A stretch of 64,000 nucleotides of DNA from Candidatus Omnitrophota bacterium (GTDB lineage: Bacteria; Omnitrophota; Gorgyraeia; Gygaellales; Profunditerraquicolaceae), in contig JALOCB010000002.1 in NCBI GenBank assembly GCA_023227985.1, forward strand, positions 10,956 through 74,955, written 5' to 3'. Positions 1 to 64,000 of the stretch are shown here, piece by piece. A program made the position numbers and the translations under genes. How positions within the stretch are numbered: position 1 is the stretch's first letter; the number at the start of each line of letters is the position of its first letter. The notes beneath the pieces were generated by a model. The model made no database searches. It saw only the letters and a program-made list of their open reading frames with translations, and had not been told where the DNA came from.

Positions 1-1743
1 GGTAAGATTGAGCGGTATTCGGGAAAACTGCAAATGAACGCGCCGGAATTCGAGGTTGTCTCCGGGGAAAGCGAGGGATCGCTTAATTCCGGCAGGATCG
101 TCCCGGTTTATTCTTTGCCCCAAGGCCTGGGCCAGCGCAGTTTCCGCAAGATGATCCGGATGGCCCTGGATAAATATTTAAGCCAGGTCATAGATTTTAT
201 GCCGTTCGATGTAAAGCGGAACCACAAACTGCTTGATCTGGCGCAGAGCATTTTGAATATTCATTTCCCGGAGAATGACGGCCTGCAGAAGGATGCTTAT
301 GCCAGACTGGCTTTCGAGGAATTCCTGTTTTTTCAACTGCCGCTTATATTGAGAAAACAAAAAAGGAAAGAGAAGGCAGGGATCGCGCATAAAGTAGAGG
401 GCCGTCTGTTGAATGATTTCCTGGCAAAACTTCCGTTCGAGCTTACCGAGGGCCAGAAAACCGTGATCGCAGAGATAAAGGCGGATATGGCCAAGCCTGA
501 AGCCATGCAAAGGCTGCTTCAGGGGGACGTGGGCTCGGGAAAAACAGTAGTGGCTGCCGGCGCCTGTATGATCGCTATTCAGGGGGGTTTTCAGGCGGCG
601 ATAATGGCTCCAACGGAGATACTGTCCAGGCAGCATTTTGAAAAAATAAACTCCCAGCTTTCCGGCTTGAGATCACAGCGGAATAAGATCAAAGTCGGCC
701 TGCTTACCAGCTCCGGACTGAGAAAACAGAAGGATAAGATGATCCGGGATATTAAAGAAGGAAAGGTCGACCTGGTGATCGGCACGCATGCCTTGCTTGA
801 AGAGAACGTGCAGTTCAAGAGCCTCGGTTTGGCGGTGATCGATGAGCAGCATAAATTCGGCGTAGGCCAAAGGGCCCTGCTGCCGGCTAAAGGGAAAAAT
901 CCGGATATATTGATAATGACCGCCACGCCTATACCCCGGACATTGGCTATAACCCTTTACGGCGACCTGGATGTTTCGGTGATCCGGCATTTGCCTCCGG
1001 GCAGGGGCAGGATCAAGACGCTCTATTTCACCCGGGAGAAACAAGCGCAGGCTTACGCCATTGCCAAAGAGCAGATGGCGGCCGGAAATCAGGCGTATAT
1101 TGTTTATCCGGTGATCGAGGAATCTTATGCCCTGGATATTGCCGGCGCGGAAAAGATGTACGAACAGTTCAAAAAAGGGGAATTCCGGCAGTTCAGGCTG
1201 GGGTTGATCCATGGCAGGATGAAGCATGATGAGCAGGAAGCGGTTATGCTTAAATTCAAGAACAAGGAATTGGACGCTCTGGTATCGACCACTGTTTTGG
1301 AGGTAGGGATAGACGTGCCTTCGGCTACCTGTATGATCGTCGAGCATGCCGAACGTTTCGGATTGAGCCAGCTGCATCAACTTCGCGGCAGGGTAGGCCG
1401 GGGCGCTATAGAATCATTTTGCGTGCTGGTTTCCGGCGCGGTAACTGAAACCAGCCGGGCCAGGATGCTGGCAATGGCCAGTTACAGCGATGGTTTCAGG
1501 ATCGCGGAAGAGGACCTTAGAATACGCGGCCCTGGAGAGTACTTCGGCAGCAGGCAGCACGGTTTGACCGGGTTGAGGATCGCCAATCCTTTGACCCAGC
1601 TGCAGCTTTTGAAGTCAGCCAGGGAAGAGGCGGTCAATATAGTGGCTCAAGACCCGGGGCTGGGATCCCGGCAGAACGTTTTATTGAAGGAAAAGCTCTT
1701 GCAGCGCTTTCCGGAATACGAAAAAGTTATGGTGGTGGGCTAA
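1..1743 (+). CDS. recG: ATP-dependent DNA helicase RecG (5' partial, reading frame open to window start; first in-window ATG at 34)
   Basis: Walker A GDVGSGKT, DEQH box (VIDEQHKFGV), helicase C motifs QLHQLRGRVGRG; no stop codon upstream of 34 in frame. Confidence 0.85.
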   Translation, partial: GKIERYSGKLQMNAPEFEVVSGESEGSLNSGRIVPVYSLPQGLGQRSFRKMIRMALDKYLSQVIDFMPFDVKRNHKLLDLAQSILNIHFPENDGLQKDAYARLAFEEFLFFQLPLILRKQKRKEKAGIAHKVEGRLLNDFLAKLPFELTEGQKTVIAEIKADMAKPEAMQRLLQGDVGSGKTVVAAGACMIAIQGGFQAAIMAPTEILSRQHFEKINSQLSGLRSQRNKIKVGLLTSSGLRKQKDKMIRDIKEGKVDLVIGTHALLEENVQFKSLGLAVIDEQHKFGVGQRALLPAKGKNPDILIMTATPIPRTLAITLYGDLDVSVIRHLPPGRGRIKTLYFTREKQAQAYAIAKEQMAAGNQAYIVYPVIEESYALDIAGAEKMYEQFKKGEFRQFRLGLIHGRMKHDEQEAVMLKFKNKELDALVSTTVLEVGIDVPSATCMIVEHAERFGLSQLHQLRGRVGRGAIESFCVLVSGAVTETSRARMLAMASYSDGFRIAEEDLRIRGPGEYFGSRQHGLTGLRIANPLTQLQLLKSAREEAVNIVAQDPGLGSRQNVLLKEKLLQRFPEYEKVMVVG

Positions 1744-1748
1744 AGAAT

Positions 1749-2294
1749 ATGCGCATAATATCGGGGCAATATAAGAGCAGGATCATTCAGGTCCCGGAAG
1801 GCATAAGGCCGACAGAGGACCGGGTAAAAAAGGCTTTTTTTGATATTATGGGAGATGTTTCCGGTTTATCCTGCCTGGAATTGTTCGCCGGTTCGGGTTC
1901 TGTGGGCCTGGAGGCGTTGTCTTTAGGCGCAGGGTCGATGGTTTTTGTGGAGATAAGCCGGGCCTGCGTAAAGTCGATCCAGGATAATGTCAAAGTCTTC
2001 GGCTTGGAAGATAAGGTAATGGTGCTTGCCAAAGACAGCTTAGAGGCTATAAAGCAGCTTTATGCCAGCCAAAAGAAATTTGATCTGATCTATCTTGATC
2101 CTCCGTATTATAAGGGGATATCAGAAAAAGCCTTGCAAATCCTGGCTGATTGTGATATATTACTGCCTTCCGGGTATATAGGGGTGCAGCACTTTAAGAA
2201 AGACCCTTTGCCTGAGAAACAAGGAGACCTGTCCAGGTTCAGGCAGTCCAAGTACGGTGATTCCGTGCTTTCTTTTTATAAGAAGGGAATTTAG
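1749..2294 (+). CDS. rsmD: 16S rRNA (guanine966-N2)-methyltransferase RsmD
   Basis: 181 aa, SAM-MTase with DPPY motif (LDPPYYKG), conserved pairing with coaD downstream. Confidence 0.8.
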   Translation: MRIISGQYKSRIIQVPEGIRPTEDRVKKAFFDIMGDVSGLSCLELFAGSGSVGLEALSLGAGSMVFVEISRACVKSIQDNVKVFGLEDKVMVLAKDSLEAIKQLYASQKKFDLIYLDPPYYKGISEKALQILADCDILLPSGYIGVQHFKKDPLPEKQGDLSRFRQSKYGDSVLSFYKKGI

Positions 2295-2303
2295 CCCAAG
2301 AAT

Positions 2304-2795
2304 ATGCGTCAAAAAGCCATATACCCCGGTACATTCGACCCGGTCACCTTCGGTCATATTGACATAATTAAACGGGCTCAAGAGATATTCTCCGAGGTTA
2401 TTGTCGCCGTAGCGCATAATCCCAGGAAATCGCCGTTTTTTACCGTTCCGGAAAGGGTCGCTTTGCTTAAAAAAGCTACTTCCGGAATGAAAGGCGTCAC
2501 TGTTTGCGATTTCAGGGGCCTGGTAGTGGATTTTGCCCGCAAGAACAGATCGCCGGTATTGATCCGGGGATTAAGGATGCTTTCGGATTTTGAATATGAA
2601 TTCCAGATGGCTTTGACCAATAGAAAGCTGGCCCAGGATATCGAAACCATATTCCTGATGCCGCATGAGTCTTACAGCTATATTTCGTCAAAGCTTTTGA
2701 AAGAAGTAGCATTTTTAGGCGCGGATTTATCCCCGTTCCTCCCTGATTTCGTGGAAACCGCATTGAAATCTAAGATCAGACGAAAAAACAAGTAA
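2304..2795 (+). CDS. coaD: phosphopantetheine adenylyltransferase
   Basis: 163 aa; AIYPGTFDPVTFGHIDI nucleotidyltransferase H/T-x-G-H motif typical of CoaD. Confidence 0.9.
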   Translation: MRQKAIYPGTFDPVTFGHIDIIKRAQEIFSEVIVAVAHNPRKSPFFTVPERVALLKKATSGMKGVTVCDFRGLVVDFARKNRSPVLIRGLRMLSDFEYEFQMALTNRKLAQDIETIFLMPHESYSYISSKLLKEVAFLGADLSPFLPDFVETALKSKIRRKNK

Positions 2796-3211
2796 TGAAG
2801 ATAAATGTAAATCACATCCTTCCCCTAGGGACGGTATTTGAAGAGGATATCTCCGCGGAGGCGCTGGAGGCGGGGACTGATATAACAAAGTTCAAAAGCC
2901 CGGTGCATGTTAAGGCCCGGCTGGAAAAAATAACCAACGCGGTAATCGCCGAACTGGAGATAACCGCGCGCGTCAGCCAGGTCTGCGGGCGTTGCCTGAA
3001 AGAATTTGACCAGCTCCTGGATAGGAAGTTAAGGTTGAGTTTCGCTTTGGACCGCGGTATTTACGAACTTGACCTGGATCCGGATATCCGGGAAGATATA
3101 ATCCTGTGGTATCCTTTGCAGCCTTTGTGCAAACCGGATTGCCTGGGATTATGCCCCGGATGCGGGGTGAATCTTAATGAGGCAAAATGCGGTTGTGGGG
3201 ATAAGAAGTAA
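2795..3211 (+). CDS. yceD: YceD/DUF177 family protein (large-subunit rRNA accumulation protein)
   Basis: 138 aa acidic protein with C-terminal CxxC...CxCG cysteine pairs, located immediately upstream of rpmF-plsX as in many bacteria. Confidence 0.7.
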   Translation: MKINVNHILPLGTVFEEDISAEALEAGTDITKFKSPVHVKARLEKITNAVIAELEITARVSQVCGRCLKEFDQLLDRKLRLSFALDRGIYELDLDPDIREDIILWYPLQPLCKPDCLGLCPGCGVNLNEAKCGCGDKK

Positions 3212-3422
3212 ATATCAGGATGTTATGCCCGAAGATAAGCCGGGTATTTATTAACCGTTTTGCCCCTTGCTTAGACGCTTTGTAATTTTCAGCGCTTCGC
3301 GACTGAAATTACATACGCAAGCTGCGGGGTTAATTCGCAGACGCTTCGACGTATGTCGAAGCCCTGAGTTGCGTCGCTCCGGCGGAGTTTTCGTAACTCA
3401 GCTGCTCATTAAGGAGATTAAA
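3212..3422 (+). promoter_or_regulatory. structured ~210 nt leader between yceD and rpmF (multiple stem-loops; candidate promoter/processing/regulatory leader of the rpmF-plsX-fab operon)
   Basis: Hairpins TGTAATTTTCAG/CTGAAATTACA, GCTTCGAC-gtat-GTCGAAGC, CTGAGTT...AACTCAG with inner CTCCG/CGGAG. Confidence 0.45.
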
Positions 3423-3626
3423 ATGCCTTTACCAAAGCAACGACATTCGCATACCCGCGGGAAAAAACGCAGGACCCATTGGAAAGTAATCCCGGCCGGC
3501 CTTATCGCCTGTCCGCAATGTAAATCATTAAAGAGGCCGCATCGTGTATGTCCGGTTTGCGGGAACTATGATGGAAAGCAGGCAGTGGCGATCAAAGTAA
3601 AAAAAGACAAAAAGAAGGCCGCTTAA
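3423..3626 (+). CDS. rpmF: 50S ribosomal protein L32
   Basis: MPLPKQRHSHTRGKKRRTHWK... with CPxC...CPxCG zinc ribbon; AGGAGA SD 6 nt upstream of ATG 3423; longer ORF from 3267 judged N-terminal over-extension. Confidence 0.85.
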   Translation: MPLPKQRHSHTRGKKRRTHWKVIPAGLIACPQCKSLKRPHRVCPVCGNYDGKQAVAIKVKKDKKKAA

Positions 3627-3656
3627 CTAAATCCTATCAGACAGGATCAAGAATAA

Positions 3657-4697
3657 ATGAAGATAATTGTTGATGCTATGGGCGGCGACTATGCCTCTGA
3701 TGTGGTGGTTGACGGAGCGATAGCCGCGGTTAAAGAATATCAGGTAGGGGTTGTCCTGGTCGGAGATGAAGCAAAGATACGCATGCGTATCAGAAAAATG
3801 AAGTTCGATTCCAAGCTTCTTTCGGTATATCCCGCATCCGAAGTCATTGAAATGCATGATTCTCCGGCTACCAGCGTCAGGAGGAAGCGTAATTCTTCTA
3901 TTGTGCTGGGCCTGAAATTGGTGCGCGACGGCCAGGGGGACGCGTTTTTCAGCGCCGGAAATACCGGGGCTGTTGTTTGCGCGTCCACGTTGACTTTAGG
4001 GATGCTGCCCGGCATCGAGCGGCCGGGTATCGCTACGTTAATGCCCAGCCTGAAAGGCGTTTCCCTGATTATCGACGTAGGGGCGAATATTGACCCTAAA
4101 CCCTTGCATATTTTGCAGTACGCGGTAATGGCAGATGCCTATGCACGTTATATCCTGCATAATCCCAATCCCAGGGTAGGCCTCTTGAACGTGGGCGAGG
4201 AGGAAAGCAAAGGGACCGTGCTTCTCAAGGATATCCATGAATCGTTATCCAAGACCCATCTGAATTTTATCGGCAACGTTGAAGGCAGGCATTTGTTCTC
4301 CGGAGATTGCGACATTATTGTCTGCGACGGGTTCGTGGGCAATGTCGCGTTAAAGGTTACGGAAAGCCTGGCTGAGGCGATGCAGATCTCTCTGAAAAAG
4401 CATATTTTTAGCAATCCCCTTGGTATTATCGGAGGCTTGCTTTTGCGGTCGAGCTTCAGGGCGTTTAAAAAAGAGATAGATTATTCTGAATACGGCGGGG
4501 CGCCTCTTTTAGGCGTCAACGGAGTATCGATAATCGGCCACGGCAGGTCGAATGCCAAAGCGATCAAGAACGCGATCCGGGTGGCCAAGGAGGAAGTGGA
4601 GAACAGGTTCAACGAGAAGGTCTTGGAGGCGATAAATTTGGAAGGATTGGTTCAAACTAAAGAAAATAACCCTCAAGTTGCGCCGTTAGACAAGTAA
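3657..4697 (+). CDS. plsX: phosphate acyltransferase PlsX
   Basis: 346 aa; MKIIVDAMGGD start and rpmF-plsX-fabH synteny. Confidence 0.9.
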   Translation: MKIIVDAMGGDYASDVVVDGAIAAVKEYQVGVVLVGDEAKIRMRIRKMKFDSKLLSVYPASEVIEMHDSPATSVRRKRNSSIVLGLKLVRDGQGDAFFSAGNTGAVVCASTLTLGMLPGIERPGIATLMPSLKGVSLIIDVGANIDPKPLHILQYAVMADAYARYILHNPNPRVGLLNVGEEESKGTVLLKDIHESLSKTHLNFIGNVEGRHLFSGDCDIIVCDGFVGNVALKVTESLAEAMQISLKKHIFSNPLGIIGGLLLRSSFRAFKKEIDYSEYGGAPLLGVNGVSIIGHGRSNAKAIKNAIRVAKEEVENRFNEKVLEAINLEGLVQTKENNPQVAPLDK

Positions 4698-4718
4698 TCC
4701 TTTAACAGAAAGAACTCA

Positions 4719-5696
4719 ATGAAAAAAGTAGGCGTATTGGGATTAGGGAAATACATACCGGAGAAGGTCCTGACCAACGCAGACCTGGAAAAGATGGTCG
4801 ACACCTCCGATGAATGGATCACTACCCGCACCGGCATTAAAGAGCGACATATAGCCGCTAAAGATGAAGCTACCAGCGACCTGGCCACTAAAGCCGCCAG
4901 GCAGGCTTTGAAAGCTGCTTCCCTGGAGCCACAGGATCTGGATATGATAATAGTGGCTACGGTTACTCCGGATATGCAGTTTCCGTCTACGGCTACTTTT
5001 GTCCAGGCGAATCTTGGGGCAAAGAAGGCTTTTTGTTTTGATATCTCGGCGGCCTGCGCGGGGTTCATTTACGGGATAACCATTGCCCAGCAGTTTATCG
5101 CCCGCGGAACGGTCAAGAACGCGCTGGTCATCGGCGCGGAGACCCTTACCCGGATAACCGATTGGCAGGACCGGAATACCTGCGTTCTTTTCGGGGACGG
5201 CGCCGGCGCAATGGTCCTGGGGGAGAGCACAGGTTCCGAGATCCTTTCGGCTTATCTGGGTTCAGACGGGTCCAACACGGGGTTGTTGAATATGCCGGGC
5301 GGAGGCTCGCGTAATCCGGCTACAGCCCAGACCGTTCAGGACAGGCTGCATTACATCAAGATGGACGGAAATGCGCTTTTTAAGATCGCGGTCACCAGTA
5401 TGGCTGACGCCGCGTTAATGGCTCTGAAAAACGCCGGGCTTAAATGCGCGGAAGTGAATTGGATCATCCCGCATCAGGCTAATCTGAGGATCATCAACGC
5501 TGTAGCGAAGAGGCTGGGATTCGTCAACGCGCAGGTTTATCTTAATATTGAGAAATACGGGAATATGTCCAGCGCCTGCGTGGCTATAGCTTTATGCGAG
5601 GCTGTCCAGGAAGGCAAGATCAAAAAAGGCGATATTGTGCTTCTGGACGCGTTCGGGGGCGGGTTGGTTTGGGGCGCGGTGATTATTAAGTGGTGA
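4719..5696 (+). CDS. fabH: 3-oxoacyl-ACP synthase III
   Basis: 325 aa; active-site Cys context FDISAACAGF, C-terminal HQAN and GGG motifs. Confidence 0.9.
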   Translation: MKKVGVLGLGKYIPEKVLTNADLEKMVDTSDEWITTRTGIKERHIAAKDEATSDLATKAARQALKAASLEPQDLDMIIVATVTPDMQFPSTATFVQANLGAKKAFCFDISAACAGFIYGITIAQQFIARGTVKNALVIGAETLTRITDWQDRNTCVLFGDGAGAMVLGESTGSEILSAYLGSDGSNTGLLNMPGGGSRNPATAQTVQDRLHYIKMDGNALFKIAVTSMADAALMALKNAGLKCAEVNWIIPHQANLRIINAVAKRLGFVNAQVYLNIEKYGNMSSACVAIALCEAVQEGKIKKGDIVLLDAFGGGLVWGAVIIKW

Positions 5697-5721
5697 TCTA
5701 AACTAAAACATAAAGGGTTCG

Positions 5722-6636
5722 ATGGATAAATACGGATTTTTATTCGCAGGCCAGGGAAGCCAGTATGTCGGAATGGGCAAGGATCTATGCGAGGCTTTTC
5801 CTGAAAGTAAAGCGGTGTTTGAAAAGGCGGAAGAGACCCTGGGTTTGGATCTCAGAAAGTTGTGCTTTGACGGACCGGAAGCCAGTCTTAAGCCGACGAA
5901 TGTTTCCCAGCCGGCTATTGTCAGCGTGACCCTGGCGGCTTTCGAGGCGTTCCAAGCCCAACACAACATAAAACCCGCTTTTGCCGCCGGCCTTAGCCTG
6001 GGTGAGTATTCCGCTTTGATCGCTTTGCGCGCTTTTGAGTTCAAGAACGGCATGAAATTGATCCATAAAAGAGGCCGGATAATGGAAGAGGCTGCCCAAA
6101 AAAGGCCCGGCAAGATGGTGGTTATACTGGATCTTTCTATGGACAGGGTCAGGGATATATGCAGAAAAACCGAGTCTGAAATAGCCAATCTTAATGCCCC
6201 GGGACAAATCGTTATTTCCGGTTTCGCGGAAAATGTGGAGATGGCAAAGGTGCGTTGCCTGGCCGCCGGAGCTAAGAAAGCCATTGACCTGCCGGTAAGC
6301 GGGGGATTTCATTCCCTTTTGATGTTCGAGGCATCGGGCGCGTTAAAGAAAATCTTGGACGATCTGCCTATGTTTATGCCTAAAGCTCCGGTTATCAGCA
6401 ATTATACTGCGCTACCTATGTACAGGACCGCGGATATAAAGCTGAATCTGGTTTACCAGATATATTCAGCGGTAAGATGGGAAGAGTCAATGAGATATAT
6501 GCTTAGCCAGGGGGTGACCAAGTTTATCGAATTCGGACCGGGCAAGGTGTTAAGAGGCCTGATGCGCAAGATTGAACCTTCCGCGCAGGTGTTCAACATA
6601 GAAAAAGCCGCGGATATCGCTAATTTTGTCAAATAG
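5722..6636 (+). CDS. fabD: malonyl CoA-ACP transacylase
   Basis: 304 aa; FAGQGSQ and GLSLGEYSA active-site serine motif. Confidence 0.9.
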   Translation: MDKYGFLFAGQGSQYVGMGKDLCEAFPESKAVFEKAEETLGLDLRKLCFDGPEASLKPTNVSQPAIVSVTLAAFEAFQAQHNIKPAFAAGLSLGEYSALIALRAFEFKNGMKLIHKRGRIMEEAAQKRPGKMVVILDLSMDRVRDICRKTESEIANLNAPGQIVISGFAENVEMAKVRCLAAGAKKAIDLPVSGGFHSLLMFEASGALKKILDDLPMFMPKAPVISNYTALPMYRTADIKLNLVYQIYSAVRWEESMRYMLSQGVTKFIEFGPGKVLRGLMRKIEPSAQVFNIEKAADIANFVK

Positions 6637-6658
6637 GAACATTAACGGAGGTAAAATA

Positions 6659-7402
6659 ATGCGTTTAGAAGGGAAAGTGGCTTTGGTTACCGGAGGAGGC
6701 AGAGGCATAGGCAAGGAAATATCCCTGTTATTTGCCAGGGAAGGCGCGGATATCGTGATCTGGGATGTTAATCCTCAGGATGCGGATAATACCTGTAAAG
6801 AGATCGAGGCTTTAGGCAGGAAGACTTTATCCGGGCAGGTGGATGTCACCGATTATGCCAAGGTAGAAGAAGCGGTCAACAAAATTCTTGACAAATTCAA
6901 CAAGATTGATATATTAGTTAACAATGCCGGGATCACTAAAGACAATCTGCTTTTGCGGATGAGCCAGGCAGAATGGGATGCGGTCATAAATGTCAACCTT
7001 AAAGGGACATTTAACTGCACCAAAGCCTGCGCCAGGCCCCTGATAAAGCAGCGCCAGGGTAAGATTGTCAACATTGCATCGATCATTGGGATAATGGGAA
7101 ATGCCGGACAGGCAAACTATGCAGCTTCTAAGGCCGGGATAATCGCCTTGACTAAGACCTCGGCCAGGGAAATGGGAAGCCGGAATATCAATGTCAATGC
7201 CATAGCCCCTGGATTTATCCAGACGGCTATGACCGACAAGCTTCCCGAAGAAATAAAACAGAAGATGCTGGCTAACATTCCCTTAGGTAAGTTAGGGACC
7301 CCTAAGGATGTGGCTAATGCCTGTTTATTCCTGGCCTCGGAGGAGGCGCATTATATAACAGGACAGACCATAGTAGTGGATGGCGGAATGGTGATGGTAT
7401 AA
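6659..7402 (+). CDS. fabG: 3-oxoacyl-ACP reductase FabG
   Basis: SDR with TGGGRGIG Rossmann motif and NAG, YAASKAG catalytic motifs; start moved to ATG 6659 with GGAGG SD, after the fabD stop. Confidence 0.9.
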
Positions 7403-7490
7403 TCGGCGGTTTACAACATATCCCCGCTGTTTCGCGGCGCGCAGCGCAAAGCGAAAACAGGTTCTGGGGATCATTCAAGGAGGAAATAGA

Positions 7491-7730
7491 ATGGCAGTTG
7501 AAGAGAAAGTAAAAGCTATAATCGCAGAACAACTTGGCGTAAAACCGGAGGAAGTTACCGCAGAGGCGTCGTTCGTGGATGACCTGGGCGCTGATTCCCT
7601 GGATACCGTAGAGCTGGTTATGGCTTTTGAAGAGGAATTCGGTATCGAGATCCCGGATGAGGATGCGGAAAAGATCACCACTGTGAACGAGGCGATTAAA
7701 TACATCGACGAAAAAACTGCTAATAAATAA
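7491..7730 (+). CDS. acpP: acyl carrier protein
   Basis: 79 aa; [21 protein letters not shown] phosphopantetheine attachment serine motif. Confidence 0.92.
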
Positions 7731-7761
7731 TATAATGCCGTATTTTGCAGGTTGAATACTA

Positions 7762-7796
7762 CCCCGCCATTTTCACTAGGCGGGGTAAGTTTTAAT
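7762..7796 (+). terminator. hairpin attenuator/terminator between acpP and fabF
   Basis: CCCCGCC-N10-GGCGGGG stem followed by aagTTTTaa. Confidence 0.5.
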
Positions 7797-7829
7797 AAAC
7801 CAATTAATAATTCATTCAGGTAAAGGATA

Positions 7830-9080
7830 ATGAAGAGCCAGGAAAATAGAGTTGTGGTAACGGGTTTAGGCGTAGTTTCGCCTTTGGGCAACGATATTTC
7901 TTCTTTCTGGAGCAGCCTTCAGGCCGGAAAATCGGGGGTGGGTCAGCTTACCACGTTCGATGCCTCGGGATTTGACTGCCATATCGCCGCCGAGGTCAAG
8001 GGGTTCGACCCGCAGGCCTTTGGCCTGACCAGGAAAGAAGCTATGCGTATGGAGAAATTCGTCCAATACTCGCTGGCCTGCACTAACCAGGCGGTCAAGA
8101 ATTCCGGCCTGGACCTTGAGAAAGTTGACAAGGAGCGCGCGGGCGTTATAGTAGGCTCCGGCATAGGCTCTTTGCGGATCATAGAAGAAGAATATAAGGT
8201 TTATTTAAAAGGCGGCGCTTCGCGCATTTCGCCTTTTCTTATCCCCAGCCTGATAATCAATGAGGCATCCGGGCATATCGCGATAAAATACGGTTTTAAC
8301 GGCCCTAATCTGGCGGTGACCACTGCCTGCGCTTCCGGCTCTCATGCTATAGGTAACGCGGTGCGGATCATCCAGCGCGGCGACGCGGATATTATGATCA
8401 GCGGAGGCACGGAAAGCTGCGTTACTGCTTTAGGTGTCGGCGGTTTTTGCGCGCTTAAGGCCTTATCTGTGCGTAATGACGAACCGGAGAAAGCCAGCCG
8501 GCCGTTCGACGCCCAGCGCACCGGGTTTGTTATGGGTGAAGGCTGCGGCATAGTGATCCTGGAATCACTGGAACACGCCCAAAAAAGAGGGGCGCATATA
8601 TACTGCGAAGTGCCCGGATTCGGCGCTTCCTGCGACGCCTATCATATAACCGCGCCTGACCCTGACGGCCACGGCGCGTCTTTGGCTATAAAATGGGCGT
8701 TAAAAGACAGCGGGCTTAATCCGGAAGATGTGGATTATATAAATGCCCACGGTACATCCACTAAAATGAACGATAAGGTGGAGACCATGGCGATAAAACG
8801 GGCGTTGGGCGACCACGCCAAGAAAGTTATGGTAAGTTCGACCAAGTCGATGACCGGACATTTATTGGGCGCGGCAGGCGGTGTGGAGTTTATAGTTTGC
8901 TGCCTTGCCATAAAAGATAGTGTTGTCCCTCCCACGATCAACTACGAGTTCCCGGACCCGGACTGCGACCTGGATTATGTCCCGAACGCGGCGCGTAAGG
9001 CCGAGGTCGATGTCTGCATCTCAAATTCCCTCGGATTCGGCGGGCATAACGCTACCCTGGTTGCCAAGAGATTCAAATAA
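7830..9080 (+). CDS. fabF: 3-oxoacyl-ACP synthase II
   Basis: 416 aa KAS II; active-site Cys (TTACASG), His-His (AHGTST, GHLLGAAG) motifs. Confidence 0.9.
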   Translation: MKSQENRVVVTGLGVVSPLGNDISSFWSSLQAGKSGVGQLTTFDASGFDCHIAAEVKGFDPQAFGLTRKEAMRMEKFVQYSLACTNQAVKNSGLDLEKVDKERAGVIVGSGIGSLRIIEEEYKVYLKGGASRISPFLIPSLIINEASGHIAIKYGFNGPNLAVTTACASGSHAIGNAVRIIQRGDADIMISGGTESCVTALGVGGFCALKALSVRNDEPEKASRPFDAQRTGFVMGEGCGIVILESLEHAQKRGAHIYCEVPGFGASCDAYHITAPDPDGHGASLAIKWALKDSGLNPEDVDYINAHGTSTKMNDKVETMAIKRALGDHAKKVMVSSTKSMTGHLLGAAGGVEFIVCCLAIKDSVVPPTINYEFPDPDCDLDYVPNAARKAEVDVCISNSLGFGGHNATLVAKRFK

Positions 9081-9103
9081 AATAAGTTTAAGATAATAGG
9101 ATT

Positions 9104-10408
9104 ATGGCGCATACAATAGCGGAAAAAATATTATTGGCCCATACGGGCCTTGCCTACCGGCAGGCAGGCAAGAAGGATATCCGCCCGGGCGAATTCATCG
9201 AGGCTGATGTGGACGTGGCTTTAGGAAATGATATCACCGCGCCTATCGCCATTTCGGAATTCAAGAAAGCCGGATTTACCAGGGTCTTCGATAAGAATAA
9301 GATCGTCCTGGTTCCCGACCATTTCGCCCCGGCAAAAGACCTGAAAAGCGCCAATCAGTGCAAGGCGTTGGCTAATTTCGCCGAGGAACAGAAGATCAAG
9401 AATTATTTTGAAGTGGGGTGCATGGGCATAGAGCACGCGTTGCTTCCGGAAAAAGGCATAGTCCTGCCCGGGATGCTGGTCATCGGCGCGGATTCGCATA
9501 CCTGCACTTACGGCGCCTTAGGCTGTTATTCCACCGGTTTAGGCTCTACTGACCTGGCCAGGGCTTTTGTGGACGGTAAATGCTGGTTCAAGGTCCCGGA
9601 GAGCATAAAGTTCATATATAAAGGAAAGCCGAATAAATGGATCTCGGGAAAAGACCTGATCCTTTATACTATCGGCCGGATCGGGGTTGACGGGGCTTTG
9701 TATTGCGCGATGGAATTTACCGGCCCGGTGATCAAAAAGCTGCCGATGGATGGCCGGTTCTCTATGTCTAATATGGCGATCGAGGCGGGAGCCAGGGCAG
9801 GGATAATCGAAACGGATGAGACTACGCTGGATTATGTAAGATCGACCGGAAAGAAGATCGGCTCTGATTTGAGGAAGAAGTGGCTTAGCCTTAAGGCTGA
9901 TCCGGACGCGGCATATCAAAAAGTATATGAATGGGATGTTACGGGCCTTAAGCCGCAGGTGGCTTGCCCGCATCTTCCCAGCAATGTAAAACCCGCGGCT
10001 GAACTGGGCAATGTCAAGCTTGATCAGGTGGTCATCGGTTCCTGCACCAACGGCAGGATCTCGGACCTGCGGATAGCCGCCAAGATATTAAAAGGCAAGA
10101 AGGTTGCCCCGGGATTGCGCTTGATCGTCATCCCGGCGACCCAGAAGATATACCGGGAATGCCTTAAAGAAGGCCTGGCTAAAATTTTCATCAAGTCCGG
10201 AGGGGTATTCTCCACTCCGACCTGCGGCCCGTGCCTGGGCGGACATATCGGTATACTTACAGAAGGCGAGACCTGCCTGGCTACCACCAACAGGAATTTT
10301 ATCGGCAGGATGGGGTCGCCTAAATCATTCGTTTATTTGTCCAGCCCGGCAGTAGCCGCGGTTTCGGCGATCACCGGAAGGATCACTGATCCTAACGAGG
10401 TTATATGA
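9104..10408 (+). CDS. leuC: 3-isopropylmalate/homoaconitate dehydratase large subunit (aconitase family, short LeuC type)
   Basis: 434 aa aconitase catalytic domain with Cys ligands (GSCTNGR, TCGPCLG); overlaps leuD. Confidence 0.85.
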
Positions 10409-10890
10409 TACTTAAAGGTAAAGCCCATAAATTCGGCGAGGATGTCAATACCGACGATATAATTTCGGCGAAATACCTGGTTTCCACGGATGCCAAGGAA
10501 TTGGGCAGCCGCTGTATGGAAGCGATCAGCCCGGATTTCGTCAAAAAGGTCCAGCCCGGGGATATTATCGTGGCCGGCAAGAATTTCGGCTGCGGGTCGT
10601 CCCGCGAGCACGCGCCTCTGGCGATAAAAGGATGCGGCATCTCGGCTGTTCTTGCCCCGAGTTTCGCGGCGATCTTTTACCGCAATGCCATAAATATCGG
10701 GTTGCCGTTCTTGACCCTGCCGGATACGAGCAGGATCAATGAAGGCGATGAGGTGCAGATCGACCTGAATAACGGCCTGATCAGGAATCTTACCCGAAAC
10801 GAAGAATATAAGACCCAGCCTTTCCCCCGGTTCCTGCAGGAGCTGGTTGCCAAAGGCGGGTTGATGAATTATATAAAAGAGCGTCGGTAA
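10405..10890 (+). CDS. leuD: 3-isopropylmalate dehydratase small subunit
   Basis: 161 aa aconitase swivel domain ([14 protein letters not shown]); 4-nt overlap with leuC. Confidence 0.85.
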
Positions 10891-10911
10891 TACAAACCTA
10901 ATGAGGAAAAT

Positions 10912-11961
10912 ATGTATAAAATAGCGGTAATACCCGGAGACGGGACAGGTCCGGAAGTGGTCGCGGAAGGGATGAAAGTCCTGGACGCGGCTTCAAAAAA
11001 GTTCGGTTTCAAATATGAATCCAAGGCCTTTGATCTCGGCGGGACGCGTTATTTAAAGACCGGCAAGACCGTTGAAGATGCGGATGTCGAAGAGTTGAAG
11101 AAATATTCGGCGATATTCCTGGGGGCTATCGGCCATCCTGAAGTAAAACCCGGGATACTGGAAACCGGCGTGCTTTTGAAATTACGCTTCGCACTGGACC
11201 AGTATATCAACCTGCGCCCGGTGAAATTGTACAATCCTGCGTATTGCCCGCTTAAAGATAAGAAGCCTGAAGACATCGATTTTGTGGTCGTGCGCGAGAA
11301 TTCCGAAGGCCTGTATAAAGGGATGGGCGAGTTCAAGGATAAAGGGACCATGGATGAAGTGGCTATCCAGATATCCTATAATACCCGCAAGGGCGTGGAG
11401 CGCTGCATCCGTTACGCCTTTGAGTTCTGCCGCAAACGCAATAAAAGGAAGAAGCTGACCCTGTGCGGTAAGACCAATGTTTTGACCTATGCCTGGGATC
11501 TCTGGGAAAGGACCTTTAACGAGGTGGCCAAGGAATACAAAGATATTACCACTGATTACGCGCATGTGGACGCCACAACTATGTGGTTCGTGAAGAATCC
11601 CGAATGGTTTGACGTGATCGTTACCGATAATATATTCGGGGACATAATCACCGATCTGGGCGCGATGATCCAGGGCGGAATGGGCATTGCCGCGGGCGGG
11701 AATATCAATCCCCAGGGCGTTTCTATGTTCGAGCCTATCGGAGGCTCTGCTCCTAAATATACCGGCAAAAACGTGATCAATCCTCTGGCGGCCATCTGCG
11801 CCGCAGGGATGTTGTTGGAGAACCTGGGCGAGGTAAAAGCCGCCAAGGCTATCGAGGATGCGGTGATCGGCATCTGCAATAAAGACCTGAAATCTCTGGC
11901 CGCCGGTAAAATGGGTTATTCCACACAGGAGATCGGCGACCTGGTCGTAAAAAAATTATAG
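10912..11961 (+). CDS. leuB: 3-isopropylmalate dehydrogenase (isocitrate/isopropylmalate dehydrogenase family)
   Basis: 349 aa; [14 protein letters not shown]-terminus, [12 protein letters not shown] motif; follows leuCD. Confidence 0.8.
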
Positions 11962-11981
11962 AGATAAAAGGGGAAACACAT

Positions 11982-13007
11982 ATGAAAAAGAAGGAAAAAT
12001 ATAATATTGCGGTAGTGGGCGCGGGCGCGGTGGGTATAGAGATGCTGCGCTGCCTGAAGGATCGTAAATTCCCGGTTGACCGGTTAAAGATACTGGCGCG
12101 CTCTTCACGGGAGATGGAAGTGGACGGCGCGAAATACCAGGTGTCCGCGATATCCCCGGAAGCCTTTGAGGGAGTTGATATCGCGTTGTTCGCCGGCACT
12201 GAGGGCGAAAAAGGCGCGTCAGTCACCTATGCGGTCGAGGCGGTAAAAAGAGGCGCGGTGGTGATCGATAACGGAGCGGATTTCCGGATGGACCCGGATG
12301 TGCCTTTGGTCGTCCCCGAGGTGAACGCCAAGGATATCAAGAGGCATAAAGGCATAATCGCCAATCCCAATTGTTCGACTATCCAGATGGTCGTGGCTTT
12401 AAGCCCGATCCATAAGAAGGCCGGCATTAAAAGGGTCATAGTTACGACCCTGCAGGCTGCATCAGGAGCGGGAAAGGCTGCAGTAGAGCAGTTAAAAGAT
12501 GAATTAAAGCAGATCGCCGGCAGTGATTACCGGAATATTCAGGCGGATGTCGCCAGTAAAGTTATGCCGCAGCAACTAGCTTATAATGTGTTTCCCCAGA
12601 TCGGCGGGTTCGCGGATTTTGATTTTACCAGCGAGGAATGGAAACTGGTCAAAGAGACCCATAAGATAATGGGCGATAAAAAGATCAAGGTCTCGGCTAC
12701 CACTGTAAGGGTGCCGGTGCGCATAGGGCATTCCGAGGCTGTCTATATCGAGACTAAAAAGACGATCGCGCCTGAGGCGGTCAAGGAGCTGCTTTCCAAT
12801 TCTCCGGGCATTGTCGTGATTGACGATTCCAGGAAGAGCCTTTATCCTATGCCTAAGGATGTAGAAGGCAAGTATGATACTTATGTCGGCCGCATCCGCC
12901 AGGATCCGTTCGTCAAGAACGGCCTTTGGTTATGGGTGGTCGCGGATAACCTTTTAAAAGGCGCGGCTTCCAACACCATTCAGATCGCTGAAGAACTGAT
13001 CCGTTAA
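11982..13007 (+). CDS. asd: aspartate-semialdehyde dehydrogenase
   Basis: 341 aa; NAD-binding VVGAGAVG, active site ANPNCST. Confidence 0.9.
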   Translation: MKKKEKYNIAVVGAGAVGIEMLRCLKDRKFPVDRLKILARSSREMEVDGAKYQVSAISPEAFEGVDIALFAGTEGEKGASVTYAVEAVKRGAVVIDNGADFRMDPDVPLVVPEVNAKDIKRHKGIIANPNCSTIQMVVALSPIHKKAGIKRVIVTTLQAASGAGKAAVEQLKDELKQIAGSDYRNIQADVASKVMPQQLAYNVFPQIGGFADFDFTSEEWKLVKETHKIMGDKKIKVSATTVRVPVRIGHSEAVYIETKKTIAPEAVKELLSNSPGIVVIDDSRKSLYPMPKDVEGKYDTYVGRIRQDPFVKNGLWLWVVADNLLKGAASNTIQIAEELIR

Positions 13008-13010
13008 AAT

Positions 13011-13088
13011 CCGGGACGGTTCTCAACTGCATCTAAAAGTGTTCCCCCTATGGGGACAGTTTTGTTTGGGTTTGAGGACCGTCCCTGC
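13011..13088 (+). repeat. family C palindromic element (short copy) with GGGACGGTTC terminal inverted repeats, asd-truA spacer
   Basis: CCGGGACGGTTCTCAA ... TTGAGGACCGTCCCTG (1 mismatch) flanking 50 bp. Confidence 0.6.
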
Positions 13089-13094
13089 TAAATT

Positions 13095-13835
13095 ATGCGT
13101 AATATAAGCCTTACTCTGCAATATGAGGGGACAAGGTATAACGGCTGGCAGCGCCAGCGCAATACGCGTAATACTATCCAGGAGATAGCCGAGAAAACTC
13201 TTTCCCGGATACTGCAATCAAAAATATCTTTGATCGCCTGCGGCAGGACGGACGCCGGGGTGCATGCCCAACAGCAAACCGTTAATTTCAAGACTAAGAA
13301 TCCTATCCCCTTAAACAATCTCAAAAAGGCTTTAAATTCGCTTTTGCCTGACGATATAAAAGTCAGCGCTGCGCGGATTGTCCCCGCGGATTTCCACAGC
13401 CAGTATTCCTGCCTTTCCAAAACATACTGTTATACCATTCTAAACCGCGATCATCCTGACGTATTCCAGCGCGGCCGGGTTTACTTTTATCCGCACCGCC
13501 TTGATTTCGCGGCGATGCGCAAGGCCAGCCGGTTCCTGGCCGGGAAACACGATTTTTCTTCTTTTAAGAAAACAGAGATCAGAGGGCCTAAGACCAATGT
13601 GCGCGATATCCGCAGCATCCGCTTGAAGAAAAAGAACGGGTTTATCTATATTGAGATCACCGCCAAGGGTTTTTTGTATAATATGGTCCGGAATATAGCC
13701 GGGACTCTTATTGAGGTCGGCAGGGGTAAAATACGGATAAGCGACCTGCCCGGGATATTATCCGCTAAGGACAGGAGCGCTGCCGGGCCTACTGCCCCGG
13801 CCTGCGGTTTATGTTTGATTAAAGCGAGGTTTTAA
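13095..13835 (+). CDS. truA: tRNA pseudouridine(38-40) synthase TruA
   Basis: 246 aa; YEGTRYNGWQRQ and GRTDAGVHA catalytic Asp motif. Confidence 0.85.
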   Translation: MRNISLTLQYEGTRYNGWQRQRNTRNTIQEIAEKTLSRILQSKISLIACGRTDAGVHAQQQTVNFKTKNPIPLNNLKKALNSLLPDDIKVSAARIVPADFHSQYSCLSKTYCYTILNRDHPDVFQRGRVYFYPHRLDFAAMRKASRFLAGKHDFSSFKKTEIRGPKTNVRDIRSIRLKKKNGFIYIEITAKGFLYNMVRNIAGTLIEVGRGKIRISDLPGILSAKDRSAAGPTAPACGLCLIKARF

Positions 13836-13880
13836 TATATAATAAACCCGTGTTTCGCGCGTTCGATCACTTTATCCTGA

Positions 13881-15122
13881 ATGAAAATGAAAAATAATGT
13901 TTTGACATTTATTATGGCCGGAGGCAAGGGGGAAAGGCTTTGGCCTTTGACCAAAGACCGGACCAAGCCCGCTGTGCCTTTCGGGGGGATATACCGGATA
14001 ATCGATTTTCCTTTGAGCAACTGCATTAATTCCGGCCTGCGCAAGGTTTACGTGCTTACCCAGTATAAATCCGCTTCTTTACAACGGCATATACGTCTGG
14101 GCTGGAATATCCTTTCTTCGGAATTGAACGAATATATCGAACTCCTGCCGGCGCAGCAGCGGGTAGGAGATACCTGGTATCTGGGAACGGCTGACGCGAT
14201 ATACCAGAACCTGAATACCATGGATATCGACCGGCCGGATGATGTGTTGATCCTTGCCGGAGACCATGTTTACAAGATGAATTATTCGGCAATGGTCGAT
14301 TTTCACCGCCAGTCCAAGGCGGACATTACCTTGAGCGTGGTCGAGATGGATCAGGCAAAATCCGAACACTTCGGCGTGGTGGAGGTGGACAACCAGTCAA
14401 GGGTGTGCGGTTTTCAGGAAAAACCCCATTCCCCTCATACGATCCCCGGACAGCCGGGAAAGATATACGCTTCTATGGGTATATATATATTCCGGCATCA
14501 GGCGCTTAAAGAGGAGCTTTTAGAGGACGCGCATATGGATAATTCCCAGCATGATTTCGGCAAAGATATCATACCCCGGATGGTCAAGAAGGGCGCGAAG
14601 GTTATGGCGTATAATTTTATAGATGAGAACAGGAAAGAAGCCAAATACTGGCGGGATATCGGTGCTATCGACGCCTATTACGAGGCGAATATGGACTTGA
14701 TCGATGTTGCCCCGGTTTTTAATCTCTATGATAAAAACTGGCCTATCCGCACTTATCAGGAACAGTTCCCCCCGGCCAAGACCGTGTTTGCCGGGGAGGA
14801 GATCACCGGCAGGGTGGGGCTTGCCCTGGATTCCCTGGTTTCCGGAGGGAGCATAATCAGCGGCGGCCAGGTAAAACGCTCGATACTTTCCCCTAATGTG
14901 AGGATCAACAGCTTTTGCCGGGTGGACGATTCCATATTGATGGAAGGGGTGAATGTCGGCAGGTACGCCAGGATAAAGCGCAGCATAATCGACAAGGACG
15001 TGAATATCCCCGAAGGAACGGTAATAGGTTACGATCCGGATGAGGACCGCAAGCGGTTCTATGTCACTGAATCCGGCATTGTGGTGGTGGCCAAGAAAAC
15101 CGAGATAAGGGAGAGAGAATGA
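13881..15122 (+). CDS. glgC: glucose-1-phosphate adenylyltransferase
   Basis: 413 aa; IMAGGKGERLWPLT nucleotidyl-transferase motif, C-terminal left-handed beta-helix region. Confidence 0.85.
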   Translation: MKMKNNVLTFIMAGGKGERLWPLTKDRTKPAVPFGGIYRIIDFPLSNCINSGLRKVYVLTQYKSASLQRHIRLGWNILSSELNEYIELLPAQQRVGDTWYLGTADAIYQNLNTMDIDRPDDVLILAGDHVYKMNYSAMVDFHRQSKADITLSVVEMDQAKSEHFGVVEVDNQSRVCGFQEKPHSPHTIPGQPGKIYASMGIYIFRHQALKEELLEDAHMDNSQHDFGKDIIPRMVKKGAKVMAYNFIDENRKEAKYWRDIGAIDAYYEANMDLIDVAPVFNLYDKNWPIRTYQEQFPPAKTVFAGEEITGRVGLALDSLVSGGSIISGGQVKRSILSPNVRINSFCRVDDSILMEGVNVGRYARIKRSIIDKDVNIPEGTVIGYDPDEDRKRFYVTESGIVVVAKKTEIRERE

Positions 15123-15586
15123 AAAACGCGCAGGTGAGGAAGGCGAATATAAAGGATATAAAGCAGATACAGGGGTTGATAAATTATTTTGCTAAGCATG
15201 ACCTGATGCTGCCCCGTTCGTTGAATGAGTTGTACGAGAATATACGGGATTTCTGGGTCATCGACCTCAAAGGAAAGATCCTGGGCTGCGCCGCGGTGCA
15301 TATATCCTGGGATGATCTGGTGGAGATCAAGTCGGTGGCAGTGGATAAGGATCACCATAAGAAAGGCCTGGGCTTGCTGCTTTTAGGCGAATGCTTAAAG
15401 GAATCAAGGTCCCTGGGAGCCAAAAGGGTGTTTGTCCTGACCTATGCCCCGGATTTTTTCCGCAAGGCCGGATTCCGCAAGATCGAGCATTCGGCGCTGC
15501 CGCATAAGATATGGGCCGAATGCATCAACTGCCCGAAATTCCCGGATTGCAAGGAGACCGCGCTTTTAAAAAATATTGCAAAATAG
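15119..15586 (+). CDS. GNAT family N-acetyltransferase (short N-acetylglutamate-synthase-like)
   Basis: 155 aa; acetyl-CoA-binding Q/RxxGxG/A-like segment HKKGLGLLLL and a C-terminal CxxCxxxxxC cluster; overlaps glgC stop. Confidence 0.55.
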   Translation: MKNAQVRKANIKDIKQIQGLINYFAKHDLMLPRSLNELYENIRDFWVIDLKGKILGCAAVHISWDDLVEIKSVAVDKDHHKKGLGLLLLGECLKESRSLGAKRVFVLTYAPDFFRKAGFRKIEHSALPHKIWAECINCPKFPDCKETALLKNIAK

Positions 15587-15663
15587 AACAGGTATAGTAT
15601 AATTAAGTGTTTTTATATCAAAAGTGTTATGGGGTTGGGATTTGAGGCGGTATTAATATGACT

Positions 15664-15808
15664 GACACCCGCGCAATGGCACCCGACTTTATTGGAATAA
15701 GTCGGTGTGTGCTCGGTAGCACAGAATATGTGCCGGTGTGGTATCTTGAAAAATAGACACCCGGACCAATCGGAATATGGTCCGGTGTCGCATAGGTATG
15801 CGAGGAGG
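15664..15808 (+). repeat. family A palindromic units (ACACCCGN...caatNggaat...NCCGGTGT) ending in GCATAGGTATGC hairpin + GAGGAGG SD upstream of the acyl-CoA dehydrogenase gene
   Basis: GACACCCGGACC-aatcggaatat-GGTCCGGTGTC then GCATaggtATGC, GAGGAGG, ATG 15814; related half-units further upstream. Confidence 0.65.
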
Positions 15809-15813
15809 TTTGA

Positions 15814-16968
15814 ATGTTGGATTATTTGTTGACTGATGAACAGAAAATGATCAAGGAACTGGCCCATAAGATCGCCGAGGAAAAGGTCAGGCCGGTGGCA
15901 GCAAAGCACGATAAAACCGAGGAATTCCCCTGGGAGATTTTGAAGGTTATCGGGGAATCCGATCTTTTCGGATTGTTCATTCCCGAGGAATACGGCGGGA
16001 TGGGCGTTAATGTGCTCAACCTTTGTCTGGCTACCGAAGAATTATCCCGCGCCTGCGGCGGCATCGCGGTCTGCTATGCGGCTTCGGCTTTGGGGACATT
16101 CCCGATAGTATTGTTCGGCAATGACGAGCAGAAAAAGAAATACCTGCCGGACCTGGCCAGGGGGACCAAGATAGCGGCATTCGGCCTTACTGAGCCTGAG
16201 GCGGGTTCAGATGCCGGCGCGATCAAGACCACTGCCAGAAAAGAAGGCGATCATTACGTATTGAACGGGACAAAGCATTTTATCACCAACGGCGGCGAGG
16301 CTCAGACTTATACCGTGGTGGCGATGACCAATAAGGCTAAAGGGGCTCGCGGGGCCAGCGCTTTTATCGTGGAAAAAGGGACTAAAGGATTTACCTTCGG
16401 CAAGAAAGAAGATAAGATGGGTATCCGCGCCTCGATCACCCAGGAACTGGTCTTTAACGAATGCAAGATTCCCAAAGAGAACCTGCTTTCCAAGGAAGGC
16501 ATGGGTTTTATCGTGACAATGAAAACATTCGATATGTCCCGCCCCGGCGTTGCGGCGCAGGCCTTAGGTATAGCGCAGGGCGCGATGGAGCTGGCGGTAA
16601 AGTATGCCAAGCAAAGGCACCAGTTCGGCAAATCCATCTCCAGTTTTCAGGGGATACAGTGGATGCTGGCGGATATGGCCACTGAGATAGAGGCGGCCAG
16701 GGCATTGGTTTATTCTTCGGCCAGGATGGTGGACGCCGGAGTAAAAGACGTGGGCAGCGCCTCGGCGATGGCCAAGCTTTACGCCTCGGACGTGGCTATG
16801 AGGGTGACTAACGACGCTATCCAGATATTCGGCGGGTACGGTTATATGAAGGATTATCCGATCGAAAAATATATGCGTGACGCGAAGATCACTCAGATAT
16901 ACGAGGGTACCAACCAGATCCAGCGCAATATCATCGGTCTGCAGTTGATAAAAGATCTGGCCAAGTGA
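15814..16968 (+). CDS. acyl-CoA dehydrogenase (butyryl-CoA dehydrogenase-like)
   Basis: 384 aa ACAD fold; GFGLTEPEAGSD, catalytic Glu near C-terminus (IYEGTNQIQR); followed by etfBA. Confidence 0.85.
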   Translation: MLDYLLTDEQKMIKELAHKIAEEKVRPVAAKHDKTEEFPWEILKVIGESDLFGLFIPEEYGGMGVNVLNLCLATEELSRACGGIAVCYAASALGTFPIVLFGNDEQKKKYLPDLARGTKIAAFGLTEPEAGSDAGAIKTTARKEGDHYVLNGTKHFITNGGEAQTYTVVAMTNKAKGARGASAFIVEKGTKGFTFGKKEDKMGIRASITQELVFNECKIPKENLLSKEGMGFIVTMKTFDMSRPGVAAQALGIAQGAMELAVKYAKQRHQFGKSISSFQGIQWMLADMATEIEAARALVYSSARMVDAGVKDVGSASAMAKLYASDVAMRVTNDAIQIFGGYGYMKDYPIEKYMRDAKITQIYEGTNQIQRNIIGLQLIKDLAK

Positions 16969-16981
16969 TCCAAGGAGGGTA

Positions 16982-17356
16982 ATGGATAACGTACCCGAAA
17001 GAAGGAAATTCACCAGGGCGCTTTTATTCGCGGAGATCATCTTTAAGCGCAGGAAAACGCCGGATGAACCCGGACAGGTTTCAATAACCCGGAATATCGG
17101 CCGGGGAGGGTTGTGCATTATTTCCAGTATCAAGCTGGATGACGGAGAGATATTGGACCTGAGCATATCACTGCCTCAGGAAGATAAAGCGATCGAGGTC
17201 GCCAGCAGGGTGGTCTGGGTAAAAGAGTATACAATAAGCGAGACTATACAGGCAAAAAGATATACTGTGGGGGTGGAGTTTTTTGGCGGCAGCGAGCTGG
17301 CGATGGAAAAGATCGACCGCTATATAGCCAGCCACAACAACCCGGGAAAATCATGA
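16982..17356 (+). CDS. PilZ domain protein (putative c-di-GMP receptor)
   Basis: 124 aa; RRKFTR (RxxxR) and NIGRGG (D/N-x-S/G-x-G-G) PilZ signature motifs; 4-nt ATGA overlap with etfB start. Confidence 0.65.
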   Translation: MDNVPERRKFTRALLFAEIIFKRRKTPDEPGQVSITRNIGRGGLCIISSIKLDDGEILDLSISLPQEDKAIEVASRVVWVKEYTISETIQAKRYTVGVEFFGGSELAMEKIDRYIASHNNPGKS

Positions 17357-18150
17357 ACATAATCATTTGCATCAAGCAGGTTCCGGAAACAACAGAGGTC
17401 AGGATCAATCCCCAGACCAATACCTTGATCCGTGACGGGGTCAAATCAATTATCAACCCTTTTGATATGTACGCCATCGAAGAAGGCGTGCGGCTTAAGG
17501 AGCGGTTCGGCGGAAAGATCGTGGTGGTAACTATGGGCCCGCCGCAGGCTGAAGCCGCTTTGCGCGAAGCCATATCTATGGGCTGCGACGAGGCTATTCT
17601 GGTATCCGACCGCGCGTTCGCAGGAAGCGATACCTGGGCTACCAGCTATACCTTATCCTGCGCCATAAAAAGGATCGCCAAAGAGGCCGGCGGCATGGAC
17701 CTGGTGATCTGCGGAAAGCAGGCGTCCGACGGTGACACGGCGCAGGTAGGGCCGGGGATCTCCACGCACCTGGACATCCCCCAGATAACCTATGTCAAGA
17801 AGATCGAAGAGATAAAAGAAAAAAAGGCGCGGGTGGAAAGAATGACCGAAGAAGGCTATGACGTAATGGAAGCCCCCCTCCCGGCATTATTTACGGTAGT
17901 CAAAGAGATCAATCAGCCGCGCATACCTTCTTTGAAAGGGATGATGAAGGCCAAATCCGCGAAGATTACCCATTGGACGGCCAAGGATATTGACGCGGAT
18001 CCCCAGAACCTGGGGCTTTCCGGATCGCCTACGAACGTGGTAAGGATATTCACTCCGCCGCAGCGCCAGGGCGGCCAGATGCTTGCCGGGGAGACTCCGG
18101 AAATTGTTGAGAAACTGGCGGGATTAATCAAAAGCGAGATAATAGGGTAA
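17353..18150 (+). CDS. etfB: electron transfer flavoprotein beta subunit
   Basis: 265 aa; MNIIICIKQVPET start and EtfB fold motifs. Confidence 0.85.
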   Translation: MNIIICIKQVPETTEVRINPQTNTLIRDGVKSIINPFDMYAIEEGVRLKERFGGKIVVVTMGPPQAEAALREAISMGCDEAILVSDRAFAGSDTWATSYTLSCAIKRIAKEAGGMDLVICGKQASDGDTAQVGPGISTHLDIPQITYVKKIEEIKEKKARVERMTEEGYDVMEAPLPALFTVVKEINQPRIPSLKGMMKAKSAKITHWTAKDIDADPQNLGLSGSPTNVVRIFTPPQRQGGQMLAGETPEIVEKLAGLIKSEIIG

Positions 18151-18159
18151 ATAAAAACT

Positions 18160-19362
18160 ATGGGAATCCAGATCATCGATGATAAGTGCGTGGGATGCGG
18201 TTTGTGCGTTAAGGCCTGCCCGTTCGGGGCCGTTACTTCCGTAAACAAGAAAGCGATTATCGACCTGCATAAATGCAATCTCTGCGGGGCGTGCGTGCCG
18301 GCCTGCAAGTTCAAGGCCATATTGCTGGAAAAGCCTCAGGCTGTCCAGGCCAAGAAAGACCTCAGCGTTTATAAAGGGGTATGGGTGTTTGCCGAGCAGA
18401 AAAAGGGCAAAGTCCAGTCGGTTTCTTTTGAGCTGGTAGGCAAGGCCAGGGAGTTGGCGCAGAAATTGAATACCAGCGTTTCGGCGGTTCTTTTAGGAAG
18501 CAATGTCGAGATGGGCGCGCAGGAATTGATCGCCGGCGGCGCGGATAATGTTTACCTGGTGGATTCCCCGGAGTTGGCAAATTTCCTGGATGAGCCGTAT
18601 ACCAACGTATTGGTGAAATTGATCCAGAAATACAAACCGGAGATCGTCTTAAGCGGGGCTACGATAATCGGCAGGTCGCTGATGTCCAGGATCGCCATTA
18701 AGATCGACGCCGGGCTTACCGCGGATTGCACCGGATTGGATATTGATCCGGACAGGAAACTGCTTTTGCAGACCAGGCCTGCTTTCGGCGGAAACATTAT
18801 GGCTACGATCATCAGCCCGAATCACCGGCCGCAGATGTCCACGGTAAGGCATAAGGTTTTTGTCCAGCCGGCATTAGAGAAGCAGAGAAAAGGCAAGGTT
18901 ATTAAAGAGTCATTCCCGATCTCGGAATTTTCTTCCCGGACCTCGCTCATCGATGTCATTGAGGAAGTGGAGAACCTGGTGAATTTATCCGAAGCGGATA
19001 TCATAGTTTCCGGAGGAAGGGCCCTGGGCGGCCCGGATAATTTTCAGATGTTAAGGGACCTGGCCCAGGTATTAGGCGCGGCAGTGGGCTCTTCGCGCGC
19101 GGCGGTGGATGCCGGATGGATACCATATTCCCATCAGGTCGGCCAGACCGGAAGGACCGTGGCCCCTAAGCTTTATTTCGCCTGCGGTATATCCGGACAG
19201 ATCCAGCATCTGGTAGGTATGCAGTCCTCCAAGGTGATCATTGCGATCAATAAAGATCCTGATGCGCCTATATTCAAAGTGGCTACGTATGGTATTGTGG
19301 GGGACATCTTCGAGATAGTGCCGGCTTTGACCAAAAAATTCAAGGAAGTCTTGAGAAAATAA
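18160..19362 (+). CDS. etfA: electron transfer flavoprotein alpha subunit with N-terminal 2x[4Fe-4S] ferredoxin domain
   Basis: 400 aa; two CxxCxxCxxxCP motifs (CVGCGLCVKACP, CNLCGACVPAC) followed by EtfA FAD-binding domain (SGQIQHLVGM). Confidence 0.85.
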   Translation: MGIQIIDDKCVGCGLCVKACPFGAVTSVNKKAIIDLHKCNLCGACVPACKFKAILLEKPQAVQAKKDLSVYKGVWVFAEQKKGKVQSVSFELVGKARELAQKLNTSVSAVLLGSNVEMGAQELIAGGADNVYLVDSPELANFLDEPYTNVLVKLIQKYKPEIVLSGATIIGRSLMSRIAIKIDAGLTADCTGLDIDPDRKLLLQTRPAFGGNIMATIISPNHRPQMSTVRHKVFVQPALEKQRKGKVIKESFPISEFSSRTSLIDVIEEVENLVNLSEADIIVSGGRALGGPDNFQMLRDLAQVLGAAVGSSRAAVDAGWIPYSHQVGQTGRTVAPKLYFACGISGQIQHLVGMQSSKVIIAINKDPDAPIFKVATYGIVGDIFEIVPALTKKFKEVLRK

Positions 19363-19521
19363 TCCCGTCTAACGCCTCAATCCTGTAAAACCCTTCATGT
19401 AGTGATCTGCACACCTTTGCATATTTTAGCATAATTATGTTCTGTTATAGCTAACTATGGCTATAATGTGTCCTTTAAGCTTCTGGTTGTATGTCTATGT
19501 TAAGATATGTAAATATTTTCC

Positions 19522-19550
19522 TTGACAAAAAACATCTTTTTCTTTATAAT
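19522..19550 (+). promoter_or_regulatory. sigma70-type promoter, exact consensus TTGACA-17-TATAAT, driving the small HTH gene (and possibly smc)
   Basis: TTGACA 19522-19527, 17-nt spacer, TATAAT 19545-19550, in an AT-rich spacer. Confidence 0.7.
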
Positions 19551-19577
19551 TGAAACAAGTAAGTTTTGTTTAAACGT

Positions 19578-19652
19578 GACACCCAACTTAATCGGCACCT
19601 TGCCTTAGGGTATAGGCAAGTATCCCGCTCTCTGCGGGAAAAAGTTGGTGTT
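19578..19652 (+). repeat. family A-type structured element in the 5' leader of the HTH gene
   Basis: Outer stem ACACCCAACTT/AAGTTGGTGTT enclosing AATCGG, CCTTGCC/GGCAAG and CCCGC-tctct-GCGGG hairpins. Confidence 0.55.
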
Positions 19653-19675
19653 AAGTCCGTACTTAAGGAAAACAT

Positions 19676-19852
19676 ATGTTCGCGAATGACCTGATGACAA
19701 TAGAAGACTTGGCAGCTTACCTTAAAGTAAGCCGCCGGACTATTTATGAATGGCTCAAGCAGAATAAGGTCCCGGCGTTAAAGATCGTCGGGCAATGGCG
19801 TTTTAAAAAAGATAAAATAGATTCATGGATGGAAGCGCAGGCCCATGCATAG
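19676..19852 (+). CDS. small helix-turn-helix DNA-binding protein (excisionase/MerR-like HTH_17 family)
   Basis: 58 aa below the ORF-track cutoff; LMTIEDLAAYLKVSRRTIYEWLKQNKVPALKIVGQWRF matches excisionase-family HTH; AAGGAA SD 7 nt upstream; exact consensus promoter upstream. Confidence 0.6.
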   Translation: MFANDLMTIEDLAAYLKVSRRTIYEWLKQNKVPALKIVGQWRFKKDKIDSWMEAQAHA

Positions 19853-19904
19853 ATCATATCCGGATAACGGAATACGCGTTTTTAATTTTAATTAGGGAGG
19901 GATA

Positions 19905-22900
19905 ATGTATTTTAAAAGATTAGAGATCGTAGGGTTCAAATCGTTTATGGATAAGACTGTTTTGAATTTTGAGCCCGGGGTGACCGCGGTGGTCGGCCCG
20001 AACGGCTGCGGAAAATCCAATATCTTCGACAGCATACGCTGGGTGCTGGGAGAGCAGTCTGCCAAATCCCTGCGCGGCTCGGCGATGGAAGACGTGATCT
20101 TCAACGGTACGGATACCAAGCCGGCGCTGGGTATGGCTGAGGTCAGCCTGACCTTTGACAATGAGCAGCGGCATTTTAATGTGGACCAGGATGAGGTGGT
20201 CATCACCCGCAGGATCTTCCGTTCCGGGGAAAGCGAATACCTGCTGAATAAAAATCTGGGCAGGTTGAAGGATATCCAGGACCTTCTTTTAGGCACGGGT
20301 ATCGGCGCGGAGAGCTATTCCATTATCGCCCAGGGAAAGATCGACCTGATCTTGAGCTCGCGCCCGGAAGACCGGCGCATGGTTTTTGATGAGGCGTCGG
20401 GGATCACCAGGTATAAATCCCAGAAAAGAGAGGCCTTGCGCAGGCTGGAAGAGACCGAACAAAATCTGCTCAGGCTTAATGATATTATAGTGGAAGTAAA
20501 ACGCTCTATCGGCTACCTGGAGAGGCAGGCGAACAAGGCCCGCAGGTTCCAGATCTGTTTTGATGAATTGAAAGCCAAGGAGATAAAGCTGGCCCTGGCG
20601 CAGAAGAAGAATTTGATACAAGAGATCTCCGGGATCACTATATATCTGGACAGCCTGCGTAACAGGGAAGAGGCGTTATTGGCCCAGATAAAAGCGGACG
20701 AGAACAACATTGGCCAGCGCAATATGGAATTGAAGGGGCTGGAGGCGGATCTCGCCAATATGAAGAACGCGATCATGAATTCCGAGAACCTCATCGAGCG
20801 CAACCGGCAGCATACCTCTTTTAACCACGAGCGGATCAAAGAGCTGGGCAATACCAAGACCTATCTTGAATCCCAGATACTGCAGACCCGGGAGCGCGTG
20901 GTTAAGGACGAGGAGAAGCTTAAAGGCCTCAAGGAAGAGCAGGAAGCCATCCGCAAGAGTTTTGAGGAGAAATCTCTGATCTTAAAGACCCATGAAGACA
21001 AGCTTAATGATCTGGTTGGCGGCATAAAGAGGTCTCATGACATTATCGCCCAGGACAAAAAGAACATTATGGACCTGGCTAATATGACCACCCAGGTGAA
21101 GAACGAGCTTACTGATTTTGCTTCCCGGGAACAGGTTTTTATCGCCAGGCAGAAAAGGCTGGACCTGGAAAAGGCCAAGATCGCCGAGGAAAGATCCCAG
21201 GTGGAGGGCAATCTCACGGAATTGGATAAAGAGTTGATGGCCGGCGAAAGCCTGCACCAGGAGCTTTGCGCCAGGATCGCGGCGGCCAAGGCTGAGCTGG
21301 ACGCGGAAACCCTGAAATTAAAACAGGCGGAAGAGGAATTAGAGACCCTGGAAAGGCAGAAGACCGGGCTTATATCGCAGAAGGAATTCTTGGAGAAGCT
21401 GAAGAGCCAGTACGAGGATATCAGCGAATCGATGAACGCGACGATCTATCTGGATAAGCTCCCGGCTGAGACTATCACCGGGCTGGTGGTAAAGCTTAAA
21501 GCCGTGCAGGGCGGCCCTGACCCGGTGAATAACGATCTGTCCGCCCAGGGATACAAAATGTCCGGCGAGGCCAAGCCTATCGACCTGGACGCGCAGAGGG
21601 TTAATGATAAGATTAAGGAGATCGAGGAAAAGATTTTAGGGTTGGCCGGGACTAAACTCCTTCTGGAAACCCGGATCAAGGAATTGACTGCTTCCAACCA
21701 GGCGCTCGATCAGCAGGAGCAGGACCAGGAAATGGCCCTGGCTAACAAGAAGACCGTGCACCACACGATCCTCGAGCAATTCAATAAGATCAAGGAAGAA
21801 GAGGAGCTTATTGCTTTGGAGCTGTCCGATGTCCTGGCGGAATTGAAGAGCCTGGAAGAAAAGATACTGGGACTTAAGGCCAGATTGGCCGGGTTGGAAA
21901 ATAAAGACCGGGAGTTGGAGGCTTCTATACACGCGGAGCAGGAAAGCATCAGCCATAATTCGCGGATAAAAGAAGAAGTCCTGGTGGAGATGACCCAGGT
22001 CAAGACCGTATTGGAGAATCTCGGCCAGCGCCTGAATTCCGAAGATGAAACTTTAAAGGCTTTGGAAGACGCCTGCCGCCAGGGTAACGAGGATATACAT
22101 AACCAGGAGAACAAGATCAAGGAAACTGTTTCCCGGCAGCAGGGTCTGGAAGAGGAGATTAAGAACCTGGACTCGGAGAATCTGGTGCTGGTAAAAGAAA
22201 TAGACGCTCAACGCAATACCCTTTCCGAAGCCGATAAGAAATACGCGGCGATGTCGGAGAGCGTGAACGGCATAATCTCCCGGATCGACGCCAAAAGAAA
22301 CGACCATGAGATATTAAAAGAGAATATTTATTCGGAACAGATGCGCCAGAAAGACATAGAGTTCAAATACCAGACCATAAAAGATAGGATGAACTCGGCA
22401 TATAAGATAGACCTGGACAGGCCGGAGACGATCAGTGCCGCGGATAGCGCTCTGCAAGTTGTGCCTGTTGAGCAAGCCCCTGTTTCCGCGGCTGCGCCGG
22501 AGGATAATAGCCGGGATCAGGCAGATGTCGTTTTTCCTGTTGTCACAGACCCGGTATTATTGTTAACCGGGCCGTCAGCGCCGCAGGAACCGGTAGAGGA
22601 AGAGGTGATTGATGAGGGGCTGTTGTCCGAGGAGATCGAAAAACTTAAAGAGCGCATTGATTCCTACGGCACGGTCAACCTGGTGGCTATAGCCGAATAC
22701 GATGAATTAAAGAAGCGTTATGATTTTCTGAATCAGCAGCAGGCTGATCTTGCCGGGGCTAAGGAATCGTTGCAGGAAGCGATCCGCAAGATCAACCATA
22801 CCACCAAGAAAATGTTTATGGAGACGTTCGAGAAAGTGCGCGAGGAATTCCGCAATTATTTCAAGATGCTCTTTAACGGGGGGGACGCGCAGGTTTACCT

Positions 22901-23303
22901 GATCGATGAGAATGATCCGCTGGAATCCGGCATAGAGTTGGTCTGCCGGCCTCCGGGGAAGAAGCTGCAGAATGTCCTGCTGCTTTCCGGCGGCGAAAAA
23001 TCGCTTTCGGCTATCGCGCTGATCTTCGCCATATTCAAGGTCAAGCCCGCGCCTTTCTGCATCCTTGACGAGATCGACGCCGCGCTGGATGAGTCCAACG
23101 TGGACCGCTTCAGCAGGATGTTCTCGGAATTCACCGGGACCTCGCAGTTCATAGTGATAACTCATAATAAAAGGACGATCGCCAATGCCAATGTAATGTA
23201 CGGTATTACTATGCAGGAATCCGGCGTGTCCAAGATAGTATCGGTTAAGTTCGCGGAATCAAAAACAAAGAGTGAACCCGCGCCCCAGCCAGTCGCCGCT
23301 TAG
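19905..23303 (+). CDS. smc: chromosome segregation protein SMC
   Basis: 1132 aa; N-terminal Walker A GPNGCGKSN, long coiled coils, hinge, C-terminal LSGGEKSL signature and Walker B ILDEIDAALD. Confidence 0.92.
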   Translation: MYFKRLEIVGFKSFMDKTVLNFEPGVTAVVGPNGCGKSNIFDSIRWVLGEQSAKSLRGSAMEDVIFNGTDTKPALGMAEVSLTFDNEQRHFNVDQDEVVITRRIFRSGESEYLLNKNLGRLKDIQDLLLGTGIGAESYSIIAQGKIDLILSSRPEDRRMVFDEASGITRYKSQKREALRRLEETEQNLLRLNDIIVEVKRSIGYLERQANKARRFQICFDELKAKEIKLALAQKKNLIQEISGITIYLDSLRNREEALLAQIKADENNIGQRNMELKGLEADLANMKNAIMNSENLIERNRQHTSFNHERIKELGNTKTYLESQILQTRERVVKDEEKLKGLKEEQEAIRKSFEEKSLILKTHEDKLNDLVGGIKRSHDIIAQDKKNIMDLANMTTQVKNELTDFASREQVFIARQKRLDLEKAKIAEERSQVEGNLTELDKELMAGESLHQELCARIAAAKAELDAETLKLKQAEEELETLERQKTGLISQKEFLEKLKSQYEDISESMNATIYLDKLPAETITGLVVKLKAVQGGPDPVNNDLSAQGYKMSGEAKPIDLDAQRVNDKIKEIEEKILGLAGTKLLLETRIKELTASNQALDQQEQDQEMALANKKTVHHTILEQFNKIKEEEELIALELSDVLAELKSLEEKILGLKARLAGLENKDRELEASIHAEQESISHNSRIKEEVLVEMTQVKTVLENLGQRLNSEDETLKALEDACRQGNEDIHNQENKIKETVSRQQGLEEEIKNLDSENLVLVKEIDAQRNTLSEADKKYAAMSESVNGIISRIDAKRNDHEILKENIYSEQMRQKDIEFKYQTIKDRMNSAYKIDLDRPETISAADSALQVVPVEQAPVSAAAPEDNSRDQADVVFPVVTDPVLLLTGPSAPQEPVEEEVIDEGLLSEEIEKLKERIDSYGTVNLVAIAEYDELKKRYDFLNQQQADLAGAKESLQEAIRKINHTTKKMFMETFEKVREEFRNYFKMLFNGGDAQVYLIDENDPLESGIELVCRPPGKKLQNVLLLSGGEKSLSAIALIFAIFKVKPAPFCILDEIDAALDESNVDRFSRMFSEFTGTSQFIVITHNKRTIANANVMYGITMQESGVSKIVSVKFAESKTKSEPAPQPVAA

Positions 23304-23304
23304 T

Positions 23305-23459
23305 AGGGGACGGTTCCTGCGATCATTATTCATTGCGGCGTAATAAGTTGCAATAAGGCATTTGTCAAGTCCGCAGGAAATGATTTACAATAAATTTGTC
23401 AATAGGCTTGTTGTAATTCGTTGGAGGGTAGTTAGTTAGAGCAAGAGGAACCGTCCCCT
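23305..23459 (+). repeat. family C element: 155 bp bounded by 14-15 bp TIR (T)AGGGGACGGTTCCT / AGGAACCGTCCCCT, between smc and the convergent GGDEF gene
   Basis: Perfect inverted repeat seen directly; internal near-direct repeat TTGCAATAAGGCATTTGTCAA / TTACAATAAATTTGTCAAT. Confidence 0.7.
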
Positions 23460-23464
23460 TTGTT

Positions 23465-24664
23465 TTAGCCGCAGGTGTTGTTCTTGCCTTTTTTCTTCGC
23501 TTCGTAGAGCGCTTTGTCTGAATAAGATCCGAGTTCCGCGGCAGTGTTGCCGTTCTCCGGGAATGTGGCCAGCCCAAGGCTGGTAGTGATGGTCTTTTGG
23601 GGAAGGTTCTCCTGATGGATGAAGGGGTGCTTGGCGATATTCTCCCTGAACCTCTCGGCGATCATAAACGCCTCTTTTTTATCGGTATAAGGCAGGATGA
23701 TCGCGAATTCTTCTCCGCCATAACGGCAGACATAATCCATTTTTCTGGATTGATTCTTGAGCAGGTTGGCCATTTCTTTGAGGATATGATCGCCGGCCTG
23801 GTGGCCGAAGGTGTCGTTGTATACCTTGAAATCGTCGATATCCAGCATAAGCAGGCTGAACTGGGTGGATGTGGCTTTGCTTTTTTCCACTTCCACGCCC
23901 AGCAGGTATTGGAAGTACCCGTGGTTCCAAAGGTTGGTCAGGGAGTCCAGGTGCACCCGGATAACGGTCTTTTCATATAACTGGGAATTTTCGATAGCCA
24001 GGCCTGCCTGGTTGGCGAGCATTCGCAGCATCCGCAGCTCGTCTTTGCCGATAGGTTTATGGGTGATGAAATTATCCGCCATAATGATACCGTTGACCTT
24101 GTCTTTGGCTTTCAGCGGGACCAGGACCACTTCGTCGGACTTAAGGATCTGTATGACCGGGTCATTCCGGTAGTTCTGAATGGTCTCCTGGGTCAGGTGC
24201 AAAGGCATTCCTTCCGTCACGCATAAAGAAAGAAGGTTGTTTTTTTGTTCGCTTAACGGCATTTTGATCAACTGGACCTGTTGGCTAAAACCGGATTTTG
24301 GGGTATTATCCGATACCTTGTAGGCGTTGATCAGGTCTTCCATATCCATTTTTTCCTGTTCGACATAGTTCCAGACCCGGTTGGCTTCTTCCCCTGATTC
24401 CGGGCCGATCGCGGTTTTTCCCTCAATGATATTTTCTTTTTCGTTGACCAGGAAGAGGACCGCCCGGTTGAATCCCAGGCCGATGTGTGCGGTTACCCCG
24501 GTAAGGATGATGTAAAGGATCTCATCCAGTTTGAGGGTGGTGCGCATAGCGTTGGAGATCTCGTAAAGGATCGTCAGCTCGGATTTTGTGCGTTCCAATT
24601 CCTGCTTTATTTTGGCTAATTCGTCCATTGGTTTAAATTTAACACAATTTTGCCTGGCTGTCAA
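23465..24664 (-). CDS. diguanylate cyclase, coiled-coil + GAF + GGDEF domains
   Basis: 399 aa; GGEEF active site (RYGGEEFAI), upstream GAF-like region; only sizeable minus-strand gene in the window. Confidence 0.85.
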   Translation of the reverse strand: MTARQNCVKFKPMDELAKIKQELERTKSELTILYEISNAMRTTLKLDEILYIILTGVTAHIGLGFNRAVLFLVNEKENIIEGKTAIGPESGEEANRVWNYVEQEKMDMEDLINAYKVSDNTPKSGFSQQVQLIKMPLSEQKNNLLSLCVTEGMPLHLTQETIQNYRNDPVIQILKSDEVVLVPLKAKDKVNGIIMADNFITHKPIGKDELRMLRMLANQAGLAIENSQLYEKTVIRVHLDSLTNLWNHGYFQYLLGVEVEKSKATSTQFSLLMLDIDDFKVYNDTFGHQAGDHILKEMANLLKNQSRKMDYVCRYGGEEFAIILPYTDKKEAFMIAERFRENIAKHPFIHQENLPQKTITTSLGLATFPENGNTAAELGSYSDKALYEAKKKGKNNTCG

Positions 24665-24689
24665 CCTAAGCTGAAATATGTTAGAAATC

Positions 24690-24982
24690 CCGGTAAATTA
24701 CGTCTATTATATATAGAGAACCAATCCAATTGGAGGCATTGGAATGCAGGATTATCGGCACCCAACCTAAATCATCCGCCATATAAGAATGGCGGGTGTG
24801 TCGCTATTTACGCCAGGAAAGGTTGGTGTCGCAACCGTATGTTAAACCCGATCTTATTGGCGCCTGCCATTTTTGGATATGGCAGCATACGCTTTTGCGT
24901 TAATAGATCGGTGTTGCATCCGTATATTACACCCGATCTTATTGGATAGATCGGTGTTGCATCCGTATGCAAGGGGGGGGGT
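24690..24982 (+). repeat. cluster of family A palindromic units in the divergent GGDEF/recA intergenic region, ending in TGCATCCGTATGCAAGG + G9 tract
   Basis: CCGCCATATAAGAATGGCGG palindrome; two copies of AGATCGGTGTTGCATCCGTAT and CACCCGATCTTATTGG; G-homopolymer 24973-24981. Confidence 0.6.
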
Positions 24983-24992
24983 GATTATTTGT

Positions 24993-25021
24993 TTGACAGC
25001 CAGACGGCTGTGGGATATAAT
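24993..25021 (+). promoter_or_regulatory. recA promoter, exact consensus TTGACA-17-TATAAT, with palindrome CAGCCAGACGGCTG in the spacer (candidate operator)
   Basis: TTGACA 24993-24998, TATAAT 25016-25021; inverted repeat CAGCC-agac-GGCTG between them. Confidence 0.7.
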
Positions 25022-25068
25022 ATTTTCTCTAAAACTATATAAAATACGCTACGTAAATGGAGGCAGGA

Positions 25069-26127
25069 ATGGCAAAAGACCCGAAATCCGGCACTAAAGA
25101 TGAAGAAGCTGTTTTGAATGATAAAAAGGAGCTTTCCGACCGTCAAAAAGCCCTGGAATTGGCGCTTTCGCATATTGAAAAGCAGTTTGGCAAAGGCTCG
25201 ATAATGAAATTAGGCGGTAAGATCAAGATTGATGTCGAGGTCATTCCCACCGGCGCGCTTACTTTGGATTCCGCTTTGGGCGTAGGCGGTTTTCCCCGGG
25301 GCAGGGTCATTGAAATATTCGGCCCCGAGGCCTCAGGTAAAACTACTCTTACTTTGACCGCCATAAGGGAGATCCAGAAAAAAGGCGGGGTCGCCGCTTT
25401 TATTGACGCGGAACACGCCTTTGATTCTACTTACGCTAAAAAAATAGGCCTGAACCTGGATGACCTGCTTATTTCACAGCCGGATACCGGTGAGCAGGCT
25501 TTAGAGATCACCGAGACCCTGGTCCGTTCCAACGCGGTTGACCTGGTCGTGGTTGATTCAGTCGCGGCTTTGACGCCCCGGGCTGAGATCGAAGGTGAAA
25601 TGGGCGATTCGCATATGGGCCTGCAGGCCAGGCTTATGTCCCAGGCTATGCGTAAATTGACCAGCGCGATCAGCAAATCCCGGACCAGCGTTATCTTTAT
25701 CAATCAGATCCGCGAGAAGATCGGGGTGATGTTCGGCAATCCCGAAACTACTCCCGGCGGCAGGGCTTTGAAATTCTATTGTTCGGTCAGGCTGGATGTG
25801 CGCAGGATCGCTTCGCTTAAGGCCGCGGATAATACGGTTTTTGGCGGCAGGGTCAGGGTTAAAGTGGTCAAGAATAAAGTCGCTCCGCCGTTCAGAGAGG
25901 CGGAGTTCGATATACTGCATGATGAAGGAATTTCCAAGGCGGGAAGCGTAATCGACGCCGGTCTGAAATTAGAGTTACTGCAGAAATCCGGGACATGGAT
26001 ATCTTTCCAGGACCAGAAGCTCGGCCAGGGCAGGGACGCTGCGGTTAAGACTTTGAAGGAACAGCCGAAACTGCAGGACAGCATTGAGAAAGAGATCAGG
26101 AAGAAGATCACCGCGGGATTGGGATAA
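25069..26127 (+). CDS. recA: recombinase RecA
   Basis: Walker [11 protein letters not shown]1/L2 loops; start set at ATG 25069 with GGAGG SD (the ORF-track start at 25057 is 4 codons further upstream). Confidence 0.95.
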
Positions 26128-26175
26128 GGGAAGGGTGTTGTGTAACTTGTTGCCACCCTGCGCAGATCGGTTTTG

Positions 26176-26297
26176 CGCCGGTGTTGACTAGGTAGTCACA
26201 CCCAATTTGATTGGTAAGGTTGGTGTTGGGCAAGTAATGCACACCCGGCGCCAATGGGAATTGCGCCGGTGTTGCATTCGTATGCAAGGAGGGTTGG
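26176..26297 (+). repeat. family A palindromic units ending in TGCATTCGTATGCA hairpin + AGGAGGgttGGAGG SD directly upstream of htrA
   Basis: CACACCCGGCGC-caatgggaatt-GCGCCGGTGTTG then GCATtcgtATGCAAGGAGGG, ATG 26301; additional ACACCCAA...TTGGTGTTG unit upstream. Confidence 0.65.
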
Positions 26298-26300
26298 AGG

Positions 26301-27854
26301 ATGAAAGCGAAGAGGTTGGGATGGGCTTTAATGACTTTATCTGTTGGTCTGGTCATCGGGTTGTGCATTGCCGCGGGGTTGAACATGCCGCAAAAGGCGC
26401 ACAGCCAGGCTGCGAAGCAGGATCGGGTCGTTAGCCTGCAGCCGCAGACAGTCCCTTCTTTGGATGGTTCGCGCATGGAAGACGCAATCATTAACGTCGC
26501 CGGCACAGTCGGCAAGGCTGTGGTCTCCATAACGGCGGAGCACATTACTAAGTTCCCCGGGACGACCAGAAGGTTTTATTTCCGCAGCCCGGAGGGCGGC
26601 GATAAACCATCTTTCGGAGAGGATGACCCTTTCAGCAAGTTCTTCGACGAATTTTTCGGTGAGATGCCGGAAAGGGAATACCGCCAGGCCGGTGTTGGGT
26701 CAGGGGTGATCGTCGATCACCGCGGATATATCCTGACCAATCAGCATGTTATCGCCGACGCGGACAAGCTTAGCATAGTCCTTCCTGACGGCCGGGAATT
26801 CAAAGGTGAGGTAACCGGGCAGGACAGCCGTTCAGACCTGGCGATCGTCAAGATCGACGCGGCTAATTTGCCTGTAGCTGTTATGGGGGATTCCGACAGC
26901 CTCAGGATCGGGCAATGGGTAGTAGCTATCGGAAATCCTTTTGGTTTTTCGATGCAGAATCCCGAGCCCACTGTGACTACCGGCGTGATCAGCGCCCTGC
27001 ACCGGACCTTGGGCAGGACTTTGTCCCGCAGCCGGGATTATAATGACCTTATTCAGACCGACGCGGCGATAAACCCGGGTAATTCCGGTGGCCCGTTGGT
27101 CAATCTTAAAGGCGAGATTGTGGGGATCAACGTCGCCATATTTTCCACCTCCGGCGGCAGCCAGGGCATAGGTTTTGCCATACCTTCAAATAACGCCAAA
27201 CGGATCGTCTCCCTGTTGATCGAAGGCAAGAAGGTGAAGTACGGGTGGCTGGGCATCGCGGTGCAGGATCTGACCGAAGACCTGGTTAAATATTTTAAAT
27301 TGGCCGACAAGAACGGCGCTATGGCGATCAAGGTGCTCAAGGGCAGCCCCGCGGAAAAGGCCGGGATAAAGGCCAATGACGTGATCCGGCAGTTCGACAA
27401 TACGCGGATCAATACGGTCAAAGAGCTGTTAAGCGCGGTGAATAAGGCGGAAGTGGGTAAGAAGGTCAAGGTTGCCTTGATCCGCGATAAAAAAGATATG
27501 ACCCTGGATATTATCGTTGAAGAGCGGCCTGCGGATCAGGATGACGCTGAGCCGGGAACCGCCGAACAGGTTAAGCCGGGAAGCTGGAGAGGCATGGATA
27601 TCGCCGAGCTTGATTCCGCTTCCGGCAAAAGGTTTAGGTTAAGGGACAGCGAAGGCGTGGTAGTTACGAATGTCGAGCCGAACAGCCCGGCGGATGACGC
27701 GGGGATCGTACCCGGGGATGTTATCCTGGAAGTTAATGAACAGCCGGTGAGCAACAGCGCCGATTTTAAGAAGGCGGTCCAGGGGCTGAAAGGCGCGGTG
27801 TTGGTTTCCTTGAACCGCGGCTACTTGATCATCAAAGAAAAAAGTGAGAAATAG
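26301..27854 (+). CDS. htrA: periplasmic serine endoprotease DegP/HtrA (trypsin domain + 2 PDZ)
   Basis: 517 aa; N-terminal membrane anchor, catalytic His/Asp/Ser (GNSGGPL), two PDZ domains. Confidence 0.85.
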   Translation: MKAKRLGWALMTLSVGLVIGLCIAAGLNMPQKAHSQAAKQDRVVSLQPQTVPSLDGSRMEDAIINVAGTVGKAVVSITAEHITKFPGTTRRFYFRSPEGGDKPSFGEDDPFSKFFDEFFGEMPEREYRQAGVGSGVIVDHRGYILTNQHVIADADKLSIVLPDGREFKGEVTGQDSRSDLAIVKIDAANLPVAVMGDSDSLRIGQWVVAIGNPFGFSMQNPEPTVTTGVISALHRTLGRTLSRSRDYNDLIQTDAAINPGNSGGPLVNLKGEIVGINVAIFSTSGGSQGIGFAIPSNNAKRIVSLLIEGKKVKYGWLGIAVQDLTEDLVKYFKLADKNGAMAIKVLKGSPAEKAGIKANDVIRQFDNTRINTVKELLSAVNKAEVGKKVKVALIRDKKDMTLDIIVEERPADQDDAEPGTAEQVKPGSWRGMDIAELDSASGKRFRLRDSEGVVVTNVEPNSPADDAGIVPGDVILEVNEQPVSNSADFKKAVQGLKGAVLVSLNRGYLIIKEKSEK

Positions 27855-28320
27855 CCGGGACCCGGAAAGCCAGGAGCAGGCCAGGGAATACGCGTTCTTT
27901 CTGCTAAAGTTTCGGCTGCGCACGGAAAAAGAGCTTTACCAGAGGCTGAAGAGAAAGAGCTTTTCCGAGGGCTGCGTAAATAAGACCCTGGAGTTCTTAA
28001 AGGCAAAGAGATTTATAGACGACCGTTTGTTCGCCAAGGCCTGGGTGGAAAGCAGGCTGAAAAAACCGTTGGGATTGCGAAGGCTGGCGGCGGAATTGAA
28101 GATAAAAGGCGTGGCCGAGGAGATCATCAACAGCCGGCTAAATGAAGCGAAAAAAGGTTATTCCGAAGAAGATGTAGTAAAAGAGATAATCAGGCAAAAA
28201 CAGGAAAAGACAAGAGGCATCGATCCTCTGAAGGCAAAAAAACGCATTTATTCTTATCTGTTGCGTAGGGGTTTCTCGCCGGAAGTAGTAATCGATAGCA
28301 TCTCCCGACTAAAAATATGA
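27844..28320 (+). CDS. recX: recombination regulator RecX
   Basis: 158 aa three-repeat helical protein; conserved position immediately upstream of alaS. Confidence 0.75.
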   Translation: MRNSRDPESQEQAREYAFFLLKFRLRTEKELYQRLKRKSFSEGCVNKTLEFLKAKRFIDDRLFAKAWVESRLKKPLGLRRLAAELKIKGVAEEIINSRLNEAKKGYSEEDVVKEIIRQKQEKTRGIDPLKAKKRIYSYLLRRGFSPEVVIDSISRLKI

Positions 28321-30947
28321 ACGCAGACATCATCCGACAAAAATACCTGGATTTTTTTCGCAGCCGCAGGCATAAGGTGGCGGAAAGCGATTCGCTGGTC
28401 CCCAAAGAGGACCCTACGGTCTTATTCACTCCCGCCGGGATGAACCAGTTCAAGAAACAGTTCCTGGGGATGATCACGGATTTCAGCCGGGCAGCCAGTT
28501 CTCAGCGTTGCCTGCGCACCGATGATCTGGATAAGGTGGGCAAGACCGATTGCCACCATACCTTCTTCGAGATGCTCGGCAATTTTTCCTTCGGCGATTA
28601 TTTCAAAGAGGACGCGATAATCTGGGCCTGGGAGTTTTTGACCCGGGAGATGGGGATAAAACCGGAAAAGCTATGGGTCTCGGTTTATAAGGATGACGAC
28701 GAAGCGTATAACATCTGGAAGGATCGCGTGAATTTTCCGGCGAAAAAGATCGTCCGGTTAGGTGATAAGGAAAATTTCTGGCCTTCCGACGCCAAGGAAA
28801 AAGGGCCTAACGGGCCGTGCGGGCCGTGCTCCGAGATATTCTTTGACCTCGGAACGGATGTGGGATGTAAGAAGCCGGAATGTTCGCCTGCCTGCAGCTG
28901 CGGAAGGTTCATCGAGATATGGAACCTGGTATTTACCCAGTATAACCGCAAGGACAATGGGGCACTTGAGCCTTTGCCGCAGAAGAATATTGATACCGGG
29001 ATGGGCCTGGAAAGGATCGCCGCTGTAATGCAGGGGGTGACCAATAATTTCCAGACCGATCTGTTCCAGCCGATCATCAAAGAGGTTCTGGCCGGCGCGG
29101 AAAAAAGAGGGCACAGCAACCAGGATGTTTACGCCGTCGCCGACCATATCCGGGCGATAGTTTTTTCCATATTCGACGGGATCATCCCTTCGAATGAAGG
29201 AAGAGGATATGTCGTGCGCAAACTGATCCGCAAGAGCTCAATGCACCTGCGGACCATAGGTATCAAAGAGCCGTTCTTATACAAGCTTGTGCCCATAGTG
29301 GCGCAGGTAATGAAGGGCCATTGCCCGGAATTGACCGGCCGCAGGGAGAATATAGCGGATTTGGTCCTGGCGGAAGAGAAAAACTTCTGGGCGATACTTA
29401 AGTCCAGCGATAGATTTCTGAAAGAAAAATTCGGCCAATCTATGGCCCTTTTGGATCCGGCAATGAGCGCCGAAGCGGTCTTTGAGCTTTACGATACGCA
29501 CGGCCTGCCTTTTGAAATAATTATGGAATGGCTGGAAAAACACAGCTTTAAATTCCCCGCGAAGGCGCAGGAACTTCTGGATAAAAGGATCGAAGAACAG
29601 AAATCCCGTTCGAAATCCGGCTCAGCTATGCAGGGCGATGTTTTTAGCGTCAAGGAACTGGAATTGAAGGATGTCCCGGAAACTAAATTTCTGGGATATG
29701 AAAAGACAGAGACATCAGCCAGGATCCTGAAGATCCTGAAGGGTGATAAAGAGGTTAATGAGACCTCTGCCGGGGAAGATTTCCGGATCGTATTGGACCA
29801 GACAGCTTTTTACGCGGAATCCGGCGGCCAGGCAGGCGACAAAGGAAAGATCAACAGCAATGTAAATTCGTTTGAGGTTTTTGACACTCAAAAAGTCAAT
29901 AAAGTTATCGTGCATACCGGCAGGATCAAGCACGGTGTTTTGCGCAAAGGCGATACGGTTCAGGCTGAGGTGGATAAAGAAAGGCGAATGTCCATTGCCC
30001 GTAACCACACTGCCACGCATCTTCTCCAGGCGGCCCTGCGCAAGGTATTAGGGGCGCACGTCCAACAGCAGGGCTCTCTGGTGGCTGAAGACCGGCTGCG
30101 TTTTGATTTTACCCATTTTAAAGGGATATCCCGGGAAGAGCTTAACCGGGTCGAAGAGGTGGTGAATAGTTTTGTTATTTCCAACGCTCTGGTGGCCAAG
30201 AAAGAAATGACCCTGGAGGAAGCCAGGAAAGAAGGGGCGTTGGCTTTTTTCGCCGAGAAATATGAGGAATCGGTGCGGGTGGTTTCAGTGGACGGCATCT
30301 CCAAGGAATTCTGCGGGGGCACGCACCTGGATAATACCGCGACTATAGGCCTGTTCAAGATAATCCACGAGAGTTCCATTGCCAGCGGTATCCGCAGGAT
30401 TGAAGGCCTGACAGGAATTTTCGCCTACGCCAAACTCAAGGATGAGGAAGCAACTCTCAAGGAAGTAAGCGAGCTTTTGAAGGTCCCGGAGGATAAGCTG
30501 GTCGAGGAACTGGATAAACGCTTAAAATACATAAAAGAGCTGGAAAAACAATTGGTCGCCCATAGATTTAACGCGGTAAAGTCTTCAGTGGATGATTGGA
30601 TCGCCGAGGCGCAGATAATGAACGGGGTAAAGGTGCTCTGCAAGGAGATAGACGGCGCGGATAATGATCTTTTGCGCAAGGCAGCTGATCTGATCAAGCA
30701 GAAGGCGCCGAAAGTGGTTATGGCCCTGGGTTCAAAGAATTCATCCGGTGACGGAGCGGCTTTAGTCACAGCCTCGAACCTTCCGGCTGTTGACGCCGGG
30801 GCATTGATCAAAGAGATCGCGCCTGAGATAGGCGGTTCAGGGGGGGGGCGGAAGGATTTTGCTCAAGCTGGAGGGAATAAGCCGGAGAATCTGGAAAAGG
30901 CTTTTATTAAATTTGCCGGGTCAGTCGAGAAACTAATCGGGAAATAA
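28317..30947 (+). CDS. alaS: alanine--tRNA ligase
   Basis: 876 aa; class II motifs, FTPAGMNQFK, editing-domain HxxxH...CGGTH zinc motif, C-terminal DHHA1. Confidence 0.95.
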   Translation: MNADIIRQKYLDFFRSRRHKVAESDSLVPKEDPTVLFTPAGMNQFKKQFLGMITDFSRAASSQRCLRTDDLDKVGKTDCHHTFFEMLGNFSFGDYFKEDAIIWAWEFLTREMGIKPEKLWVSVYKDDDEAYNIWKDRVNFPAKKIVRLGDKENFWPSDAKEKGPNGPCGPCSEIFFDLGTDVGCKKPECSPACSCGRFIEIWNLVFTQYNRKDNGALEPLPQKNIDTGMGLERIAAVMQGVTNNFQTDLFQPIIKEVLAGAEKRGHSNQDVYAVADHIRAIVFSIFDGIIPSNEGRGYVVRKLIRKSSMHLRTIGIKEPFLYKLVPIVAQVMKGHCPELTGRRENIADLVLAEEKNFWAILKSSDRFLKEKFGQSMALLDPAMSAEAVFELYDTHGLPFEIIMEWLEKHSFKFPAKAQELLDKRIEEQKSRSKSGSAMQGDVFSVKELELKDVPETKFLGYEKTETSARILKILKGDKEVNETSAGEDFRIVLDQTAFYAESGGQAGDKGKINSNVNSFEVFDTQKVNKVIVHTGRIKHGVLRKGDTVQAEVDKERRMSIARNHTATHLLQAALRKVLGAHVQQQGSLVAEDRLRFDFTHFKGISREELNRVEEVVNSFVISNALVAKKEMTLEEARKEGALAFFAEKYEESVRVVSVDGISKEFCGGTHLDNTATIGLFKIIHESSIASGIRRIEGLTGIFAYAKLKDEEATLKEVSELLKVPEDKLVEELDKRLKYIKELEKQLVAHRFNAVKSSVDDWIAEAQIMNGVKVLCKEIDGADNDLLRKAADLIKQKAPKVVMALGSKNSSGDGAALVTASNLPAVDAGALIKEIAPEIGGSGGGRKDFAQAGGNKPENLEKAFIKFAGSVEKLIGK

Positions 30948-30949
30948 AA

Positions 30950-32176
30950 ATGAAGATAATCCGTTTTAACAGCAAGAAGCTGGAGAAGATCTATAACAGG
31001 GGTTTTTCCAGGTCCAAGCGAGTGGAGGAGAAGGTCCGGCAGATCATCGACGATGTGCGCACCTGCGGTGATGAGGCGGTATTGAAATATACCCGCAAGT
31101 TCGACCAGGTAAAGATGACCGTCAAGCAGCTCAGGGTCGCCCAGACCGAGTTGAGCGGCGCTTACCAGAACATCAGCCCGGATTTTGTCGCCAACCTGAA
31201 GATCATAATCGAGAATATCAACCGCTTTTACAGGAAGACCATTAAAAAGTCCTGGAAGATCTCAGCCGGCGACGGCTTGATACTGGGGGAGAATTATCAC
31301 CCGCTGGAAAAAGTCGGCATTTATATCCCGGCAGGCACGGCGCCTTTGGTTTCCACGGTATATATGTCGGTATTGCCGGCGAAGATCGCCGGTGTAAAAA
31401 ATATAGTGCTGATCAGCCCCCCGGATAAGAACGGTTATATCAATCCGCATATCCTGGTAGTGGCTGACCTGTTAAAGGTGGATGAGATCTACCGGGTCGG
31501 CGGAGCGCAGGGCGTTGCCGCTCTGGCTTACGGGACAAAGACAATCCCTAAGGTGGATAAGATCGTAGGCCCCGGGAATATGTATGTCTCCGAGGCAAAA
31601 CGCCAGGTCTTCGGCCAGGTGGATATCGATATGATCGCCGGGCCGACTGAGTTGGTGATTATCGCCAACCGTTTCAGCGATCCGAAGTATATAATCGCCG
31701 ACCTTAAGGCGCAGGGAGAGCATTCCGGCGGCCTGGCTATATTGATCACCAATTCCAAGTCCCTGGCCAAGGAAGTAAGATCGCAGCTTTTGAACGTCAA
31801 CGGGTTTATTATCCTGACCCAGAATCTGGCTCAGGCAGTGGAGATAACCAATAAGATAGCGCCCGAGCATCTGGAGATAATGGTCAAGAACCCGCGCAAG
31901 CTGGTCAAGGACATCAAGAACGCCGGAGCGATTTTTCTGGGGCCGTTCAGCCCCACGGCAGTAGGCGATTATGTAGCCGGCCCGAGCCACGTGCTTCCGA
32001 CCAACGGAACAGCGCGGTTTTTCTCCGGGCTTTCAGTGTGCGATTTCATCAAGAGCAGCCATATTATCAGTTATTCCAAGAAGGCCCTGGAAAATATTAA
32101 AGGCCCGTTGGAGAAAGTCGCGGCCATTGAGGGGTTAAGCCAGCATCTTGATTCGGTAAAGGTCAGGTTCGAATAA
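30950..32176 (+). CDS. hisD: histidinol dehydrogenase
   Basis: 408 aa; GPGNMYV and conserved His/Glu zinc ligands region. Confidence 0.9.
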   Translation: MKIIRFNSKKLEKIYNRGFSRSKRVEEKVRQIIDDVRTCGDEAVLKYTRKFDQVKMTVKQLRVAQTELSGAYQNISPDFVANLKIIIENINRFYRKTIKKSWKISAGDGLILGENYHPLEKVGIYIPAGTAPLVSTVYMSVLPAKIAGVKNIVLISPPDKNGYINPHILVVADLLKVDEIYRVGGAQGVAALAYGTKTIPKVDKIVGPGNMYVSEAKRQVFGQVDIDMIAGPTELVIIANRFSDPKYIIADLKAQGEHSGGLAILITNSKSLAKEVRSQLLNVNGFIILTQNLAQAVEITNKIAPEHLEIMVKNPRKLVKDIKNAGAIFLGPFSPTAVGDYVAGPSHVLPTNGTARFFSGLSVCDFIKSSHIISYSKKALENIKGPLEKVAAIEGLSQHLDSVKVRFE

Positions 32177-32188
32177 ACGGAGAAGAAT

Positions 32189-32797
32189 ATGAAAAAAAGG
32201 GCCGCAGTAATAAAAAGGAAGACCAGAGAGACCGATATTGCCGTTAAGCTGAATGTTGACGGCAGCGGGAAAAGCAAGATAAATACCGGGATCGGCTTCC
32301 TGGACCATATGCTCGAGCTATTCGCTTTTTGGGGATTGTTCGACCTGGAGATTTCCACCGGTAAATGCGATCTGAAAGTGGATATCCACCATACCAACGA
32401 GGATGTAGGCATCGTTCTGGGCCAGGCTTTCCGGAAGGCGCTGGCAGACAAAAAAGGGATCCGTCGCTTCGGCTATGCCGGCGTGCCTATGGAAGAGGTG
32501 GTGGGCAAGGTTGTGCTGGATATCAGCGGCAGGGGCTTCTTCGACATAAAAACCAGCATCGCGGGCACAAAATTCATACCTTCAGAAGGCTATCGCTTCG
32601 AATACGCCGGACATTTTTTTGACGGCTTGGCCAAGAACCTGGGAATGAACTTGAATGTACGCATAGAGTACGCTAACCGGGATCTTCACGCGGCTTTAGA
32701 GCCGGCATTCAAGGCTTTAGGCATTGCTTTAGACCAGGCCACTCAAATCGACCCGCGGAGAAAAGGTGTTCCTTCAACCAAGGGTGTAATAGATTAA
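32189..32797 (+). CDS. hisB: imidazoleglycerol-phosphate dehydratase
   Basis: 202 aa; GIGFLDHML and HHTNED metal-binding motifs. Confidence 0.9.
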   Translation: MKKRAAVIKRKTRETDIAVKLNVDGSGKSKINTGIGFLDHMLELFAFWGLFDLEISTGKCDLKVDIHHTNEDVGIVLGQAFRKALADKKGIRRFGYAGVPMEEVVGKVVLDISGRGFFDIKTSIAGTKFIPSEGYRFEYAGHFFDGLAKNLGMNLNVRIEYANRDLHAALEPAFKALGIALDQATQIDPRRKGVPSTKGVID

Positions 32798-32815
32798 GCG
32801 TAAATTCATGTAAGT

Positions 32816-32949
32816 TTAAGTCAGCGGAGGCTGTGTCACAAAGCGAGTTCCGCAGGCCGAAGGGCCGTACCGGACGTTCCTATAAATCCGGGTGCAGGCC
32901 GGGAGGCCGAGGATTGTTCGAGCGACGGACACAGCCGCAGATGACTTAA
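32816..32949 (-). repeat. family B MITE-like element (inverted orientation), hisB-hisH spacer
   Basis: TIRs TTAAGTCAGCGGAGGCTGTGTC ... GACACAGCCGCAGATGACTTAA; internal sequence is the reverse complement of the 45713 and 46924 copies. Confidence 0.7.
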
Positions 32950-32975
32950 TATTTTATAGAATCAGCAAAGAGAAT

Positions 32976-33584
32976 ATGATCGCGATAATCGATTACGGAA
33001 TGGGCAATATTCACAGCGTGAAGAAAGCGCTGGACGCTATGGGCGCCAAGACCGTAGTCACCAATAAAGCCGAGGATATCAAGAAAGCCGCTAAGGTAGT
33101 CCTTCCCGGCGTAGGCGCTTTCGGCGATGCTATGGCCGAGATAGAAAAACAGGGATTATCCGGCGCTGTTGAGGAGCATATAAAAGCGAAGAAGATATTC
33201 CTGGGCATATGTTTAGGGATGCATATGCTTTTTGACTCCAGCGAGGAATCGCCTAAGGCCAAAGGTTTGGGTATATTGCGGGGAACGGTAAAGAAGTTCG
33301 ACTTTACCCTCGGGCTGAAAATACCGCATATGGGATGGAACCAGATAAAGATCAGAAAGATGAATTGTCCGGTTTTTAATGGCCTGAAAGACGGCAGTTC
33401 GGTTTATTTCTGCCACTCTTATTATCCTCAGCCGGCCCAACAGGAGATTATAGCCGCTTCCACTGAATACGGCAGGGATTTTGCCTCGATCATCTGGCAG
33501 GATAATATATTCGCTATGCAGTTCCATCCGGAGAAAAGCCAGGCGGCAGGTTTGAAGATGCTGGAAAATTTTTTGAGAGCTTAA
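32976..33584 (+). CDS. hisH: imidazole glycerol phosphate synthase, glutamine amidotransferase subunit
   Basis: MIAIIDYGMGN start, catalytic GICLGMH, HPEKS; ORF-track start at 32892 rejected because it runs through a repeat element. Confidence 0.85.
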   Translation: MIAIIDYGMGNIHSVKKALDAMGAKTVVTNKAEDIKKAAKVVLPGVGAFGDAMAEIEKQGLSGAVEEHIKAKKIFLGICLGMHMLFDSSEESPKAKGLGILRGTVKKFDFTLGLKIPHMGWNQIKIRKMNCPVFNGLKDGSSVYFCHSYYPQPAQQEIIAASTEYGRDFASIIWQDNIFAMQFHPEKSQAAGLKMLENFLRA

Positions 33585-33590
33585 GGATAA

Positions 33591-34337
33591 ATGTTAATAA
33601 TACCGGCGATCGACTTAAAAGGCGGGAATGTGGTCAGGCTCTTCCAGGGCAAAGGGGAAGAGACCGTGTATTCGCGCAATCCGGTCGTTTTCGCCAGGCA
33701 CTGGCAGAAACAGGGGGCAGGGCTTATCCATGTGGTTGACCTGGACGGCGCGTTCAGCGGTAAGCCGCAGAACCTGGCCGCGGTGAAAAAGATCGTCGAG
33801 GCCGTGGATACCCCGATAGAGTTCGGCGGCGGCGTGCGCGATGAGAAGACCATCAAGGATATCTTCGCCATCGGTGTAAGCCGGATCGTGCTGGGTACCA
33901 GGGCGGTAGAGGACAGTCAATTCCTCAAGGATATGCTCGCAAAATACGCCGAAAAGATCATCGTCAGCATCGACGCCAAGAACGGCGTGGTTATGACCGA
34001 AGGATGGCAGTCAGCCAGCCAGGGTAAATTAGGCGCGATAGATTTTGCCAAAGCACTGGAAGATGCGGGTTTTAAGCAGGTAATTTACACCGATACATCC
34101 AAAGACGGGACTTTAAGAGGCCCGGATATTGGCGGTATAGCTCAGATCCTGAAAGATACAGGACTGAATGTTGTCGCTTCCGGGGGCATATCCTGCCTTG
34201 AGGACCTGAACAAGCTTTACAGCCTTGATCCGAAAAGGGTCTGCGGGGTGATTATCGGCAAGGCTTTGTACGAAGAGAAATTCACTTTAAAAGAGGCGAT
34301 AAAATTAACCGGGGGAAGCCTGCAGGATGCAGGCTGA
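33591..34337 (+). CDS. hisA: 1-(5-phosphoribosyl)-5-[(5-phosphoribosylamino)methylideneamino]imidazole-4-carboxamide isomerase
   Basis: 248 aa; MLIIPAIDLKGG start, (beta/alpha)8 HisA/HisF family. Confidence 0.85.
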   Translation: MLIIPAIDLKGGNVVRLFQGKGEETVYSRNPVVFARHWQKQGAGLIHVVDLDGAFSGKPQNLAAVKKIVEAVDTPIEFGGGVRDEKTIKDIFAIGVSRIVLGTRAVEDSQFLKDMLAKYAEKIIVSIDAKNGVVMTEGWQSASQGKLGAIDFAKALEDAGFKQVIYTDTSKDGTLRGPDIGGIAQILKDTGLNVVASGGISCLEDLNKLYSLDPKRVCGVIIGKALYEEKFTLKEAIKLTGGSLQDAG

Positions 34338-34359
34338 GCTCAAATTTGAGGAGGTTCGG

Positions 34360-34812
34360 ATGAAGGCAGGGGTCTTGGTTATAAGCGGGATATTCCTGGT
34401 TTGCTTGAGCGGATGCGCGACTATGAGCAATAAAAGCCGGTTGGATATGGAAGCCTTACAAGACAGGGTAAGCGGCCTGGAGTTGCAGCTTCAGCAGAAG
34501 ACCGCCGAAGTGGGCAGTTTAAGGATAGCCTTGGCTAAAAAGACCGAGGAAGTTGCTTTGGCCCGGCAGGCCAAGGAACCTCAGTCTTTTTCGAAAGAGG
34601 ATGTTGGCAAGCCTTCGGTGAAGCAGATACAAAGGGCTTTGAAGAACGCCGGTTTTAATCCCGGCCCGGTTGACGGCCGCAGAGGCACCCAGACCAGGCT
34701 GGCGATAAAAGAATTTCAGAAGGTGAACAATCTTACTGCCGACGGCAAAGTCGGGAAGCTGACTTGGTCCGTGTTGGAACCGTATTTGAACAAAGAAGCG
34801 TCTAACGAATAA
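34360..34812 (+). CDS. lipoprotein with peptidoglycan-binding (PG_binding_1-like) domain
   Basis: Signal peptide with lipobox LSGC; coiled-coil segment; C-terminal VKQIQRALKNAGFNPGPVDGRRGTQTRLAIKEFQKVNNLTADGKVG PG-binding repeat; GAGGAGG SD before ATG 34360. Confidence 0.6.
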   Translation: MKAGVLVISGIFLVCLSGCATMSNKSRLDMEALQDRVSGLELQLQQKTAEVGSLRIALAKKTEEVALARQAKEPQSFSKEDVGKPSVKQIQRALKNAGFNPGPVDGRRGTQTRLAIKEFQKVNNLTADGKVGKLTWSVLEPYLNKEASNE

Positions 34813-34833
34813 TCCGTACAACAGTAATAAAAT

Positions 34834-35619
34834 ATGCTGAATAAAAGGATCATCCCCTGCCTGGATATTAAAGACGGCCGGGTGGTAAAAGGGGTAAAGT
34901 TTTTAGGATTAAAAGACGCCGGAGACCCGGTCGAGGTCGCCAAGCTCTATGACCGGCAAAGAGCGGATGAGTTGGTTTTTCTGGATATAACCGCCAGTTT
35001 TGAAAAAAGAAAGACACTGGTAAAGCTGGTCCGGGAGATCGCCGGGAATATCTTTATGCCTTTTACCGTAGGCGGAGGGATAAGCGATACAACCGATATC
35101 CGCAACTTGCTTAATGCCGGGGCGGATAAGGTTTCGCTGAACACCGCGGCGGTAAAATTCCCGGAATTGATCTCCGATAGCTCTAAAAAATTCGGCAACC
35201 AGTGCATTGTGGTGGCCATTGACGCGAAGAAGACTTATAATGACCTGGGGTCAGCGGATTTCTACTGGCAGGTTTTCATCAACGGCGGAAGGACGCCTAC
35301 AGAGCTTGACGCGGTAGAGTGGGCGGCGGAGGCCGCAAGGCTGGGAGCGGGAGAGATCCTTCTGACCAGCATGGATTGCGACGGGACCAAGGATGGTTAT
35401 GACCTGGGATTGACCAAAGCCGTAGCGGAAAAAGTGAATATCCCGGTGATCGCCTCGGGCGGCGCCGGCAAGGTCGAGCATTTTTACAATGTATTAACTG
35501 AAGGAAAGGCTGACGCGGCTTTGGCCGCATCGCTTTTTCACTACGGTGAACTTTCCGTGAAACAGGTTAAAGAATACCTGGATAAAAAAGGAGTGCCTGT
35601 CCGTTATGAAGAAGACTAA
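34834..35619 (+). CDS. hisF: imidazole glycerol phosphate synthase cyclase subunit
   Basis: 261 aa; [15 protein letters not shown] start, typical HisF barrel. Confidence 0.9.
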
Positions 35620-35938
35620 GTTTAGCGTGAGATCTTTGAAGTTCGATAAGAAGGGGCTTATTCCGGCGATCATTCAGGATTATAAAAAGAACGATGTCCT
35701 GATGCTGGCGTATATGAACGCTGAATCGGTAAAAAGGACCATTAAGCTGGGAAAGACCTGTTTCTGGTCGAGGTCGCGCAAGGAATACTGGGTCAAGGGC
35801 GAGACTTCCGGCAATTTCCAGTTTGTTAAGTCGCTCGCCTATGACTGCGATATGGACGCGTTATTGATCAAGGTGCGCCAGGTAGGCGTCGCCTGCCATA
35901 CCGGGAACCGCTCGTGTTTTTACAGAAAGGCTGTTTAA
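35606..35938 (+). CDS. hisI: phosphoribosyl-AMP cyclohydrolase
   Basis: 110 aa; GLIPAIIQD...[20 protein letters not shown] motif; no fused HisE portion. Confidence 0.85.
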
Positions 35939-35939
35939 A

Positions 35940-37436
35940 TTGTATCAACCGTCTTTAAAAGAATTCCTGAAATTATCGGCTAAGTCCAATGTGATCCCGG
36001 TTTACAAAGAGATCAGCGCTGACCTGGATACCCCGGTATCGAGTTTCCTCAAACTTAAGAAGGACGATTACGCGTTCCTGCTGGAATCCGTGGAAGGGCA
36101 GGAAAAGATCGCCAGGTATTCTTTTTTGGGAAGCCGGCCCAGCCTTGTCTTCAAGTCCAAAGGCAAAGTAGTCGAGATGATCGGCCAGAACAATGAGAAA
36201 GCCTCGCGCCGGTTCATAACCGCGATTGACCCGGTAGGCGAGATGGCTCGGATCATGAAGGGCTTTGTCCCCGCTCAGGTAAAAGGCCTGCCTCGGTTTT
36301 ACGGCGGATTTGTGGGGTATATGGGCTATGATATGGTCAGGTTCTTTGAGAAGATCCCGGACAAGAACCCGGCTGATTTCGATTACCCGGATTCATTATT
36401 CATCCTTACCGACACGATCCTGGCTTTTGACCATATAAATCACACGATCAAGATCATCGCCAACTGCCTTTTGCCGAGATCCGGATCCGGGGCCAAGCTT
36501 TCCATCTCCCAAAGAAAACGCATCTACGGCCAGGCAATAAGAAAGATCGAGCGGCTGCAGAAGGATTTTGAGGCGCCTTTAACGGTTAAGCCGGAAAAAG
36601 AGCGGGAGAAACGCAAAAAGATAAAAATAACATCTAATTTTGCGAAATCGGGATTTTGTGGTATAGTTAATAAAGCCAAAGAGCACATAAGAAGAGGCGA
36701 TATCATTCAGGTAGTGCTTTCGCAGAGGTTTCAGGCTCAGATCGAGAGGGAGCCTTTTAATATTTACCGTTCTTTGAGGAGTTCCAATCCTTCGCCGTAT
36801 ATGTTCTACTTGAAACTCGGCGATATCACCTTGATCGGCTCTTCCCCGGAATTGCTGGTCCGCTGCGAGGACGGGGTCATCCAGACCCGGCCGATCGCCG
36901 GCACCCGAAAAAGAGGATCTACCGAAGCTGAGGATAAGAAGCTGGCGCGGGAGCTTTTGAACGACCCGAAGGAAAAGGCCGAGCATTTGATGCTGGTTGA
37001 CCTTGGCAGGAACGACCTGGGCAGGGTGGCGAAACTCGGGAGCGTCAAGGTCAACGAGTTCATGAAGGTGGAGAAATATTCCCACGTTATGCACCTGGTC
37101 AGCGATGTGACTGCCTTGCTGGACAAAAAATACAATAGTTTCGACGTTTTAAGGGCCTGTTTCCCGGCCGGGACCTTGAGCGGCGCTCCCAAGGTCAGGG
37201 CGATGGAGATAATCGAGGAGCTGGAAAATTCCCGCCGCGGCACGTACGCCGGATGCGTGGGGTATTTCAGCTTTTCCGGGAACCTGGATACCGGGATCAC
37301 TATCCGGACGATCTGCGTCAAGGGCAAGACCGCGTATATCCAGGCCGGAGCCGGCATAGTCGCGGATTCGGTCCCGCAGAAAGAATACACGGAGACCGTG
37401 AACAAAGCAAAAGCTTTAATGGAAGCGATCATTTAA
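35940..37436 (+). CDS. anthranilate synthase component I / aminodeoxychorismate synthase component I (TrpE/PabB family)
   Basis: 498 aa chorismate-binding enzyme (PIAGTRKRG, GAGIVADS); no adjacent amidotransferase partner, so TrpE versus PabB not resolved. Confidence 0.75.
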   Translation: MYQPSLKEFLKLSAKSNVIPVYKEISADLDTPVSSFLKLKKDDYAFLLESVEGQEKIARYSFLGSRPSLVFKSKGKVVEMIGQNNEKASRRFITAIDPVGEMARIMKGFVPAQVKGLPRFYGGFVGYMGYDMVRFFEKIPDKNPADFDYPDSLFILTDTILAFDHINHTIKIIANCLLPRSGSGAKLSISQRKRIYGQAIRKIERLQKDFEAPLTVKPEKEREKRKKIKITSNFAKSGFCGIVNKAKEHIRRGDIIQVVLSQRFQAQIEREPFNIYRSLRSSNPSPYMFYLKLGDITLIGSSPELLVRCEDGVIQTRPIAGTRKRGSTEAEDKKLARELLNDPKEKAEHLMLVDLGRNDLGRVAKLGSVKVNEFMKVEKYSHVMHLVSDVTALLDKKYNSFDVLRACFPAGTLSGAPKVRAMEIIEELENSRRGTYAGCVGYFSFSGNLDTGITIRTICVKGKTAYIQAGAGIVADSVPQKEYTETVNKAKALMEAII

Positions 37437-37455
37437 TAACAAAAAAGGAGAGAAA

Positions 37456-37713
37456 ATGGCAGTACGCATACGTATGAGAAGGATCGGGAAAAATCCGATA
37501 AAGAAGCCGCATTTCCGTATTTCAGTTTTTGACGAGCGCACGACCCGCGACGGCAGGTTTATCGAAGAGCTGGGTTTTTACAACCCGGTATCCAAAGCCG
37601 TCAAAGTCGATGAGGCCCGTATCGCTTACTGGGTAAGCAAAGGCGCGAAGCTAACGCCCAGCGTTGTCAACGCCATCAAAAGGTCAAAGTTAACCGCAAA
37701 GAAGGAGGGATAA
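37456..37713 (+). CDS. rpsP: 30S ribosomal protein S16
   Basis: 85 aa; MAVRIRMRRIGKNPIKKPHFRI. Confidence 0.9.
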   Translation: MAVRIRMRRIGKNPIKKPHFRISVFDERTTRDGRFIEELGFYNPVSKAVKVDEARIAYWVSKGAKLTPSVVNAIKRSKLTAKKEG

Positions 37714-37714
37714 G

Positions 37715-38020
37715 ATGCCCCCGCAAACAGCTCAGTCAGGTTCATTGATCAGCGGCATTCTGCCTTTCGTTTTGGTGATCGGCATCTTTTATTTTATGGT
37801 GATCCGGCCGCAGAAAGCGGAGCAGAAGAAACATCAGCAGATGCTTGAAGCTTTGGGAAAGAACGACGAGGTTGTCACTTCCGGCGGCGTCCACGGCACC
37901 GTGGTCGCAGTCAAGGATAAAGTGGTCACCCTTCGGGTCGATGAGAACGTGAAGATCGATGTGGAAAAGAACTGCGTGGCGCGCGTGGTCAAGAAACAAA
38001 GCGCCAATCAGGGGAATTAA
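37715..38020 (+). CDS. yajC: preprotein translocase subunit YajC
   Basis: 101 aa; single TM then VIRPQ...GDEVVTSGG motif; upstream of secDF. Confidence 0.8.
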   Translation: MPPQTAQSGSLISGILPFVLVIGIFYFMVIRPQKAEQKKHQQMLEALGKNDEVVTSGGVHGTVVAVKDKVVTLRVDENVKIDVEKNCVARVVKKQSANQGN

Positions 38021-38021
38021 G

Positions 38022-40226
38022 ATGGATAGAAGACTTTTGACAAAGATAGCGGTTATCCTGGGTATTGTGGGCCTCTGCGCGTATTACTCTTTTCCTTTGG
38101 AGAAAAGGATCAATCTGGGGTTGGACTTGCAGGGGGGTATGCATCTTTTGCTCAAGGTCGATACCTCAAAGCTTTCCGGCAAGGCTAAGGATGACGCCGG
38201 AGACAGGGCGATCGAGGTCATCCGCAACAGGGTCGACCAGTTCGGCGTGCGCGAGCCTACGATCCAGAAACAGGGCGAAGACGAGATAGTTGTCCAGCTC
38301 CCCGGGATAACTGACCGCGACCGGGCGATCGAGCTTATCGGACAGACCGCGCTTCTGGAATTCAAACTGGTCAGCGCTGAAGCGGATAAATTAGGCGAGG
38401 CGTTGGCGGGCAAAGTCCCGGAAGGCTATGAGTTGAAATACACGGTTGATGACAATGACCCGTTGTTGGTCGAGCAGAACGCCGTGCTTGCCGGAGACTC
38501 GCTTACCGACGCAATGGTCCAGTTCAGCTCCGGCGCTTTCAATGAGCCGGCGGTCAGCCTCAAATTCAACGCCGAAGGCGCGAAGAAATTCGCCGAGATC
38601 ACCGCAGCCAATGTCGGAAGGAGGCTGGCGATCGTATTGGACGGCAAGGTCCAGTCGGCCCCGAACATCCGCGAGCCCATCCCTTCGGGAGAGGCGCAGA
38701 TCACCGGCCGGTTCACTATGGACGAGGCGCAGGACCTGGCGATCATCTTAAGGGTAGGCGCTTTGCCCGCCCCGATGTATGTGGAAGAGGAACGGACTGT
38801 CGGGCCTTTGCTCGGACAGGATTCCATAAACAGCGGGATCAAGGCCAGCCTTATCGGGATACTGCTGGTATTCGCGGCAATGGCTGTTTATTACCTTTTA
38901 GCCGGTGTCGTTTCGGTTTTTGCGCTGGTGTTCAATCTTTTGATAACTGTAGGGACATTAGGCCTGCTTCCTTTATTATTTCCGGATTTTTCCGCGACCT
39001 TGACTTTGCCGGGTATCGCCGGTATCGTTTTATCATTAGGTATGGCGGTTGACGCCAACGTCCTGATCAATGAAAGGATCAGGGAAGAGCTGGCCGCGGG
39101 AAAAGGTTTGAAGGCGGCTTTAGCCAACGGTTATGACAAGGCCTTCAGCGCCATATTTGATTCCAACCTGACTACCTTGATCGCGGCGTTCTTGCTCTTT
39201 CAGTTCGGTACAGGTCCGATCCGCGGTTTCGCGGTCACTTTGACCATAGGCCTTATGGCCAGTATGTTTACCGCTATAGTGGTTACCCGGACCATATTCG
39301 AAGTCTTGCTGCATTTCAAGCTGATAAAATCCCTGCCTATGCTCAATTTGATCAGGCCGACCAAAGTGGATTTTATAGGCCATCGCCGGATATTCTACGT
39401 GATCTCCGCGGTAGTGATAATCGCAGGTTTGTTCGTTTTCTTCAAGAACGGCAAAAAGTCTTTCGGCATAGATTTTGCCGGCGGACAGGTCCAGGAATTC
39501 AGCTTTAAGAATCCGGTGCACGCTGATAGGGTGCGCGAGGCGCTTAAAGACCTGGATATGGCCGACGCTTCCATCCAGCAGTTCAGGGATAAGCCTAATG
39601 TCATTCTTATCCGCACTGCCCAGGATAAAAGCAAGGAGATGGTGGCGAGGCTGAAATCGGTTTTTCCCGCTGAGGATGTCCAGGTGCTCAAGATCGAAAG
39701 GGTAGGCCCGGTTGCCGGGAAGCATTTAAAAGGCAAGGCCGTGAATGCTTTGATTTGGTCATTGATTGGCATACTGATCTATGTGGGATTCCGGTTTAAA
39801 CATGTTAATTTCGCTATTGCCGGCATCATCGCGCTTTTCCATGACGTGCTGGTGGCGTTCGGGTTCCTGGCGATGACCGGAAGGCAGATCGACCTTTTAT
39901 CGGTCACGGCTTTCCTGACCATTATCGGTTTTTCGATCAACGATACTATCGTTATATATGACCGGGTCAGGGAGAACAGCCGTTTGTACCGCAAGTTAAG
40001 CCTGCGTGAGCTGATCAATCTGAGCGTGAATCAGACGCTTTCCAGAACGATCCTTACTTCCGGCATAACCTTATTGGTGGTATTGGCGATATTCTTCTAT
40101 GGCGGCGAGGTGCTCAGCAATTTCGCGTTCACCTTGATCGTAGGGTTTGTCTCCGGTGTTTACTCCACTATATTCATCGCATCTCCGTTGGTGCTTGCCT
40201 GGAGTAAGAGAGGAAACGCCAAGTAA
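38022..40226 (+). CDS. secDF: protein translocase subunit SecDF (fused)
   Basis: SecD periplasmic domain and TM bundle followed by SecF (FGIDFAGG) domain in one frame; start at ATG 38022 (MDRRLL) rather than the ORF-track start inside yajC. Confidence 0.85.
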   Translation: MDRRLLTKIAVILGIVGLCAYYSFPLEKRINLGLDLQGGMHLLLKVDTSKLSGKAKDDAGDRAIEVIRNRVDQFGVREPTIQKQGEDEIVVQLPGITDRDRAIELIGQTALLEFKLVSAEADKLGEALAGKVPEGYELKYTVDDNDPLLVEQNAVLAGDSLTDAMVQFSSGAFNEPAVSLKFNAEGAKKFAEITAANVGRRLAIVLDGKVQSAPNIREPIPSGEAQITGRFTMDEAQDLAIILRVGALPAPMYVEEERTVGPLLGQDSINSGIKASLIGILLVFAAMAVYYLLAGVVSVFALVFNLLITVGTLGLLPLLFPDFSATLTLPGIAGIVLSLGMAVDANVLINERIREELAAGKGLKAALANGYDKAFSAIFDSNLTTLIAAFLLFQFGTGPIRGFAVTLTIGLMASMFTAIVVTRTIFEVLLHFKLIKSLPMLNLIRPTKVDFIGHRRIFYVISAVVIIAGLFVFFKNGKKSFGIDFAGGQVQEFSFKNPVHADRVREALKDLDMADASIQQFRDKPNVILIRTAQDKSKEMVARLKSVFPAEDVQVLKIERVGPVAGKHLKGKAVNALIWSLIGILIYVGFRFKHVNFAIAGIIALFHDVLVAFGFLAMTGRQIDLLSVTAFLTIIGFSINDTIVIYDRVRENSRLYRKLSLRELINLSVNQTLSRTILTSGITLLVVLAIFFYGGEVLSNFAFTLIVGFVSGVYSTIFIASPLVLAWSKRGNAK

Positions 40227-40248
40227 AAAGTTTTTGATATCGATGTAT

Positions 40249-40296
40249 CCGCCGCCCACTGGAGCTTTAACGCGAAAGTGGGCGGTTGTATTTTAT
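40249..40296 (+). terminator. putative intrinsic terminator after secDF
   Basis: CCGCCCACT-N16-AGTGGGCGG followed by TTGTATTTTATT. Confidence 0.5.
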
Positions 40297-40302
40297 TCAT
40301 TT

Positions 40303-40356
40303 CAAGACCCGGTCTTGTAAGTAATTAGCCGGCAACAAGTTGCGAGATCGGGTCTT
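40303..40356 (+). repeat. family D element CAAGACCCGGTCTTG-N26-GAGATCGGGTCTT, 12 nt upstream of mfd start
   Basis: Seen directly; reverse-complement copy at 60700-60752. Confidence 0.6.
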
Positions 40357-40368
40357 AAGAGGATAAAA

Positions 40369-42261
40369 ATGTTTAAATCGCTGAAGATATATACCGGACA
40401 AACGGTCAGCATTGAATACCTGGCTGAGAGTTTTGTCCGCTTTGGTTACCATCGCCAGTCAGCGGTGGCCGACGAAGGCGATTTCAGCGTGCGCGGCGGG
40501 ATAATCGATATATTCCCGGTTACCTTTGAACTGCCGGTCAGAATAGACCTGGACGCGGAGAAGATCGTTTCCATAAAAAGTTTTGACCCGCTTAAAGGCA
40601 CCAGCCTCTGGGAACACACCATAGCCATAATCATCCCTTTCAAAAAAGCCAAAAGCGTTACCCAGCCTTCTTTTAACGAGAAATTCCCCCTGGAGAATTT
40701 CGTCGATATTAATATCGGCGATTACGTGGTGCACAACCAGTACGGTATCGGCAGGTTCAAGGGCCTGCAGAAGATAAAAACCGGGGAAAAGGCCCAGGAT
40801 AACTTAGTCATTGAATACGACGCCGGAGAAAAGCTGTTTGTGCCGGTGGACCAGATGCACCTGGTTCAGAAATACATCTCTTTCCATATAAGAAGGCCGA
40901 AACTCTTCCGGCTGGGATCAAAGGAATGGGAACGGATCAAAAACCGGGCCAGGAAGGGCATTGAGAAGCTGGCCTGGGACCTTTTGTCCCTTCAAGCAAT
41001 GCGGCTCTCTGCGGATGGGTTCGCGTTTTCCGCAGACACTGAACTGCATAAAGAATTCGCCGAAACTTTTCCTTACACCGAAACAGTTGACCAGGTAAAA
41101 GCGCTTATGGATGTGACGGCTGATATGGAAAAGGCTAAGACTATGGACCGCCTGCTTTGCGGGGACGTGGGCTACGGCAAGACCGAGGTGGCCATGCGCG
41201 CAGGATTCAAGGCTGTGGTGAATAATAAGCAGGTGGCTTATCTTGTCCCGACCACTATCCTGGCTGAACAGCATTTTCAGAATTTCTCCAAGAGGCTGGA
41301 GAACTTTCCGGTGATCGTGGAGATGCTTTCCCGTTTCCGCACGCCCGGTCAGCAGGCGGATATCATTAAAAGGGTCAGGGATGGCAAAGTGGATATAGTT
41401 ATCGGCACTCACCGGTTATTGTCGGATGACGTTATTTTCAAGGATCTGGGCCTGGTGATAATCGATGAGGAGCAGCGTTTCGGGGTTAAGGCCAAGGAAA
41501 AGCTCAAGGCCTTGAGGCTGACTACCGATGTGCTGACGCTGACCGCGACCCCCATACCCAGGACTTTGTATATGAGCCTGATGGGCGCCAAAGACCTGTC
41601 GGTCATCGATTCTCCGCCGGAAAATAGATTGCCTATCAAGACTGTCGTGGTAGAATATGATGAAGACCTGCTTCGGCAGGCGATTTTGCGGGAGTTGAAC
41701 CGCAAAGGCCAGGTTTTTTTCCTGCATAACCGCATAGAGGACCTGGAGCGTGTTCAGGAAAAGATCAGCCGCTTATTGCCTAAAGGCGCAAGATTGGCTA
41801 TAGGCCACGGTCAGATGCCTGCCAGGGAACTGGAACAGGTGATGTCCGCCTTCATAAAAGGCGATATCGATATCCTGTTATCGACTATGATCATTGAGTC
41901 CGGCATAGACATACCGAACGCCAATACGATCATAGTCAATAACGCCAATACCTTCGGTCTTTCCGACCTGCACCAATTAAGGGGCAGGGTAGGCAGGTTC
42001 AACCGTTCGGCTTACGCTTATTTCGTGGTCCCCCGGTCGGGGATTTTATCAGCCATATCCCAAAAAAGGCTTTCCGCGTTGCAGGAATATAGCCACCTTG
42101 GCGCGGGGTTCAAGATCGCTATGGAAGACCTTGAGATCCGCGGCGCAGGCAACCTCTTAGGCGTCCAACAGCACGGCTTCGTCAACGCGGTGGGTTTTGA
42201 CCTTTACTGCCGGCTCTTGAAAGAAGCTATAAATACGCTTCAAAAAATACCGAAAGGATGA
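40369..42261 (+). CDS. mfd: Mfd-like transcription-repair coupling factor, compact form (RNAP-interaction domain + SF2 translocase; lacks N-terminal UvrB-like D1a/D2 and C-terminal D7)
   Basis: 630 aa; RGGIIDIFP motif, RID-like DYVVHNQYGIGRFKGL, Walker A GDVGYGKTEV, DEEQ box, QLRGRVGR; only 142 nt intergenic upstream so no room for the missing ~400 aa. Confidence 0.75.
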   Translation: MFKSLKIYTGQTVSIEYLAESFVRFGYHRQSAVADEGDFSVRGGIIDIFPVTFELPVRIDLDAEKIVSIKSFDPLKGTSLWEHTIAIIIPFKKAKSVTQPSFNEKFPLENFVDINIGDYVVHNQYGIGRFKGLQKIKTGEKAQDNLVIEYDAGEKLFVPVDQMHLVQKYISFHIRRPKLFRLGSKEWERIKNRARKGIEKLAWDLLSLQAMRLSADGFAFSADTELHKEFAETFPYTETVDQVKALMDVTADMEKAKTMDRLLCGDVGYGKTEVAMRAGFKAVVNNKQVAYLVPTTILAEQHFQNFSKRLENFPVIVEMLSRFRTPGQQADIIKRVRDGKVDIVIGTHRLLSDDVIFKDLGLVIIDEEQRFGVKAKEKLKALRLTTDVLTLTATPIPRTLYMSLMGAKDLSVIDSPPENRLPIKTVVVEYDEDLLRQAILRELNRKGQVFFLHNRIEDLERVQEKISRLLPKGARLAIGHGQMPARELEQVMSAFIKGDIDILLSTMIIESGIDIPNANTIIVNNANTFGLSDLHQLRGRVGRFNRSAYAYFVVPRSGILSAISQKRLSALQEYSHLGAGFKIAMEDLEIRGAGNLLGVQQHGFVNAVGFDLYCRLLKEAINTLQKIPKG

Positions 42262-43178
42262 TTATGTCAGCCAGAGATTTATTCTTGAAGTCAGCATTAA
42301 CGGTGATAAGTTTATCGGTTCTGATATCTCCAGCCGCGGCGCAGGATAAAATAGTGGCTGTGGTCGGTAATGAGGTCATTACCCAGACCGACCTGGATAA
42401 TTTTGTAAATTTTACCCGCATACAAATGGCGGATAAGTTGAGCGGCAGCCAGCTTGAAGAAAAAATAACCGGTATGAAGGCGGGCCTTTTACAGCGGCTT
42501 ATCGAGGATAAGCTTATTTTGCAGGAGGCTAAAAAGAACGGCGTCAGGGCCGATGAATCCCGGGTAAACTCCCGGATAACCGAGATAAAGCGGCGTTATC
42601 CGTCCGAGAAGCATTTTCGCAGCGCGTTAGCTGAAGACGGCATGGTCGAGGCCAACCTGGTCACTAAGATAAGGGACCAGATGCTGATGTATAACATCAT
42701 CGACAGCAAGGTCAGGTCAAAAATCGTGGTAAATCCTGTTGAGATCACGGATTTCTACAACCGGAATATGTCTTTGTTCAAGACCAGGGAAGAGCGCAAA
42801 TTTCAGTCTTTACTTTTTGAAAGCCAGGATCTGGCTAAGAGCGTATATAAGCAGTTGAAAGACGGCCTGGATATTAATGAGGCGGCGAAAAAATACTCGC
42901 TTACCTTGAGCGACCTTGATGCCCGCAAGACGGAATTGAGGAAAGAGATCGAGGATGTCTTGTTCAATCTCCAGGTCGGCGAGATATCCCAGCCTGTGGC
43001 AAACCTGGGCAAGTTCTATCTGCTTAAACTTAGTGCTATAATCCCGCCGCGTCAGCAGACCTTAGCCGAGGTCAGGGAGCAGATAAATAACAGCTTGCTC
43101 GAGCGGAAGATGCAGGAGGCTTTGGTTAAATGGGTGGATGGGCTTAAGAAAACCGCGTATATAAAGATAATGCCGTAA
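42258..43178 (+). CDS. surA: SurA-like periplasmic chaperone / peptidyl-prolyl isomerase (PpiC type)
   Basis: 306 aa with signal peptide, SurA N-terminal chaperone region and one parvulin domain; surA-pdxA-ksgA order. Confidence 0.7.
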   Translation: MIMSARDLFLKSALTVISLSVLISPAAAQDKIVAVVGNEVITQTDLDNFVNFTRIQMADKLSGSQLEEKITGMKAGLLQRLIEDKLILQEAKKNGVRADESRVNSRITEIKRRYPSEKHFRSALAEDGMVEANLVTKIRDQMLMYNIIDSKVRSKIVVNPVEITDFYNRNMSLFKTREERKFQSLLFESQDLAKSVYKQLKDGLDINEAAKKYSLTLSDLDARKTELRKEIEDVLFNLQVGEISQPVANLGKFYLLKLSAIIPPRQQTLAEVREQINNSLLERKMQEALVKWVDGLKKTAYIKIMP

Positions 43179-43189
43179 GGATAACGAAT

Positions 43190-44140
43190 ATGGCTTTAAG
43201 ATCATCGAGAATAAGTATCGGCATTACCATAGGGGATCCGGCTGGCATCGGGCCTGAGGTAGTTGCCAAGGCCTTGGGGTATCGCTATAACGCGAAGATA
43301 ACCGTTATAGGCGATAAACGGGTTTTTGATAAATATGGCCGCAAGGCTAAAGGATTTGAGTTCATTGACCTGAATAATGTAAAGCGCGGCGGTTTTAAAC
43401 CCGGACAGGTTAAACCTGCTTATGGCCGGGCATCAATGGAATATCTGGACCTGGCTATGGATCTGTTGAAGTTCGGCTCAATTCACAGCCTGGTCACCGC
43501 TCCGATATCCAAAGAGGCGATAAACCTGGCGGGTTATCATTATTCCGGGCACACCGAATATCTGGAAAAGCAAAGCCGTGTTCCTCATTCGGTAATGATG
43601 CTTTTGAATGATAAATTCCGTTTCAGCCTGGTCACCCGGCATATACCTCTAAAAGATGCGGCATCCCGGATCAGCGCTAAGTCAATAGAAGAGACTATTG
43701 CCATAACTTATAATTCCCTGAAGAATATCTTTGGCGTATCGTATCCCAGGATCGTGGTCTGCGGTATCAATCCGCATGCCTCGGATAACGGCTTGATCGG
43801 TGATGAAGAGAACCGGATCATTATTCCCTGCCTTAAGCGTTTAAGCAAAAAGATCAAGGGAATAGCCGGGCCTCTGCCCGCTGATATTGCCATAGCCAGG
43901 GCTGCCAAAGGCAAATTTGACGCGGTTATCGCTATGTTCCACGACCAGGCGCTTATCCCTTTGAAACTGACCGGTGATCAAAGCGGGGTGAATATAACCC
44001 TGGGGCTTAATTTCATCCGGACTTCGCCTCTACACGGCACTGCCTTTGATATCGCCGGCAAAGGCAAGGCTGATCCGGGCTCAATGATCTCTGCCATAAA
44101 ACTCGCCTTAGAATGCACAGCAAACCAAAAAAAAGCTTAG
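43190..44140 (+). CDS. pdxA: 4-hydroxythreonine-4-phosphate dehydrogenase
   Basis: 316 aa; IGITIGDPAGIGPE start and GHTEYL, metal-binding His motifs. Confidence 0.85.
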   Translation: MALRSSRISIGITIGDPAGIGPEVVAKALGYRYNAKITVIGDKRVFDKYGRKAKGFEFIDLNNVKRGGFKPGQVKPAYGRASMEYLDLAMDLLKFGSIHSLVTAPISKEAINLAGYHYSGHTEYLEKQSRVPHSVMMLLNDKFRFSLVTRHIPLKDAASRISAKSIEETIAITYNSLKNIFGVSYPRIVVCGINPHASDNGLIGDEENRIIIPCLKRLSKKIKGIAGPLPADIAIARAAKGKFDAVIAMFHDQALIPLKLTGDQSGVNITLGLNFIRTSPLHGTAFDIAGKGKADPGSMISAIKLALECTANQKKA

Positions 44141-44898
44141 GACAGAACTTTCTGGTTGACCGGAATATCCAGCGCAAGCTGGTGGAATTCTGCGATTTCA
44201 GCCGATCTGATAGTGTATTAGAGATCGGCTCAGGCCAGGGCGCAATGACCGGCTTGATCGCCGACAAGGTAAAGAAATTATTCGCCCTGGAGATCGACAG
44301 CTCGCTTATCCCGATCCTCAAAGAGTCTTTGGCCGGCCGCGACAATGCCGAGGTGATCCATCATGATATACTTAAATTCGATATTAAACAGCTTGGCGAG
44401 AAAAAGATCAAAGTCTTTGGCAACATTCCTTATTACATTACTTCGCCGATAATCGAGCGCCTCTTGAATTATAAGGAAATGATCTCGGAGATATTCCTGA
44501 CTGTGCAGAAAGAATTCGGCCAGAGGATCGCTGCCAGCCCGGGGTCAAAGGAATACGGGTCTTTCAGCTGTTTTACCCAGTATTATCTTGAGCCGAAGAT
44601 ACTGTTTACGGTCAAGAAAAACAGCTTTCACCCGGTCCCCAAAGTGGATTCCTGTTTTTTGCGGCTTTTGGTCAGGAAAACCCCGGCGGTAGATGTTCGG
44701 GATGAACAGCTGTTGTTCAAGATCATCCGTACTTCATTCCAGCAAAGAAGGAAGACCCTGCGCAACAGCCTGGCGGATGTTGTTTCTAAGGAAAAACTGG
44801 AAGAATTCTTCGCGAAATATAAAATTAACCCCAAGATCAGGCCGGAAGAGCTTAGTTTGCAGCAATTTGCGTATCTAGTAAATCAGGAACGCTTCTGA
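44113..44898 (+). CDS. rsmA: 16S rRNA (adenine1518/1519-N6)-dimethyltransferase
   Basis: 261 aa; KKSLGQNFL start, SAM motif LEIGSGQG, NIPY motif. Confidence 0.85.
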   Translation: MHSKPKKSLGQNFLVDRNIQRKLVEFCDFSRSDSVLEIGSGQGAMTGLIADKVKKLFALEIDSSLIPILKESLAGRDNAEVIHHDILKFDIKQLGEKKIKVFGNIPYYITSPIIERLLNYKEMISEIFLTVQKEFGQRIAASPGSKEYGSFSCFTQYYLEPKILFTVKKNSFHPVPKVDSCFLRLLVRKTPAVDVRDEQLLFKIIRTSFQQRRKTLRNSLADVVSKEKLEEFFAKYKINPKIRPEELSLQQFAYLVNQERF

Positions 44899-44969
44899 AC
44901 TCAAAGCGGAAACTGGGCGGGGATTAAAGGGAGAAGTGTATTGAACTCAACCGGAGAAGTGTATTACCT

Positions 44970-45344
44970 ATGATAAAATTCCTTTATTTGATCGTTGGCG
45001 GCGCAGTAGGCACGGTGGCGCGTTATTTTTTATCCGGTCTTGTTTACCGGATCGCCGGCGCGGCTTTCCCTTATGGCACATTAGTAGTTAACCTGGTTGG
45101 ATGTTTTATAATCGGTTTTCTGGTCTCGATCTCCGATAATAAGTTCATGCTGGGCACCAACGCTAAATTATTACTGATGATCGGTTTCTGCGGCGCGTTC
45201 ACCACGTTTTCGGCATTGATCATGGAAACTAACGGTTTGATCAAAGACGGGGAAAGCCTCAGGGCTTTTATGAACGTGTTGGTCAGCGTGGTATTCGGTT
45301 TTATCGTATTCCGGCTGGGTGTTCTATTAGGCGAAGCTATATAA
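44970..45344 (+). CDS. crcB: fluoride ion channel CrcB/Fluc
   Basis: 124 aa four-TM protein with GxxGxxxTFSxF-like signature (GFCGAFTTFSALI). Confidence 0.8.
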   Translation: MIKFLYLIVGGAVGTVARYFLSGLVYRIAGAAFPYGTLVVNLVGCFIIGFLVSISDNKFMLGTNAKLLLMIGFCGAFTTFSALIMETNGLIKDGESLRAFMNVLVSVVFGFIVFRLGVLLGEAI

Positions 45345-45363
45345 ATTAAAATAGGGAGGCGTT

Positions 45364-45693
45364 ATGAAACTTCCGGCTGAAGGAAAATTACTTAGGATAT
45401 TCATCGGTGAAGCGGATAAATGGCAGGGCAAGCCTCTTTATGAGGAGATAATCTTTCTGGCGAAGCAAAATGGAATGGCAGGAGCGACCGCTATTAAAGG
45501 CTTTATGGGGTTCGGCTGCAAAAGCCATATGCATACAGCCAAGATAATGCGGCTTTCCGAGGACCTGCCCATAATAATAGAGATCGTGGACAGTGAAGAG
45601 AAGATCTCCGCGTTTATTCCCAGTTTGGATGAAATGGTTAAGGAAGGCTTGATCACCCTGGAAAAAGCTAACGTGATAATGTACCGCGCTTGA
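45364..45693 (+). CDS. DUF190 (PII-like) protein, CrcB-associated
   Basis: 109 aa; LRIFIGEADKWQGKPLYEEI... typical DUF190, frequently adjacent to crcB. Confidence 0.7.
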   Translation: MKLPAEGKLLRIFIGEADKWQGKPLYEEIIFLAKQNGMAGATAIKGFMGFGCKSHMHTAKIMRLSEDLPIIIEIVDSEEKISAFIPSLDEMVKEGLITLEKANVIMYRA

Positions 45694-45712
45694 TTTTACG
45701 TTAATCGAGGCG

Positions 45713-45885
45713 TTAAGTCAGTGAGGACTGTGTCAGTCGCTCGAACAGTCCTCGACCTTCCGGCCTGCACCCGGGCGTATGGCACCTCGCCATATAGGAG
45801 TGGCGAGTATGTCGCTTTCTGCGTCAGAACGTCCGGTGTGGCCCTGTGGCCAACGAAACTCGCTTTGTGACACAGCCCGCACTGC
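45713..45885 (+). repeat. family B MITE-like element (long copy, ~173 bp) with a nested family A-like insert, followed by a T-run; DUF190-SPFH spacer
   Basis: TTAAGTCAGTGAGGACTGTGTCA...TGACACAGCCCGCACTG; internal CACCCGGGCGTATGGCACCTCGCCATATAGGAGTGGCGA resembles family A units. Confidence 0.7.
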
Positions 45886-46016
45886 TTTTTTCGGTCAAAT
45901 ATACTCGCCTTCCACAAAATCAGAATATTTTTAGGGCGCTAATGTGTTTGCAATCCATGGTTCTGTGGTACAATATCATTCAAGGTTGGTTTTATTAAAA
46001 TAACAGGAGGAGAAAA

Positions 46017-46820
46017 ATGGAACAGCGGGATACAATTAATTTTGCGATAAATTGGTTGATCAAAACCGGGGTCTTTGTCGTGGCTTTAGTAATCTTCTTT
46101 GGAAGTTTTTATGTAATAGGCGTCGGCCAGGTAGGCGTAATATTTAATCAGGCTACGGGGCAGACTAAATCGGTTCAATCGGGGTTCAACTTGAAAATGC
46201 CGGTCATTGAACAGCTCAGTGTATTTGATATCAGAACGCAGCGGATCGATATAGTGGAAGATTGCGCTTCCAAAGATCTGCAGCTGGTTAGGATGAAAAC
46301 CGTAATAAACTACCATCTTGATTATACCAAAGTAAATGAAATATTCACAAAAGTAGGCAGGGATTATACGGATAAGATCATCATCCCTATAACCAATGAG
46401 ATCGCCAAGTCTTTAGTATCTCAATACACTGTGGAGAATATTATTGTAAAGCGCGCGGAATTGAAAGATGCTATTGAAGTGGCCTTGCGTGTAAAATTAG
46501 GCGAGTATTTTATCGTAATCGAGAGTGTTAATTTAGTGAATGTGGATTTCACCCCGGAATTCAACCGGATAGTTGAGGCGAAACAGATCGAAGAGCAGAA
46601 GATCAAAACAGCTGAGTATAAGAAGATGCAGGCCGCTCAAAACAAAGAAGCGGTTATTTTAGAAGCCGAGGGGGAATCCAAACGGCAGGAATTGATCAAG
46701 GCAACGGTTAATCCGCAGATCGTTTCTTTGGAATGGATCAAAAAATGGGATGGCAAGCTCCCGGTCACTATGTTAGGGGATAAAACAGTAATGATGGTTA
46801 ATCAGGATGAAAACAAATAA
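46017..46820 (+). CDS. SPFH/band 7 (prohibitin-like) membrane protein
   Basis: 267 aa; N-terminal TM, SPFH core (GQVGVIFN...), C-terminal coiled-coil; own promoter-like site and AGGAGG SD. Confidence 0.75.
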   Translation: MEQRDTINFAINWLIKTGVFVVALVIFFGSFYVIGVGQVGVIFNQATGQTKSVQSGFNLKMPVIEQLSVFDIRTQRIDIVEDCASKDLQLVRMKTVINYHLDYTKVNEIFTKVGRDYTDKIIIPITNEIAKSLVSQYTVENIIVKRAELKDAIEVALRVKLGEYFIVIESVNLVNVDFTPEFNRIVEAKQIEEQKIKTAEYKKMQAAQNKEAVILEAEGESKRQELIKATVNPQIVSLEWIKKWDGKLPVTMLGDKTVMMVNQDENK

Positions 46821-46843
46821 AGCTTTTTAAGCAGATCCCAAAA

Positions 46844-46874
46844 GGGCTGGACTTGATCGTCCAGCCCTTTTTTA
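46844..46874 (+). terminator. rho-independent terminator after the SPFH gene
   Basis: GGGCTGGAC-ttgatc-GTCCAGCCC followed by TTTTTTATT. Confidence 0.75.
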
Positions 46875-46923
46875 TTACTGATTTTGCGGGTCCTGGCCTG
46901 CCGGCAGGCAGGCTGTCGAGCCG

Positions 46924-47008
46924 TTAAGTTAGTGAGGCCTGTGTCAGTCGCTCGGACAGTCCTCGGCCTTTGGCCTGCGGAACTCGCTTTGTGACACAGC
47001 CCTCACAT
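46924..47008 (+). repeat. family B MITE-like element (short ~85 bp copy), just upstream of the HicAB islet
   Basis: TTAAGTTAGTGAGGCCTGTGTCAGTCGCTCGGACAGTCCTCGGCC...GGAACTCGCTTTGTGACACAGCCCTCAC; matches the ends and core of the 45713 copy, lacks its middle segment. Confidence 0.7.
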
Positions 47009-47135
47009 GTATTTGCCGAAAATCTCCTGATTGTGCGCTCCAGCAAACCCGCAAGGCTAATCTTGTTATCTTGATTTTTTTGTGTTTCACTAAACAGGAT
47101 GAAAACAAAAATTTTACTTGACAGTGATACCGGAT

Positions 47136-47190
47136 ATGGTACCATAAATTTCGATATGGACTTGAAAAATGGTTCCAGATATGGTATCAT
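47136..47190 (+). promoter_or_regulatory. candidate HicB operator: palindromes ATGGTACCAT (47136-47145) and ATGGTATCAT (47181-47190) within GATATGGTAYCAT direct repeats in the hicA promoter region
   Basis: Perfect 10-bp palindrome plus a near-copy about 45 bp apart, downstream of TTGACA 47118 and 16 nt upstream of hicA ATG. Confidence 0.5.
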
Positions 47191-47205
47191 TGTGATGGAG
47201 AGAAG

Positions 47206-47466
47206 ATGCCGGATATCTTCAAAATTTATGAAAAGGCTTGTGCTTCTTCGAATAATCTTTCTTTTCTAGAGTTATGTAACTTAGTAGAAGGAGCGGGTTT
47301 CGTTTTTGATAGGCAGAAAGGTACATCGCATAAGATTTACAAGCATCCATTAATACGGGATAGGATAGATGCAATGGTTAATATACAAGATGTACATGGC
47401 AAAGCTAAAAGCTGGCAAGTGAAAGTAGTCTTAGATTTGATCGAAAAATACGGCTTAATAAAATAA
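47206..47466 (+). CDS. hicA: HicA-like toxin (type II TA mRNA interferase), N-terminally extended
   Basis: 86 aa; DRQKGTSHKIYKHP matches HicA GSHxxxxHP core; AT-rich; first gene of the pair as in hicAB. Confidence 0.55.
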   Translation: MPDIFKIYEKACASSNNLSFLELCNLVEGAGFVFDRQKGTSHKIYKHPLIRDRIDAMVNIQDVHGKAKSWQVKVVLDLIEKYGLIK

Positions 47467-47493
47467 TAAAGAATAAAAAAGGGGGCGGGCGCC

Positions 47494-48006
47494 ATGGGGA
47501 AATATTCAATTAATATTGTTTGGAGTGATGAGGATGCTGGATTCATTGCTACTATCCCTGAATTTAAGAATTTGTCAGCTTTTGGAAATACTTATGAAGA
47601 GGCTCTGAAAGAAGCTGAAACTGTTCTAGAAGGCTATATTGAATCTCTGAAAGCCGAGAATGTACCCTTACCAGAACCACACAAGATATCAGAATATAGT
47701 GGACAAACTCGTTTAAGAATGCCACGTGATTTACATCAGGCAATAGCGTTAGGAGCGCAAAGACAAGGGGTGTCCCAAAATACTTATATGGTAATGCTTC
47801 TTTCAATGAATTATACGATTAATTCCATGTTGCCAATAATTGAACACGCAGGAGAACATATATTTATAACTCGTGTAAGTTCCCGGGGCGTTGATAATGA
47901 CAAAACATATTATAACCCGCTAGTAGCTCATCGGAATAATTTAGTAACAAATGATAATACAATTGAAGTCAAAGGGTTGAATAATATTGTGAGAGGTGAT
48001 TTATGA
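47494..48006 (+). CDS. hicB: HicB-like antitoxin (HicB N-terminal RNase-H-fold domain + RHH-like DNA-binding segment, C-terminal extension)
   Basis: 170 aa; KYSINIVWSDEDAGFIATIPEFKNLSAFGNTYEEALKEAETVLEGYIESL matches UPF0150/HicB; RLRMPRDLHQAIALGAQRQG RHH-like. Confidence 0.6.
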   Translation: MGKYSINIVWSDEDAGFIATIPEFKNLSAFGNTYEEALKEAETVLEGYIESLKAENVPLPEPHKISEYSGQTRLRMPRDLHQAIALGAQRQGVSQNTYMVMLLSMNYTINSMLPIIEHAGEHIFITRVSSRGVDNDKTYYNPLVAHRNNLVTNDNTIEVKGLNNIVRGDL

Positions 48007-48398
48007 TTAAAAATATTTGGACGGTGTTAGCATCTAATATTATAACTGATAAAGAAACAAATATGGTAAGTTATGTTAATTGTATTGAAATAGTTATAAC
48101 TAAAGGTTTACCAGCGAAAATGCCAACTATTGGTATTGGCACTCTTTGGGAAAAAGAAACTGATCAAGATAATTCCTTAATGGTTAAAATAACATTAATT
48201 TCGCCCTCGGGGAAAATCAAAGATGTTTTTAAAACCGACAGTATACCTTTACCAGTTCGCCGACATCGGTTAAACATAATTGCTGGTAATTTGGTAGCTG
48301 AAGAAGAAGGTGAATATAAGATTCGAGTCGAGGTTATGGGTTTGGATAAATGGATTATTGCGAATGAAGTTCCATTTGTTGTTACGGTAAGAAAATAA
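48003..48398 (+). CDS. hypothetical protein, translationally coupled to hicB (no recognisable domain)
   Basis: 131 aa ORF overlapping hicB stop by ATGA; AT-rich codon usage like hicAB; no motif recognised. Confidence 0.4.
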   Translation: MIKNIWTVLASNIITDKETNMVSYVNCIEIVITKGLPAKMPTIGIGTLWEKETDQDNSLMVKITLISPSGKIKDVFKTDSIPLPVRRHRLNIIAGNLVAEEEGEYKIRVEVMGLDKWIIANEVPFVVTVRK

Positions 48399-48722
48399 AA
48401 GACAATAAGTAGAGTAATTAAATAATTAGCTAATTTGGAATGCCAATAAAAGAATTTGGCGGGAGTGCGAGCGAATGGAGATTTTAGCCAAAGCAGCTTG
48501 AGTATTTTGGGTATCCCGGCGGAGCGTAGCGACAACACCGGGACAGCGAGGATGTTAAGGAGCATTTGTTAGAATAAATGCGACGAGTTCCGCAACTGCC
48601 AAAATGCGAAAGACCTTTGGCGGCTCGATAGGGTAAAATCGACTTTGAGCGAACAACCCGGCAAATTCATTAAAATACCTTCCTATATCCGCTATCCGCA
48701 AAGCCGCAAGACCAGAAAATCT

Positions 48723-48751
48723 TTTGACAAATTAGCCAATTTCGTATATAT
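48723..48751 (+). promoter_or_regulatory. sigma70-like promoter for pgk (TTGACA-17-TATATT)
   Basis: TTGACA 48723-48728, TATATT 48746-48751, GGAGGA SD before ATG 48779. Confidence 0.6.
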
Positions 48752-48778
48752 TAATACTTTCTAATACTGGAGGAAAAG

Positions 48779-49962
48779 ATGGCAAAATTGACTGTAAAAG
48801 ACCTGGATTTGAAGAACAAAACTGTATTAATGAGAGCGGATTTTAATGTTCCGCTGGACGCTAACCTCAACATTACTGACGATACCCGCATCCGCGAAAC
48901 TTTACCCACGATCAAGTTTATCCTTGAAAAAGGCGCAAAAAAGCTCGTTCTGATGAGCCATTTAGGCAGGCCGGACGGCAAAAGAGTGGATAAATACAGC
49001 TTGAAACCGGTAGCAGCCAAGCTGGAAGAATTACTCAAAGAAAAAGTAAATTTCCTGAATGATTGCGTTGGCCCGGAAGTCAAGGCCGGAGTGATCAATT
49101 CTAAGGAAAGGATTGTCCTTTTAGAGAACCTTAGATATCACGCAGAAGAAGAGGGCAATAACGCGGATTTCAGCCAGCAGTTAGCCGCATTAGGCGAAGT
49201 TTTCGTTAATGACGCCTTTGGCACAGCGCACCGCGCTCACGCTTCCACAGCCGGAGTGACAGATTCCTTAAATCCGCCGCTGGTTTCCTGCTGGAAAAAG
49301 AGATCAAATATTTAGGCGACGCGGTAAGCAATCCCCAGAAGCCTTTTATGGTCATCCTGGGCGGGGCTAAAGTTTCCGATAAGATCGGGGTTATTGAGAA
49401 TTTACTGCCAAAATGCGAGGCTATTATCATCGGCGGCGGCATGGCTTATACCTTCCTGAAAGCCCAGGGCAAGGCTATCGGTAATTCCAAATTAGAGAAA
49501 GACAAGCTGGACCTGGCTAAATCCATCCTGGATAAAGCCGGCTCTTTGAAGAAAGAGATCGTTCTGCCGGTGGATCATGTGGTAGTTGAGACTGTGGACG
49601 CCAACGCCAAGTTCGAGATCACCTTGACAGACGCGATCCCTGATGGAAAGATCGCAGTGGATATCGGCCCGAAAACCATAGAATTGTTCAATTCCAAATT
49701 AAGCACGGCAAAAACCATTGTCTGGAATGGCCCGCTGGGTATCTTTGAGATGGACGCGTTCAGCAAAGGCACCTCTGAAGTAGGCAAATGCCTGGCAGGG
49801 CTTAAGGCAGTCACTATTATTGGCGGCGGTGATACCGCGGCCGCAGTGGCTAAATTCAAATTACAGGATAAGATGACCCATATTTCCACGGGCGGCGGAG
49901 CAAGCCTGGAATTCTTAGAGGGCAAGAATCTTCCCGGGATCGAGGCATTAACTGATAAATAA
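48779..49962 (+). pseudogene. pgk: phosphoglycerate kinase, interrupted by an apparent single-nucleotide deletion (frameshift near 49262-49267); could be a sequencing artefact
   Basis: ORF 48779-49315 ends ...[23 protein letters not shown]. The -1 frame reads [42 protein letters not shown] and continues into ORF 49348-49962. Canonical Pgk needs GVTD-FLKS, i.e. gatTtcc where the sequence has gattcc. Confidence 0.8.
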
Positions 49963-49974
49963 GATGTAGGGAGT

Positions 49975-50040
49975 TCTCATTCCGACTCGTAGGCATGCCG
50001 AAATGTATTTCGGCATACTCCTCGGAATCTCACTCCAAAT
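49975..50040 (+). repeat. extended imperfect palindrome between pgk and tpiA
   Basis: ATGCCGAAAT-gt-ATTTCGGCAT core with outer TTCCGA...TCGGAA and GAGTTCTCATTCCG...CGGAATCTCACTCC arms; no T-run. Confidence 0.5.
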
Positions 50041-50058
50041 AAAAACATAAGGAGTTCG

Positions 50059-50832
50059 ATGCGAAAAACTATTATAGCGGGTAACTGGAAGATGTATAAG
50101 ACCATAGGCCAGGCAATAGAATTGGCTAATGGTTTAAAGAGAGAACTTTTCAAAGTAGATGCCGCGAAAATAGATATCGTGATCTGCCCGGTGTTCACCG
50201 CGTTAAGCGAGACCGCTGAGGTGGTCGTTAATTCCAATATCGCTTTAGGCTGCCAGGATGTTTATTGGCAGGATGAAGGCGCGTTCACCGGTGAGGTATC
50301 GGTGCCGATGGCAAAGGACGCCGGATGCAAATACGTGATCATCGGGCATTCCGAGCGCAGGCAGTTCTTCGCAGAGACCAATGAGACAGTGAATAACAAG
50401 GTAAAGGCGGTATTAAAGCACGGGCTTACCCCGATCATCTGCTGCGGCGAATTACTGGCGGAGCGGGAGGGCAACAAGACTTTTGATGTTTTGACCGACC
50501 ATATCCAGAACGGCCTTAAAGGCCTGAGCGCTGATGACGCCTTGAAATGCGTTATCGCCTATGAACCGGTTTGGGCGATCGGCACCGGAAAGACCGCTAC
50601 CCCGGAGCAGGCCCAGGAAGCGCATAAATTTATCCGCGGTTTGCTGGAAAAGATGTATAATAAACAAACAGCTGACGCCATAAGGATACAATACGGCGGA
50701 AGCGTTAAGCCTGAGAATATCACGGAGTTAATGAGCCAGCCTGATGTTGACGGCGCCCTGGTGGGCGGCGCCAGCCTGAAGGTGGAGTCGTTCTCTGAAA
50801 TTATCAAACAGGCAGAAAAGGTGAATAAATAA
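50059..50832 (+). CDS. tpiA: triosephosphate isomerase
   Basis: 257 aa; AGNWKMYK, IGHSERR, AYEPVWAIGTG motifs. Confidence 0.92.
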   Translation: MRKTIIAGNWKMYKTIGQAIELANGLKRELFKVDAAKIDIVICPVFTALSETAEVVVNSNIALGCQDVYWQDEGAFTGEVSVPMAKDAGCKYVIIGHSERRQFFAETNETVNNKVKAVLKHGLTPIICCGELLAEREGNKTFDVLTDHIQNGLKGLSADDALKCVIAYEPVWAIGTGKTATPEQAQEAHKFIRGLLEKMYNKQTADAIRIQYGGSVKPENITELMSQPDVDGALVGGASLKVESFSEIIKQAEKVNK

Positions 50833-51242
50833 TGACTATAATTCTCTGGATCCATCTTATTGCTTGCTTTGCGCTGATCGCTCTTATACTTGTTCAAAGA
50901 GGAAGAGGCGGCGGGTTCGTGGATAGCTTCTCCAATCTTGAATCAATGTTCGGCACCAAAACCAGCTCGTTTTTGACCAAATTGACCACAGGCGCGGCAA
51001 TAACTTTTTTTCTGACCTGCCTGATACTTACCGGCCTGTCTTTGAAGCAGAGCCGTTCTTTGATGCGCGATGTTAAGAGCAAGCCGAAAGCGAGCGCGGC
51101 TGCTGCGGCGACTCCCGTGGCAAACGCCACTGCCGCTGCTCCGGCCGGACATACGCCTGCTGCTGCGAGCGCGGTGACTGAACAAAAGGCTCCGGCACCG
51201 GAAAAGGCCGCGGAAGAGACTAAGCCAGCGGTTAATAAATAA
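50832..51242 (+). CDS. secG: preprotein translocase subunit SecG with Ala/Pro-rich C-terminal tail
   Basis: 136 aa; two-TM SecG core (LILVQRGRGGG) then low-complexity AAAAATPVANATAAAPAG tail; pgk-tpiA-secG order is common. Confidence 0.7.
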   Translation: MTIILWIHLIACFALIALILVQRGRGGGFVDSFSNLESMFGTKTSSFLTKLTTGAAITFFLTCLILTGLSLKQSRSLMRDVKSKPKASAAAAATPVANATAAAPAGHTPAAASAVTEQKAPAPEKAAEETKPAVNK

Positions 51243-51253
51243 ACATAAACTCA

Positions 51254-52879
51254 GTGGGCAATGTAATTCCTAAAAATATTGTTATCATAAGAAAGCTGCC
51301 AATCATACTGGTAGCTTTTTTATTTGTTTTGCTTGCCGGGCTGGCTTTCGGCCAGGATAGAGGGGATGCCGTTGTCAGCGCTTCCATAGCCGACGCCCGC
51401 AATCTCCTTCCTATGCTGGCTTCGGACAGCTCTTCCAGCGAGGTAAGCGGGATGATCTTTAACGGCCTGGTCAAATACGATAAAGACCTGAATTTGACCG
51501 GAGACCTGGCGCAAAGCTGGGAGGTGCTGGAAGGCGGTCTGGTCATTATTTTCCATCTCAGAAAGAACATTGTCTGGCAGGACGGGGTCCCTTTTACCGC
51601 TGCTGATGTGGAATTCACCTATAACAAGATGATTGATCCGCAGGTCCGGACTCCATACGGCGGTGATTTTGAGCGGGTCAAGTCCCTGGAAGTCCTGGAC
51701 GACCATAATATCAAGGTAACTTATAAGGAGCCTTTTGTCCCGGGACTGGCCAGTTGGGGGATGTCCATAATCCCAAAGCATCTATTGGAAAAAGAGGACC
51801 TTAATGATACCAAATTCAGCCGTAACCCGGTGGGGACTGGCCCGTATAAATTAAAATCCTGGAAGCCGCAGGAAAAGATTGAGCTGACAGCCAACCCGAG
51901 GTATTTCGAGCATCAGCCGTATATCGACCGGGCAATTACCCGGGTTATCCCTGATGAATCCACGATATTTCTGGAACTGCAGACCCAGGGCGTTGATTCC
52001 TCAGGCCTGAGCCCTTTGCAATACAGCCGCCAGACTGACAGCGAGTTTTTTATAAAATATTACCGTAAGTTCCGGCTGCCGGGTTTTAATTACACATATC
52101 TGGGGTATAATCTGCGCGATTCCAGATTTTCGGACAAGCGGATCAGGCAGGCCTTGAATTACGCGGTGGATAAGAAAGAGATAATTGATATGGTCTTATT
52201 GGGATTCGGCAATATCGCCACCGGTCCGTATGTCCAGCAGTCCTGGGCGTATAACCGGTCGGTGAGCCCGGTGCCTTTCGATCCTAAAAAAGCTAAGCAA
52301 TTGCTCAAGCAGGCTGGCTGGGCAGACAGTGAAAGAAGCGGCTGGCTTGAAAAGAACGGGAGGATCTTTGAGTTTACCATTGTCACCAACCAGGGCAATG
52401 AAGAGCGCTTGAAGGTCGCGGAAATAATCCAGCGCAGGCTTAAGGATATCGGCATCCGGGTAAAGATCAAGGTGGTGGAATGGAGCGTTTTCCTTTCGGA
52501 GGTGATCGATAAAAAGAATTTTGAGGCGATCCTTCTGGGCTGGAGCGTGCCCAGGGAGCCGGATAATTTCGATATTTGGCATTCTTCCAAGACCAGGGAA
52601 GGGGAATTCAATTTCATCGGTTACAAGAATGAAGAGGTGGATAAGCTCCTTCTGGAAGGCCGCAGGACCTTTGACCAGCAGGAAAGGCGCAAGATATACA
52701 ATCGGATCCATACTATAATTTATGATGAACAACCGTATATGTTCCTGTTCACTTCGGAGAGTTTGTCCATACTGCATAAGCGCTTCCAGGGTATCAAGCC
52801 GGCTCCGGCGGGCATTGGCTATAATTTCATCGACTGGTGGGTCAAAACTGCCGATCAGAAATACCGAATAATTAAATAG
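51254..52879 (+). CDS. oppA: ABC transporter substrate-binding protein, family 5 (oligopeptide/dipeptide-type)
   Basis: 541 aa with signal peptide, SBP_bac_5 architecture; GTG start; followed by two permeases and two ATPases. Confidence 0.8.
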   Translation: MGNVIPKNIVIIRKLPIILVAFLFVLLAGLAFGQDRGDAVVSASIADARNLLPMLASDSSSSEVSGMIFNGLVKYDKDLNLTGDLAQSWEVLEGGLVIIFHLRKNIVWQDGVPFTAADVEFTYNKMIDPQVRTPYGGDFERVKSLEVLDDHNIKVTYKEPFVPGLASWGMSIIPKHLLEKEDLNDTKFSRNPVGTGPYKLKSWKPQEKIELTANPRYFEHQPYIDRAITRVIPDESTIFLELQTQGVDSSGLSPLQYSRQTDSEFFIKYYRKFRLPGFNYTYLGYNLRDSRFSDKRIRQALNYAVDKKEIIDMVLLGFGNIATGPYVQQSWAYNRSVSPVPFDPKKAKQLLKQAGWADSERSGWLEKNGRIFEFTIVTNQGNEERLKVAEIIQRRLKDIGIRVKIKVVEWSVFLSEVIDKKNFEAILLGWSVPREPDNFDIWHSSKTREGEFNFIGYKNEEVDKLLLEGRRTFDQQERRKIYNRIHTIIYDEQPYMFLFTSESLSILHKRFQGIKPAPAGIGYNFIDWWVKTADQKYRIIK

Positions 52880-53022
52880 GGGACGGTTCCTCGTTATCTA
52901 ACCTATTAGCAGATATTGAGATATAAGAAGGCTCTTAGCAGGCGAAATGGCATTATTTTTGGCAATTGCGTGGTTGTAACTTAAGGAGTGGGAAGCGGTT
53001 CGGAAGCAAGGAACCGTCCCCT
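52878..53022 (+). repeat. family C element: 145 bp bounded by perfect 15-bp TIR TAGGGGACGGTTCCT / AGGAACCGTCCCCTA, filling the oppA-oppB spacer
   Basis: Left TIR begins within the oppA stop codon TAG; right TIR ends 4 nt before oppB ATG. Confidence 0.7.
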
Positions 53023-53025
53023 AAG

Positions 53026-53997
53026 ATGAGCAAATATATTCTAAAAAGATTATTAGGGATGATACCGGTGCTCTTTGGGATCACTATTATCAGTTTTACC
53101 CTGATACATTTAGCCCCGGGAAAACCGACTACCCTTGACCAGGCGCTGAACCCTAAGGTCTCGCCGGAGATCCGGCTGAAGATGGTTAAGCTCTACGGTT
53201 TGGATAAACCTTTGGTCAGCCAGTACCTGGATTGGGTGAAGAGGCTTTGCGTTCTTGATTTGGGCCGTTCTTTCGGGGATAACCGGCCGGTCCTGGATAA
53301 GATCGTGGAAAGGATCCCTTTGACCCTGGCCATAAATATAAGTTCTTTGATCTTTGTTTTTCTGGTAGCCATACCTGTCGGCATAAAAGCCAGCCTTAAG
53401 CCGGGAAAGGGATTCGATAATTTTACCACTTTCCTGGGGTTTATTCTTTTCGCCATGCCGACTTTCTGGCTGGCTTTGCTGTTGATGCAGTTGCTATGCA
53501 TAACTTTGGGCTGGCTGCCGATCTCCGGGATAAAATCCCTGGACTATGAGTATTTCACTTTAGCGCATAAAGTCTGGGACCGGGTATGGCATTTGATCCT
53601 GCCGGTATTTGTTTCCAGCCTGGGAAGCCTGGCAGTCATCTCGCGTTATATGCGCTCAAGCATGATGGAGGCCTTGAGCCAGCCATATATTTATACTGCC
53701 AGGGCTAAAGGCCTGCCGGAAAGCAAAGTTGTTTATAAGCACGCTTTGCGCAACGCCAGCCTTCCCATAGTCACGATCATCGGTCTTTCCATACCCGGGC
53801 TCTTGGGAGGGAGCGTTATTTTTGAATCGCTCTTCGCCTTGCCCGGTTTGGGCAGGCTGTTCTATGAAGCGGTAATGATGCGGGACTACCCCTTGATCAT
53901 GGCAGAGGTGGCTCTGGGCGCTGTTCTGACTATGCTGGGTAACCTGATCGCGGATATAAGTTACGCTTACGTTGACCCGAGGATACGCTATAAATGA
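53026..53997 (+). CDS. oppB: ABC transporter permease (OppB/DppB type)
   Basis: MSKYILKRLLGMIPVLFGITIISF N-terminus typical of DppB/OppB; start at ATG 53026; ORF-track start at 52966 lies inside a repeat element. Confidence 0.8.
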   Translation: MSKYILKRLLGMIPVLFGITIISFTLIHLAPGKPTTLDQALNPKVSPEIRLKMVKLYGLDKPLVSQYLDWVKRLCVLDLGRSFGDNRPVLDKIVERIPLTLAINISSLIFVFLVAIPVGIKASLKPGKGFDNFTTFLGFILFAMPTFWLALLLMQLLCITLGWLPISGIKSLDYEYFTLAHKVWDRVWHLILPVFVSSLGSLAVISRYMRSSMMEALSQPYIYTARAKGLPESKVVYKHALRNASLPIVTIIGLSIPGLLGGSVIFESLFALPGLGRLFYEAVMMRDYPLIMAEVALGAVLTMLGNLIADISYAYVDPRIRYK

Positions 53998-54788
53998 AAA
54001 ATAATCCATATCTTATCTGCGGGATATTCATCATCGGCATTCTCAGCCTGGCCGCGATATTCGCTCCCTTGATCAGCTCTTATGATCCTTCGCAGATAGA
54101 TAGCCGGAGTTTATTGAGTTCGCCTTCTTCAGCGCATTGGCTGGGCACGGACAGCCTGGGCAGGGACCTGTTCAGCAGGATGATCTGGGGGGCGCGGATA
54201 TCTTTGTGCATCGGGATCATTGCAGTGGGCATATCCACTTTTTTAGGGCTGTTCCTGGGCGCTCTTGCCGGGTTCTACGGCAGGTTCATTGATACTTTGA
54301 TCATGCGTTTTTGCGATATCATGTTATGTTTTCCCACGTTCTTTCTGATCCTGGCTGTAGTGGCGATATTAGAGCCGTCCATCTTCAATATTATGATCAT
54401 TATCGGTTTGACCAGCTGGATGGGGCCGGCCAGGCTGGTCAGGGGAGAGATCTTGTCTTTGAAAGAGCGGGAATTTATCCAGGCGGAAACCGCGATAGGT
54501 TGCTCCGACCTGCGCATTATTGTCCGGCATCTGATACCCAATGCCGCGGGCCCGGTTTTGGTCAACGCTACCCTGGGTATTGCCGGAGCGATCCTGTTGG
54601 AATCCGGTTTAAGCTTTTTAGGCCTGGGCGTGCAGCCGCCTATGCCAAGCTGGGGAAACATCCTTATTGAATCCAAATCCACGCTGGGAATAGCCTGGTG
54701 GATAACTGTGTTCCCCGGGCTGGCTATTTTGATCACCATCCTGGGGTTTAATTTTATCGCCGAAGGGTTGAAGAAAGTCATCGGGTAA
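53994..54788 (+). CDS. oppC: ABC transporter permease (OppC/DppC type)
   Basis: 264 aa; EAA-like loop, overlaps oppB stop. Confidence 0.8.
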   Translation: MKNNPYLICGIFIIGILSLAAIFAPLISSYDPSQIDSRSLLSSPSSAHWLGTDSLGRDLFSRMIWGARISLCIGIIAVGISTFLGLFLGALAGFYGRFIDTLIMRFCDIMLCFPTFFLILAVVAILEPSIFNIMIIIGLTSWMGPARLVRGEILSLKEREFIQAETAIGCSDLRIIVRHLIPNAAGPVLVNATLGIAGAILLESGLSFLGLGVQPPMPSWGNILIESKSTLGIAWWITVFPGLAILITILGFNFIAEGLKKVIG

Positions 54789-54793
54789 GTATT

Positions 54794-55588
54794 ATGGATA
54801 AACTGCTGGAAGTTAAAAATCTGAAAGTCGAATTCCGGGTGGAAGATAAGTTCATCCACGCTGTTGCCGGCGTCGATCTGCAGGTCAATGCGAATGAAAT
54901 AGTGGTCCTGGCAGGGGAATCCGGCTCAGGCAAGAGCGCGACTGCGCTGGCTTTGACCAGGATACTTCCGGCCAACGCCAGGATAACTTCCGGGGAGGTT
55001 GTTTTTCAAGGAAGGGATATCCTGGGGCTTACGGAAAAAGAACTGATAAATATCCGGGGCAAAGACATATCTTATATATTCCAGGAGCCGGCAAGTTATT
55101 TGAATCCGGTTTACACTATCGGCAGCCAGATATCCGAGGTGATTGTTCTGCATCAGCACAAGAGCAGGAAAGAGGCGGATGAATTGGCCCTGGGATTGCT
55201 GGAGCAGGTCAGGATAACCGAGCCCAAGAGGGTTTTCTTCAGCTATCCGCATCAGCTTTCCGGGGGGATGAACCAGCGGGCTTTTATCGCTATGAGCCTG
55301 GCGGGCAACCCAAAGCTTTTGATCGCCGATGAGCCGACCACTGCCCTGGATGTCACTATAGAGGCGCAGATACTGGAATTGCTTTCGCAATTGCAGCAGC
55401 GGATGAAGTTTTCAATGGTCTTTATCACCCACAACCTGTCCATTGCCCGCAGGATCAGCCGGCGGGTTATTGTTATGTATCAGGGGAAGATCGTTGAGCA
55501 GGCGGACACGGCGGCTATATTTAAGTCGCCGGAGCATTTTCATACCAAAGAGCTGATCGCAGCTTATGAAAAGATCGGAAGGATTTAG
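54794..55588 (+). CDS. oppD: ABC transporter ATP-binding protein (OppD/DppD type)
   Basis: Walker A GESGSGKS, signature LSGGMNQR, Walker B LIADEPTTALD. Confidence 0.85.
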   Translation: MDKLLEVKNLKVEFRVEDKFIHAVAGVDLQVNANEIVVLAGESGSGKSATALALTRILPANARITSGEVVFQGRDILGLTEKELINIRGKDISYIFQEPASYLNPVYTIGSQISEVIVLHQHKSRKEADELALGLLEQVRITEPKRVFFSYPHQLSGGMNQRAFIAMSLAGNPKLLIADEPTTALDVTIEAQILELLSQLQQRMKFSMVFITHNLSIARRISRRVIVMYQGKIVEQADTAAIFKSPEHFHTKELIAAYEKIGRI

Positions 55589-55590
55589 AA

Positions 55591-56364
55591 ATGATCCTGG
55601 AGCTTAAGAACGTCACCAAGTCATTTCCCGGCCAGCAGGGGCTTATTAGCCGGCCGGGCCGGGTGTTCAATGCCTTGGACAATGTCAGCTTTAAGGTCGA
55701 TGAATTTACCACGCTGGGGATTGTGGGAGAGTCGGGTTCAGGCAAGACCACTTTAGCCAAGATAATACTGGATCTTATCCCTTTGACTTCAGGCGAGGTT
55801 ATTTTTAACCGGGAATTGATAGGTGATTTCCGCAAGGACGTGCAGATCATTTTTCAGAACCCGTATAACAGTCTTGACCCCAAGATGCGGATAAAGGAAA
55901 TGCTCTTTGAGCCGTTATCAATCCATAAGATAGCGCACGGCAGTGCCCGGTTAAAGAAAGCGATAGAACTATTGCAAATGGTGGAAATGGATGAGACTGC
56001 TTTGAACCGTTATCCTGCGGAATTCTCCGGAGGCCAGAGGCAGATGATCTGCATTGCCCGGGCATTGGCCAGCGAGCCGCGGCTGTTGGTCTTGGATGAG
56101 CCGGTGTCATCTTTGGACCTGACCATTCAGGCCAGGATATTGGAGCTGTTAGCCAGGCTGAAACAGAAGTTCCGGCTTACCTATATATTCATCAGCCATA
56201 ATCTGGGGGTCGTTAAATATATGGCGGATTCGGTGGCGGTGATGCGCGAAGGCAAAGTTGTGGAGTTAGCCAAGGCAGGGGATATATTCAGCAGCCCGGG
56301 GCAGGATTATACAAAAAGGCTGTTGGAGGCGGCTGCGCTGTCCCCATCAGTTGTGGCCTCATGA
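55591..56364 (+). CDS. oppF: ABC transporter ATP-binding protein (OppF/DppF type)
   Basis: Walker A GESGSGKTT, signature FSGGQRQ, Walker B LVLDEPVSSLD. Confidence 0.85.
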   Translation: MILELKNVTKSFPGQQGLISRPGRVFNALDNVSFKVDEFTTLGIVGESGSGKTTLAKIILDLIPLTSGEVIFNRELIGDFRKDVQIIFQNPYNSLDPKMRIKEMLFEPLSIHKIAHGSARLKKAIELLQMVEMDETALNRYPAEFSGGQRQMICIARALASEPRLLVLDEPVSSLDLTIQARILELLARLKQKFRLTYIFISHNLGVVKYMADSVAVMREGKVVELAKAGDIFSSPGQDYTKRLLEAAALSPSVVAS

Positions 56365-56384
56365 AAATTATTTTAAAAAAATGT

Positions 56385-56412
56385 TTGACAGAATTGCAAA
56401 GTATGATATACT
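56385..56412 (+). promoter_or_regulatory. sigma70-like promoter for rplM-rpsI (TTGACA-16-TATACT)
   Basis: TTGACA 56385-56390, TATACT 56407-56412. Confidence 0.55.
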
Positions 56413-56421
56413 TTTAAAACT

Positions 56422-56859
56422 ATGCAAAAAACCTATTTACCTAAAGAAAGTGAAATTCAGAGAAAGTGGTTCCTGGTAGATGCTTCGGATCAGATCCTGG
56501 GCAGGCTTGCCTCGCGCATTGCCATGATATTGAGAGGAAAACACAAGGCTATTTTTACCCCGCATATGGACACAGGAGACGGGGTCATAGTCATCAACGC
56601 CTCAAAGATCAAGGTTACCGGAAAGAAGCTCTCGGATAAGGTTTATCAGAGATATTCCGGATATCCCGATGGCCAAAAAAGGATCACCATGGATACTATG
56701 CTGGCTAACAGGCCCGAGACAGTGATGAAGCTGGCTGTGCAAAGAATGCTGCCTAAAGGGGCTTTAGCCGAGAAGCAGATAAAGAAATTAAAAATATATG
56801 CGGGCGGTGATTATCCGCATGCGGGTTTAAAACCGGAAAAGGTGGAATTGGTCAAATAA
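56422..56859 (+). CDS. rplM: 50S ribosomal protein L13
   Basis: 145 aa; [20 protein letters not shown]. Confidence 0.9.
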
Positions 56860-56860
56860 T

Positions 56861-57259
56861 ATGGATAGCATAATCAAACATAACGCGGTTGGAAGACGTA
56901 AAGAAGCGGTTGCCAGGGTATTCCTTATCCCGGGCGGAAAAGGCAACATCACGGTTAACGGTGTGGCCGCGGATTCATATTTTCCCAGGGAGACCGACAG
57001 GATCATCATCAGGCAGCCGTTGCGGTTGACCAATACTATTGCTAAATACGATGTAGTGGTGAATATCCGCGGAGGCGGAATTACCGGGCAGGCCGGCGCT
57101 TTAAGGCACGCCATATCCAGGACTTTAGTGCTCGCAGAGCCGGAGTTGAAGGATATGCTGCGCAAAAACGGATACCTGACCCGCGACCCCCGTATGAAGG
57201 AGCGCAAGAAGTACGGATTGAAGGGGGCACGTAAACGCTTCCAGTGGACAAAGAGGTAA
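56861..57259 (+). CDS. rpsI: 30S ribosomal protein S9
   Basis: 132 aa; C-terminal [14 protein letters not shown]. Confidence 0.9.
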
Positions 57260-57307
57260 AGCATATTTAAAAAGATTCGCAAATACATTTAGTAAAGGCC
57301 ATAAAGG

Positions 57308-57337
57308 TCCCGCTGGAAACAGCGGGATTTTTTTTTA
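57308..57337 (+). terminator. rho-independent terminator after rpsI
   Basis: TCCCGCTG-gaaa-CAGCGGGA followed by TTTTTTTTTT. Confidence 0.8.
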
Positions 57338-57588
57338 ATGAGCGCATAATTTATGGAGCTGCCGTCGGTAAGTTGGCAGAGCGACATAAATTATATGCGC
57401 GAATTAATCCAGGATGCACGCAAACCAGGCGTCCTGGAGAGGCCGTGAAACGGTTGTTTGTGGACGAGCTAAGCCGTTTGGCCGAAAAATCCGGCAGATA
57501 CGAGCGCATCTGCGCGAAGTGTCTATCTGACGGGATAATACGACTGTTTTGTCGAGAAGGGCTATTTTAGCTTCCGACGAGAAAATAC

Positions 57589-57617
57589 TTGAAAATATTT
57601 TTTATTACAGGTATAAT
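57589..57617 (+). promoter_or_regulatory. sigma70-like promoter for the arg operon (TTGAAA-17-TATAAT)
   Basis: TTGAAA 57589-57594, TATAAT 57612-57617, GAGGAGAGA SD before argC ATG. Confidence 0.6.
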
Positions 57618-57652
57618 GAATACCTGATTATAAAAAAATCCGAGGAGAGAAA

Positions 57653-58681
57653 ATGAATATAACTGTGGATATCGTCGGGGCGACAGGCTACACCGGACAG
57701 GAATTGATCGGGATACTGCTGCGCCATCCCAATGTCCGGATCGGCCGCCTTTATTCTACCACCGACGAGCCGAAGAAACTTTCGGAGCTTTTGCCGCGGT
57801 TCAATAATAAGACGGACCTGGTCTGCCAGAAGCTGGATAAAAAAGCGCTGGCCTCAAGCGACGCCGATCTGGTCTTCCTGGCTATGCCGCATACTTATTC
57901 CATGGCGATCGTCCCCGAGCTGCTTAAGGCCGGTAAACGAGTGATCGACCTGGGAGCGGATTTCCGGATCAAGGATGCCAGGGTCTATGAGGAGTATTAC
58001 GACGTCAAACATACGGATAGAGGGCTGCTTAACCAGGCGGTTTACGGCCTTCCGGAGATGAACCGGCAGAAGATCAAGAAGGCCAAGCTTATAGCCAATC
58101 CCGGATGCTATCCGACCGCGGCTATCCTGGGGCTGTCGCCTCTTTTGAGAGCCGGCTGCGTAGGCCTGGATTCTATAATAATTGACGCCAAGTCCGGGAC
58201 CAGCGGCGCGGGCAAAAAAGCGGTGAAGGATTTTCTCTTTACCGAGGTGGATGAGGATTTCCGGGCTTATAAAATAAACAGGCATCAGCATATGCCGGAG
58301 ATAAAACAGGAACTGTCAAGGCAGGCCGATAAGGAGATCCAGATAACCTTTGTTCCGCATTTATTGCCTTTGAAGCGGGGGATACTGGAGACCATATATG
58401 TAAAGAGCAACGCCAGCAGAAAACCCGATACGCAGGATATTATATCTTTGTATAAAAGGTTTTACCAGAATGAGCCTTTTGTGCGGATCAGGGAAGAAGG
58501 CCATTTCCCGACCTTAAAGGACGTGGTCGGCACCAATTACTGCGATATCGGCATAAGCGTGTCCGGCAAGGATATAATAATCATCGCGGTCATCGATAAT
58601 CTGTTAAAAGGCGCTTCCGGACAGGCTGTCCAGAATATGAATATTATGTTCCGTTTTCCGGAAGAAGCAGCGTTAATATAA
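57653..58681 (+). CDS. argC: N-acetyl-gamma-glutamyl-phosphate reductase
   Basis: 342 aa; VGATGYTGQEL NAD(P) motif, catalytic Cys in ANPGCYPTA. Confidence 0.9.
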   Translation: MNITVDIVGATGYTGQELIGILLRHPNVRIGRLYSTTDEPKKLSELLPRFNNKTDLVCQKLDKKALASSDADLVFLAMPHTYSMAIVPELLKAGKRVIDLGADFRIKDARVYEEYYDVKHTDRGLLNQAVYGLPEMNRQKIKKAKLIANPGCYPTAAILGLSPLLRAGCVGLDSIIIDAKSGTSGAGKKAVKDFLFTEVDEDFRAYKINRHQHMPEIKQELSRQADKEIQITFVPHLLPLKRGILETIYVKSNASRKPDTQDIISLYKRFYQNEPFVRIREEGHFPTLKDVVGTNYCDIGISVSGKDIIIIAVIDNLLKGASGQAVQNMNIMFRFPEEAALI

Positions 58682-58691
58682 GGGGATTTTC

Positions 58692-59828
58692 GTGCGGATA
58701 ATCAAGAAGGCTATTTTACCTGCGGGTTTCGCGGCCAACGGCATTAACTGCGGATTGAAAAAGTCCGGCAAGCCGGATCTGGCGGTTTTTTATTCCGTTG
58801 TCCGGGCTAAGGCCGCGGGTATGTTCACTACCAATAAAATAGCCTCGCCGGCAGTGGCGTTGTGCAAGAGTTACCTTAAATCCGGTAAAGGTTTTCACGC
58901 GGTCATCGCCAATTCCGGCAACGCCAATTGTTTCACCGGAAAACAGGGGATGTCTGACGCGGTCAAGGTGACCGCTGAGTCAGGCAAAATATTTAAGATC
59001 GGCAAAAGCGCGGTTTTTCCGGCATCTACCGGGATCATCGGAAAGCGGCTGGATGTAACCAAGATTACCAAGGCTTTGCCGGGTTTGATCAGCGGCGCGT
59101 CCGCCGCAGGCATAGAAAAGGCCAAACTGGCGATAATGACCACGGATAAATTTCCCAAAGAGGTTACCGCTAAGCTCAAGATAGGCGGTAAAGTAGTTAC
59201 GATCTGCGGGGTAGGCAAAGGCGTGGGGATGATCTCCCCGAAAATGGCGACTATGCTGGTCTTTATTTTTACCGACGCGGCTATCTCGCAAAGGGCTTTG
59301 AAAAAATCCCTGACCGGCGCGGTGGAGCGCTCTTTCAACTGCATAACCGTTGACGGATGTATGAGCACTAATGATACGGTGATCCTGATGGCCAATTCCT
59401 GCGCCGGAAATAAGATTATTACTGAGACCGCGAATTTCAGGCCTTTCAGCGCTGCGTTGGATATTATCTGCCTGGAACTGGCTAAACTTATGGTCAAAGA
59501 CGGCGAAGGAGCGAGCAAGCTGATCGAGATAAGGGTCAAGGGGGCGCGGAATGGGAGCCAGGCGAAGTCAGCTGCTTTGGCGGTCGCCAATTCCAACCTT
59601 TTCAAGACCGCGATATACGGAGAAAATCCGAATTTCGGCAGGGTGGTTGCGGCTGTGGGAGCAAGCGGGGCTGAGGTCAAAGAGGAAAAATTGAAGGTAA
59701 AGCTTGGGCCCCTGAATAAGAAGGAAGTCCGGGTTGATGTGGATCTGGGCCTGGGTAAAGGCGGGTGCGTTGTTTACACCTCGGACCTTACCCCTGAATA
59801 TATCAAGATAAACGCGGCGTACAATTAG
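58692..59828 (+). CDS. argJ: bifunctional ornithine acetyltransferase / N-acetylglutamate synthase ArgJ
   Basis: 378 aa; GTG start; autoproteolytic ATML site (KMATMLVFIFTD). Confidence 0.85.
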   Translation: MRIIKKAILPAGFAANGINCGLKKSGKPDLAVFYSVVRAKAAGMFTTNKIASPAVALCKSYLKSGKGFHAVIANSGNANCFTGKQGMSDAVKVTAESGKIFKIGKSAVFPASTGIIGKRLDVTKITKALPGLISGASAAGIEKAKLAIMTTDKFPKEVTAKLKIGGKVVTICGVGKGVGMISPKMATMLVFIFTDAAISQRALKKSLTGAVERSFNCITVDGCMSTNDTVILMANSCAGNKIITETANFRPFSAALDIICLELAKLMVKDGEGASKLIEIRVKGARNGSQAKSAALAVANSNLFKTAIYGENPNFGRVVAAVGASGAEVKEEKLKVKLGPLNKKEVRVDVDLGLGKGGCVVYTSDLTPEYIKINAAYN

Positions 59829-59841
59829 AAAAGGGTGATAA

Positions 59842-60696
59842 ATGGAAGAAGCGATAAAGAAAGCTGAAGTTCTTATAGAAGCCCTGCCGTATATCAGGCA
59901 GTTCAAGGATAAGATCATCGTGATCAAATACGGCGGCAGTATCCTGGGCGAGGAGAAGATCAGGGAAGGCGTGCTCGAGGATATAGTTTTCCTGAATTTC
60001 ATGGGGCTTAAGCCTGTTCTGGTCCACGGCGGCGGGCCGAACATCAGCGGCAGGATGCGGGCTACCGGCAAGAAGACGGACTTTGTGGACGGGATGCGCG
60101 TGACCGACGAAGAGACGCTGATGCTGGTCGAGGAAGAGCTGAAGAAATTGAACGACCTGATTGTTGGCGAGATCAAAGATCTGGGCGCGAAGGCGGTGGG
60201 TTTGAACGGCAGGGACAAGAATCTTATCCAGACTGAAAAGAAGAAGGCCAAGATCGACTTGGGCCTGGTAGGCCATATCGTGGGAGTGAACAGCAAGGCG
60301 ATAAACGACGAATTACAGCATAACCATGTCCCGGTGATCATACCGATGGGCATAGGCCAGGATAAAAAGACTTACAACGTGAACGCGGATGAGGCGGCGG
60401 CGAGCATAGCCGCCGAGCTTAAAGCGGAAAAGCTGGTTCTTCTGACCAACGTCAAAGGGATCATGCGCGACGCCGAAGACCCGCATTCATTTATCTCCAC
60501 GCTGACCGGCGAGTCAGCCAAGGCGTTGATCGAGCAGAAAGTCATACAGACAGGGATGATCCCGAAAGTAATGGCTTGTATGGATTCGTTGAGCAGAGGG
60601 GTAAAGAAAACACATATGGTTGATGCCTGTATTCCACACGCGCTGCTTCTGGAGATATTCACCGATAAAGGCATCGGCACTGAAATCGTTTTATAG
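59842..60696 (+). CDS. argB: acetylglutamate kinase
   Basis: 284 aa; KYGGS, VHGGGP motifs. Confidence 0.9.
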   Translation: MEEAIKKAEVLIEALPYIRQFKDKIIVIKYGGSILGEEKIREGVLEDIVFLNFMGLKPVLVHGGGPNISGRMRATGKKTDFVDGMRVTDEETLMLVEEELKKLNDLIVGEIKDLGAKAVGLNGRDKNLIQTEKKKAKIDLGLVGHIVGVNSKAINDELQHNHVPVIIPMGIGQDKKTYNVNADEAAASIAAELKAEKLVLLTNVKGIMRDAEDPHSFISTLTGESAKALIEQKVIQTGMIPKVMACMDSLSRGVKKTHMVDACIPHALLLEIFTDKGIGTEIVL

Positions 60697-60699
60697 ATC

Positions 60700-60752
60700 G
60701 AGACCCGATCTCCTAAATCGTTGGGGGATGAAGCGTTAGAAGACCGGGTCTT
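60700..60752 (-). repeat. family D element (reverse-complement orientation), argB-argD spacer, 12 nt upstream of argD start
   Basis: GAGACCCGATCTC-N27-AAGACCGGGTCTT equals the reverse complement of the mfd-upstream element. Confidence 0.6.
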
Positions 60753-60764
60753 GAGAAAGATGGG

Positions 60765-61949
60765 ATGAAATTGCAGGAGATATTCGATACATATAAAGAT
60801 TATGTGGCGCCCAGTTACACCAAGGTGCCGCTGATATTCGTCAAAGGAAAGGGCAGTTTCCTTTGGGATATCCACGGCAAGAAATATTTGGATTTCTTCC
60901 CCGGCTGGGGAGTAGGGTCTTTGGGGCATTGCCATCCCGGGGTAATGAATGCGGTCAGGGACCAGATATCCAAACTGATCTTTGTCCCCAATAATTATTA
61001 CAATCTTCCGCAGGCTAAGTTGGCCAAAGAGTTGAATTACTGGACCCGGCAGGATTTTAAAGTGTTCTTCGCCAATTCCGGGGCAGAGGCTAACGAAGCG
61101 GCGATAAAGCTTTCCCGGAAATACGGCAACGGACGCAATGAGATCATCACCTTCGAGAATGCCTTTCACGGACGGACCACCGGCGCTTTAGCCGCCACCG
61201 GCCAGGAAAAATACATGCAGGGATTTAAGCCCCTGCTGGAGGGGTTCAAACAGGTAAAATTCAATGACCTGGACGCGGTAAAAAAGGCTGTATCCGAAAA
61301 GACCGTGGGGATAATGCTTGAACTGGTCCAGGGCGAGGGCGGGATAAATATCGCGGATAAGAATTTCGTGGCTGGTCTGCGCAAGCTTTGCGATGAGAAG
61401 AAGCTCCTGTTGATCATCGATGAAGTGCAGACAGGCATCGGCAGGACCGGAAAGATGTTCTGTTGGCAGAATTACGGGATCGTCCCGGATATCTTCGTCC
61501 TGGCCAAGGCTTTGGCCGGCGGATTGCCGATCGGTGTGATGCTTGCCAGGAAAGAGCTGGCTGACTTGTTTACTCCGGGCACGCACGCTTCTACTTTTGG
61601 CGGCGGACCGGTGATCTGCAAGGCGGCTCTGGCTGTTTTGACCGCGGTACAGAAAGAGAAGATGCTGTATAATGCCAATAGTATGGGAGGGCATCTTCTG
61701 AATAAATTAAATCTTTTAAAAGAAAAATACCCGGTGATCAAGGATGTCCGGGGAATGGGGCTGATGTGCGGGGTGGAATTATCCATACCCGGTAAACCGA
61801 TAGTCGAGGCCTGCGTCAAAGAAGGGCTTTTGATCAACTGCACGCATGACAGCGTGCTCCGGGTAATGCCGGCTTTGAACGTGACTATCGGACAGATAAA
61901 CACAGCGGTAAAAATAATGGAAAAAGCAATCAAAGAGGCGAAACTATGA
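60765..61949 (+). CDS. argD: acetylornithine aminotransferase
   Basis: 394 aa class III aminotransferase; PLP Lys in FVLAKALAGGLP context, DEVQTGIGRTG. Confidence 0.85.
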   Translation: MKLQEIFDTYKDYVAPSYTKVPLIFVKGKGSFLWDIHGKKYLDFFPGWGVGSLGHCHPGVMNAVRDQISKLIFVPNNYYNLPQAKLAKELNYWTRQDFKVFFANSGAEANEAAIKLSRKYGNGRNEIITFENAFHGRTTGALAATGQEKYMQGFKPLLEGFKQVKFNDLDAVKKAVSEKTVGIMLELVQGEGGINIADKNFVAGLRKLCDEKKLLLIIDEVQTGIGRTGKMFCWQNYGIVPDIFVLAKALAGGLPIGVMLARKELADLFTPGTHASTFGGGPVICKAALAVLTAVQKEKMLYNANSMGGHLLNKLNLLKEKYPVIKDVRGMGLMCGVELSIPGKPIVEACVKEGLLINCTHDSVLRVMPALNVTIGQINTAVKIMEKAIKEAKL

Positions 61950-62860
61950 AGAGAGACCTGATATCCATAAAGACATTAACCTTGGAGCAGATCAAGGATA
62001 TATTCGATCTGACACATAAGATCAAGAAGAGCCCGAAAAGGTTCACCGGTGTACTTAAAGGCAAGACCCTGGCTTTGATCTTTGAGAAGCCTTCCAACCG
62101 GACCTATGTTTCATTCCAGGTGGGGATGTATGAATTGGGCGGCAACTCCGTATATCTCGGCCCGGCGCAGATCAAGCTTGGGGTGAGGGAAACCATTCAT
62201 GACGTGGCCAAGACCCTGAGCCGGTATGTTGACGGAATTGTCCTGCGTACTTTCGCTCATCAGAACGTCCTGGATATGGCTAAATACGCCGGCGTGCCGG
62301 TGATCAACGGGCTTTCGGACTTGTCGCATCCCTGCCAGGCATTGGCCGATACCTTTACCATAAAGGAGAAATTCGGAGGCTTCAAAAATATCACCGTGGC
62401 TTATATAGGAGACGGCAACAACGTCTGTAATTCCCTGCTTTACGCCTGCGCTAAGTTGGGAGTAAATATCAATGTGGCGACGCCTCAGGGTTACGACCCG
62501 GACGCGGATATGGTCCTGGGCGCAAAGTCCGCCGCGGAGAAGACCGGTTCCAGGATAAGTCTTTTTCATAAGGCGCAGACCGCGGTGCAAGGGGCCAACG
62601 TGATCTATACCGATGTCTGGGCCTCAATGGGCCAGGAAAGCGAAGCGCAAAAACGCAAGCAGGATTTTAAGGACTATCAGGTGAATAAGAAACTGTTATC
62701 TCTGGCGGATAAGAATTGCCTGGTTATGCATTGTTTGCCGGCGCACCGCGGCGAAGAGATCTCGGATGAAGTCATTGACGGGGATAATTCCATAATATTT
62801 GACCAGGCGGAGAACCGGCTGCACGTGCAGAAGGCGATACTGGTGAAACTGTTAAAATAA
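61946..62860 (+). CDS. argF: ornithine carbamoyltransferase
   Basis: 304 aa; carbamoyl-phosphate motif (SNRT variant of STRTR), HCLPAHRGEE ornithine-binding motif; inside arg cluster. Confidence 0.85.
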   Translation: MKRDLISIKTLTLEQIKDIFDLTHKIKKSPKRFTGVLKGKTLALIFEKPSNRTYVSFQVGMYELGGNSVYLGPAQIKLGVRETIHDVAKTLSRYVDGIVLRTFAHQNVLDMAKYAGVPVINGLSDLSHPCQALADTFTIKEKFGGFKNITVAYIGDGNNVCNSLLYACAKLGVNINVATPQGYDPDADMVLGAKSAAEKTGSRISLFHKAQTAVQGANVIYTDVWASMGQESEAQKRKQDFKDYQVNKKLLSLADKNCLVMHCLPAHRGEEISDEVIDGDNSIIFDQAENRLHVQKAILVKLLK

Positions 62861-62877
62861 ATGTCTGAGGTGGTATA

Positions 62878-64000
62878 GTGAAAAAGATCGTGTTGGCGTA
62901 TTCTGGCGGGTTGGATACATCCTGCGCCATAAAATGGCTCAAGGATAAAGGTTTTGACGTGGTCTGTTTTATCGCCGACCTGGGCCAGGGCGAGGATTTT
63001 CAGAAGATCGAGGAGCGCGGCCTGGCTGCCGGCGCTTCCAAGGTCTATATCAAAGACCTGCAGGATGAATTCATCAAGGATTTCATTGTTCCGTCATTAA
63101 AGGCCAACGCCGTATATGAGGGGAAATATTTCCTGGCTACGGCTTTGGGCAGGCCGCTGATCGCCAAGTATCTGGTAGAGGTGGCGCATAAAGAAAAGGC
63201 CGAGTACGTCGGCCACGGCTGCACCGGAAAAGGCAATGACCAGGTCAGGCTGGAGGTCACTACCGCCATACTCGACCCGAAACTGCAGATTATCGCGCCT
63301 TTAAGGGACTGGGAATTCAAATCCCGGGAAGAGGAGATCGAATACGCTTTGAAGAATAACATACCGATCGACGTCACCAAGAAAAAACCGTACAGCCTGG
63401 ACCGGAATATCTGGGGGATCAGTATTGAGGCCGGGGTATTGGAGAACCTGGACCAGGAGCCGCCGGAAGACGCTTATATCATGACTAAGAGCCCGAGCGG
63501 AGGGTCCACTTATCCTAAATACATAGAGATCGCCTTTGAAAAAGGCGTGCCTAAGAAATTAGACGGAAAGACCTATAAGCTCAAGGAGATGATCGAGGAG
63601 CTTAACCGGATCGGCGGGGCTTTCGGCATCGGCAGGTACGATATGGTGGAGAACAGATTAGTCGGGATAAAATCCCGCGAGATATACGAGGCTCCTGCCG
63701 GGACCATACTTTATACCGCGCATAAAGAATTGGAGAGCCTGGTCCTGGACCGGGAAGTCGCCCATTTCAAGGAAATCGTCTCATTGAAATATTCGGAGCT
63801 GGTGTATTACGGGTTATGGTATTCTCATCTTAAGCAGGCCCTGGACAGCTTTGTGGAATCCACCCAGAAACACGTCACCGGCACGATCCGCTTGAAGCTG
63901 TTCAAAGGGAATTGCGCGGCGGTAGGCAGGAAATCAACGCACTCGCTGTATAAAAAAGAGCTGGCCACTTATGGCGCCGAGGACAAATTCGACCAGAAGC
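62878..64000 (+). CDS. argG: argininosuccinate synthase (3' partial, runs off window end)
   Basis: GTG start; VLAYSGGLDTS PP-loop, GCTGKGNDQVR; not in the ORF track because no stop is reached. Confidence 0.85.
   Translation, partial: MKKIVLAYSGGLDTSCAIKWLKDKGFDVVCFIADLGQGEDFQKIEERGLAAGASKVYIKDLQDEFIKDFIVPSLKANAVYEGKYFLATALGRPLIAKYLVEVAHKEKAEYVGHGCTGKGNDQVRLEVTTAILDPKLQIIAPLRDWEFKSREEEIEYALKNNIPIDVTKKKPYSLDRNIWGISIEAGVLENLDQEPPEDAYIMTKSPSGGSTYPKYIEIAFEKGVPKKLDGKTYKLKEMIEELNRIGGAFGIGRYDMVENRLVGIKSREIYEAPAGTILYTAHKELESLVLDREVAHFKEIVSLKYSELVYYGLWYSHLKQALDSFVESTQKHVTGTIRLKLFKGNCAAVGRKSTHSLYKKELATYGAEDKFDQK

Follow-up and report, generated by a model that had tools for sequence, protein, structure and literature searches.

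A family of small hairpin-forming repeats, here called family A, was found in the intergenic DNA of the window, a stretch of 64,000 nt from an Omnitrophota bacterium, and we consider it rather probable that these units form a new, lineage-specific, interspersed and presumably mobile repeat that lands beside GGA and is transcribed in mRNA leaders. The census of the window comprises 11 units at five intergenic sites, all of them on the + strand and spread within 30 kb. The module which an earlier note had described before the genes for acyl-CoA dehydrogenase (acd), HtrA and RecA is present at all three loci, with slightly shifted limits (15757-15808, 26241-26292 and 24929-24981, respectively). 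Further units were located at 15665-15739, 19579-19665, 24758-24928 (two interrupted units), 26134-26240 (two units and a fragment) and 45767-45839, and the wider pattern search proposed in that note revealed additional copies on other contigs and in other species. Matches to a covariance model (CM) of the unit are confined to three close Omnitrophota lineages (species W, R and G), with none in outgroup loci.

The family-A unit has a length of about 43-48 nt and consists of two hairpins. Hairpin 1 (~28-31 nt) is composed, in this order, of ACACC[C]G, a variable stem, the loop A-T-N-G-G-A, the opposite strand of the stem and CGGTGT; its base (ACACC/GGTGT) is conserved, the middle stem of 5 bp covaries freely, and the bulged C is kept in 20/20 units. 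The most conserved part of the unit is the loop (A14 in 19/20, T15 in 18/20, G18 in 20/20 and A19 in 17/20 units), the conserved form of which is (A/T)AT-N-GGA(A)TA(T). GGA is present in most loops, several units carrying TTTGA, CGGT or TGGT instead. Hairpin 2 has a stem of 4-5 bp and an NNGT loop, and the Y...R pair around GCAT-N4-ATGC, which covaries (C-G or T-A), represents its fifth base pair. Perfect versions of hairpin 2 are restricted to units adjacent to a Shine-Dalgarno sequence (SD), where 35/35 cells are paired, compared with 41/65 in internal units. The mismatches of helix 1 in 20 units include nine G·T and no A·C, hence it is the + strand of the family-A units that folds. Units occur singly, in tandem or nested within another unit, at GG(A) in its loop, and this nesting position is constant; two variant subtypes, A2 and B, are found among the nested units. 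Tandem arrays are always head-to-tail, differ in copy number between strains and contain AU-rich linkers that separate the stable hairpins.

The abundance of the units clearly exceeds random expectation. The pattern CACCC-N10-40-CGGTGT yielded six matches, all on the + strand, against 0.31 expected, and none of 100 shuffles reached six, while GGTGTYGCATNNNNATGC with up to two mismatches was matched five times (0.73 expected). A stem-aware scan recovered 11 units on the + strand (shuffle mean 1.6), and on the - strand it gave no true unit and one unrelated match. As had been noticed earlier, the stems vary between copies and stay complementary (GGACC/GGTCC, GGCGC/GCGCC and GATCT/AGATC). Among 20 distinct units aligned by hand, 91% of the cells were paired, compared with 72% after shuffling and 24-45% after sliding; helix 1 was 98.5% paired, and both sides had changed in 10/15 pairs. 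The covariance-model check suggested in the earlier note likewise placed pairing and covariation well above shuffles: the 31 distinct units aligned with the CM were 93% paired (72% shuffled, 28-39% slid) and reached a covariation score of 0.60 versus 0.23, with 0/500 shuffles as high, a score to be read with the reservation that covariation among paralogous repeat copies is by itself no proof of RNA function. Approximately 17 different compensated stems were counted across the related genomes, and the suggestion that selection acts on the hairpin and not on sequence alone is borne out by these stems and by the covariation.

In the acd leader, a promoter-like sequence, TTGCAA-16-TATAAT (15576-15603, + strand, 10/12 matches), lies upstream of the array, which is thus placed inside the acd 5'UTR. 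Species R and G retain the -10 block of this promoter, GTATAGTATAATTAAGTG, of which the outgroup L037 shares the TATAAT hexamer. The outer unit of the array, ACACCCGCGC-AATGG ... GAATAT-GTGCCGGTGT (15665-15739, + strand), has a loop broken by a nested A2 unit (15680-15723, + strand; CM match of 57.4 bits, E = 3e-11), and the RNA minimum-free-energy fold of this segment is the predicted three-way nested structure. The A2 unit, consisting of hairpin 1 CACCCGACTT-TATTGGAATA-AAGTCGGTGT and hairpin 2 GTGCT-CGGT-AGCAC followed by A, sits between two G of the outer loop (AATGG^GAATAT), and a near-identical nested copy was detected in L013. The terminal unit before acd (15757-15802, + strand; CM match of 59 bits) comprises hairpin 1 at 15757-15788 and hairpin 2 at 15789-15802. 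Together with the SD, AGGAGG (15803-15808, + strand), it reads ACACCCGGACC-AATCGGAATAT-GGTCCGGTGT-C-GCAT-AGGT-ATGC-G-AGGAGG and is followed by the ATG of acd at 15814. The R ortholog of the W terminal unit harbours a clean 44-nt nested insert at G^G (loop AATCG^GAATAT). Units occupy the acd leader in W and R, whereas G and the outgroup have an empty site, which reads ...AAATCGGAGGATGAATG in G and ...TTTAAGGAGGATTGTATG in L037. The SD itself is native and lies outside the repeat; it is unpaired in both the minimum-free-energy and the centroid folds, hairpin 2 closing immediately 5' of AGGAGG.

The unit preceding the small HTH_17 gene resides within the 5'UTR, downstream of the gene's own perfect promoter, TTGACA-17-TATAAT (19522-19550, + strand, 12/12 matches). 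This unit (19579-19665, + strand; CM match of 38.6 bits) reads ACACCCAACTT-AATCGG^[type-B insert 19596-19639]^AAA-AAGTTGGTGT, with TAAGT-CCGT-ACTTA as hairpin 2, and abuts the SD AGGA at 19666-19669, the ATG being located at 19676. It is uninterrupted in L035 and L036, L034 and L032 have a different insert nested in it, and the outgroups L021 and L037 lack the unit. In all, this leader unit was found without an insert, with an A2 insert or with a B insert, at one and the same position of the loop, and a compensatory difference distinguishes W (AACTT/AAGTT) from G (AACGC/GCGTT).

Upstream of recA, the first of two interrupted units, GCACCCAACCT...AGGTTGGTGT (24758-24843, + strand), contains a degenerate nested unit in its loop and is followed by a degenerate hairpin 2, CGCAACCGTATGTT; its R ortholog is uninterrupted and reads ACAC(C/T)CAACCT-AATTGGATA-GGTTGGTGT. 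The second one, AAACCCGATCT-TATTGG^[type-B insert 24861-24902]^ATA-GATCGGTGT (24844-24928, + strand), is also followed by a degenerate hairpin 2, and this 85-nt block has one extra tandem copy in L003, another assembly of the same species. The terminal unit (24929-24971, + strand; CM match of 61.9 bits) is uninterrupted, with hairpin 1 at 24929-24957 and hairpin 2 (T-GCAT-CCGT-ATGC-A) at 24958-24971, the outer pair of the latter being T-A or C-G in different orthologous copies. Next to it lies an A-G9 tract (24972-24981, + strand), a decayed AGGAGGGG, in place of which GCGAGGAGGGG is found in species R, AAGGAGGGGTAATATTTGTTTGACA in the element-free L019 and G10 in L003. In agreement with the earlier description, this copy, with AGGAGG degraded to A-G9, is situated upstream of the recA promoter and ends 11 nt before the -35 hexamer. 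The promoter, a perfect TTGACA-17-TATAAT (24993-25021, + strand), is outside the repeat and possesses a separate inverted repeat, ACAGCC-N4-GGCTGT, between its hexamers. A conserved hairpin with a TATTGGGA loop precedes the whole recA array.

The intercistronic array between recA and htrA is represented in its upstream part (26134-26240, + strand; repeat family D15 and CM matches) by a 3' fragment (GGTGT and linker, 26134-26152) and by the units 26153-26197 and 26198-26240, the latter holding two T·G wobble pairs. The terminal unit (26241-26286, + strand; CM match of 56.4 bits), made up of hairpin 1 at 26241-26272 and hairpin 2 (T-GCAT-TCGT-ATGC-A) at 26273-26286, abuts the SD AGGAGG at 26287-26292, with the htrA ATG at 26301. 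Neither a promoter nor a terminator was predicted in this spacer, and the fold of the htrA leader (z = -1.5) is uninformative because alternative pairings between the repeats dominate. The array is wholly absent in R, a relative with 84% HtrA identity, so that the distance from the recA TAA to the htrA ATG amounts to 173 nt in W and to 15 nt in R. The fifth site, identified by the stem-aware scan, is a hairpin-1 unit, GCACCCGGGCGT-ATGG^[type-B insert ~45783-45825]^AGA-ACGTCCGGTGT (45767-45839, + strand), which is not adjacent to an SD. It is inserted in copy 1 of an unrelated terminal-inverted-repeat element upstream of a Band_7 gene, and a paralogous uninterrupted copy of the host element (46916-47006; families D7 and D20) is devoid of it.

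Comparison of orthologous sites showed that whole arrays are present or absent among close relatives. Empty orthologous sites were found in such relatives for htrA, acd, comFB and leuB: the comFB spacer measures 336 nt in R and 48 nt in a relative with 91% ComFB identity, and the leuD-leuB spacer is filled in G only. No consistent target-site duplication emerged from five comparisons of filled and empty sites. The scanned proteins of the window include no transposase domain and no RAYT gene was seen, nor was a transposase or other mobilising gene detected in ~0.5 Mb of partly redundant sequence that contains no complete genome. A scan of 185,579 representative genomes with the pattern ACACCCG-N12-32-CGGTGTYGCATNNNNATGC gave no true match; its lone match, in a gammaproteobacterial coding region, was judged to be due to chance, which indicates that the sequence of the host species is not in this collection. 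The scan of viral contigs gave no matches. Five of 11 metagenome matches lacked the unit architecture and were dismissed as chance (L005, L006, L009, L011 and L015, the first four being copies of one sequence), and the downstream extension of the window locus (L030) contained no units. Rfam at gathering thresholds returned no match in the whole 64 kb, and in E-value mode over 15400-26500 the best sub-threshold match over the arrays was a spurious mir-278 (E = 0.16).

Each copy has the orientation of the gene that follows it, and every site lies upstream of a start codon, be it in a 5'UTR, in an intercistronic spacer or in a promoter-upstream region; the majority of copies are found either downstream of a promoter or in an intercistronic position, with consensus promoters upstream of the acd and HTH_17 units. 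Seven of nine sites have a last unit that directly abuts a pre-existing GGAGG or GGAA, usually the SD of the gene itself; the two top-level sites without GGA adjacency are 45767 of the window and L032 4490. The last hairpin ends at the SD in the case of acd, htrA, comFB, an Lrp/AsnC-like gene and HTH_17, and the downstream genes as a whole are heterogeneous (acd, HTH_17, recA, htrA, Band_7, comFB, Lrp/AsnC-like and leuB). The distances from AGGAGG to ATG, 5 nt in acd and 8 nt in htrA, are those previously reported. The accompanying claim that the element supplies the ribosome-binding site is, however, refuted. The empty sites checked (acd, htrA, comFB, HTH_17 and recA) carry their own GGAGG-type motif, for example GAGGGG at htrA and AAGGAAAA at HTH_17, the element being located just 5' of it; since AGGAGG is already there at the empty sites, the SD is native and not delivered by the element. 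Very short intercistronic spacers almost force SD adjacency, therefore only the 5'UTR cases and recA argue for targeting. Furthermore, the orientation of transcription cannot be separated from that of the replication strand at the available loci, every one of which has co-oriented genes. On a 1.87-Mb contig, the copies of L010 (+ strand) and L013 (- strand), 515 kb apart, each follow their own gene.

Based on these data, we suggest that the family spreads through insertions that favour sites next to GGA in exposed single-stranded regions, either loops or leaders. A folded single strand would probably be the form recognised, as in HUH-type systems, with the bulged hairpin and its conserved flank as the substrate, and arrays may grow and be shuffled by tandem duplication and recombination. 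Since their landing sites are 5'UTRs and intercistronic spacers, the units would be transcribed as part of the leader, forming stable hairpins that leave the SD free. Possible effects on gene expression, for instance through protection of the 5' end, processing or stabilisation of the mRNA or insulation of the ribosome-binding site, would be a by-product or a secondary co-option and presumably not a dedicated regulon signal. The idea of a mobile unit of the REP/BIME type, put forward in the earlier note, is thus upheld insofar as the family is interspersed, lineage-restricted, gained and lost, tandemly variable and self-nesting; it does not hold in that the element delivers no SD, lacks a GTAG/CGTC tag and inverted dimers, and lies upstream, not downstream, of genes. 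The lack of clean target-site duplications, the failure to find a mobilising gene in ~0.5 Mb and the 2/9 sites that are not GGA-adjacent speak against mobility, and the co-orientation, the perfect SD-adjacent hairpin 2 and the compensatory differences between orthologs would also fit selection on RNA function.

One form of such selection would be a cis-regulatory RNA cassette, in which the GGA loops and the GGA of the SD together offer several sites to a loop-specific RNA-binding protein, CsrA/RsmA-like or other. This protein would control the translation or stability of the tagged mRNAs, and the spread of the repeat would rewire genes into the circuit. Conservation within the unit is indeed highest in the loop, most loops contain GGA, and nested inserts, which destroy the host loop, bring a new loop of the same type. 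The sense orientation of all copies in transcribed leaders, the terminal hairpin 2 that is perfect solely next to the SD and the further conserved hairpin with the TATTGGGA loop before the recA array point in the same direction, as does the distance of ~30 nt between the loop GGA and the SD GGA in the acd unit, which is within the range bridged by a CsrA dimer. However, the loops are unlike the A(N)GGA or ACA-GGA-UG consensus and some have no GGA, no CsrB/Rsm-type or other family of Rfam was matched, and tblastn revealed no csrA in 534 kb, which is weak evidence given that this sequence derives from incomplete genomes. Moreover, the arrays are not kept at orthologous genes of close relatives, the gene set is without a functional theme, and at recA the array precedes the main promoter; the cassette is therefore viewed as possible, yet rather unlikely. 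A literature search combining Omnitrophota with CsrA or with palindromic repeats returned nothing relevant. It seems quite doubtful, too, that non-autonomous cassettes homing to exposed GGA rewire mRNAs under a CsrA-like regulator in Omnitrophota. Loops of their own kind and ribosome-binding sites would then be the homing targets, reached via an undescribed recognition of single-strand (DNA or RNA) hairpins, and with every insertion a GGA hairpin that binds a protein would be placed directly before an SD.

A translational-control hairpin, that is, an RNA thermometer or a riboswitch-like leader occluding or exposing the SD of stress genes, had been considered as well. The last hairpin does end directly at the SD, and both htrA and recA are stress genes. 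Nevertheless, no anti-SD segment is present, and the SD, which in an RNA thermometer is paired within a hairpin, is unpaired in the predicted acd leader folds. The leaders form simple hairpins only, with no conserved core resembling a ligand pocket and no Rfam match, and the element is missing from the same genes in close relatives and varies in copy number between strains, all of which makes control of this type very unlikely. The remaining proposal, an array of DNA operators bound by the transcription factor of a regulon of the stress or SOS type, would be in line with the palindrome formed by the conserved half-sites ACACC and GGTGT and with the array just upstream of the recA promoter, but it appears extremely improbable. 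Compensatory changes maintain the complementarity of the spacer between the half-sites, for which a (dimeric) operator has no need, both the bulged C and the restriction of mismatches to G·T are specific to one strand, and the recA promoter has an inverted repeat of its own between the hexamers. The downstream genes are heterogeneous, most copies are not at promoters, and the sites are not kept at orthologous promoters (htrA in R, despite 84% HtrA identity, acd in G, and all arrays in the outgroups), hence the notion of a stress regulon is not supported. Finally, adjacent units within arrays are clearly products of tandem duplication, but chance similarity or a trivial local segmental duplication can be given practically no credence as the origin of the family: five separate sites in the window, more before unrelated genes in other contigs and species, ~17 compensated stems and a strong enrichment over shuffles contradict it, and the dispersed copies in other genomes rule it out.

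Knowledge of small interspersed palindromic repeats stems largely from cultured Proteobacteria and Firmicutes, and the mobile hairpin repeat favoured here comes from the uncultured phylum Omnitrophota. Strictly sense head-to-tail units, repeated insertion of units into one another at a single position of the loop and docking 5' of a native ribosome-binding site are features that have not been reported together. If the GGA-adjacent placement is a true target preference, it would imply an undescribed mechanism of mobilisation and a natural route for the reshuffling of leader structure among close relatives, possibly together with post-transcriptional control; if it is a tolerated parasitic habit, the family would be a useful but ordinary entry in the catalogue of bacterial repeats. 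The arrays also explain the variable intergenic lengths and likely the assembly or strain heterogeneity in these metagenome-assembled genomes, and could be used as strain markers.

Among known systems, family A resembles REP/BIME sequences in consisting of small (~30-nt) imperfect extragenic palindromes that occur in many copies and clustered mosaics; the high extragenic copy number of a 20-40-bp palindrome is matched by the 11 intergenic units in 64 kb. A stem with a conserved bulge and a conserved flanking motif is also the type of substrate used by TnpA-REP, which requires a bulged imperfect palindrome after a conserved motif on single-stranded DNA (PMC8266576). The REP palindrome bears an unpaired GTAG or CGTC tag at one end, and REPs, probably transcribed as RNA hairpins, are located for the most part 3' of genes or between convergent ones (PMC3733652). 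In contrast, no GTAG/CGTC flank is present in the 20-unit alignment, where the ends (ACACC/GGTGT) are base-paired, and family A never forms the inverted dimers of REP, BIME or REPIN, the CM matches with E < 0.01 being on the same strand in each array. A REP-like GTA(N) tag considered in the linkers was rejected, as it does not adjoin the stem and is missing ahead of the first unit in arrays. Family A further differs in its position upstream of start codons, in the second small hairpin of each unit and in the nesting in loops.

The pneumococcal BOX element (boxA-boxB(n)-boxC) is similar in being modular, with a tandemly variable module of ~45 nt and a copy number that varies between strains. 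Like BOX, family A belongs to one species group only, is structured when co-transcribed and can be read as parasitic with side-effects on expression (PMC3049150). BOX, RUP and SPRITE repeats are species-restricted and judged parasitic, yet are co-transcribed and structured, and BOX elements are over-represented between convergent genes and not systematically sense-oriented or SD-adjacent (PMC3049150). There is no sequence relationship to BOX, however, and no A/C end-modules form terminal inverted repeats: the family-A arrays are built of one unit type, their left ends share no conserved module, and the terminal unit is distinct solely by its intact hairpin 2. Loop-specific self-nesting, too, is foreign to BOX. 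MIRUs are 40-100-bp direct tandem repeats of operon intercistronic spacers, oriented with transcription and varying in number between strains, properties that family A shares. MIRUs, however, are not hairpin units and contain short ORFs overlapping the flanking stop and start codons (translational coupling), and coupling ORFs of this kind were rejected for the recA-htrA and GNAT-acd spacers, where none was found.

ERIC and Correia/NEMIS elements are transcribed intergenic inserts whose RNA hairpins can create RNase E or RNase III sites or (de)stabilise the flanking mRNA (PMC3049150). Family-A arrays with their AU-rich linkers likewise place RNA hairpins in transcribed intergenic DNA, but those elements are 100-150 bp long, have long terminal inverted repeats and occur in either orientation, whereas the family-A unit is three times smaller and shows no evident terminal inverted repeats or target-site duplications. 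Correia elements target TA. The arms of hairpin 1 could be counted as the terminal inverted repeats of a MITE, and the five comparisons gave no consistent target-site duplication. Repeated short GGA-loop hairpins with a further GGA in the SD are reminiscent of CsrA/RsmA sites and of the CsrB/RsmZ sponge RNAs; the loop consensus is, however, (A/T)AT-N-GGA and not A(N)GGA, and family A is gained and lost like mobile DNA. The insertion sequences IS1397/ISKpn1, which target REP loops, and those of the IS200/IS605 group insert at a fixed loop position or 3' of a short single-stranded target, in a strand-specific orientation and with subterminal bulged hairpins as recognition elements. The fixed insertion position within a palindrome loop is common to these elements and to family A; they encode transposases, whereas the inserts described here are 42-44-nt non-coding units of the same family as their hosts.

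Family A is built of ~45-nt units, each with two hairpins, and the module that an earlier note had read from the sequence at acd, htrA and recA was found at all three loci, beside the genes it had named (those for acyl-CoA dehydrogenase, RecA and the Do/HtrA protease, the last followed by RecX and then AlaRS genes). Hairpin 1 has a conserved base, in which ACACC is paired with GGTGT, an extra 5'-side C that is invariant (20/20 units), a 5-bp middle stem that is different in each copy, and a conserved loop of short (TATTGGATA) or long (AATNGGAATAT) form. Hairpin 2 lies directly 3' of hairpin 1. It reads Y-GCAU-NNGU-AUGC-R in units abutting the Shine-Dalgarno (SD) sequence and CCGCC-YYGU-GGCGG in nested units, and is degenerate and AU-rich in array-internal ones; it is completely paired in 7/7 SD-adjacent units (35/35 cells), with 41/65 cells paired in the other units.

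The pattern CACCC-N10-40-CGGTGT has six matches in the window, every one on the + strand, against 0.31 expected, the hairpin-2 pattern has five against 0.73, and a complementary-arm scan returned 11 units on the + strand and no true unit on the - strand (shuffle mean 1.6). Since these counts exceed the expected or shuffled ones, a chance origin of the module is excluded. The description of the first stem as variable yet complementary was also borne out: among 20 distinct hand-collected units 91% of the cells are paired (72% when shuffled, 24-45% when slid), and helix 1 is 98.5% paired, with both sides changing in 10/15 pairs. The proposed covariation check, run with a covariance model built from the units (R1), gave 93% paired cells in 31 distinct aligned units and a covariation score of 0.60 versus 0.23, figures biased towards structure because the alignment was fitted to the model. 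As the mismatches of helix 1 comprise nine G·T wobbles and no A·C, the folding strand is the written (+) strand.

Model R1 and direct reading located units at five window sites in all, and a metagenome scan located genuine family members in two further lineages: a relative (R) defined by 84% HtrA identity, and the lineage (G) of the 1.87-Mb contig Ga0209340_1000001. In this region the window sequence is identical to that of contigs from two MAGs, GCA_028711865.1 and GCA_041653715.1, and from one ENA assembly, and homologues of HtrA, Acd and ComFB are labelled Candidatus Omnitrophota/Omnitrophica by their sources. A search of representative genomes with the family pattern gave one match, judged to be chance, and no units were found in outgroups with 62-65% HtrA, 88% Acd or 91% ComFB identity.

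The acd leader, downstream of a predicted, perfect or near-perfect sigma-70-type promoter (15576-15603), contains an outer unit (15665-15739, +), whose loop holds a nested unit (15680-15723), and 3' of it a terminal unit with SD (15757-15808, +), ACACCCGGACC-AATCGGAATAT-GGTCCGGTGT-C-GCAT-AGGT-ATGC-G-AGGAGG, with the ATG at 15814. Another predicted promoter of this kind (19522-19550) lies upstream of the leader unit of the 58-aa HTH_17 gene (19579-19665, +), which has a 44-nt subtype-B element in its loop. The recA-upstream array (24758-24971, +) consists of three units, two of them interrupted, and the terminal copy (24929-24981, +) has A-G9 as its 3' end. This homopolymer (24973-24981) counts nine G in the window and in two assemblies, and ten in GCA_028711865.1; either the tract is phase-variable-like or the difference is an artefact of sequencing. 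Upstream of the array is a hairpin, CAATCC-TATTGGGA-GGATTG (24722-24757), which is kept in R and G and in the window has ~14 nt more in its loop, including a hairpin-2-like GCAT-TGGA-ATGC. The array is separated by 11 nt from the -35 of a downstream, perfect TTGACA-17-TATAAT promoter (24993-25021), and a weak site upstream of the array (24682-24710, 9/12 matches) may drive its transcription. Between the hexamers of the recA promoter lies a perfect inverted repeat, ACAGCC-AGAC-GGCTGT, a candidate LexA-like repressor operator separate from family A, which is present in the window's own species (W), R and G and absent from the element-free relative L019.

Units wholly occupy the recA-htrA spacer (26134-26286, +), in which no promoter or terminator was predicted; the terminal copy (26241-26292, +) precedes the ATG at 26301. 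The htrA gene lies between recA and recX in W (26128-27854), R and outgroups; in G recX directly follows recA after a short spacer, with no htrA between (L032, 20347-20362). The fifth unit (45767-45839, +) is itself inserted in an unrelated ~90-nt repeat whose terminal inverted repeats are 15 bp long (GTGAGGNCTGTGTCA ... TGACACAGCCCNCAC). A Band_7/SPFH gene (46017-46820) is flanked by two copies of this repeat in direct orientation (45705-45882, split by the unit, and 46916-47006); no copy was detected in the 38 loci retrieved. Nearby are crcB fluoride channel and DUF190 genes (44970-45693), upstream of which the Rfam search reported no fluoride riboswitch, and, in the lower-GC 44-48 kb stretch, an 86-aa ORF resembling a HicA toxin by sequence look (47206-47466) and then a HicB-domain antitoxin gene (47494-48006). 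Phosphoglycerate kinase is split in two ORFs (48779-49315, Pfam PGK 1-158; 49348-49962, PGK 185-379), which points to a frameshift, a pseudogene or misassembly. No tRNAs were found in the window.

Nested pieces fall into subtypes: A2 are full units with CCGCC-type hairpin 2, B consist of C(G/A)CC, a hairpin whose loop is of the same kind, (G)YAT and a small T-loop hairpin, and C, a third form, occur in relatives only. The host loop is almost always entered at its GG(A) (AATCG^GAATAT for A2, ..TTGG^ATA or ..TCGG^AA for B). The nested three-way structure was recovered in the predicted fold of the acd leader RNA, with GAGGAGG unpaired, and an RNA thermometer was rejected on the latter ground.

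Orthologous sites differ in their occupancy. The 173-nt recA-htrA array of W corresponds to 15 nt in R (TAA-TAAGAGGGGTTTGTT-ATG). The acd leader carries two units in W and three in R (one nested in each), and none in G and an outgroup, where the promoter -10 hexamer and native GGAGG are retained; the W unit ACACCCGGACC...GGTCCGGTGT carries no insert, and the loop of its R ortholog is split cleanly by 44 nt of A2. At comFB, R has a 336-nt array, G a separate large one, and the 91%-identity relative 48 nt of spacer that include an AGGAGG of its own; at leuD-leuB a unit occurs in G only. The HTH_17 unit is free of inserts in two assemblies of R; in one more R assembly and in G it is interrupted by A2, and in W by a different insert, of type B. 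It is missing from outgroups, in which the leader continues directly to AAGGA. Upstream of recA, neither of the two R units is interrupted; in W both are, and one further copy is present, and in G the order is permuted. Another W assembly (GCA_028711865.1) has one additional 85-nt copy and G10 for G9. Such differing states mark a repeat that is actively proliferating and recombining, not a conserved regulatory site.

In the earlier note the acd and htrA copies were read as supplying the SD. The empty orthologous sites examined, however, already hold a GGAGG-type motif, at acd in G (AAATCGGAGGATGAATG), comFB in an outgroup (CACAGGAGGTACTGCAATG), HTH_17 in outgroups (TTAAGGAAAAG and CAAAGGAGTTTC) and htrA in R (AAGAGGGG), and the recA-upstream AGGAGGGG has a counterpart, AAGGAGGGGTAATATTTGTTTGACA, in L019. 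The SD is therefore native, the repeat adjoining the 5' side of a pre-existing GGA-rich motif and bringing none. Such adjacency is almost forced in very short intercistronic spacers and is not forced in the ~25-40-nt 5'UTRs of acd and HTH_17 or the long recA-upstream region, which, along with the insertions at GG(A) in loops, suggests that family A prefers GGA contexts; among the nine top-level sites, window 45767 and L032 4490 are exceptions, not being GGA-adjacent. An unrelated hairpin-rich element of ~100 nt occupies the equivalent spot between the acd stop codon and the PilZ SD in G (L032, 11156-11269) and R (L034, 5958-6070), being absent from the window (16969-16981) and outgroup, and L019 has other nested hairpins in the recA-htrA spacer and HTH_17 leader; SD-abutting hairpin insertions therefore seem a general habit of this Omnitrophota clade.

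The main rival explanation is that a CsrA-like RNA-binding protein uses the conserved GGA loops and adjoining SD as its platform. Loop conservation, the intact terminal hairpin 2 and the nested inserts, which restore the loop that insertion destroys, are in its favour, although the loop consensus itself counts against it and no Rfam family matched the window. Every copy is also sense to the downstream gene; gene and replication-strand orientation are confounded in all available loci, since nearly all genes are co-oriented per locus and GC skew is uniformly positive. The arrays, moreover, are not conserved at orthologous genes, which speaks against this platform and equally led to rejection of the stress operator suggested earlier. 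The best-supported reading is that family A comprises new lineage-specific interspersed hairpin repeats, probably mobile; among the scanned window proteins no transposase was found. The initial observation was confirmed and extended, and its interpretation partly supported. A demonstrated GGA-directed insertion or protein-binding role would raise the interest of the family.

Of the kinships considered, a REP/BIME-like mobile unit, as also proposed in the earlier note, holds for behaviour and fails for membership, because the defining GTAG or CGTC tag, inverted dimers and downstream location are all missing from family A (PMC3733652). MIRU was rejected as well, family A being without coupling ORFs. 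Enzymes recognising single-strand hairpins require of REPs an intact hairpin and a conserved bulge, foot and loop (PMC8266576), and family A displays this integrity and conservation. It also resembles the pneumococcal BOX, RUP and SPRITE repeats, judged parasitic, in being confined to a few closely related lineages, in the variability of its tandem modules and in its co-transcription with adjacent genes (PMC3049150). Within small interspersed palindromic repeats, family A is unusual in its loop-specific self-nesting and its docking beside ribosome-binding sites.

Follow-up and report, generated by a model that had tools for sequence, protein, structure and literature searches.

Most known outputs of c-di-GMP concern motility, adhesion, secretion, exopolysaccharide synthesis, the cell cycle, and transcription. 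In the stretch of DNA analysed here (64 kb in total, from an uncultured Omnitrophota bacterium; hereafter "the window"), a small gene with both PilZ signature motifs lies among genes for an acyl-CoA dehydrogenase (acd) and an Etf (etfB and etfA). The question is whether such a receptor acts on the redox enzyme complex encoded around it, or whether it only shares its operon. The presence of a PilZ gene inside a bifurcating Etf operon, recurring across Omnitrophota, hints at an undescribed and as yet unproven link between c-di-GMP and electron bifurcation.

The operon and its enzyme complex

The initial annotation had reported a 124-aa PilZ frame with both motifs between acd and etfB, as well as an ATGA overlap between its stop codon and the etfB start, and both are seen in the sequence (Table 1). 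The gene junctions measure 13 nt (acd-pilZ), −4 nt (pilZ-etfB), and 9 nt (etfB-etfA), and a strong Shine-Dalgarno sequence, GGAGG (16974-16978), directly precedes the pilZ ATG. Among 45 non-redundant pilZ-etfB junctions, an ATGA-kind overlap was found in 19 and a spacing of 0-20 nt in 10, so that 29/45 show either an overlap or a spacing of at most 20 nt. No promoter-like site was found on the + strand from the acd start to the etfA end, and no convincing terminator inside acd-pilZ-etfB-etfA. Operon membership was assessed on location on the same strand, short or overlapping junctions, the lack of an internal promoter or terminator, and a conserved arrangement; acd-pilZ-etfBA shows all four features and is predicted to be one transcription/translation unit, in which translational coupling of pilZ to etfB is supported by the ATGA overlap.

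Table 1. Positions of the operon genes and nearby features in the window.
Feature	Position	Strand	Details
Promoter-like site TTGCAA-16-TATAAT	15576-15603	+	5' of acd; 10/12 consensus matches
Leader, ~210 nt, with REP-like palindromic hairpins	15604-15813	+	One hairpin at 15758-15788
acd	15814-16968	+	384 aa; ORF list; Acyl-CoA_dh_N, _M, _1 (Pfam)
pilZ	16982-17356	+	124 aa; ORF list; PilZ PF07238 (Pfam)
ATGA overlap, pilZ stop/etfB start	17353-17356	+	etfB ATG 17353-17355; pilZ TGA 17354-17356
etfB	17353-18150	+	265 aa; ORF list; ETF domain (Pfam)
etfA	18160-19362	+	400 aa; 2x Fer4 + ETF + ETF_alpha (Pfam)
etfA ferredoxin domain	18160-18339	+	Residues about 1-60; 2x[4Fe-4S], N-terminal
GAF-GGDEF diguanylate cyclase gene	23465-24664	−	GGDEF 159.6 bits + GAF (Pfam)

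The promoter-like site 5' of acd is the likely promoter of the operon, and its −10 region is invariant in two relatives (L001 and L003). Rfam searches of the leader downstream of it, with the gathering threshold and with E ≤ 1 as cutoff, gave no match, so a known riboswitch was ruled out; the folding z-score of the leader is only −1.3. The leader hairpins occur with compensatory changes in L003 and are missing from L001. A second copy of the REP-like hairpin lies at 26242-26272.

The nearest solved relatives of Acd are the Bcd of Acidaminococcus fermentans (4L1F, 451 bits) and that of Clostridium difficile (5OL2_C), and by its sequence Acd is assigned to the short-chain acyl-CoA dehydrogenases/enoyl-CoA reductases of the Bcd/CarC type. 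The acryloyl-CoA reductase AcrABC supplied the best-scoring NCBIfam names (NF042972, NF042971, and NF042970), yet all three scores fall below the equivalog cutoffs (AcrC 486 vs 640, AcrB 255 vs 475, and AcrA 347 vs 600), so no substrate is assigned from them. No crotonase, hbd, or thiolase gene was found near the operon in the window.

Both Etf subunits have the same top five solved relatives (6FAH, 7KOE, 5OL2, 4KPU, and 7QH2); for EtfB these are all bifurcating Etfs, with CarD (6FAH_B) first, and score 219-264 bits, while the human and Paracoccus ETFs score 99-111 bits. Bifurcating EtfB has a small residue at the position of A. fermentans Gly123, and thereby space for the second FAD, whereas canonical AMP-binding ETFs are bulky at this position (PMC12630350); Gly127 of the window EtfB, within DGDTAQVGP, aligns with Gly123 of 4KPU_B. 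The match of EtfA to CarE (6FAH_A) is full-length (residues 1-395 against 1-392, 448 bits), and the EtfA translation contains two CxxCxxCxxxC motifs (Cys10/13/16/20 and Cys39/42/45/49). Thus, the earlier description of a bifurcating-type Etf whose EtfA starts with a 2x[4Fe-4S] ferredoxin domain agrees with EtfB Gly127, with the nearest solved relatives, and with a CarE-like domain holding two Fer4 matches, but the likeness to FixB did not hold, as EtfA resembles CarE and LctC of Acetobacterium woodii. On these sequence comparisons, we assign the Etf to the bifurcating CarDE/Bcd-Etf type.

PilZ genes at the operon across Omnitrophota

The genes for the eight closest homologs of the window PilZ are all located between acd and etfB, even when the identity is 37-41%, in loci whose flanks are 78-98% identical, and intact orthologs were found down to 30% identity. 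In a PilZ-anchored metagenome sample, 37/39 loci with a PilZ score of at least 138 bits sit in the acd-etfB slot, and lower-scoring paralogs sit outside it. The slot PilZ ("type 1") is a narrow Omnitrophota subfamily, almost exclusive to the acd-etfBA operon; one high-scoring member (L124) stands alone, outside any operon.

The survey of acd-pilZ-etfBA synteny in related genomes that the initial annotation proposed is positive as far as the subfamily is nearly operon-exclusive, but most relatives have an empty slot. Indeed, slot pilZ is present in 8/74 related species and absent in 66/74, no pilZ remnant being left in these empty slots, and the pattern needs about 13 gains or losses. Because it is missing in about 89% of related species, slot pilZ is a lineage-specific accessory and not a core subunit; the complex therefore works without PilZ. 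A second, distinct PilZ subfamily is located directly 3' of etfA in 15/66 species, and about 32% of operons have some PilZ in either position. PilZ-positive operons cluster on the tree (22/33 vs 10.9 ± 3.4 expected), the distances of PilZ co-vary with those of EtfB (Spearman 0.32), and two candidate docking-surface residues of EtfB, H207 and S85, show an association that is confounded by phylogeny.

The reading that we favour, tentatively and somewhat short of an even chance, is a c-di-GMP-dependent PilZ adaptor acting on the Acd/Etf complex, gene context being the sole basis for the interaction. Alternatively, the protein could be a working c-di-GMP receptor with its target elsewhere (pili, secretion, or another enzyme), whose gene was gained in the slot by an ancestor and kept through steady operon expression and the conservative gene order of Omnitrophota, its location being uninformative on the partner. 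We consider this quite possible, albeit on the unlikely side. Throughout the phylum, the genes around the operon keep their order, with the whole block asd-truA-glgC-GNAT-acd-etfBA-HTH-smc-GGDEF syntenic in relatives, and unlinked small stand-alone PilZ paralogs, scattered in unrelated housekeeping contexts, also hold fixed positions across species (e.g., folC-mnmE-folE-MamF-PilZ-PKD); therefore, the conserved position could be due to inheritance alone. Furthermore, the gains and losses of pilZ left no visible change in acd-etfBA, and PilZ evolves much faster than Acd or Etf: its dN/dS is 0.17-0.20 (at dS 0.3-0.6) and that of acd 0.01-0.03, pilZ being 3-8 times less constrained than its neighbour genes. 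Of 1.84 billion representatives, the best 150 contain no fusion of PilZ to Acd or Etf.

However, a target elsewhere does not easily explain an insertion within a tightly coupled operon, with start/stop overlap at so many junctions, nor the tandem PilZ duplicates that stay in the slot (L093, L104, L106, and L113), and the second PilZ subfamily at another operon position is hard to ascribe to chance. In addition, no pilus or motility gene is found within the 64-kb window.

The PilZ protein and its putative ligand

The protein matches PF07238 over residues 6-116 (profile positions 1-101/102) with 45.7 bits vs a gathering cutoff of 22.5 and E 8.7e-12, and with such a score and near-complete cover of the profile the match is far beyond chance. 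Its AlphaFold2 model (pLDDT 78) shows six strands forming the PilZ barrel and a C-terminal helix (105-119); in a Foldseek search against the PDB, the top 30 matches were all PilZ domains (TM-scores 0.65-0.72), including MotI 5VX6, Alg44 4RT1, YcgR 5Y6G, BcsA, and chain 5Y4R_D of the MapZ-CheR1 complex. Profile search and structure prediction thus both bear out the PilZ assignment of the initial annotation.

In the literature, a PilZ domain is recognised by the [D/N]hSxxG motif and by a conserved Phe that ends the last strand. The Phe (F100) is invariant in both our alignments (A1 and A2). RRKFTR corresponds to residues 7-12, i.e., the RxxxR motif R8-K-F-T-R12 with R7 just before it. NIGRGG corresponds to residues 38-43 (N38-I39-G40-R-G-G43), in which the Asn, the hydrophobic residue, and the final Gly are kept, and a Gly replaces the Ser that contacts c-di-GMP. 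Across 119 members of the subfamily, R8, R12, and G43 are each conserved in 100%, I39 in 99%, and N38 in 98%, and in 98% an R or K stands just before RxxxR. The motif Ser position holds S in 82% and G in 18%, with the other positions conserved.

On account of this Ser-to-Gly change, PilZ proteins of the window clade could have lost or weakened nucleotide binding, and would then serve Acd/Etf as an accessory or assembly factor that needs no ligand. NIGRGG is indeed shared by the relatives at 80-89% identity, and non-binding PilZ adaptors are established, for example Xanthomonas PilZ and PA2960, which act on PilB/FimX. However, these proteins have lost the RxxxR arm, which is intact here, the other ligand-contact positions are invariant in the subfamily, and most members keep the Ser. 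Moreover, Gly is found repeatedly in separate lineages (L029, L094, L124, and the clade of the window) with the remaining site intact, which suggests that it is tolerated and that the ligand site is not decaying. We therefore judge a ligand-free role unlikely, and read the protein as a PilZ of canonical fold and a putative c-di-GMP receptor of the single-domain adaptor kind.

That the frame is spurious or decaying, a chance frame or pseudogene remnant as the empty slot of most relatives might suggest, has a negligible probability and is refuted by the full-domain Pfam match, the dN/dS of about 0.2, the intact distant orthologs, the strong Shine-Dalgarno sequence, and the confident predicted fold: pilZ is supported as a real PilZ-domain gene under purifying selection.

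As for the source of the messenger, the GAF-GGDEF cyclase gene noted in the initial annotation is indeed on the opposite strand, 4.1 kb past etfA, outside the operon and beyond HTH_17 and smc. In its translation, the GGEEF site is intact and an RxxD I-site lies five residues before it, and this predicted cyclase shows that the organism should be able to make c-di-GMP. In two relatives (L170 and L171), this cyclase gene likewise lies convergent to smc. Its place is kept inside a block of generally conserved housekeeping synteny.

Possible role and relation to known systems

According to the adaptor reading, the operon would encode an NADH-dependent, ferredoxin-reducing bifurcating enoyl-CoA reductase similar to CarCDE and Bcd-EtfAB, together with a stand-alone PilZ made in step with Acd/Etf through operon coupling. 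Two elements would bind c-di-GMP, the RRxxxR arm at the N-terminus and the loop N-I-(S/G)-x-G-G; the loaded PilZ would then dock on Acd/Etf through its barrel face or its C-terminal helix and alter the activity of the complex, possibly by getting in the way of the swinging, FAD-carrying head domain, of Acd docking, or of the ferredoxin domain. Fermentative electron flow would in this way be tied to the c-di-GMP state of the cell. The parts of this scheme that we infer are that PilZ binds c-di-GMP, that it physically contacts Acd/Etf, and in which direction it acts, and a function of PilZ in this operon is plausible but unproven. The wider claim that c-di-GMP directly gates the bifurcating enoyl-CoA reductase in Omnitrophota, with two PilZ lineages (in the acd-etfB slot and after etfA) each recruited for it, is one that we put forward with more reserve.

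In the literature searched, no paper connects Etf or electron bifurcation with PilZ or c-di-GMP, and we found no described PilZ receptor whose target is a soluble redox enzyme in energy metabolism, nor any described protein regulator of a bifurcating Etf complex; coherently with the initial annotation, no PilZ partner of Bcd/Etf was found in the searchable literature. If the wider claim holds, core fermentative energy conservation would be a direct output of a second messenger, and PilZ would be the first protein known to regulate a bifurcating Etf. A real link between PilZ and Etf would represent a new target class for the c-di-GMP field and would offer those who study bifurcation a natural allosteric handle on ferredoxin delivery or on the swing of the head domain; it would also suggest how ultra-small, possibly host-dependent Omnitrophota fit fermentative electron flow to lifestyle state. 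If the link is not real, the locus is a caution that, under conservative gene order, a conserved operon position need not reveal the partner.

On the enzyme side, the closest known systems are the caffeyl-CoA reductase-Etf complex CarCDE of A. woodii (6FAH) and the Bcd-EtfAB complexes of C. difficile and A. fermentans (5OL2, 4KPU/4L1F). The window EtfA resembles CarE along its whole length, including the ferredoxin domain, and EtfB is nearest to CarD; Acd is nearest to the bifurcating Bcds, and EtfB has the small Gly of the bifurcating type. The acd-etfB-etfA order is also common to these systems, but their operons, as described in the literature searched, contain neither PilZ nor any other nucleotide-messenger receptor.

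On the receptor side, BcsA cellulose synthase, Alg44, and the flagellar brakes YcgR and MotI share the canonical PilZ fold and are the nearest structural neighbours of the window PilZ. In all of them, c-di-GMP gates a machine through PilZ contact, the same principle that is proposed here. However, their targets are exopolysaccharide synthases or motors, whereas the machine associated with the window PilZ is a soluble redox enzyme complex; furthermore, PilZ domains can be fused to enzymes or partnered with them, while the window PilZ is a separate polypeptide.

The closest functional parallel may be the Pseudomonas aeruginosa protein MapZ (PA4608). Once it carries c-di-GMP, this single-domain PilZ adaptor binds and inhibits the methyltransferase CheR1, its C-terminal helix mediating partner binding. 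Like the window PilZ, MapZ stands alone, is ~120 aa long, and combines an RRxxxR arm at the N-terminus with a barrel of six strands and a C-terminal helix, and its action on an enzyme by direct contact is the mode that the window PilZ may follow. Because the identity between the two is only about 13% (Foldseek), the window PilZ does not belong to the MapZ cluster. The partner of MapZ is a chemotaxis enzyme, whereas the presumed partner here is a flavoenzyme complex of energy metabolism; unlike MapZ, the window PilZ carries Gly at the motif Ser and is encoded in the operon of its presumed partner.

Organization of the operon and its surroundings

The four open reading frames of the operon were found exactly where the initial annotation had placed them, the overlap between the pilZ stop and the etfB start was borne out, and the GAF-GGDEF cyclase gene is present on the opposite strand, on the basis of Pfam, ORF calls and the raw sequence.

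Features of the operon and its surroundings (window positions), and examples of PilZ genes after etfA at homologous loci in relatives or metagenomes (L-numbers)
Feature	Position	Strand	Evidence
acd	15814-16968	+	ORF; all three acyl-CoA dehydrogenase domains (Pfam)
GGAGG ahead of the pilZ ATG	16974-16978	+	Raw sequence
pilZ, 124 codons	16982-17356	+	PilZ PF07238 (Pfam)
ATGA combining etfB start and pilZ stop	17353-17356	+	Raw sequence
etfB	17353-18150	+	ETF domain (Pfam)
etfA	18160-19362	+	Two Fer4 stretches, ETF and ETF_alpha (Pfam)
GAF-GGDEF gene	23465-24664	-	Pfam; GGEEF site and RxxD I-site intact
Post-etfA PilZ	L076:6573-6914		Own profile
Post-etfA PilZ	L040:6608-6952		Own profile
Post-etfA PilZ	L077:6616-6966		Own profile
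Post-etfA PilZ	L170:4501-4848		Own profile
Post-etfA PilZ	L171:4501-4848		Own profile

The + strand promoter-like sites able to serve the operon are located upstream of acd, and the better one (15576-15603) has a -10 region that is invariant among relatives. A c-di-GMP riboswitch in the leader was ruled out: the acd leader showed no Rfam match at the gathering threshold, nor at E ≤ 1, its folding was unremarkable (z -1.3), and its hairpins belong to a REP-like, dispersed palindromic element missing from the leader of the homologous locus L001. This element (CACCCGG..CAAT.GGAAT..CCGGTGT; 15758-15788 and 26242-26272 in the window, also L003:408-645; no Rfam match) occurs several times in the acd leader and once after recA, and the L003 copies carry compensatory stem changes. 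Directly after etfA, a perfect 12/12 sigma-70 consensus (TTGACA-17-TATAAT, 19522-19550), upstream of a 58-aa HTH_17 gene (19676-19852) and smc, marks a separate transcription unit.

The Pfam annotation of the main ORFs of the window (61/71) returned housekeeping genes: fab genes, leuCDB, asd, truA, glgC, smc, recA, his, secDF, mfd, pgk/tpi, opp and arg genes. Among these annotated ORFs there was no pilus, motility, EAL or HD-GYP gene and no butyrate-pathway partner (crotonase, hbd, thiolase), and the subfamily HMM found no second PilZ in the 64 kb. Phosphoglycerate kinase is represented by two adjacent ORFs (48779-49312 and 49348-49959, covering Pfam PGK positions 1-158 and 185-379), which could be explained by a frameshift or stop, by a pseudogene or by an error in the assembly. 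GC content is low at about 46000-48600 (0.40-0.44 vs about 0.50 elsewhere), a stretch with genes for an SPFH/Band 7 protein and a HicB-family antitoxin-like protein as well as small ORFs that lack annotation; the stretch may represent a small islet of mobile or toxin-antitoxin type.

The enzyme and the PilZ protein

The best solved relative of EtfA was CarE of the Acetobacterium woodii caffeyl-CoA reductase-Etf complex (6FAH_A, 448 bits), and the alignment begins at residue 1, therefore including the 2x[4Fe-4S] domain. The N-terminal ferredoxin domain proposed by the initial annotation stands, with two Fer4 stretches, and the FixB-like reading of the protein was dropped for a CarE/LctC-like one. 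For EtfB, the best solved relative was CarD (6FAH_B), followed by 7KOE, 5OL2, 4KPU and 7QH2, experimentally bifurcating Etfs like 6FAH_B, while canonical ETFs (human, Paracoccus) scored under half as much as these top relatives. Gly123 of Acidaminococcus fermentans EtfB is invariant in bifurcating Etfs and is replaced by a bulky residue in AMP-binding canonical Etfs (PMC12630350); Gly127 of the window EtfB aligns with it inside a common DGDTAQVGP stretch. Among solved structures, Acd came closest to Bcd from A. fermentans (4L1F) and from C. difficile (5OL2_C). No NCBIfam equivalog cutoff was reached, and the best names were those of the three acryloyl-CoA reductase subunits. As judged from the sequences, these relatives and Gly127 support the "bifurcating-type" assignment. 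As a side observation, EtfA is lengthened at two homologous loci (L104:4270-5598, 442 aa; L113:2940-4187, 415 aa) by low-complexity sequence inserted into the ferredoxin domain, between its two Fe-S cluster motifs.

The 124-aa protein matched PF07238 with 45.7 bits (curated cutoff 22.5), covering the whole profile, and the initial identification as PilZ was thereby confirmed. The AlphaFold2 model, built with ten homologs (mean pLDDT 78), predicts a PilZ fold with six strands and a C-terminal helix (residues 105-119). All of the 30 best-matching solved structures were PilZ domains (TM-scores 0.65-0.72), most of them co-crystallised with c-di-GMP, and the matches include MotI/DgrA, MrkH, Alg44, YcgR, PA0012 and MapZ in complex with CheR1. 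The dN/dS of pilZ was 0.17-0.20 at unsaturated dS, compared to 0.01-0.03 for acd and 0.03-0.08 for etfB and etfA: pilZ is a real gene under purifying selection, but the constraint on it is 3-8 times weaker than on the adjoining genes. This selection and the curated PilZ match rule out a spurious ORF.

Distribution of PilZ genes in Acd/Etf operons

The eight closest PilZ homologs were all located between acd and etfB (hereafter, the slot), and homologs with just 37-41% PilZ identity were still found there, with flanking Acd and EtfB 78-98% identical to those of the window. The most distant first-round homolog (35% identity; L005:3033-4403) has a Flavodoxin_2/FMN_red gene ahead of it and a nitroreductase gene nearby, another flavoprotein neighbourhood that is possibly a coincidence. 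The profile search revealed a family much larger than first seen (650 hits). Scanning metagenome contigs with PilZ patterns alone returned 80 loci, whose PilZ scores were bimodal: 39 had a full-length PilZ of at least 138 bits on the subfamily profile, 37 of them in the slot, while the PilZ genes at about 50-125 bits were located among assorted housekeeping genes. The two remaining high-scoring loci were L093, a 1.1-kb contig without flanks, and L124, the true exception, a lone PilZ gene in AT-rich DNA. Three slots that first appeared to be exceptions hold tandem pilZ-pilZ pairs (L104:2469-3357, L106:2983-3811, L113:1356-2146), as does the flankless L093 (126-1013); in L113 as well as in L100, etfA is moreover followed by a weak third PilZ. 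The pilZ stop and etfB start overlap in 19 of 45 non-redundant junctions, and 10 more are within 20 nt.

The converse survey was anchored on EtfB, with one genome per GTDB species, and gave 80 Omnitrophota loci (72-83% identity). PilZ was present in just 8 of the 74 scorable acd-etfB junctions; in the other 66, acd adjoins etfB directly, and no PilZ remnants were found in the PilZ-negative gaps (all E > 0.9). The apparent gap of L079 consists of masked N's. The acd-pilZ-etfBA synteny raised by the initial annotation is thus upheld as a linkage of this PilZ to the slot and not as a general feature of the operon. PilZ-positive operons cluster on the tree (the nearest neighbour is PilZ-positive for 22/33, vs 10.9 ± 3.4 under shuffling), PilZ and EtfB distances are correlated (rho 0.32), and parsimony requires about 13 PilZ gains or losses over 99 operons; therefore, the slot pilZ is an old, mostly vertically inherited and frequently lost accessory. 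Two junctions hold other ORFs, named by sequence reading and not by HMM: an IS200-like (Y1) transposase (L041:4041-4439) and a 485-aa MORN-repeat-like protein (L038:310-1767).

A second PilZ subfamily is located 50-270 nt downstream of etfA. Its members have about 113-119 aa, intact RxxxR and D-I-S-x-x-G motifs and a characteristic LKPIPLVLR C-terminus, and score 25-43 bits on the slot profile and 130-158 on their own. A PilZ directly follows etfA in 15/66 scorable species (14 of the second type and one slot-like copy, L075). Counting both positions, at least one PilZ is present in 19 of 60 fully scorable operons (32%), with three having both; the window has the slot type only. The profile search returned 135 members of the second type, and we sampled the genomic context of five. 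The two high-scoring ones follow etfA in a glgC-GNAT-acd-etfB-etfA-PilZ-HTH-smc block. In relatives L170 and L171, whose operons both carry the post-etfA type, the GAF-GGDEF gene (L170:8499-9348, L171:8510-9348) is convergent with smc, exactly as in the window. The three lower-scoring ones (L172:4501-4845, L173:4501-4842, L174:4501-4839) share a conserved locus, folC-mnmE-folE-MamF_MmsF-PilZ-PKD (folE being GTP cyclohydrolase I), which shows that small PilZ genes keep fixed positions among unrelated housekeeping genes in Omnitrophota.

PilZ receptors and bifurcating Etf complexes are each well known. In the searchable literature we found nothing relevant linking PilZ or c-di-GMP with Etf, acyl-CoA dehydrogenase, electron bifurcation or Omnitrophota, in agreement with the initial remark that no described PilZ partner of Bcd/Etf was known; the operonic association itself, with a dedicated subfamily and a second lineage elsewhere in the operon, was not found there either. 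This association is real and recurrent, and the functional role is read from gene context.

A possible role of PilZ in the Acd/Etf complex

Gene context leads us to a tentative reading, with a probability slightly short of even, in which the slot PilZ is a MapZ-like single-domain adaptor that, when loaded with c-di-GMP, binds the Acd/Etf complex and alters its activity. A functional link with the complex is suggested by the insertion of pilZ inside a tightly coupled operon, by the start/stop overlap kept across deep divergence, by the persistence of duplicated pilZ genes in the slot and by the attachment of two different PilZ lineages to one four-gene unit. Caution in reading position comes from the conservative gene order of the phylum, where the whole asd...smc-GGDEF block is syntenic, from unlinked PilZ paralogs also fixed beside genes without obvious c-di-GMP connection, and from the absence of PilZ in the majority of related species. 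The main rival explanation, that PilZ uses the operon for its expression only and acts elsewhere, must be set against the same four observations, and we consider it somewhat less likely than the adaptor reading, albeit a serious contender.

Two other lines of evidence bear on the interaction. No PilZ-Acd or PilZ-Etf fusion was present among the best 150 of 6339 hits in 1.84 billion representatives, where only PilZ-PilZ tandems occurred. Two EtfB residues track PilZ presence, His207 (18/33 vs 1/66) and Ser85; on the tree they mark one PilZ-rich region, and PilZ-positive singletons elsewhere do not have them. We thus judged this association, as a signal of a docking surface, to be confounded by shared ancestry.

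The ligand-contacting positions are nearly invariant among 119 subfamily members (R8, R12 and G43 100%, I39 99%, N38 98% with D in the remainder), and RxxxR is preceded by R or K in 98%. The motif Ser is Gly (NIGRGG) in the window protein and its 80-89% relatives; across the subfamily, Ser accounts for 82% and Gly for 18%. A minor rival explanation, in which the PilZ of the Gly-type clade is a ligand-independent adaptor, draws on this substitution and appears improbable, as the Gly form turns up in several separate lineages with the remaining site intact, which argues that Gly is tolerated.

Returning to the c-di-GMP-dependent adaptor, PilZ would be made in step with Acd/EtfBA and would hold c-di-GMP, probably as an intercalated dimer because the R/K-RxxxR arm is present; in this state, it would bind the Acd/Etf complex and change its activity. 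To function, bifurcating Etfs need the FAD-bearing head domain to make a large swing and the dehydrogenase to dock, and a bound 14-kDa PilZ could plausibly gate either one. Contact with the partner is mediated by the C-terminal helix in MapZ as well as in further PilZ proteins. Like MapZ, the window PilZ is a single-domain protein, and the MapZ-CheR1 structure is among its fold matches.

Follow-up and report, generated by a model that had tools for sequence, protein, structure and literature searches.

A winged helix-turn-helix gene fixed upstream of smc in Candidatus Omnitrophota, with a helically phased direct-repeat array as candidate autoregulatory operator

The window analyzed here is a stretch of 64,000 nucleotides (64 kb) from a Candidatus Omnitrophota bacterium, in which a 58-amino acid protein with a MerR-like winged helix-turn-helix of the HTH_17 / BldC-Xis-RacA fold is encoded on the forward strand at 19676-19852 by a gene, here called hth, that has acd, PilZ, etfB, etfA, smc, GGDEF, recA and htrA genes as its neighbors. 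An earlier reading of the letters by themselves (hereafter the sequence-only reading) had proposed this open reading frame and placed it between etfA and smc; the quoted protein sequence is found exactly, and the order etfA-hth-smc is kept in 80 of 82 evaluable species or loci. Its assignment to the excisionase family of HTH genes is likewise borne out, by matches above the curated cutoffs to Pfam HTH_17 (PF12728; 64.5 bits against a cutoff of 27, with the domain spanning residues 6-55) and to TIGR01764 'excise' (56.7 bits against 28.8), and the product also matches PHROG 66, 'excisionase and transcriptional regulator'.

A search for homologs and their genomic contexts, suggested in the same reading, found the reading frame to be conserved, with at least 273 homologs, the best 120 of which share 67-97% identity and have 24 invariant columns among them; a genome scan found a relative of hth in 189 species. 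Among orthologs the identities at codon positions 1, 2 and 3 are 0.89, 0.95 and 0.55, which indicates clear purifying selection, and a profile search recovered no paralog of hth in the window. Distribution and constraint together mark hth as a genuine core gene of the phylum Candidatus Omnitrophota. Literature searches on HTH or SMC proteins of Omnitrophota, or on genes upstream of smc, returned nothing relevant.

Downstream, hth is separated from smc (19905-23303, forward strand, 1132 amino acids) by a spacer of 52 nt (19853-19904, forward strand) that contains the smc Shine-Dalgarno sequence GGGAGGG (19895-19901) and in which no terminator was called. The corresponding spacer has a median length of 33 nt across 74 loci and is just 9-15 nt long in many of them; based on the short spacer, the absent terminator and the conserved synteny, hth and smc are probably co-transcribed as one operon in which hth is promoter-proximal. 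In one species (L022) hth and the repeat array described below are present and smc is not downstream.

Upstream of hth, the perfect consensus promoter noted in the sequence-only reading is present at 19522-19550 on the forward strand, with TTGACA (19522-19527) and TATAAT (19545-19550) separated by 17 nt and a score of 12/12. By sequence it has the arrangement of a sigma-70-type promoter, in which these two hexamers stand 16-18 bp apart upstream of a gene, and we infer a transcription start near 19557. Two perfect consensus promoters occur in the window, against 0.01 expected. Of 83 loci, 81 have a promoter at the corresponding place, and in 66 the -10 box is exactly TATAAT. The fetched DNA amounts to 1.38 Mb, at about 8 kb per genome, and is also the sample for the motif searches below; 69 of its 76 perfect consensus promoters are the hth promoter.

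Abutting the -35 box is a conserved block, CTATGTTAAGATATGTAAATATTTTCC (19495-19521, forward strand), which contains the two direct repeats ATGTTAAGAT and ATGTAAATAT; the phylum consensus of the block is ATATGTYAAAGAATGTAAAGATTYTCC. In an alignment of 80 promoter loci anchored on the -35 box, this near-invariant block (positions -27 to -1 before the box) has a mean pairwise identity of 0.76, whereas the promoter spacer reaches 0.46 and third codon positions 0.55. A 20-mer of the block is found in 53 of the 80 loci, once per locus and at the hth promoter only, and in one of 120 unrelated metagenome loci (L124), which is itself an hth-smc locus. The block is missing from every one of the seven further perfect consensus promoters in the 1.38 Mb, exact pattern searches of the same DNA found no second copy of the motif away from hth promoters, and the window contains no further operator copy at three or fewer mismatches. 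We propose that the block is a candidate operator for the HTH protein. Against this proposal, the proximal block is down to one repeat or is degenerate in the closest relatives of the window (L004-L007, L084 and L087), even though their recognition helix is unchanged.

Distal direct repeats lie at 19408-19431 (forward strand; TGCA at 19408, TGCA at 19418 and AGCA at 19428), 10 bp apart; they correspond to -114, -104 and -94 from the T of TTGACA and share their helical phase with the proximal repeats. Across the orthologous promoters, TG[CT][AT] peaks at -74, -64, -54, -34, -24 and -14 relative to the -35 box. A single 10-bp phase holds 49% of the TG[CT][AT] occurrences in the interval -150 to -31 of 72 orthologous promoters, against at most 19% in 500 shuffles, and a period of 10 is enriched 4.9-fold compared with 1.7-2.5-fold for periods of 9, 11 and 12, these statistics being drawn from related sequences, with shuffles that overstate independence. 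The repeats sit upstream of -35, between roughly -49 and -109 relative to the inferred start, a position as compatible with activation, an architectural role or DNA curvature as with repression. The palindrome TATAGC-N8-GCTATA, to which the sequence-only reading had drawn attention, is present at 19446-19465, but the segment is not conserved in orthologs: it holds little information in the alignment of the 80 loci (mean pairwise identity 0.37-0.40), and the palindrome probably has no function of its own. The spacer upstream of hth is AT-rich, as had been remarked, with a GC content of 0.28-0.36 against 0.43-0.64 in the flanks, and constitutes a conserved regulatory region.

Between promoter and gene, the structured leader claimed for hth is confirmed as a nested hairpin of 74 nt in the 5' untranslated region (19579-19652, forward strand), a long unit of the hairpin family called family A. 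It is predicted to fold as a three-way junction in which the outer stem (19579-19589 with 19642-19652) encloses the loop start AAUCGG (19590-19595), an inner hairpin (19596-19623) and a second hairpin (19624-19638). Within the outer stem, pairing of ACACC(C)AACTT with AAGTTGGTGT leaves one bulged C, and the minimum free energy is -40.9 kcal/mol (z = -4.2) when folded within 19558-19680. A mini-hairpin, AAGUCCGUACUU (19653-19664, forward strand), and the Shine-Dalgarno sequence AAGGA (19665-19669) follow, and the hth start codon stands 24 nt past GGUGU, which is the canonical spacing of the module.

The type of outer stem and the AATCGG loop start assign this leader and the units that precede acd, recA and htrA to one family, as had been recognized from the letters; the loop start is common to units at 15680, 15758, 24930, 26154, 26199 and 26242 and to long units at 24759, 24846 and 45768. 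The window has nine hairpins of the family A type, eight of them on the forward strand, with about one expected from shuffles. Five aligned long units show compensatory changes in 12 of 24 pairs, and near-identical long-unit interiors occur in two other loci (L023 and L193). None of 80 orthologous hth leaders carries family A, nor do the leaders of acd, recA and htrA in L084, the nearest relative to have been sequenced, whose HTH protein is 86% identical. This distribution marks the unit in the hth leader as a lineage-specific insertion in an otherwise short or absent leader.

Family A has a far wider setting. In 69 of 91 metagenome copies a Shine-Dalgarno sequence and an open reading frame follow at a stereotyped distance, the start codon lying 21-31 nt past GGTGT in 45 of the 69 (mode 25), and the downstream frames encode 68 distinct proteins that cover 76 Pfam families, including ribosomal proteins, GroEL, HU and SMC. 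Most copies are intercistronic, and in 28 of 72 no more than 22 nt separate the hairpin from the stop codon upstream. Units range from 27 to 74 nt, and the six-part architecture of the hth copy recurs in nested copies. The stems covary around a constant CACCC/GGUGU base and loop; this covariation, together with the variable length, is an RNA-type signature and rules out a duplex-DNA operator. Of the options raised by the sequence-only reading, it is the shared RNA element that stands, since family A precedes at least 68 unrelated genes. By these features family A is a generic Omnitrophota RNA module, consisting of a CACCC...GGUGU hairpin with a bulged C, a mini-hairpin and a Shine-Dalgarno sequence. 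Wherever it occurs, this module probably acts on the mRNA, whether in translation initiation or insulation or in processing or stability.

No match to Rfam 15 at the gathering score was found in the window, permissive Rfam scans of 19300-19950 and 15500-27000 gave chance-level matches alone (E of at least 0.16), and literature searches on RNA motifs returned nothing relevant. For the long form, a riboswitch was rejected as the principal account, since the conserved parts recur in the 27-nt short form and the genes downstream have unrelated functions; a terminator or attenuator was rejected for the leader, which has no U-run and no terminator call. CsrA sites were considered, since many loops contain GGA, and were rejected because they do not agree with the invariant CACCC/GGUGU base or the 11-nt loops; several copies, that of hth among them, also lack GGA. 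CsrA and Hfq queries gave no tblastn match in 1.4 Mb, a sample too small to be informative.

Family A resembles REP/BIME-type repetitive extragenic palindromes and other intergenic hairpin repeats in that its units are short and scattered imperfect hairpins, which have a bulge and a base that does not vary, in having tandem and nested copies, and in that copy number differs between near-identical genomes. Unlike those elements, it occurs on the sense strand only, at a fixed distance before a start codon and followed by the mini-hairpin and Shine-Dalgarno sequence, and its stems differ and covary within one genome. REP/RAYT sequences have no fixed relation to start codons, lie in either orientation and are near-identical in copy, a pattern that family A does not show; it also appears to lack the 5' GTAG that is a hallmark of REPs. 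Genes for Y1 (IS200/RAYT-like) transposases are present in some Omnitrophota loci.

The AF2 model of the hth product (pLDDT 88.6) comprises a short strand (residues 6-7), helices at 9-16 and 20-28, strands at 35-37 and 40-44, and a helix at 45-57, in a MerR-like winged-helix fold that is also the fold of every top PDB match. The top Foldseek matches are BldC (6ama/6amk), RdfS (8dgl, TM 0.82), RacA (5i44) and Xis (8c3t/4j2n), and a plasmid centromere-binding protein is another structural neighbor; profile matches to the BldC, RdfS, RacA and Xis proteins are weak (E = 0.3 for 6ama). The modeled structure places the product among stand-alone MerR-like winged helices of the BldC/Xis/RacA structural class. 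Identity with the MADS defense protein MAD1 (NF047737) was rejected, because the score of 68.8 bits is below the equivalog cutoff of 80 (PADLOC mad1, E = 6e-12) and neither MADS partners nor restriction-modification genes were called in the 20 kb around hth.

BldC of Streptomyces, the founding member of the small MerR-like winged-helix regulators, is the best Foldseek match (TM 0.70-0.79) and resembles the hth product in being a single winged helix of about 60-70 amino acids without a dimerization, coiled-coil or effector domain. On DNA it has been shown to form a head-to-tail filament over four tracts that succeed each other at one helical turn (PMC5859096), and its direct repeats at one helical turn are matched by the 10-bp phased array upstream of hth. 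However, the two proteins share only about 20% identity, and with the NCBIfam BldC model (NF033787) the hth product reaches 18 bits where the cutoff is 77, which places it outside that family. The BldC repeat is AATT-N4-C, whereas the hth array reads TG(C/T)A / ATGTnAAAGA; and hth, unlike BldC, is fixed to smc and restricted to Omnitrophota, features that are new, with DNA binding by its product being a prediction.

Excisionases and recombination directionality factors (lambda-type Xis, Pukovnik Xis 4J2N, RdfS 8DGL and GIsul2 Xis 8C3T) have the TIGR01764/HTH_17 domain family and the fold in common with the hth product (TM up to 0.82), and such proteins are reported to oligomerize on DNA (PMC11963761). 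In contrast to them, hth has no integrase, att site or mobile element and is vertically inherited in a fixed chromosomal context. RacA, the chromosome-anchoring protein of Bacillus (5I44), has a similar MerR-like winged-helix DNA-binding domain, and the linkage of hth to smc suggests a comparable theme of chromosome organization; RacA, however, is about 184 amino acids long, carries a coiled coil at its C-terminus and forms a symmetric dimer on binding, while the hth product, with its 58 amino acids, scores 16-17 bits against cutoffs of 170-265 with the NCBIfam RacA models.

We propose that the sigma-70-type promoter drives hth-smc and that the conserved block and the TG(C/T)A repeats, spaced at exactly 10 bp (one helical turn) just upstream, form an array on which the HTH protein would assemble head-to-tail, as BldC and excisionases do on their own direct repeats. 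This assembly would autoregulate hth-smc transcription. The 74-nt family A leader stands outside this circuit. It is from the fit of the exact 10-bp phasing with BldC-like head-to-tail oligomerization that we infer autoregulation. The explanation as a whole, which comprises a core hth gene, an hth-smc operon, autoregulation through a phased array and a generic family A leader, is one that we hold with moderate confidence and consider on balance probable.

A less probable reading that still carries some weight is that the block and repeats make the hth-smc promoter strong, either as an activating region of UP-element-like or intrinsically curved DNA or as a site for some other conserved factor, and that the HTH protein acts elsewhere in the genome. 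The array does occupy the classical position of an UP element or upstream activator, directly before -35, and is A/T-rich with phased A-runs; its conservation, however, is base-specific (ATGT, TGCA) and not compositional, and the block is missing from the seven other perfect consensus promoters. The motif also tracks hth in the species where smc is not downstream, and the BldC/Xis fold class is the one known to read direct repeats one helical turn apart, both of which count against this reading.

Still more doubtful is a role of the HTH protein as primarily an architectural partner of SMC, RacA/ram- or ParB/parS-like, that coats the array beside its own gene, and perhaps further sites, to load, anchor or position SMC on the chromosome, with autoregulation being secondary. 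The near-obligate linkage of hth and smc across the phylum, the structural neighbors (RacA and the plasmid centromere-binding protein among them) and an array of up to six or seven helical turns, which exceeds a simple operator, are all in keeping with such a role. Against it, no second motif copy was found in the 1.38 Mb, L022 has hth and the array without smc downstream, and co-regulation alone accounts for the operon linkage. We regard it as similarly improbable that the array doubles as autoregulatory operator and SMC loading or anchoring site, where the HTH protein would polymerize as a dedicated partner throughout the phylum in a minimal analog of ParB/parS or RacA/ram.

The sequence-only reading had itself suggested that the HTH protein binds family A palindromes, with the unit in its own leader as an operator and those before acd, recA, htrA and other genes as a dispersed regulon, which we now consider very improbable. 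Family A does recur in the hth-smc operon: besides the unit in the present hth leader, about 10 other species have one between hth and smc, the spacer in which nine of 12 model matches in 576 kb fall, and L023 adds a long form. As an autoregulatory operator, however, family A is missing from all 80 orthologous hth leaders, and its covarying stems and lengths of 27-74 nt are those of an RNA; as a regulon, it is absent at acd, recA and htrA of L084 despite the 86% identical protein, and the 76 downstream Pfam families, ribosomal protein genes included, and the mostly intercistronic position do not favor control by one HTH protein. The conserved block and array before -35 are a far better operator candidate.

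Last, the notion that the upstream spacer is a remnant of integrated DNA and hth the excisionase or recombination directionality factor that such an element left beside smc draws on the TIGR01764 'excise' and PHROG 66 matches and on the AT-rich region, and is almost certainly wrong, since the etfA-hth-smc synteny across 80 of 82 species, at 67-86% identity, shows that hth is not a prophage or integration remnant, its neighbors up to 10 kb away are housekeeping genes, none of them called as an integrase, no tRNA was found in the window (Rfam), and the AT-rich region is itself conserved. Nor does hth display the combination of mobile element, integrase, att site and patchy distribution that characterizes a functional excisionase or recombination directionality factor.

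Our results give family A a new definition, that of a generic RNA module that is mostly intercistronic and has no Rfam entry, and make it a candidate for a new class of translation, processing or insulator element. To our knowledge, the control of SMC expression and loading is understood mainly from model bacteria. Here a tiny BldC-like protein is tied to smc behind one of the most conserved noncoding sequences in the fetched DNA, so that the HTH protein and the array constitute a concrete candidate protein-DNA pair in an uncultivated phylum. If the predicted binding holds true, the direct-repeat reading of the BldC type would be extended to a housekeeping operon.

The hth gene (19676-19852, + strand), which lies between etfA and smc, encodes the same 58-aa protein that the sequence-only reading had quoted and placed correctly in the excisionase family of helix-turn-helix proteins: it matches Pfam HTH_17 with 64.5 bits (cutoff 27) and TIGR01764 'excisionase family DNA-binding' with 56.7 bits (cutoff 28.8). 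An identical protein occurs in the Candidatus Omnitrophota MAG GCA_028711865.1, in the gene neighborhood acd, PilZ, etfB, etfA, hth, smc, GGDEF, recA, htrA, recX, alaS. A database search returned at least 273 homologues, of which the 120 best listed share 67-97% identity; among the matches listed, nearly all are 56-95 aa long and, where the source is named, come from Omnitrophica/Omnitrophota. A scan with one genome per species identified a relative of hth in 189 species, and the 80 best of their loci were used for locus analysis. The window itself holds no paralogue. Alignment of 34 protein sequences revealed 24 invariant columns out of 58, and nucleotide identity of the hth core at codon positions 1, 2 and 3 is 0.89, 0.95 and 0.55 (83 sequences), indicating strong purifying selection on the protein.

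In most of the 80 best loci etfA lies upstream of hth, and smc begins directly 3' of hth in 74 loci, the window included. Six seeming exceptions proved to be smc genes interrupted by an intein, and one locus carries a porin-like gene in place of smc, bringing hth-smc adjacency to 80 of 82. The hth-smc spacer has a median of 33 nt, many spacers being 9-15 nt with room for a Shine-Dalgarno sequence alone, and the 52-nt spacer of the window is free of terminator-like sites, from which we infer that hth and smc are co-transcribed. The inteins, found in six Omnitrophota species, sit in the Walker A motif (GPNGCGK|CL...VHN|SNIF; L011 at about 3590-5340, L018, L032, L034, L065 and L075). The L011 and L018 inserts measure about 540 aa, that of L034 far less. 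One hth-smc spacer is unusually long (L053, 2396-2761, 357 nt) and holds a further ORF, about 110 aa long and PilZ-domain-like by eye.

The AT-rich spacer upstream of hth had been considered a possible remnant of integrated DNA, partly for its palindrome TATAGC-N8-GCTATA (19446-19465), which is present in the window and is not conserved. No integrase was called within 10 kb of hth, and no tRNA was matched by Rfam in the window. The fixed place of hth beside smc across species does not support the remnant idea; hth is a core gene.

The promoter noted before hth is indeed a full consensus (12/12, + strand), with TTGACA at 19522-19527, a 17-nt spacer and TATAAT at 19545-19550. Two perfect consensus promoters occur in the window versus 0.01 expected, the second preceding recA, and the hth promoter accounts for 69 of the 76 such promoters in the 1.38 Mb of DNA fetched. 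TTGAC(A/T), 16-18 nt and TAnnnT are found at the matching position in 81 of 83 loci, with an exact TATAAT in 66. The hth start codon lies within 10 nt of the -10 box in 24 of 81 orthologous loci, so near that the mRNA is probably leaderless there (examples, at 6-10 nt, are L011, L012, L024, L066 and L070); leaders in other species span 20-170 nt.

Directly 5' of the -35 box, orthologous loci share a nearly invariant block, ATATGTYAAAGAATGTAAAGATTYTCC, represented in the window by CTATGTTAAGATATGTAAATATTTTCC (19495-19521). Mean pairwise identity is 0.76 across this block (-27 to -1 upstream of the -35 box), 0.46 in the 17-nt promoter spacer, 0.28-0.40 in regions further upstream and 0.55 at hth third codon positions. 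The 20-mer core of the block occurs once per locus, solely at the hth promoter, in 53 of 80 loci, and in one of 120 unrelated metagenome loci (739 kb), which is itself another hth-smc locus. The block is not found at any of the seven other perfect consensus promoters in the 1.38 Mb of fetched DNA and so is not a generic UP element.

TG(C/T)(A/T) repeats peak at -74, -64, -54, -34, -24 and -14 from the T of TTGACA. Between -150 and -31, which leaves the proximal pair of repeats aside, one 10-bp phase accounts for 110 of 223 occurrences (49%), versus a mean of 14% and a maximum of 19% in shuffles; the sequences are related, so that independence is overstated, yet the bases around the repeats have diverged to 30-40% identity. 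Enrichment is 4.9-fold at period 10 and 1.7-2.5-fold at periods 9, 11 and 12. The distal repeats of the window (TGCA 19408, TGCA 19418, AGCA 19428) are in phase and lie 40 bp further out.

An AlphaFold2 model of the HTH protein (mean pLDDT 88.6) is a MerR-like winged helix whose best solved structural neighbors are the BldC-DNA complexes 6AMA and 6AMK, the excisionase RdfS 8DGL (TM 0.82), RacA 5I44, the GIsul2 excisionase 8C3T and Pukovnik Xis 4J2N, followed by MerR N-terminal domains; the sequence profile matches these BldC/Xis/RacA-type proteins weakly. BldC forms head-to-tail multimers on direct repeats, protecting tracts one helical turn apart (PMC5859096). The HTH protein resembles it both in class and in the conserved 10-bp phased direct repeats at its promoter. 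The BldC-class fold, the extreme conservation of the protein and the equally conserved array suggest that the HTH protein may oligomerize on the phased repeats and, in that state, would autoregulate hth-smc transcription. Lying 5' of the -35 box, the array could also serve an activator, act architecturally or curve the DNA, and we retain these readings as rivals to autoregulation.

The hth leader of the window contains a three-way junction (19579-19652; MFE -40.9 kcal/mol, z = -4.2, folded within 19558-19680) with the outer stem ACACC(C)AACUU/AAGUUGGUGU and one bulged C. Its resemblance to the family A hairpins (CACCC...GGUGU repeats) before acd, recA and htrA was rightly recognized, the AAUCGG loop start being common to all. 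Family A is present in none of the 80 orthologous hth leaders; beside the probably leaderless loci, others have short leaders or carry different, lineage-specific hairpin repeats. Comparison with the orthologous locus L007 reveals that the leader start TGAAAyAA... and the Shine-Dalgarno/start region AAGGAAAACAnATG are kept, with about 95 nt inserted between them in the window. The family A leader is no part of the conserved hth locus. The proposal that the HTH protein regulates family A is likewise unsupported, given this absence and the unrelated genes downstream of family A copies.

Other hairpin repeat families occupy the same leaders. GTAGGGGC...GCCC repeats precede hth, recA and htrA in L084, the closest sequenced relative, and L087 (L084 9930-9990, 15000-15040, 16180-16220; L087 9925-9965), and CAGATTGC...GCAATGACGAGGAG repeats occur in several other lineages, the hth leaders of L010, L025, L046, L061 and L063 among the cases noted. 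Such leaders are either hot spots for hairpin repeats or sites where a hairpin is under selection. Y1_Tnp (IS200/RAYT-like) transposase genes, possible mobilizers of hairpin repeats in Omnitrophota, occur at L055 1258-1686, L050 3314-3739 and L126 3792-4211, those of L050 and L055 inserted between etfA and the hth promoter.

Family A stems covary. Both sides change in 5 of 10 stem pairs of a 15-sequence alignment, in which 95.7% of cells pair versus 29-44% with the partner slid, and in 7 of 10 pairs of a 117-match alignment; 26 matches outside the pattern selection have nine different compensating stems. This evidence is partly circular, since pairing was a requirement of the first scan and the second alignment follows the model; neither step prescribed the conserved loop and flanks. 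The long forms, three-way junctions, carry compensatory changes in 12 of 24 pairs, and nested copies have the same six-part architecture as the window leader. The interiors in L193 and L023 are close to that of the window unit.

With a covariance model built on the short form, 576 kb of orthologous loci yielded 12 matches at E < 0.01. The hth-smc spacer of eight species (L010, L025, L027, L030, L046, L049, L052, L058) holds nine of them, and a long form in the L023 spacer makes nine species. In a scan of metagenomes with one stem variant, 91 matches were genuine copies and 32 were GC-rich chance matches. In 69 of the 91 a mini-hairpin, AAGGAGG and an ORF follow, the start codon lying 21-31 nt past GGTGT in 45 (mode 25; window 24 nt). 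The 68 distinct proteins encoded downstream represent 76 Pfam families, each seen at most three times, and include ribosomal proteins L31, L20 and S3, SMC, NDK, PhoU, PstS-type binding proteins, Amt and PilT-type ATPases, as well as, from N-termini judged by eye, GroEL, HU, cold-shock protein and ribosomal proteins L7/L12, S16 and L9 (metagenome loci L088-L207, for example L096, L101, L110, L127, L133, L181 and L192). Of 72 evaluable copies, 51 have a co-directional ORF whose end lies no more than 260 nt upstream, and in 28 of these its stop codon is within 22 nt of the hairpin, indicating that the module is mostly intercistronic.

L001 is the same organism's GenBank assembly and matches the window at 99.9% identity; it carries (14953-15500) one extra 85-nt family A long unit in the GGDEF-recA spacer (window 24844-24929), reflecting either copy-number variation or assembly collapse of tandem units. 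Three family A units at 24757-25021, ending in a mini-hairpin and G-run (AAGGGGGGGG), are positioned 5' of, and outside, the region that the perfect recA promoter (24993-25021) should transcribe; a second start further upstream, or a small ORF, may play a part here. Elsewhere, two repeat pairs (45705-45882 and 46916-47006; 55 nt at 91% and 40 nt at 88% identity) flank a 267-aa ORF (46017-46820), and the two copies that make up the first pair are separated by a family A long unit (45768-45838).

Absence from orthologous leaders, wide occurrence before varied genes and covarying stems together argue that family A acts at the RNA level as a shared element with a general use, and is not an operator or the mark of a specific regulon; translation insulation, processing and stability are candidate mechanisms. 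Rfam has no matching family and a search of the accessible literature found nothing on the module, which is a candidate for a new intercistronic RNA motif of high abundance. Nor did that search find anything on an hth-smc operon. The HTH protein adds a new variant to the BldC/Xis class, one whose fixed linkage to smc is unprecedented and whose phased array is conserved across the phylum. The analysis thus provides two concrete, testable new objects: hth-smc with its phased array, and an undescribed RNA motif.
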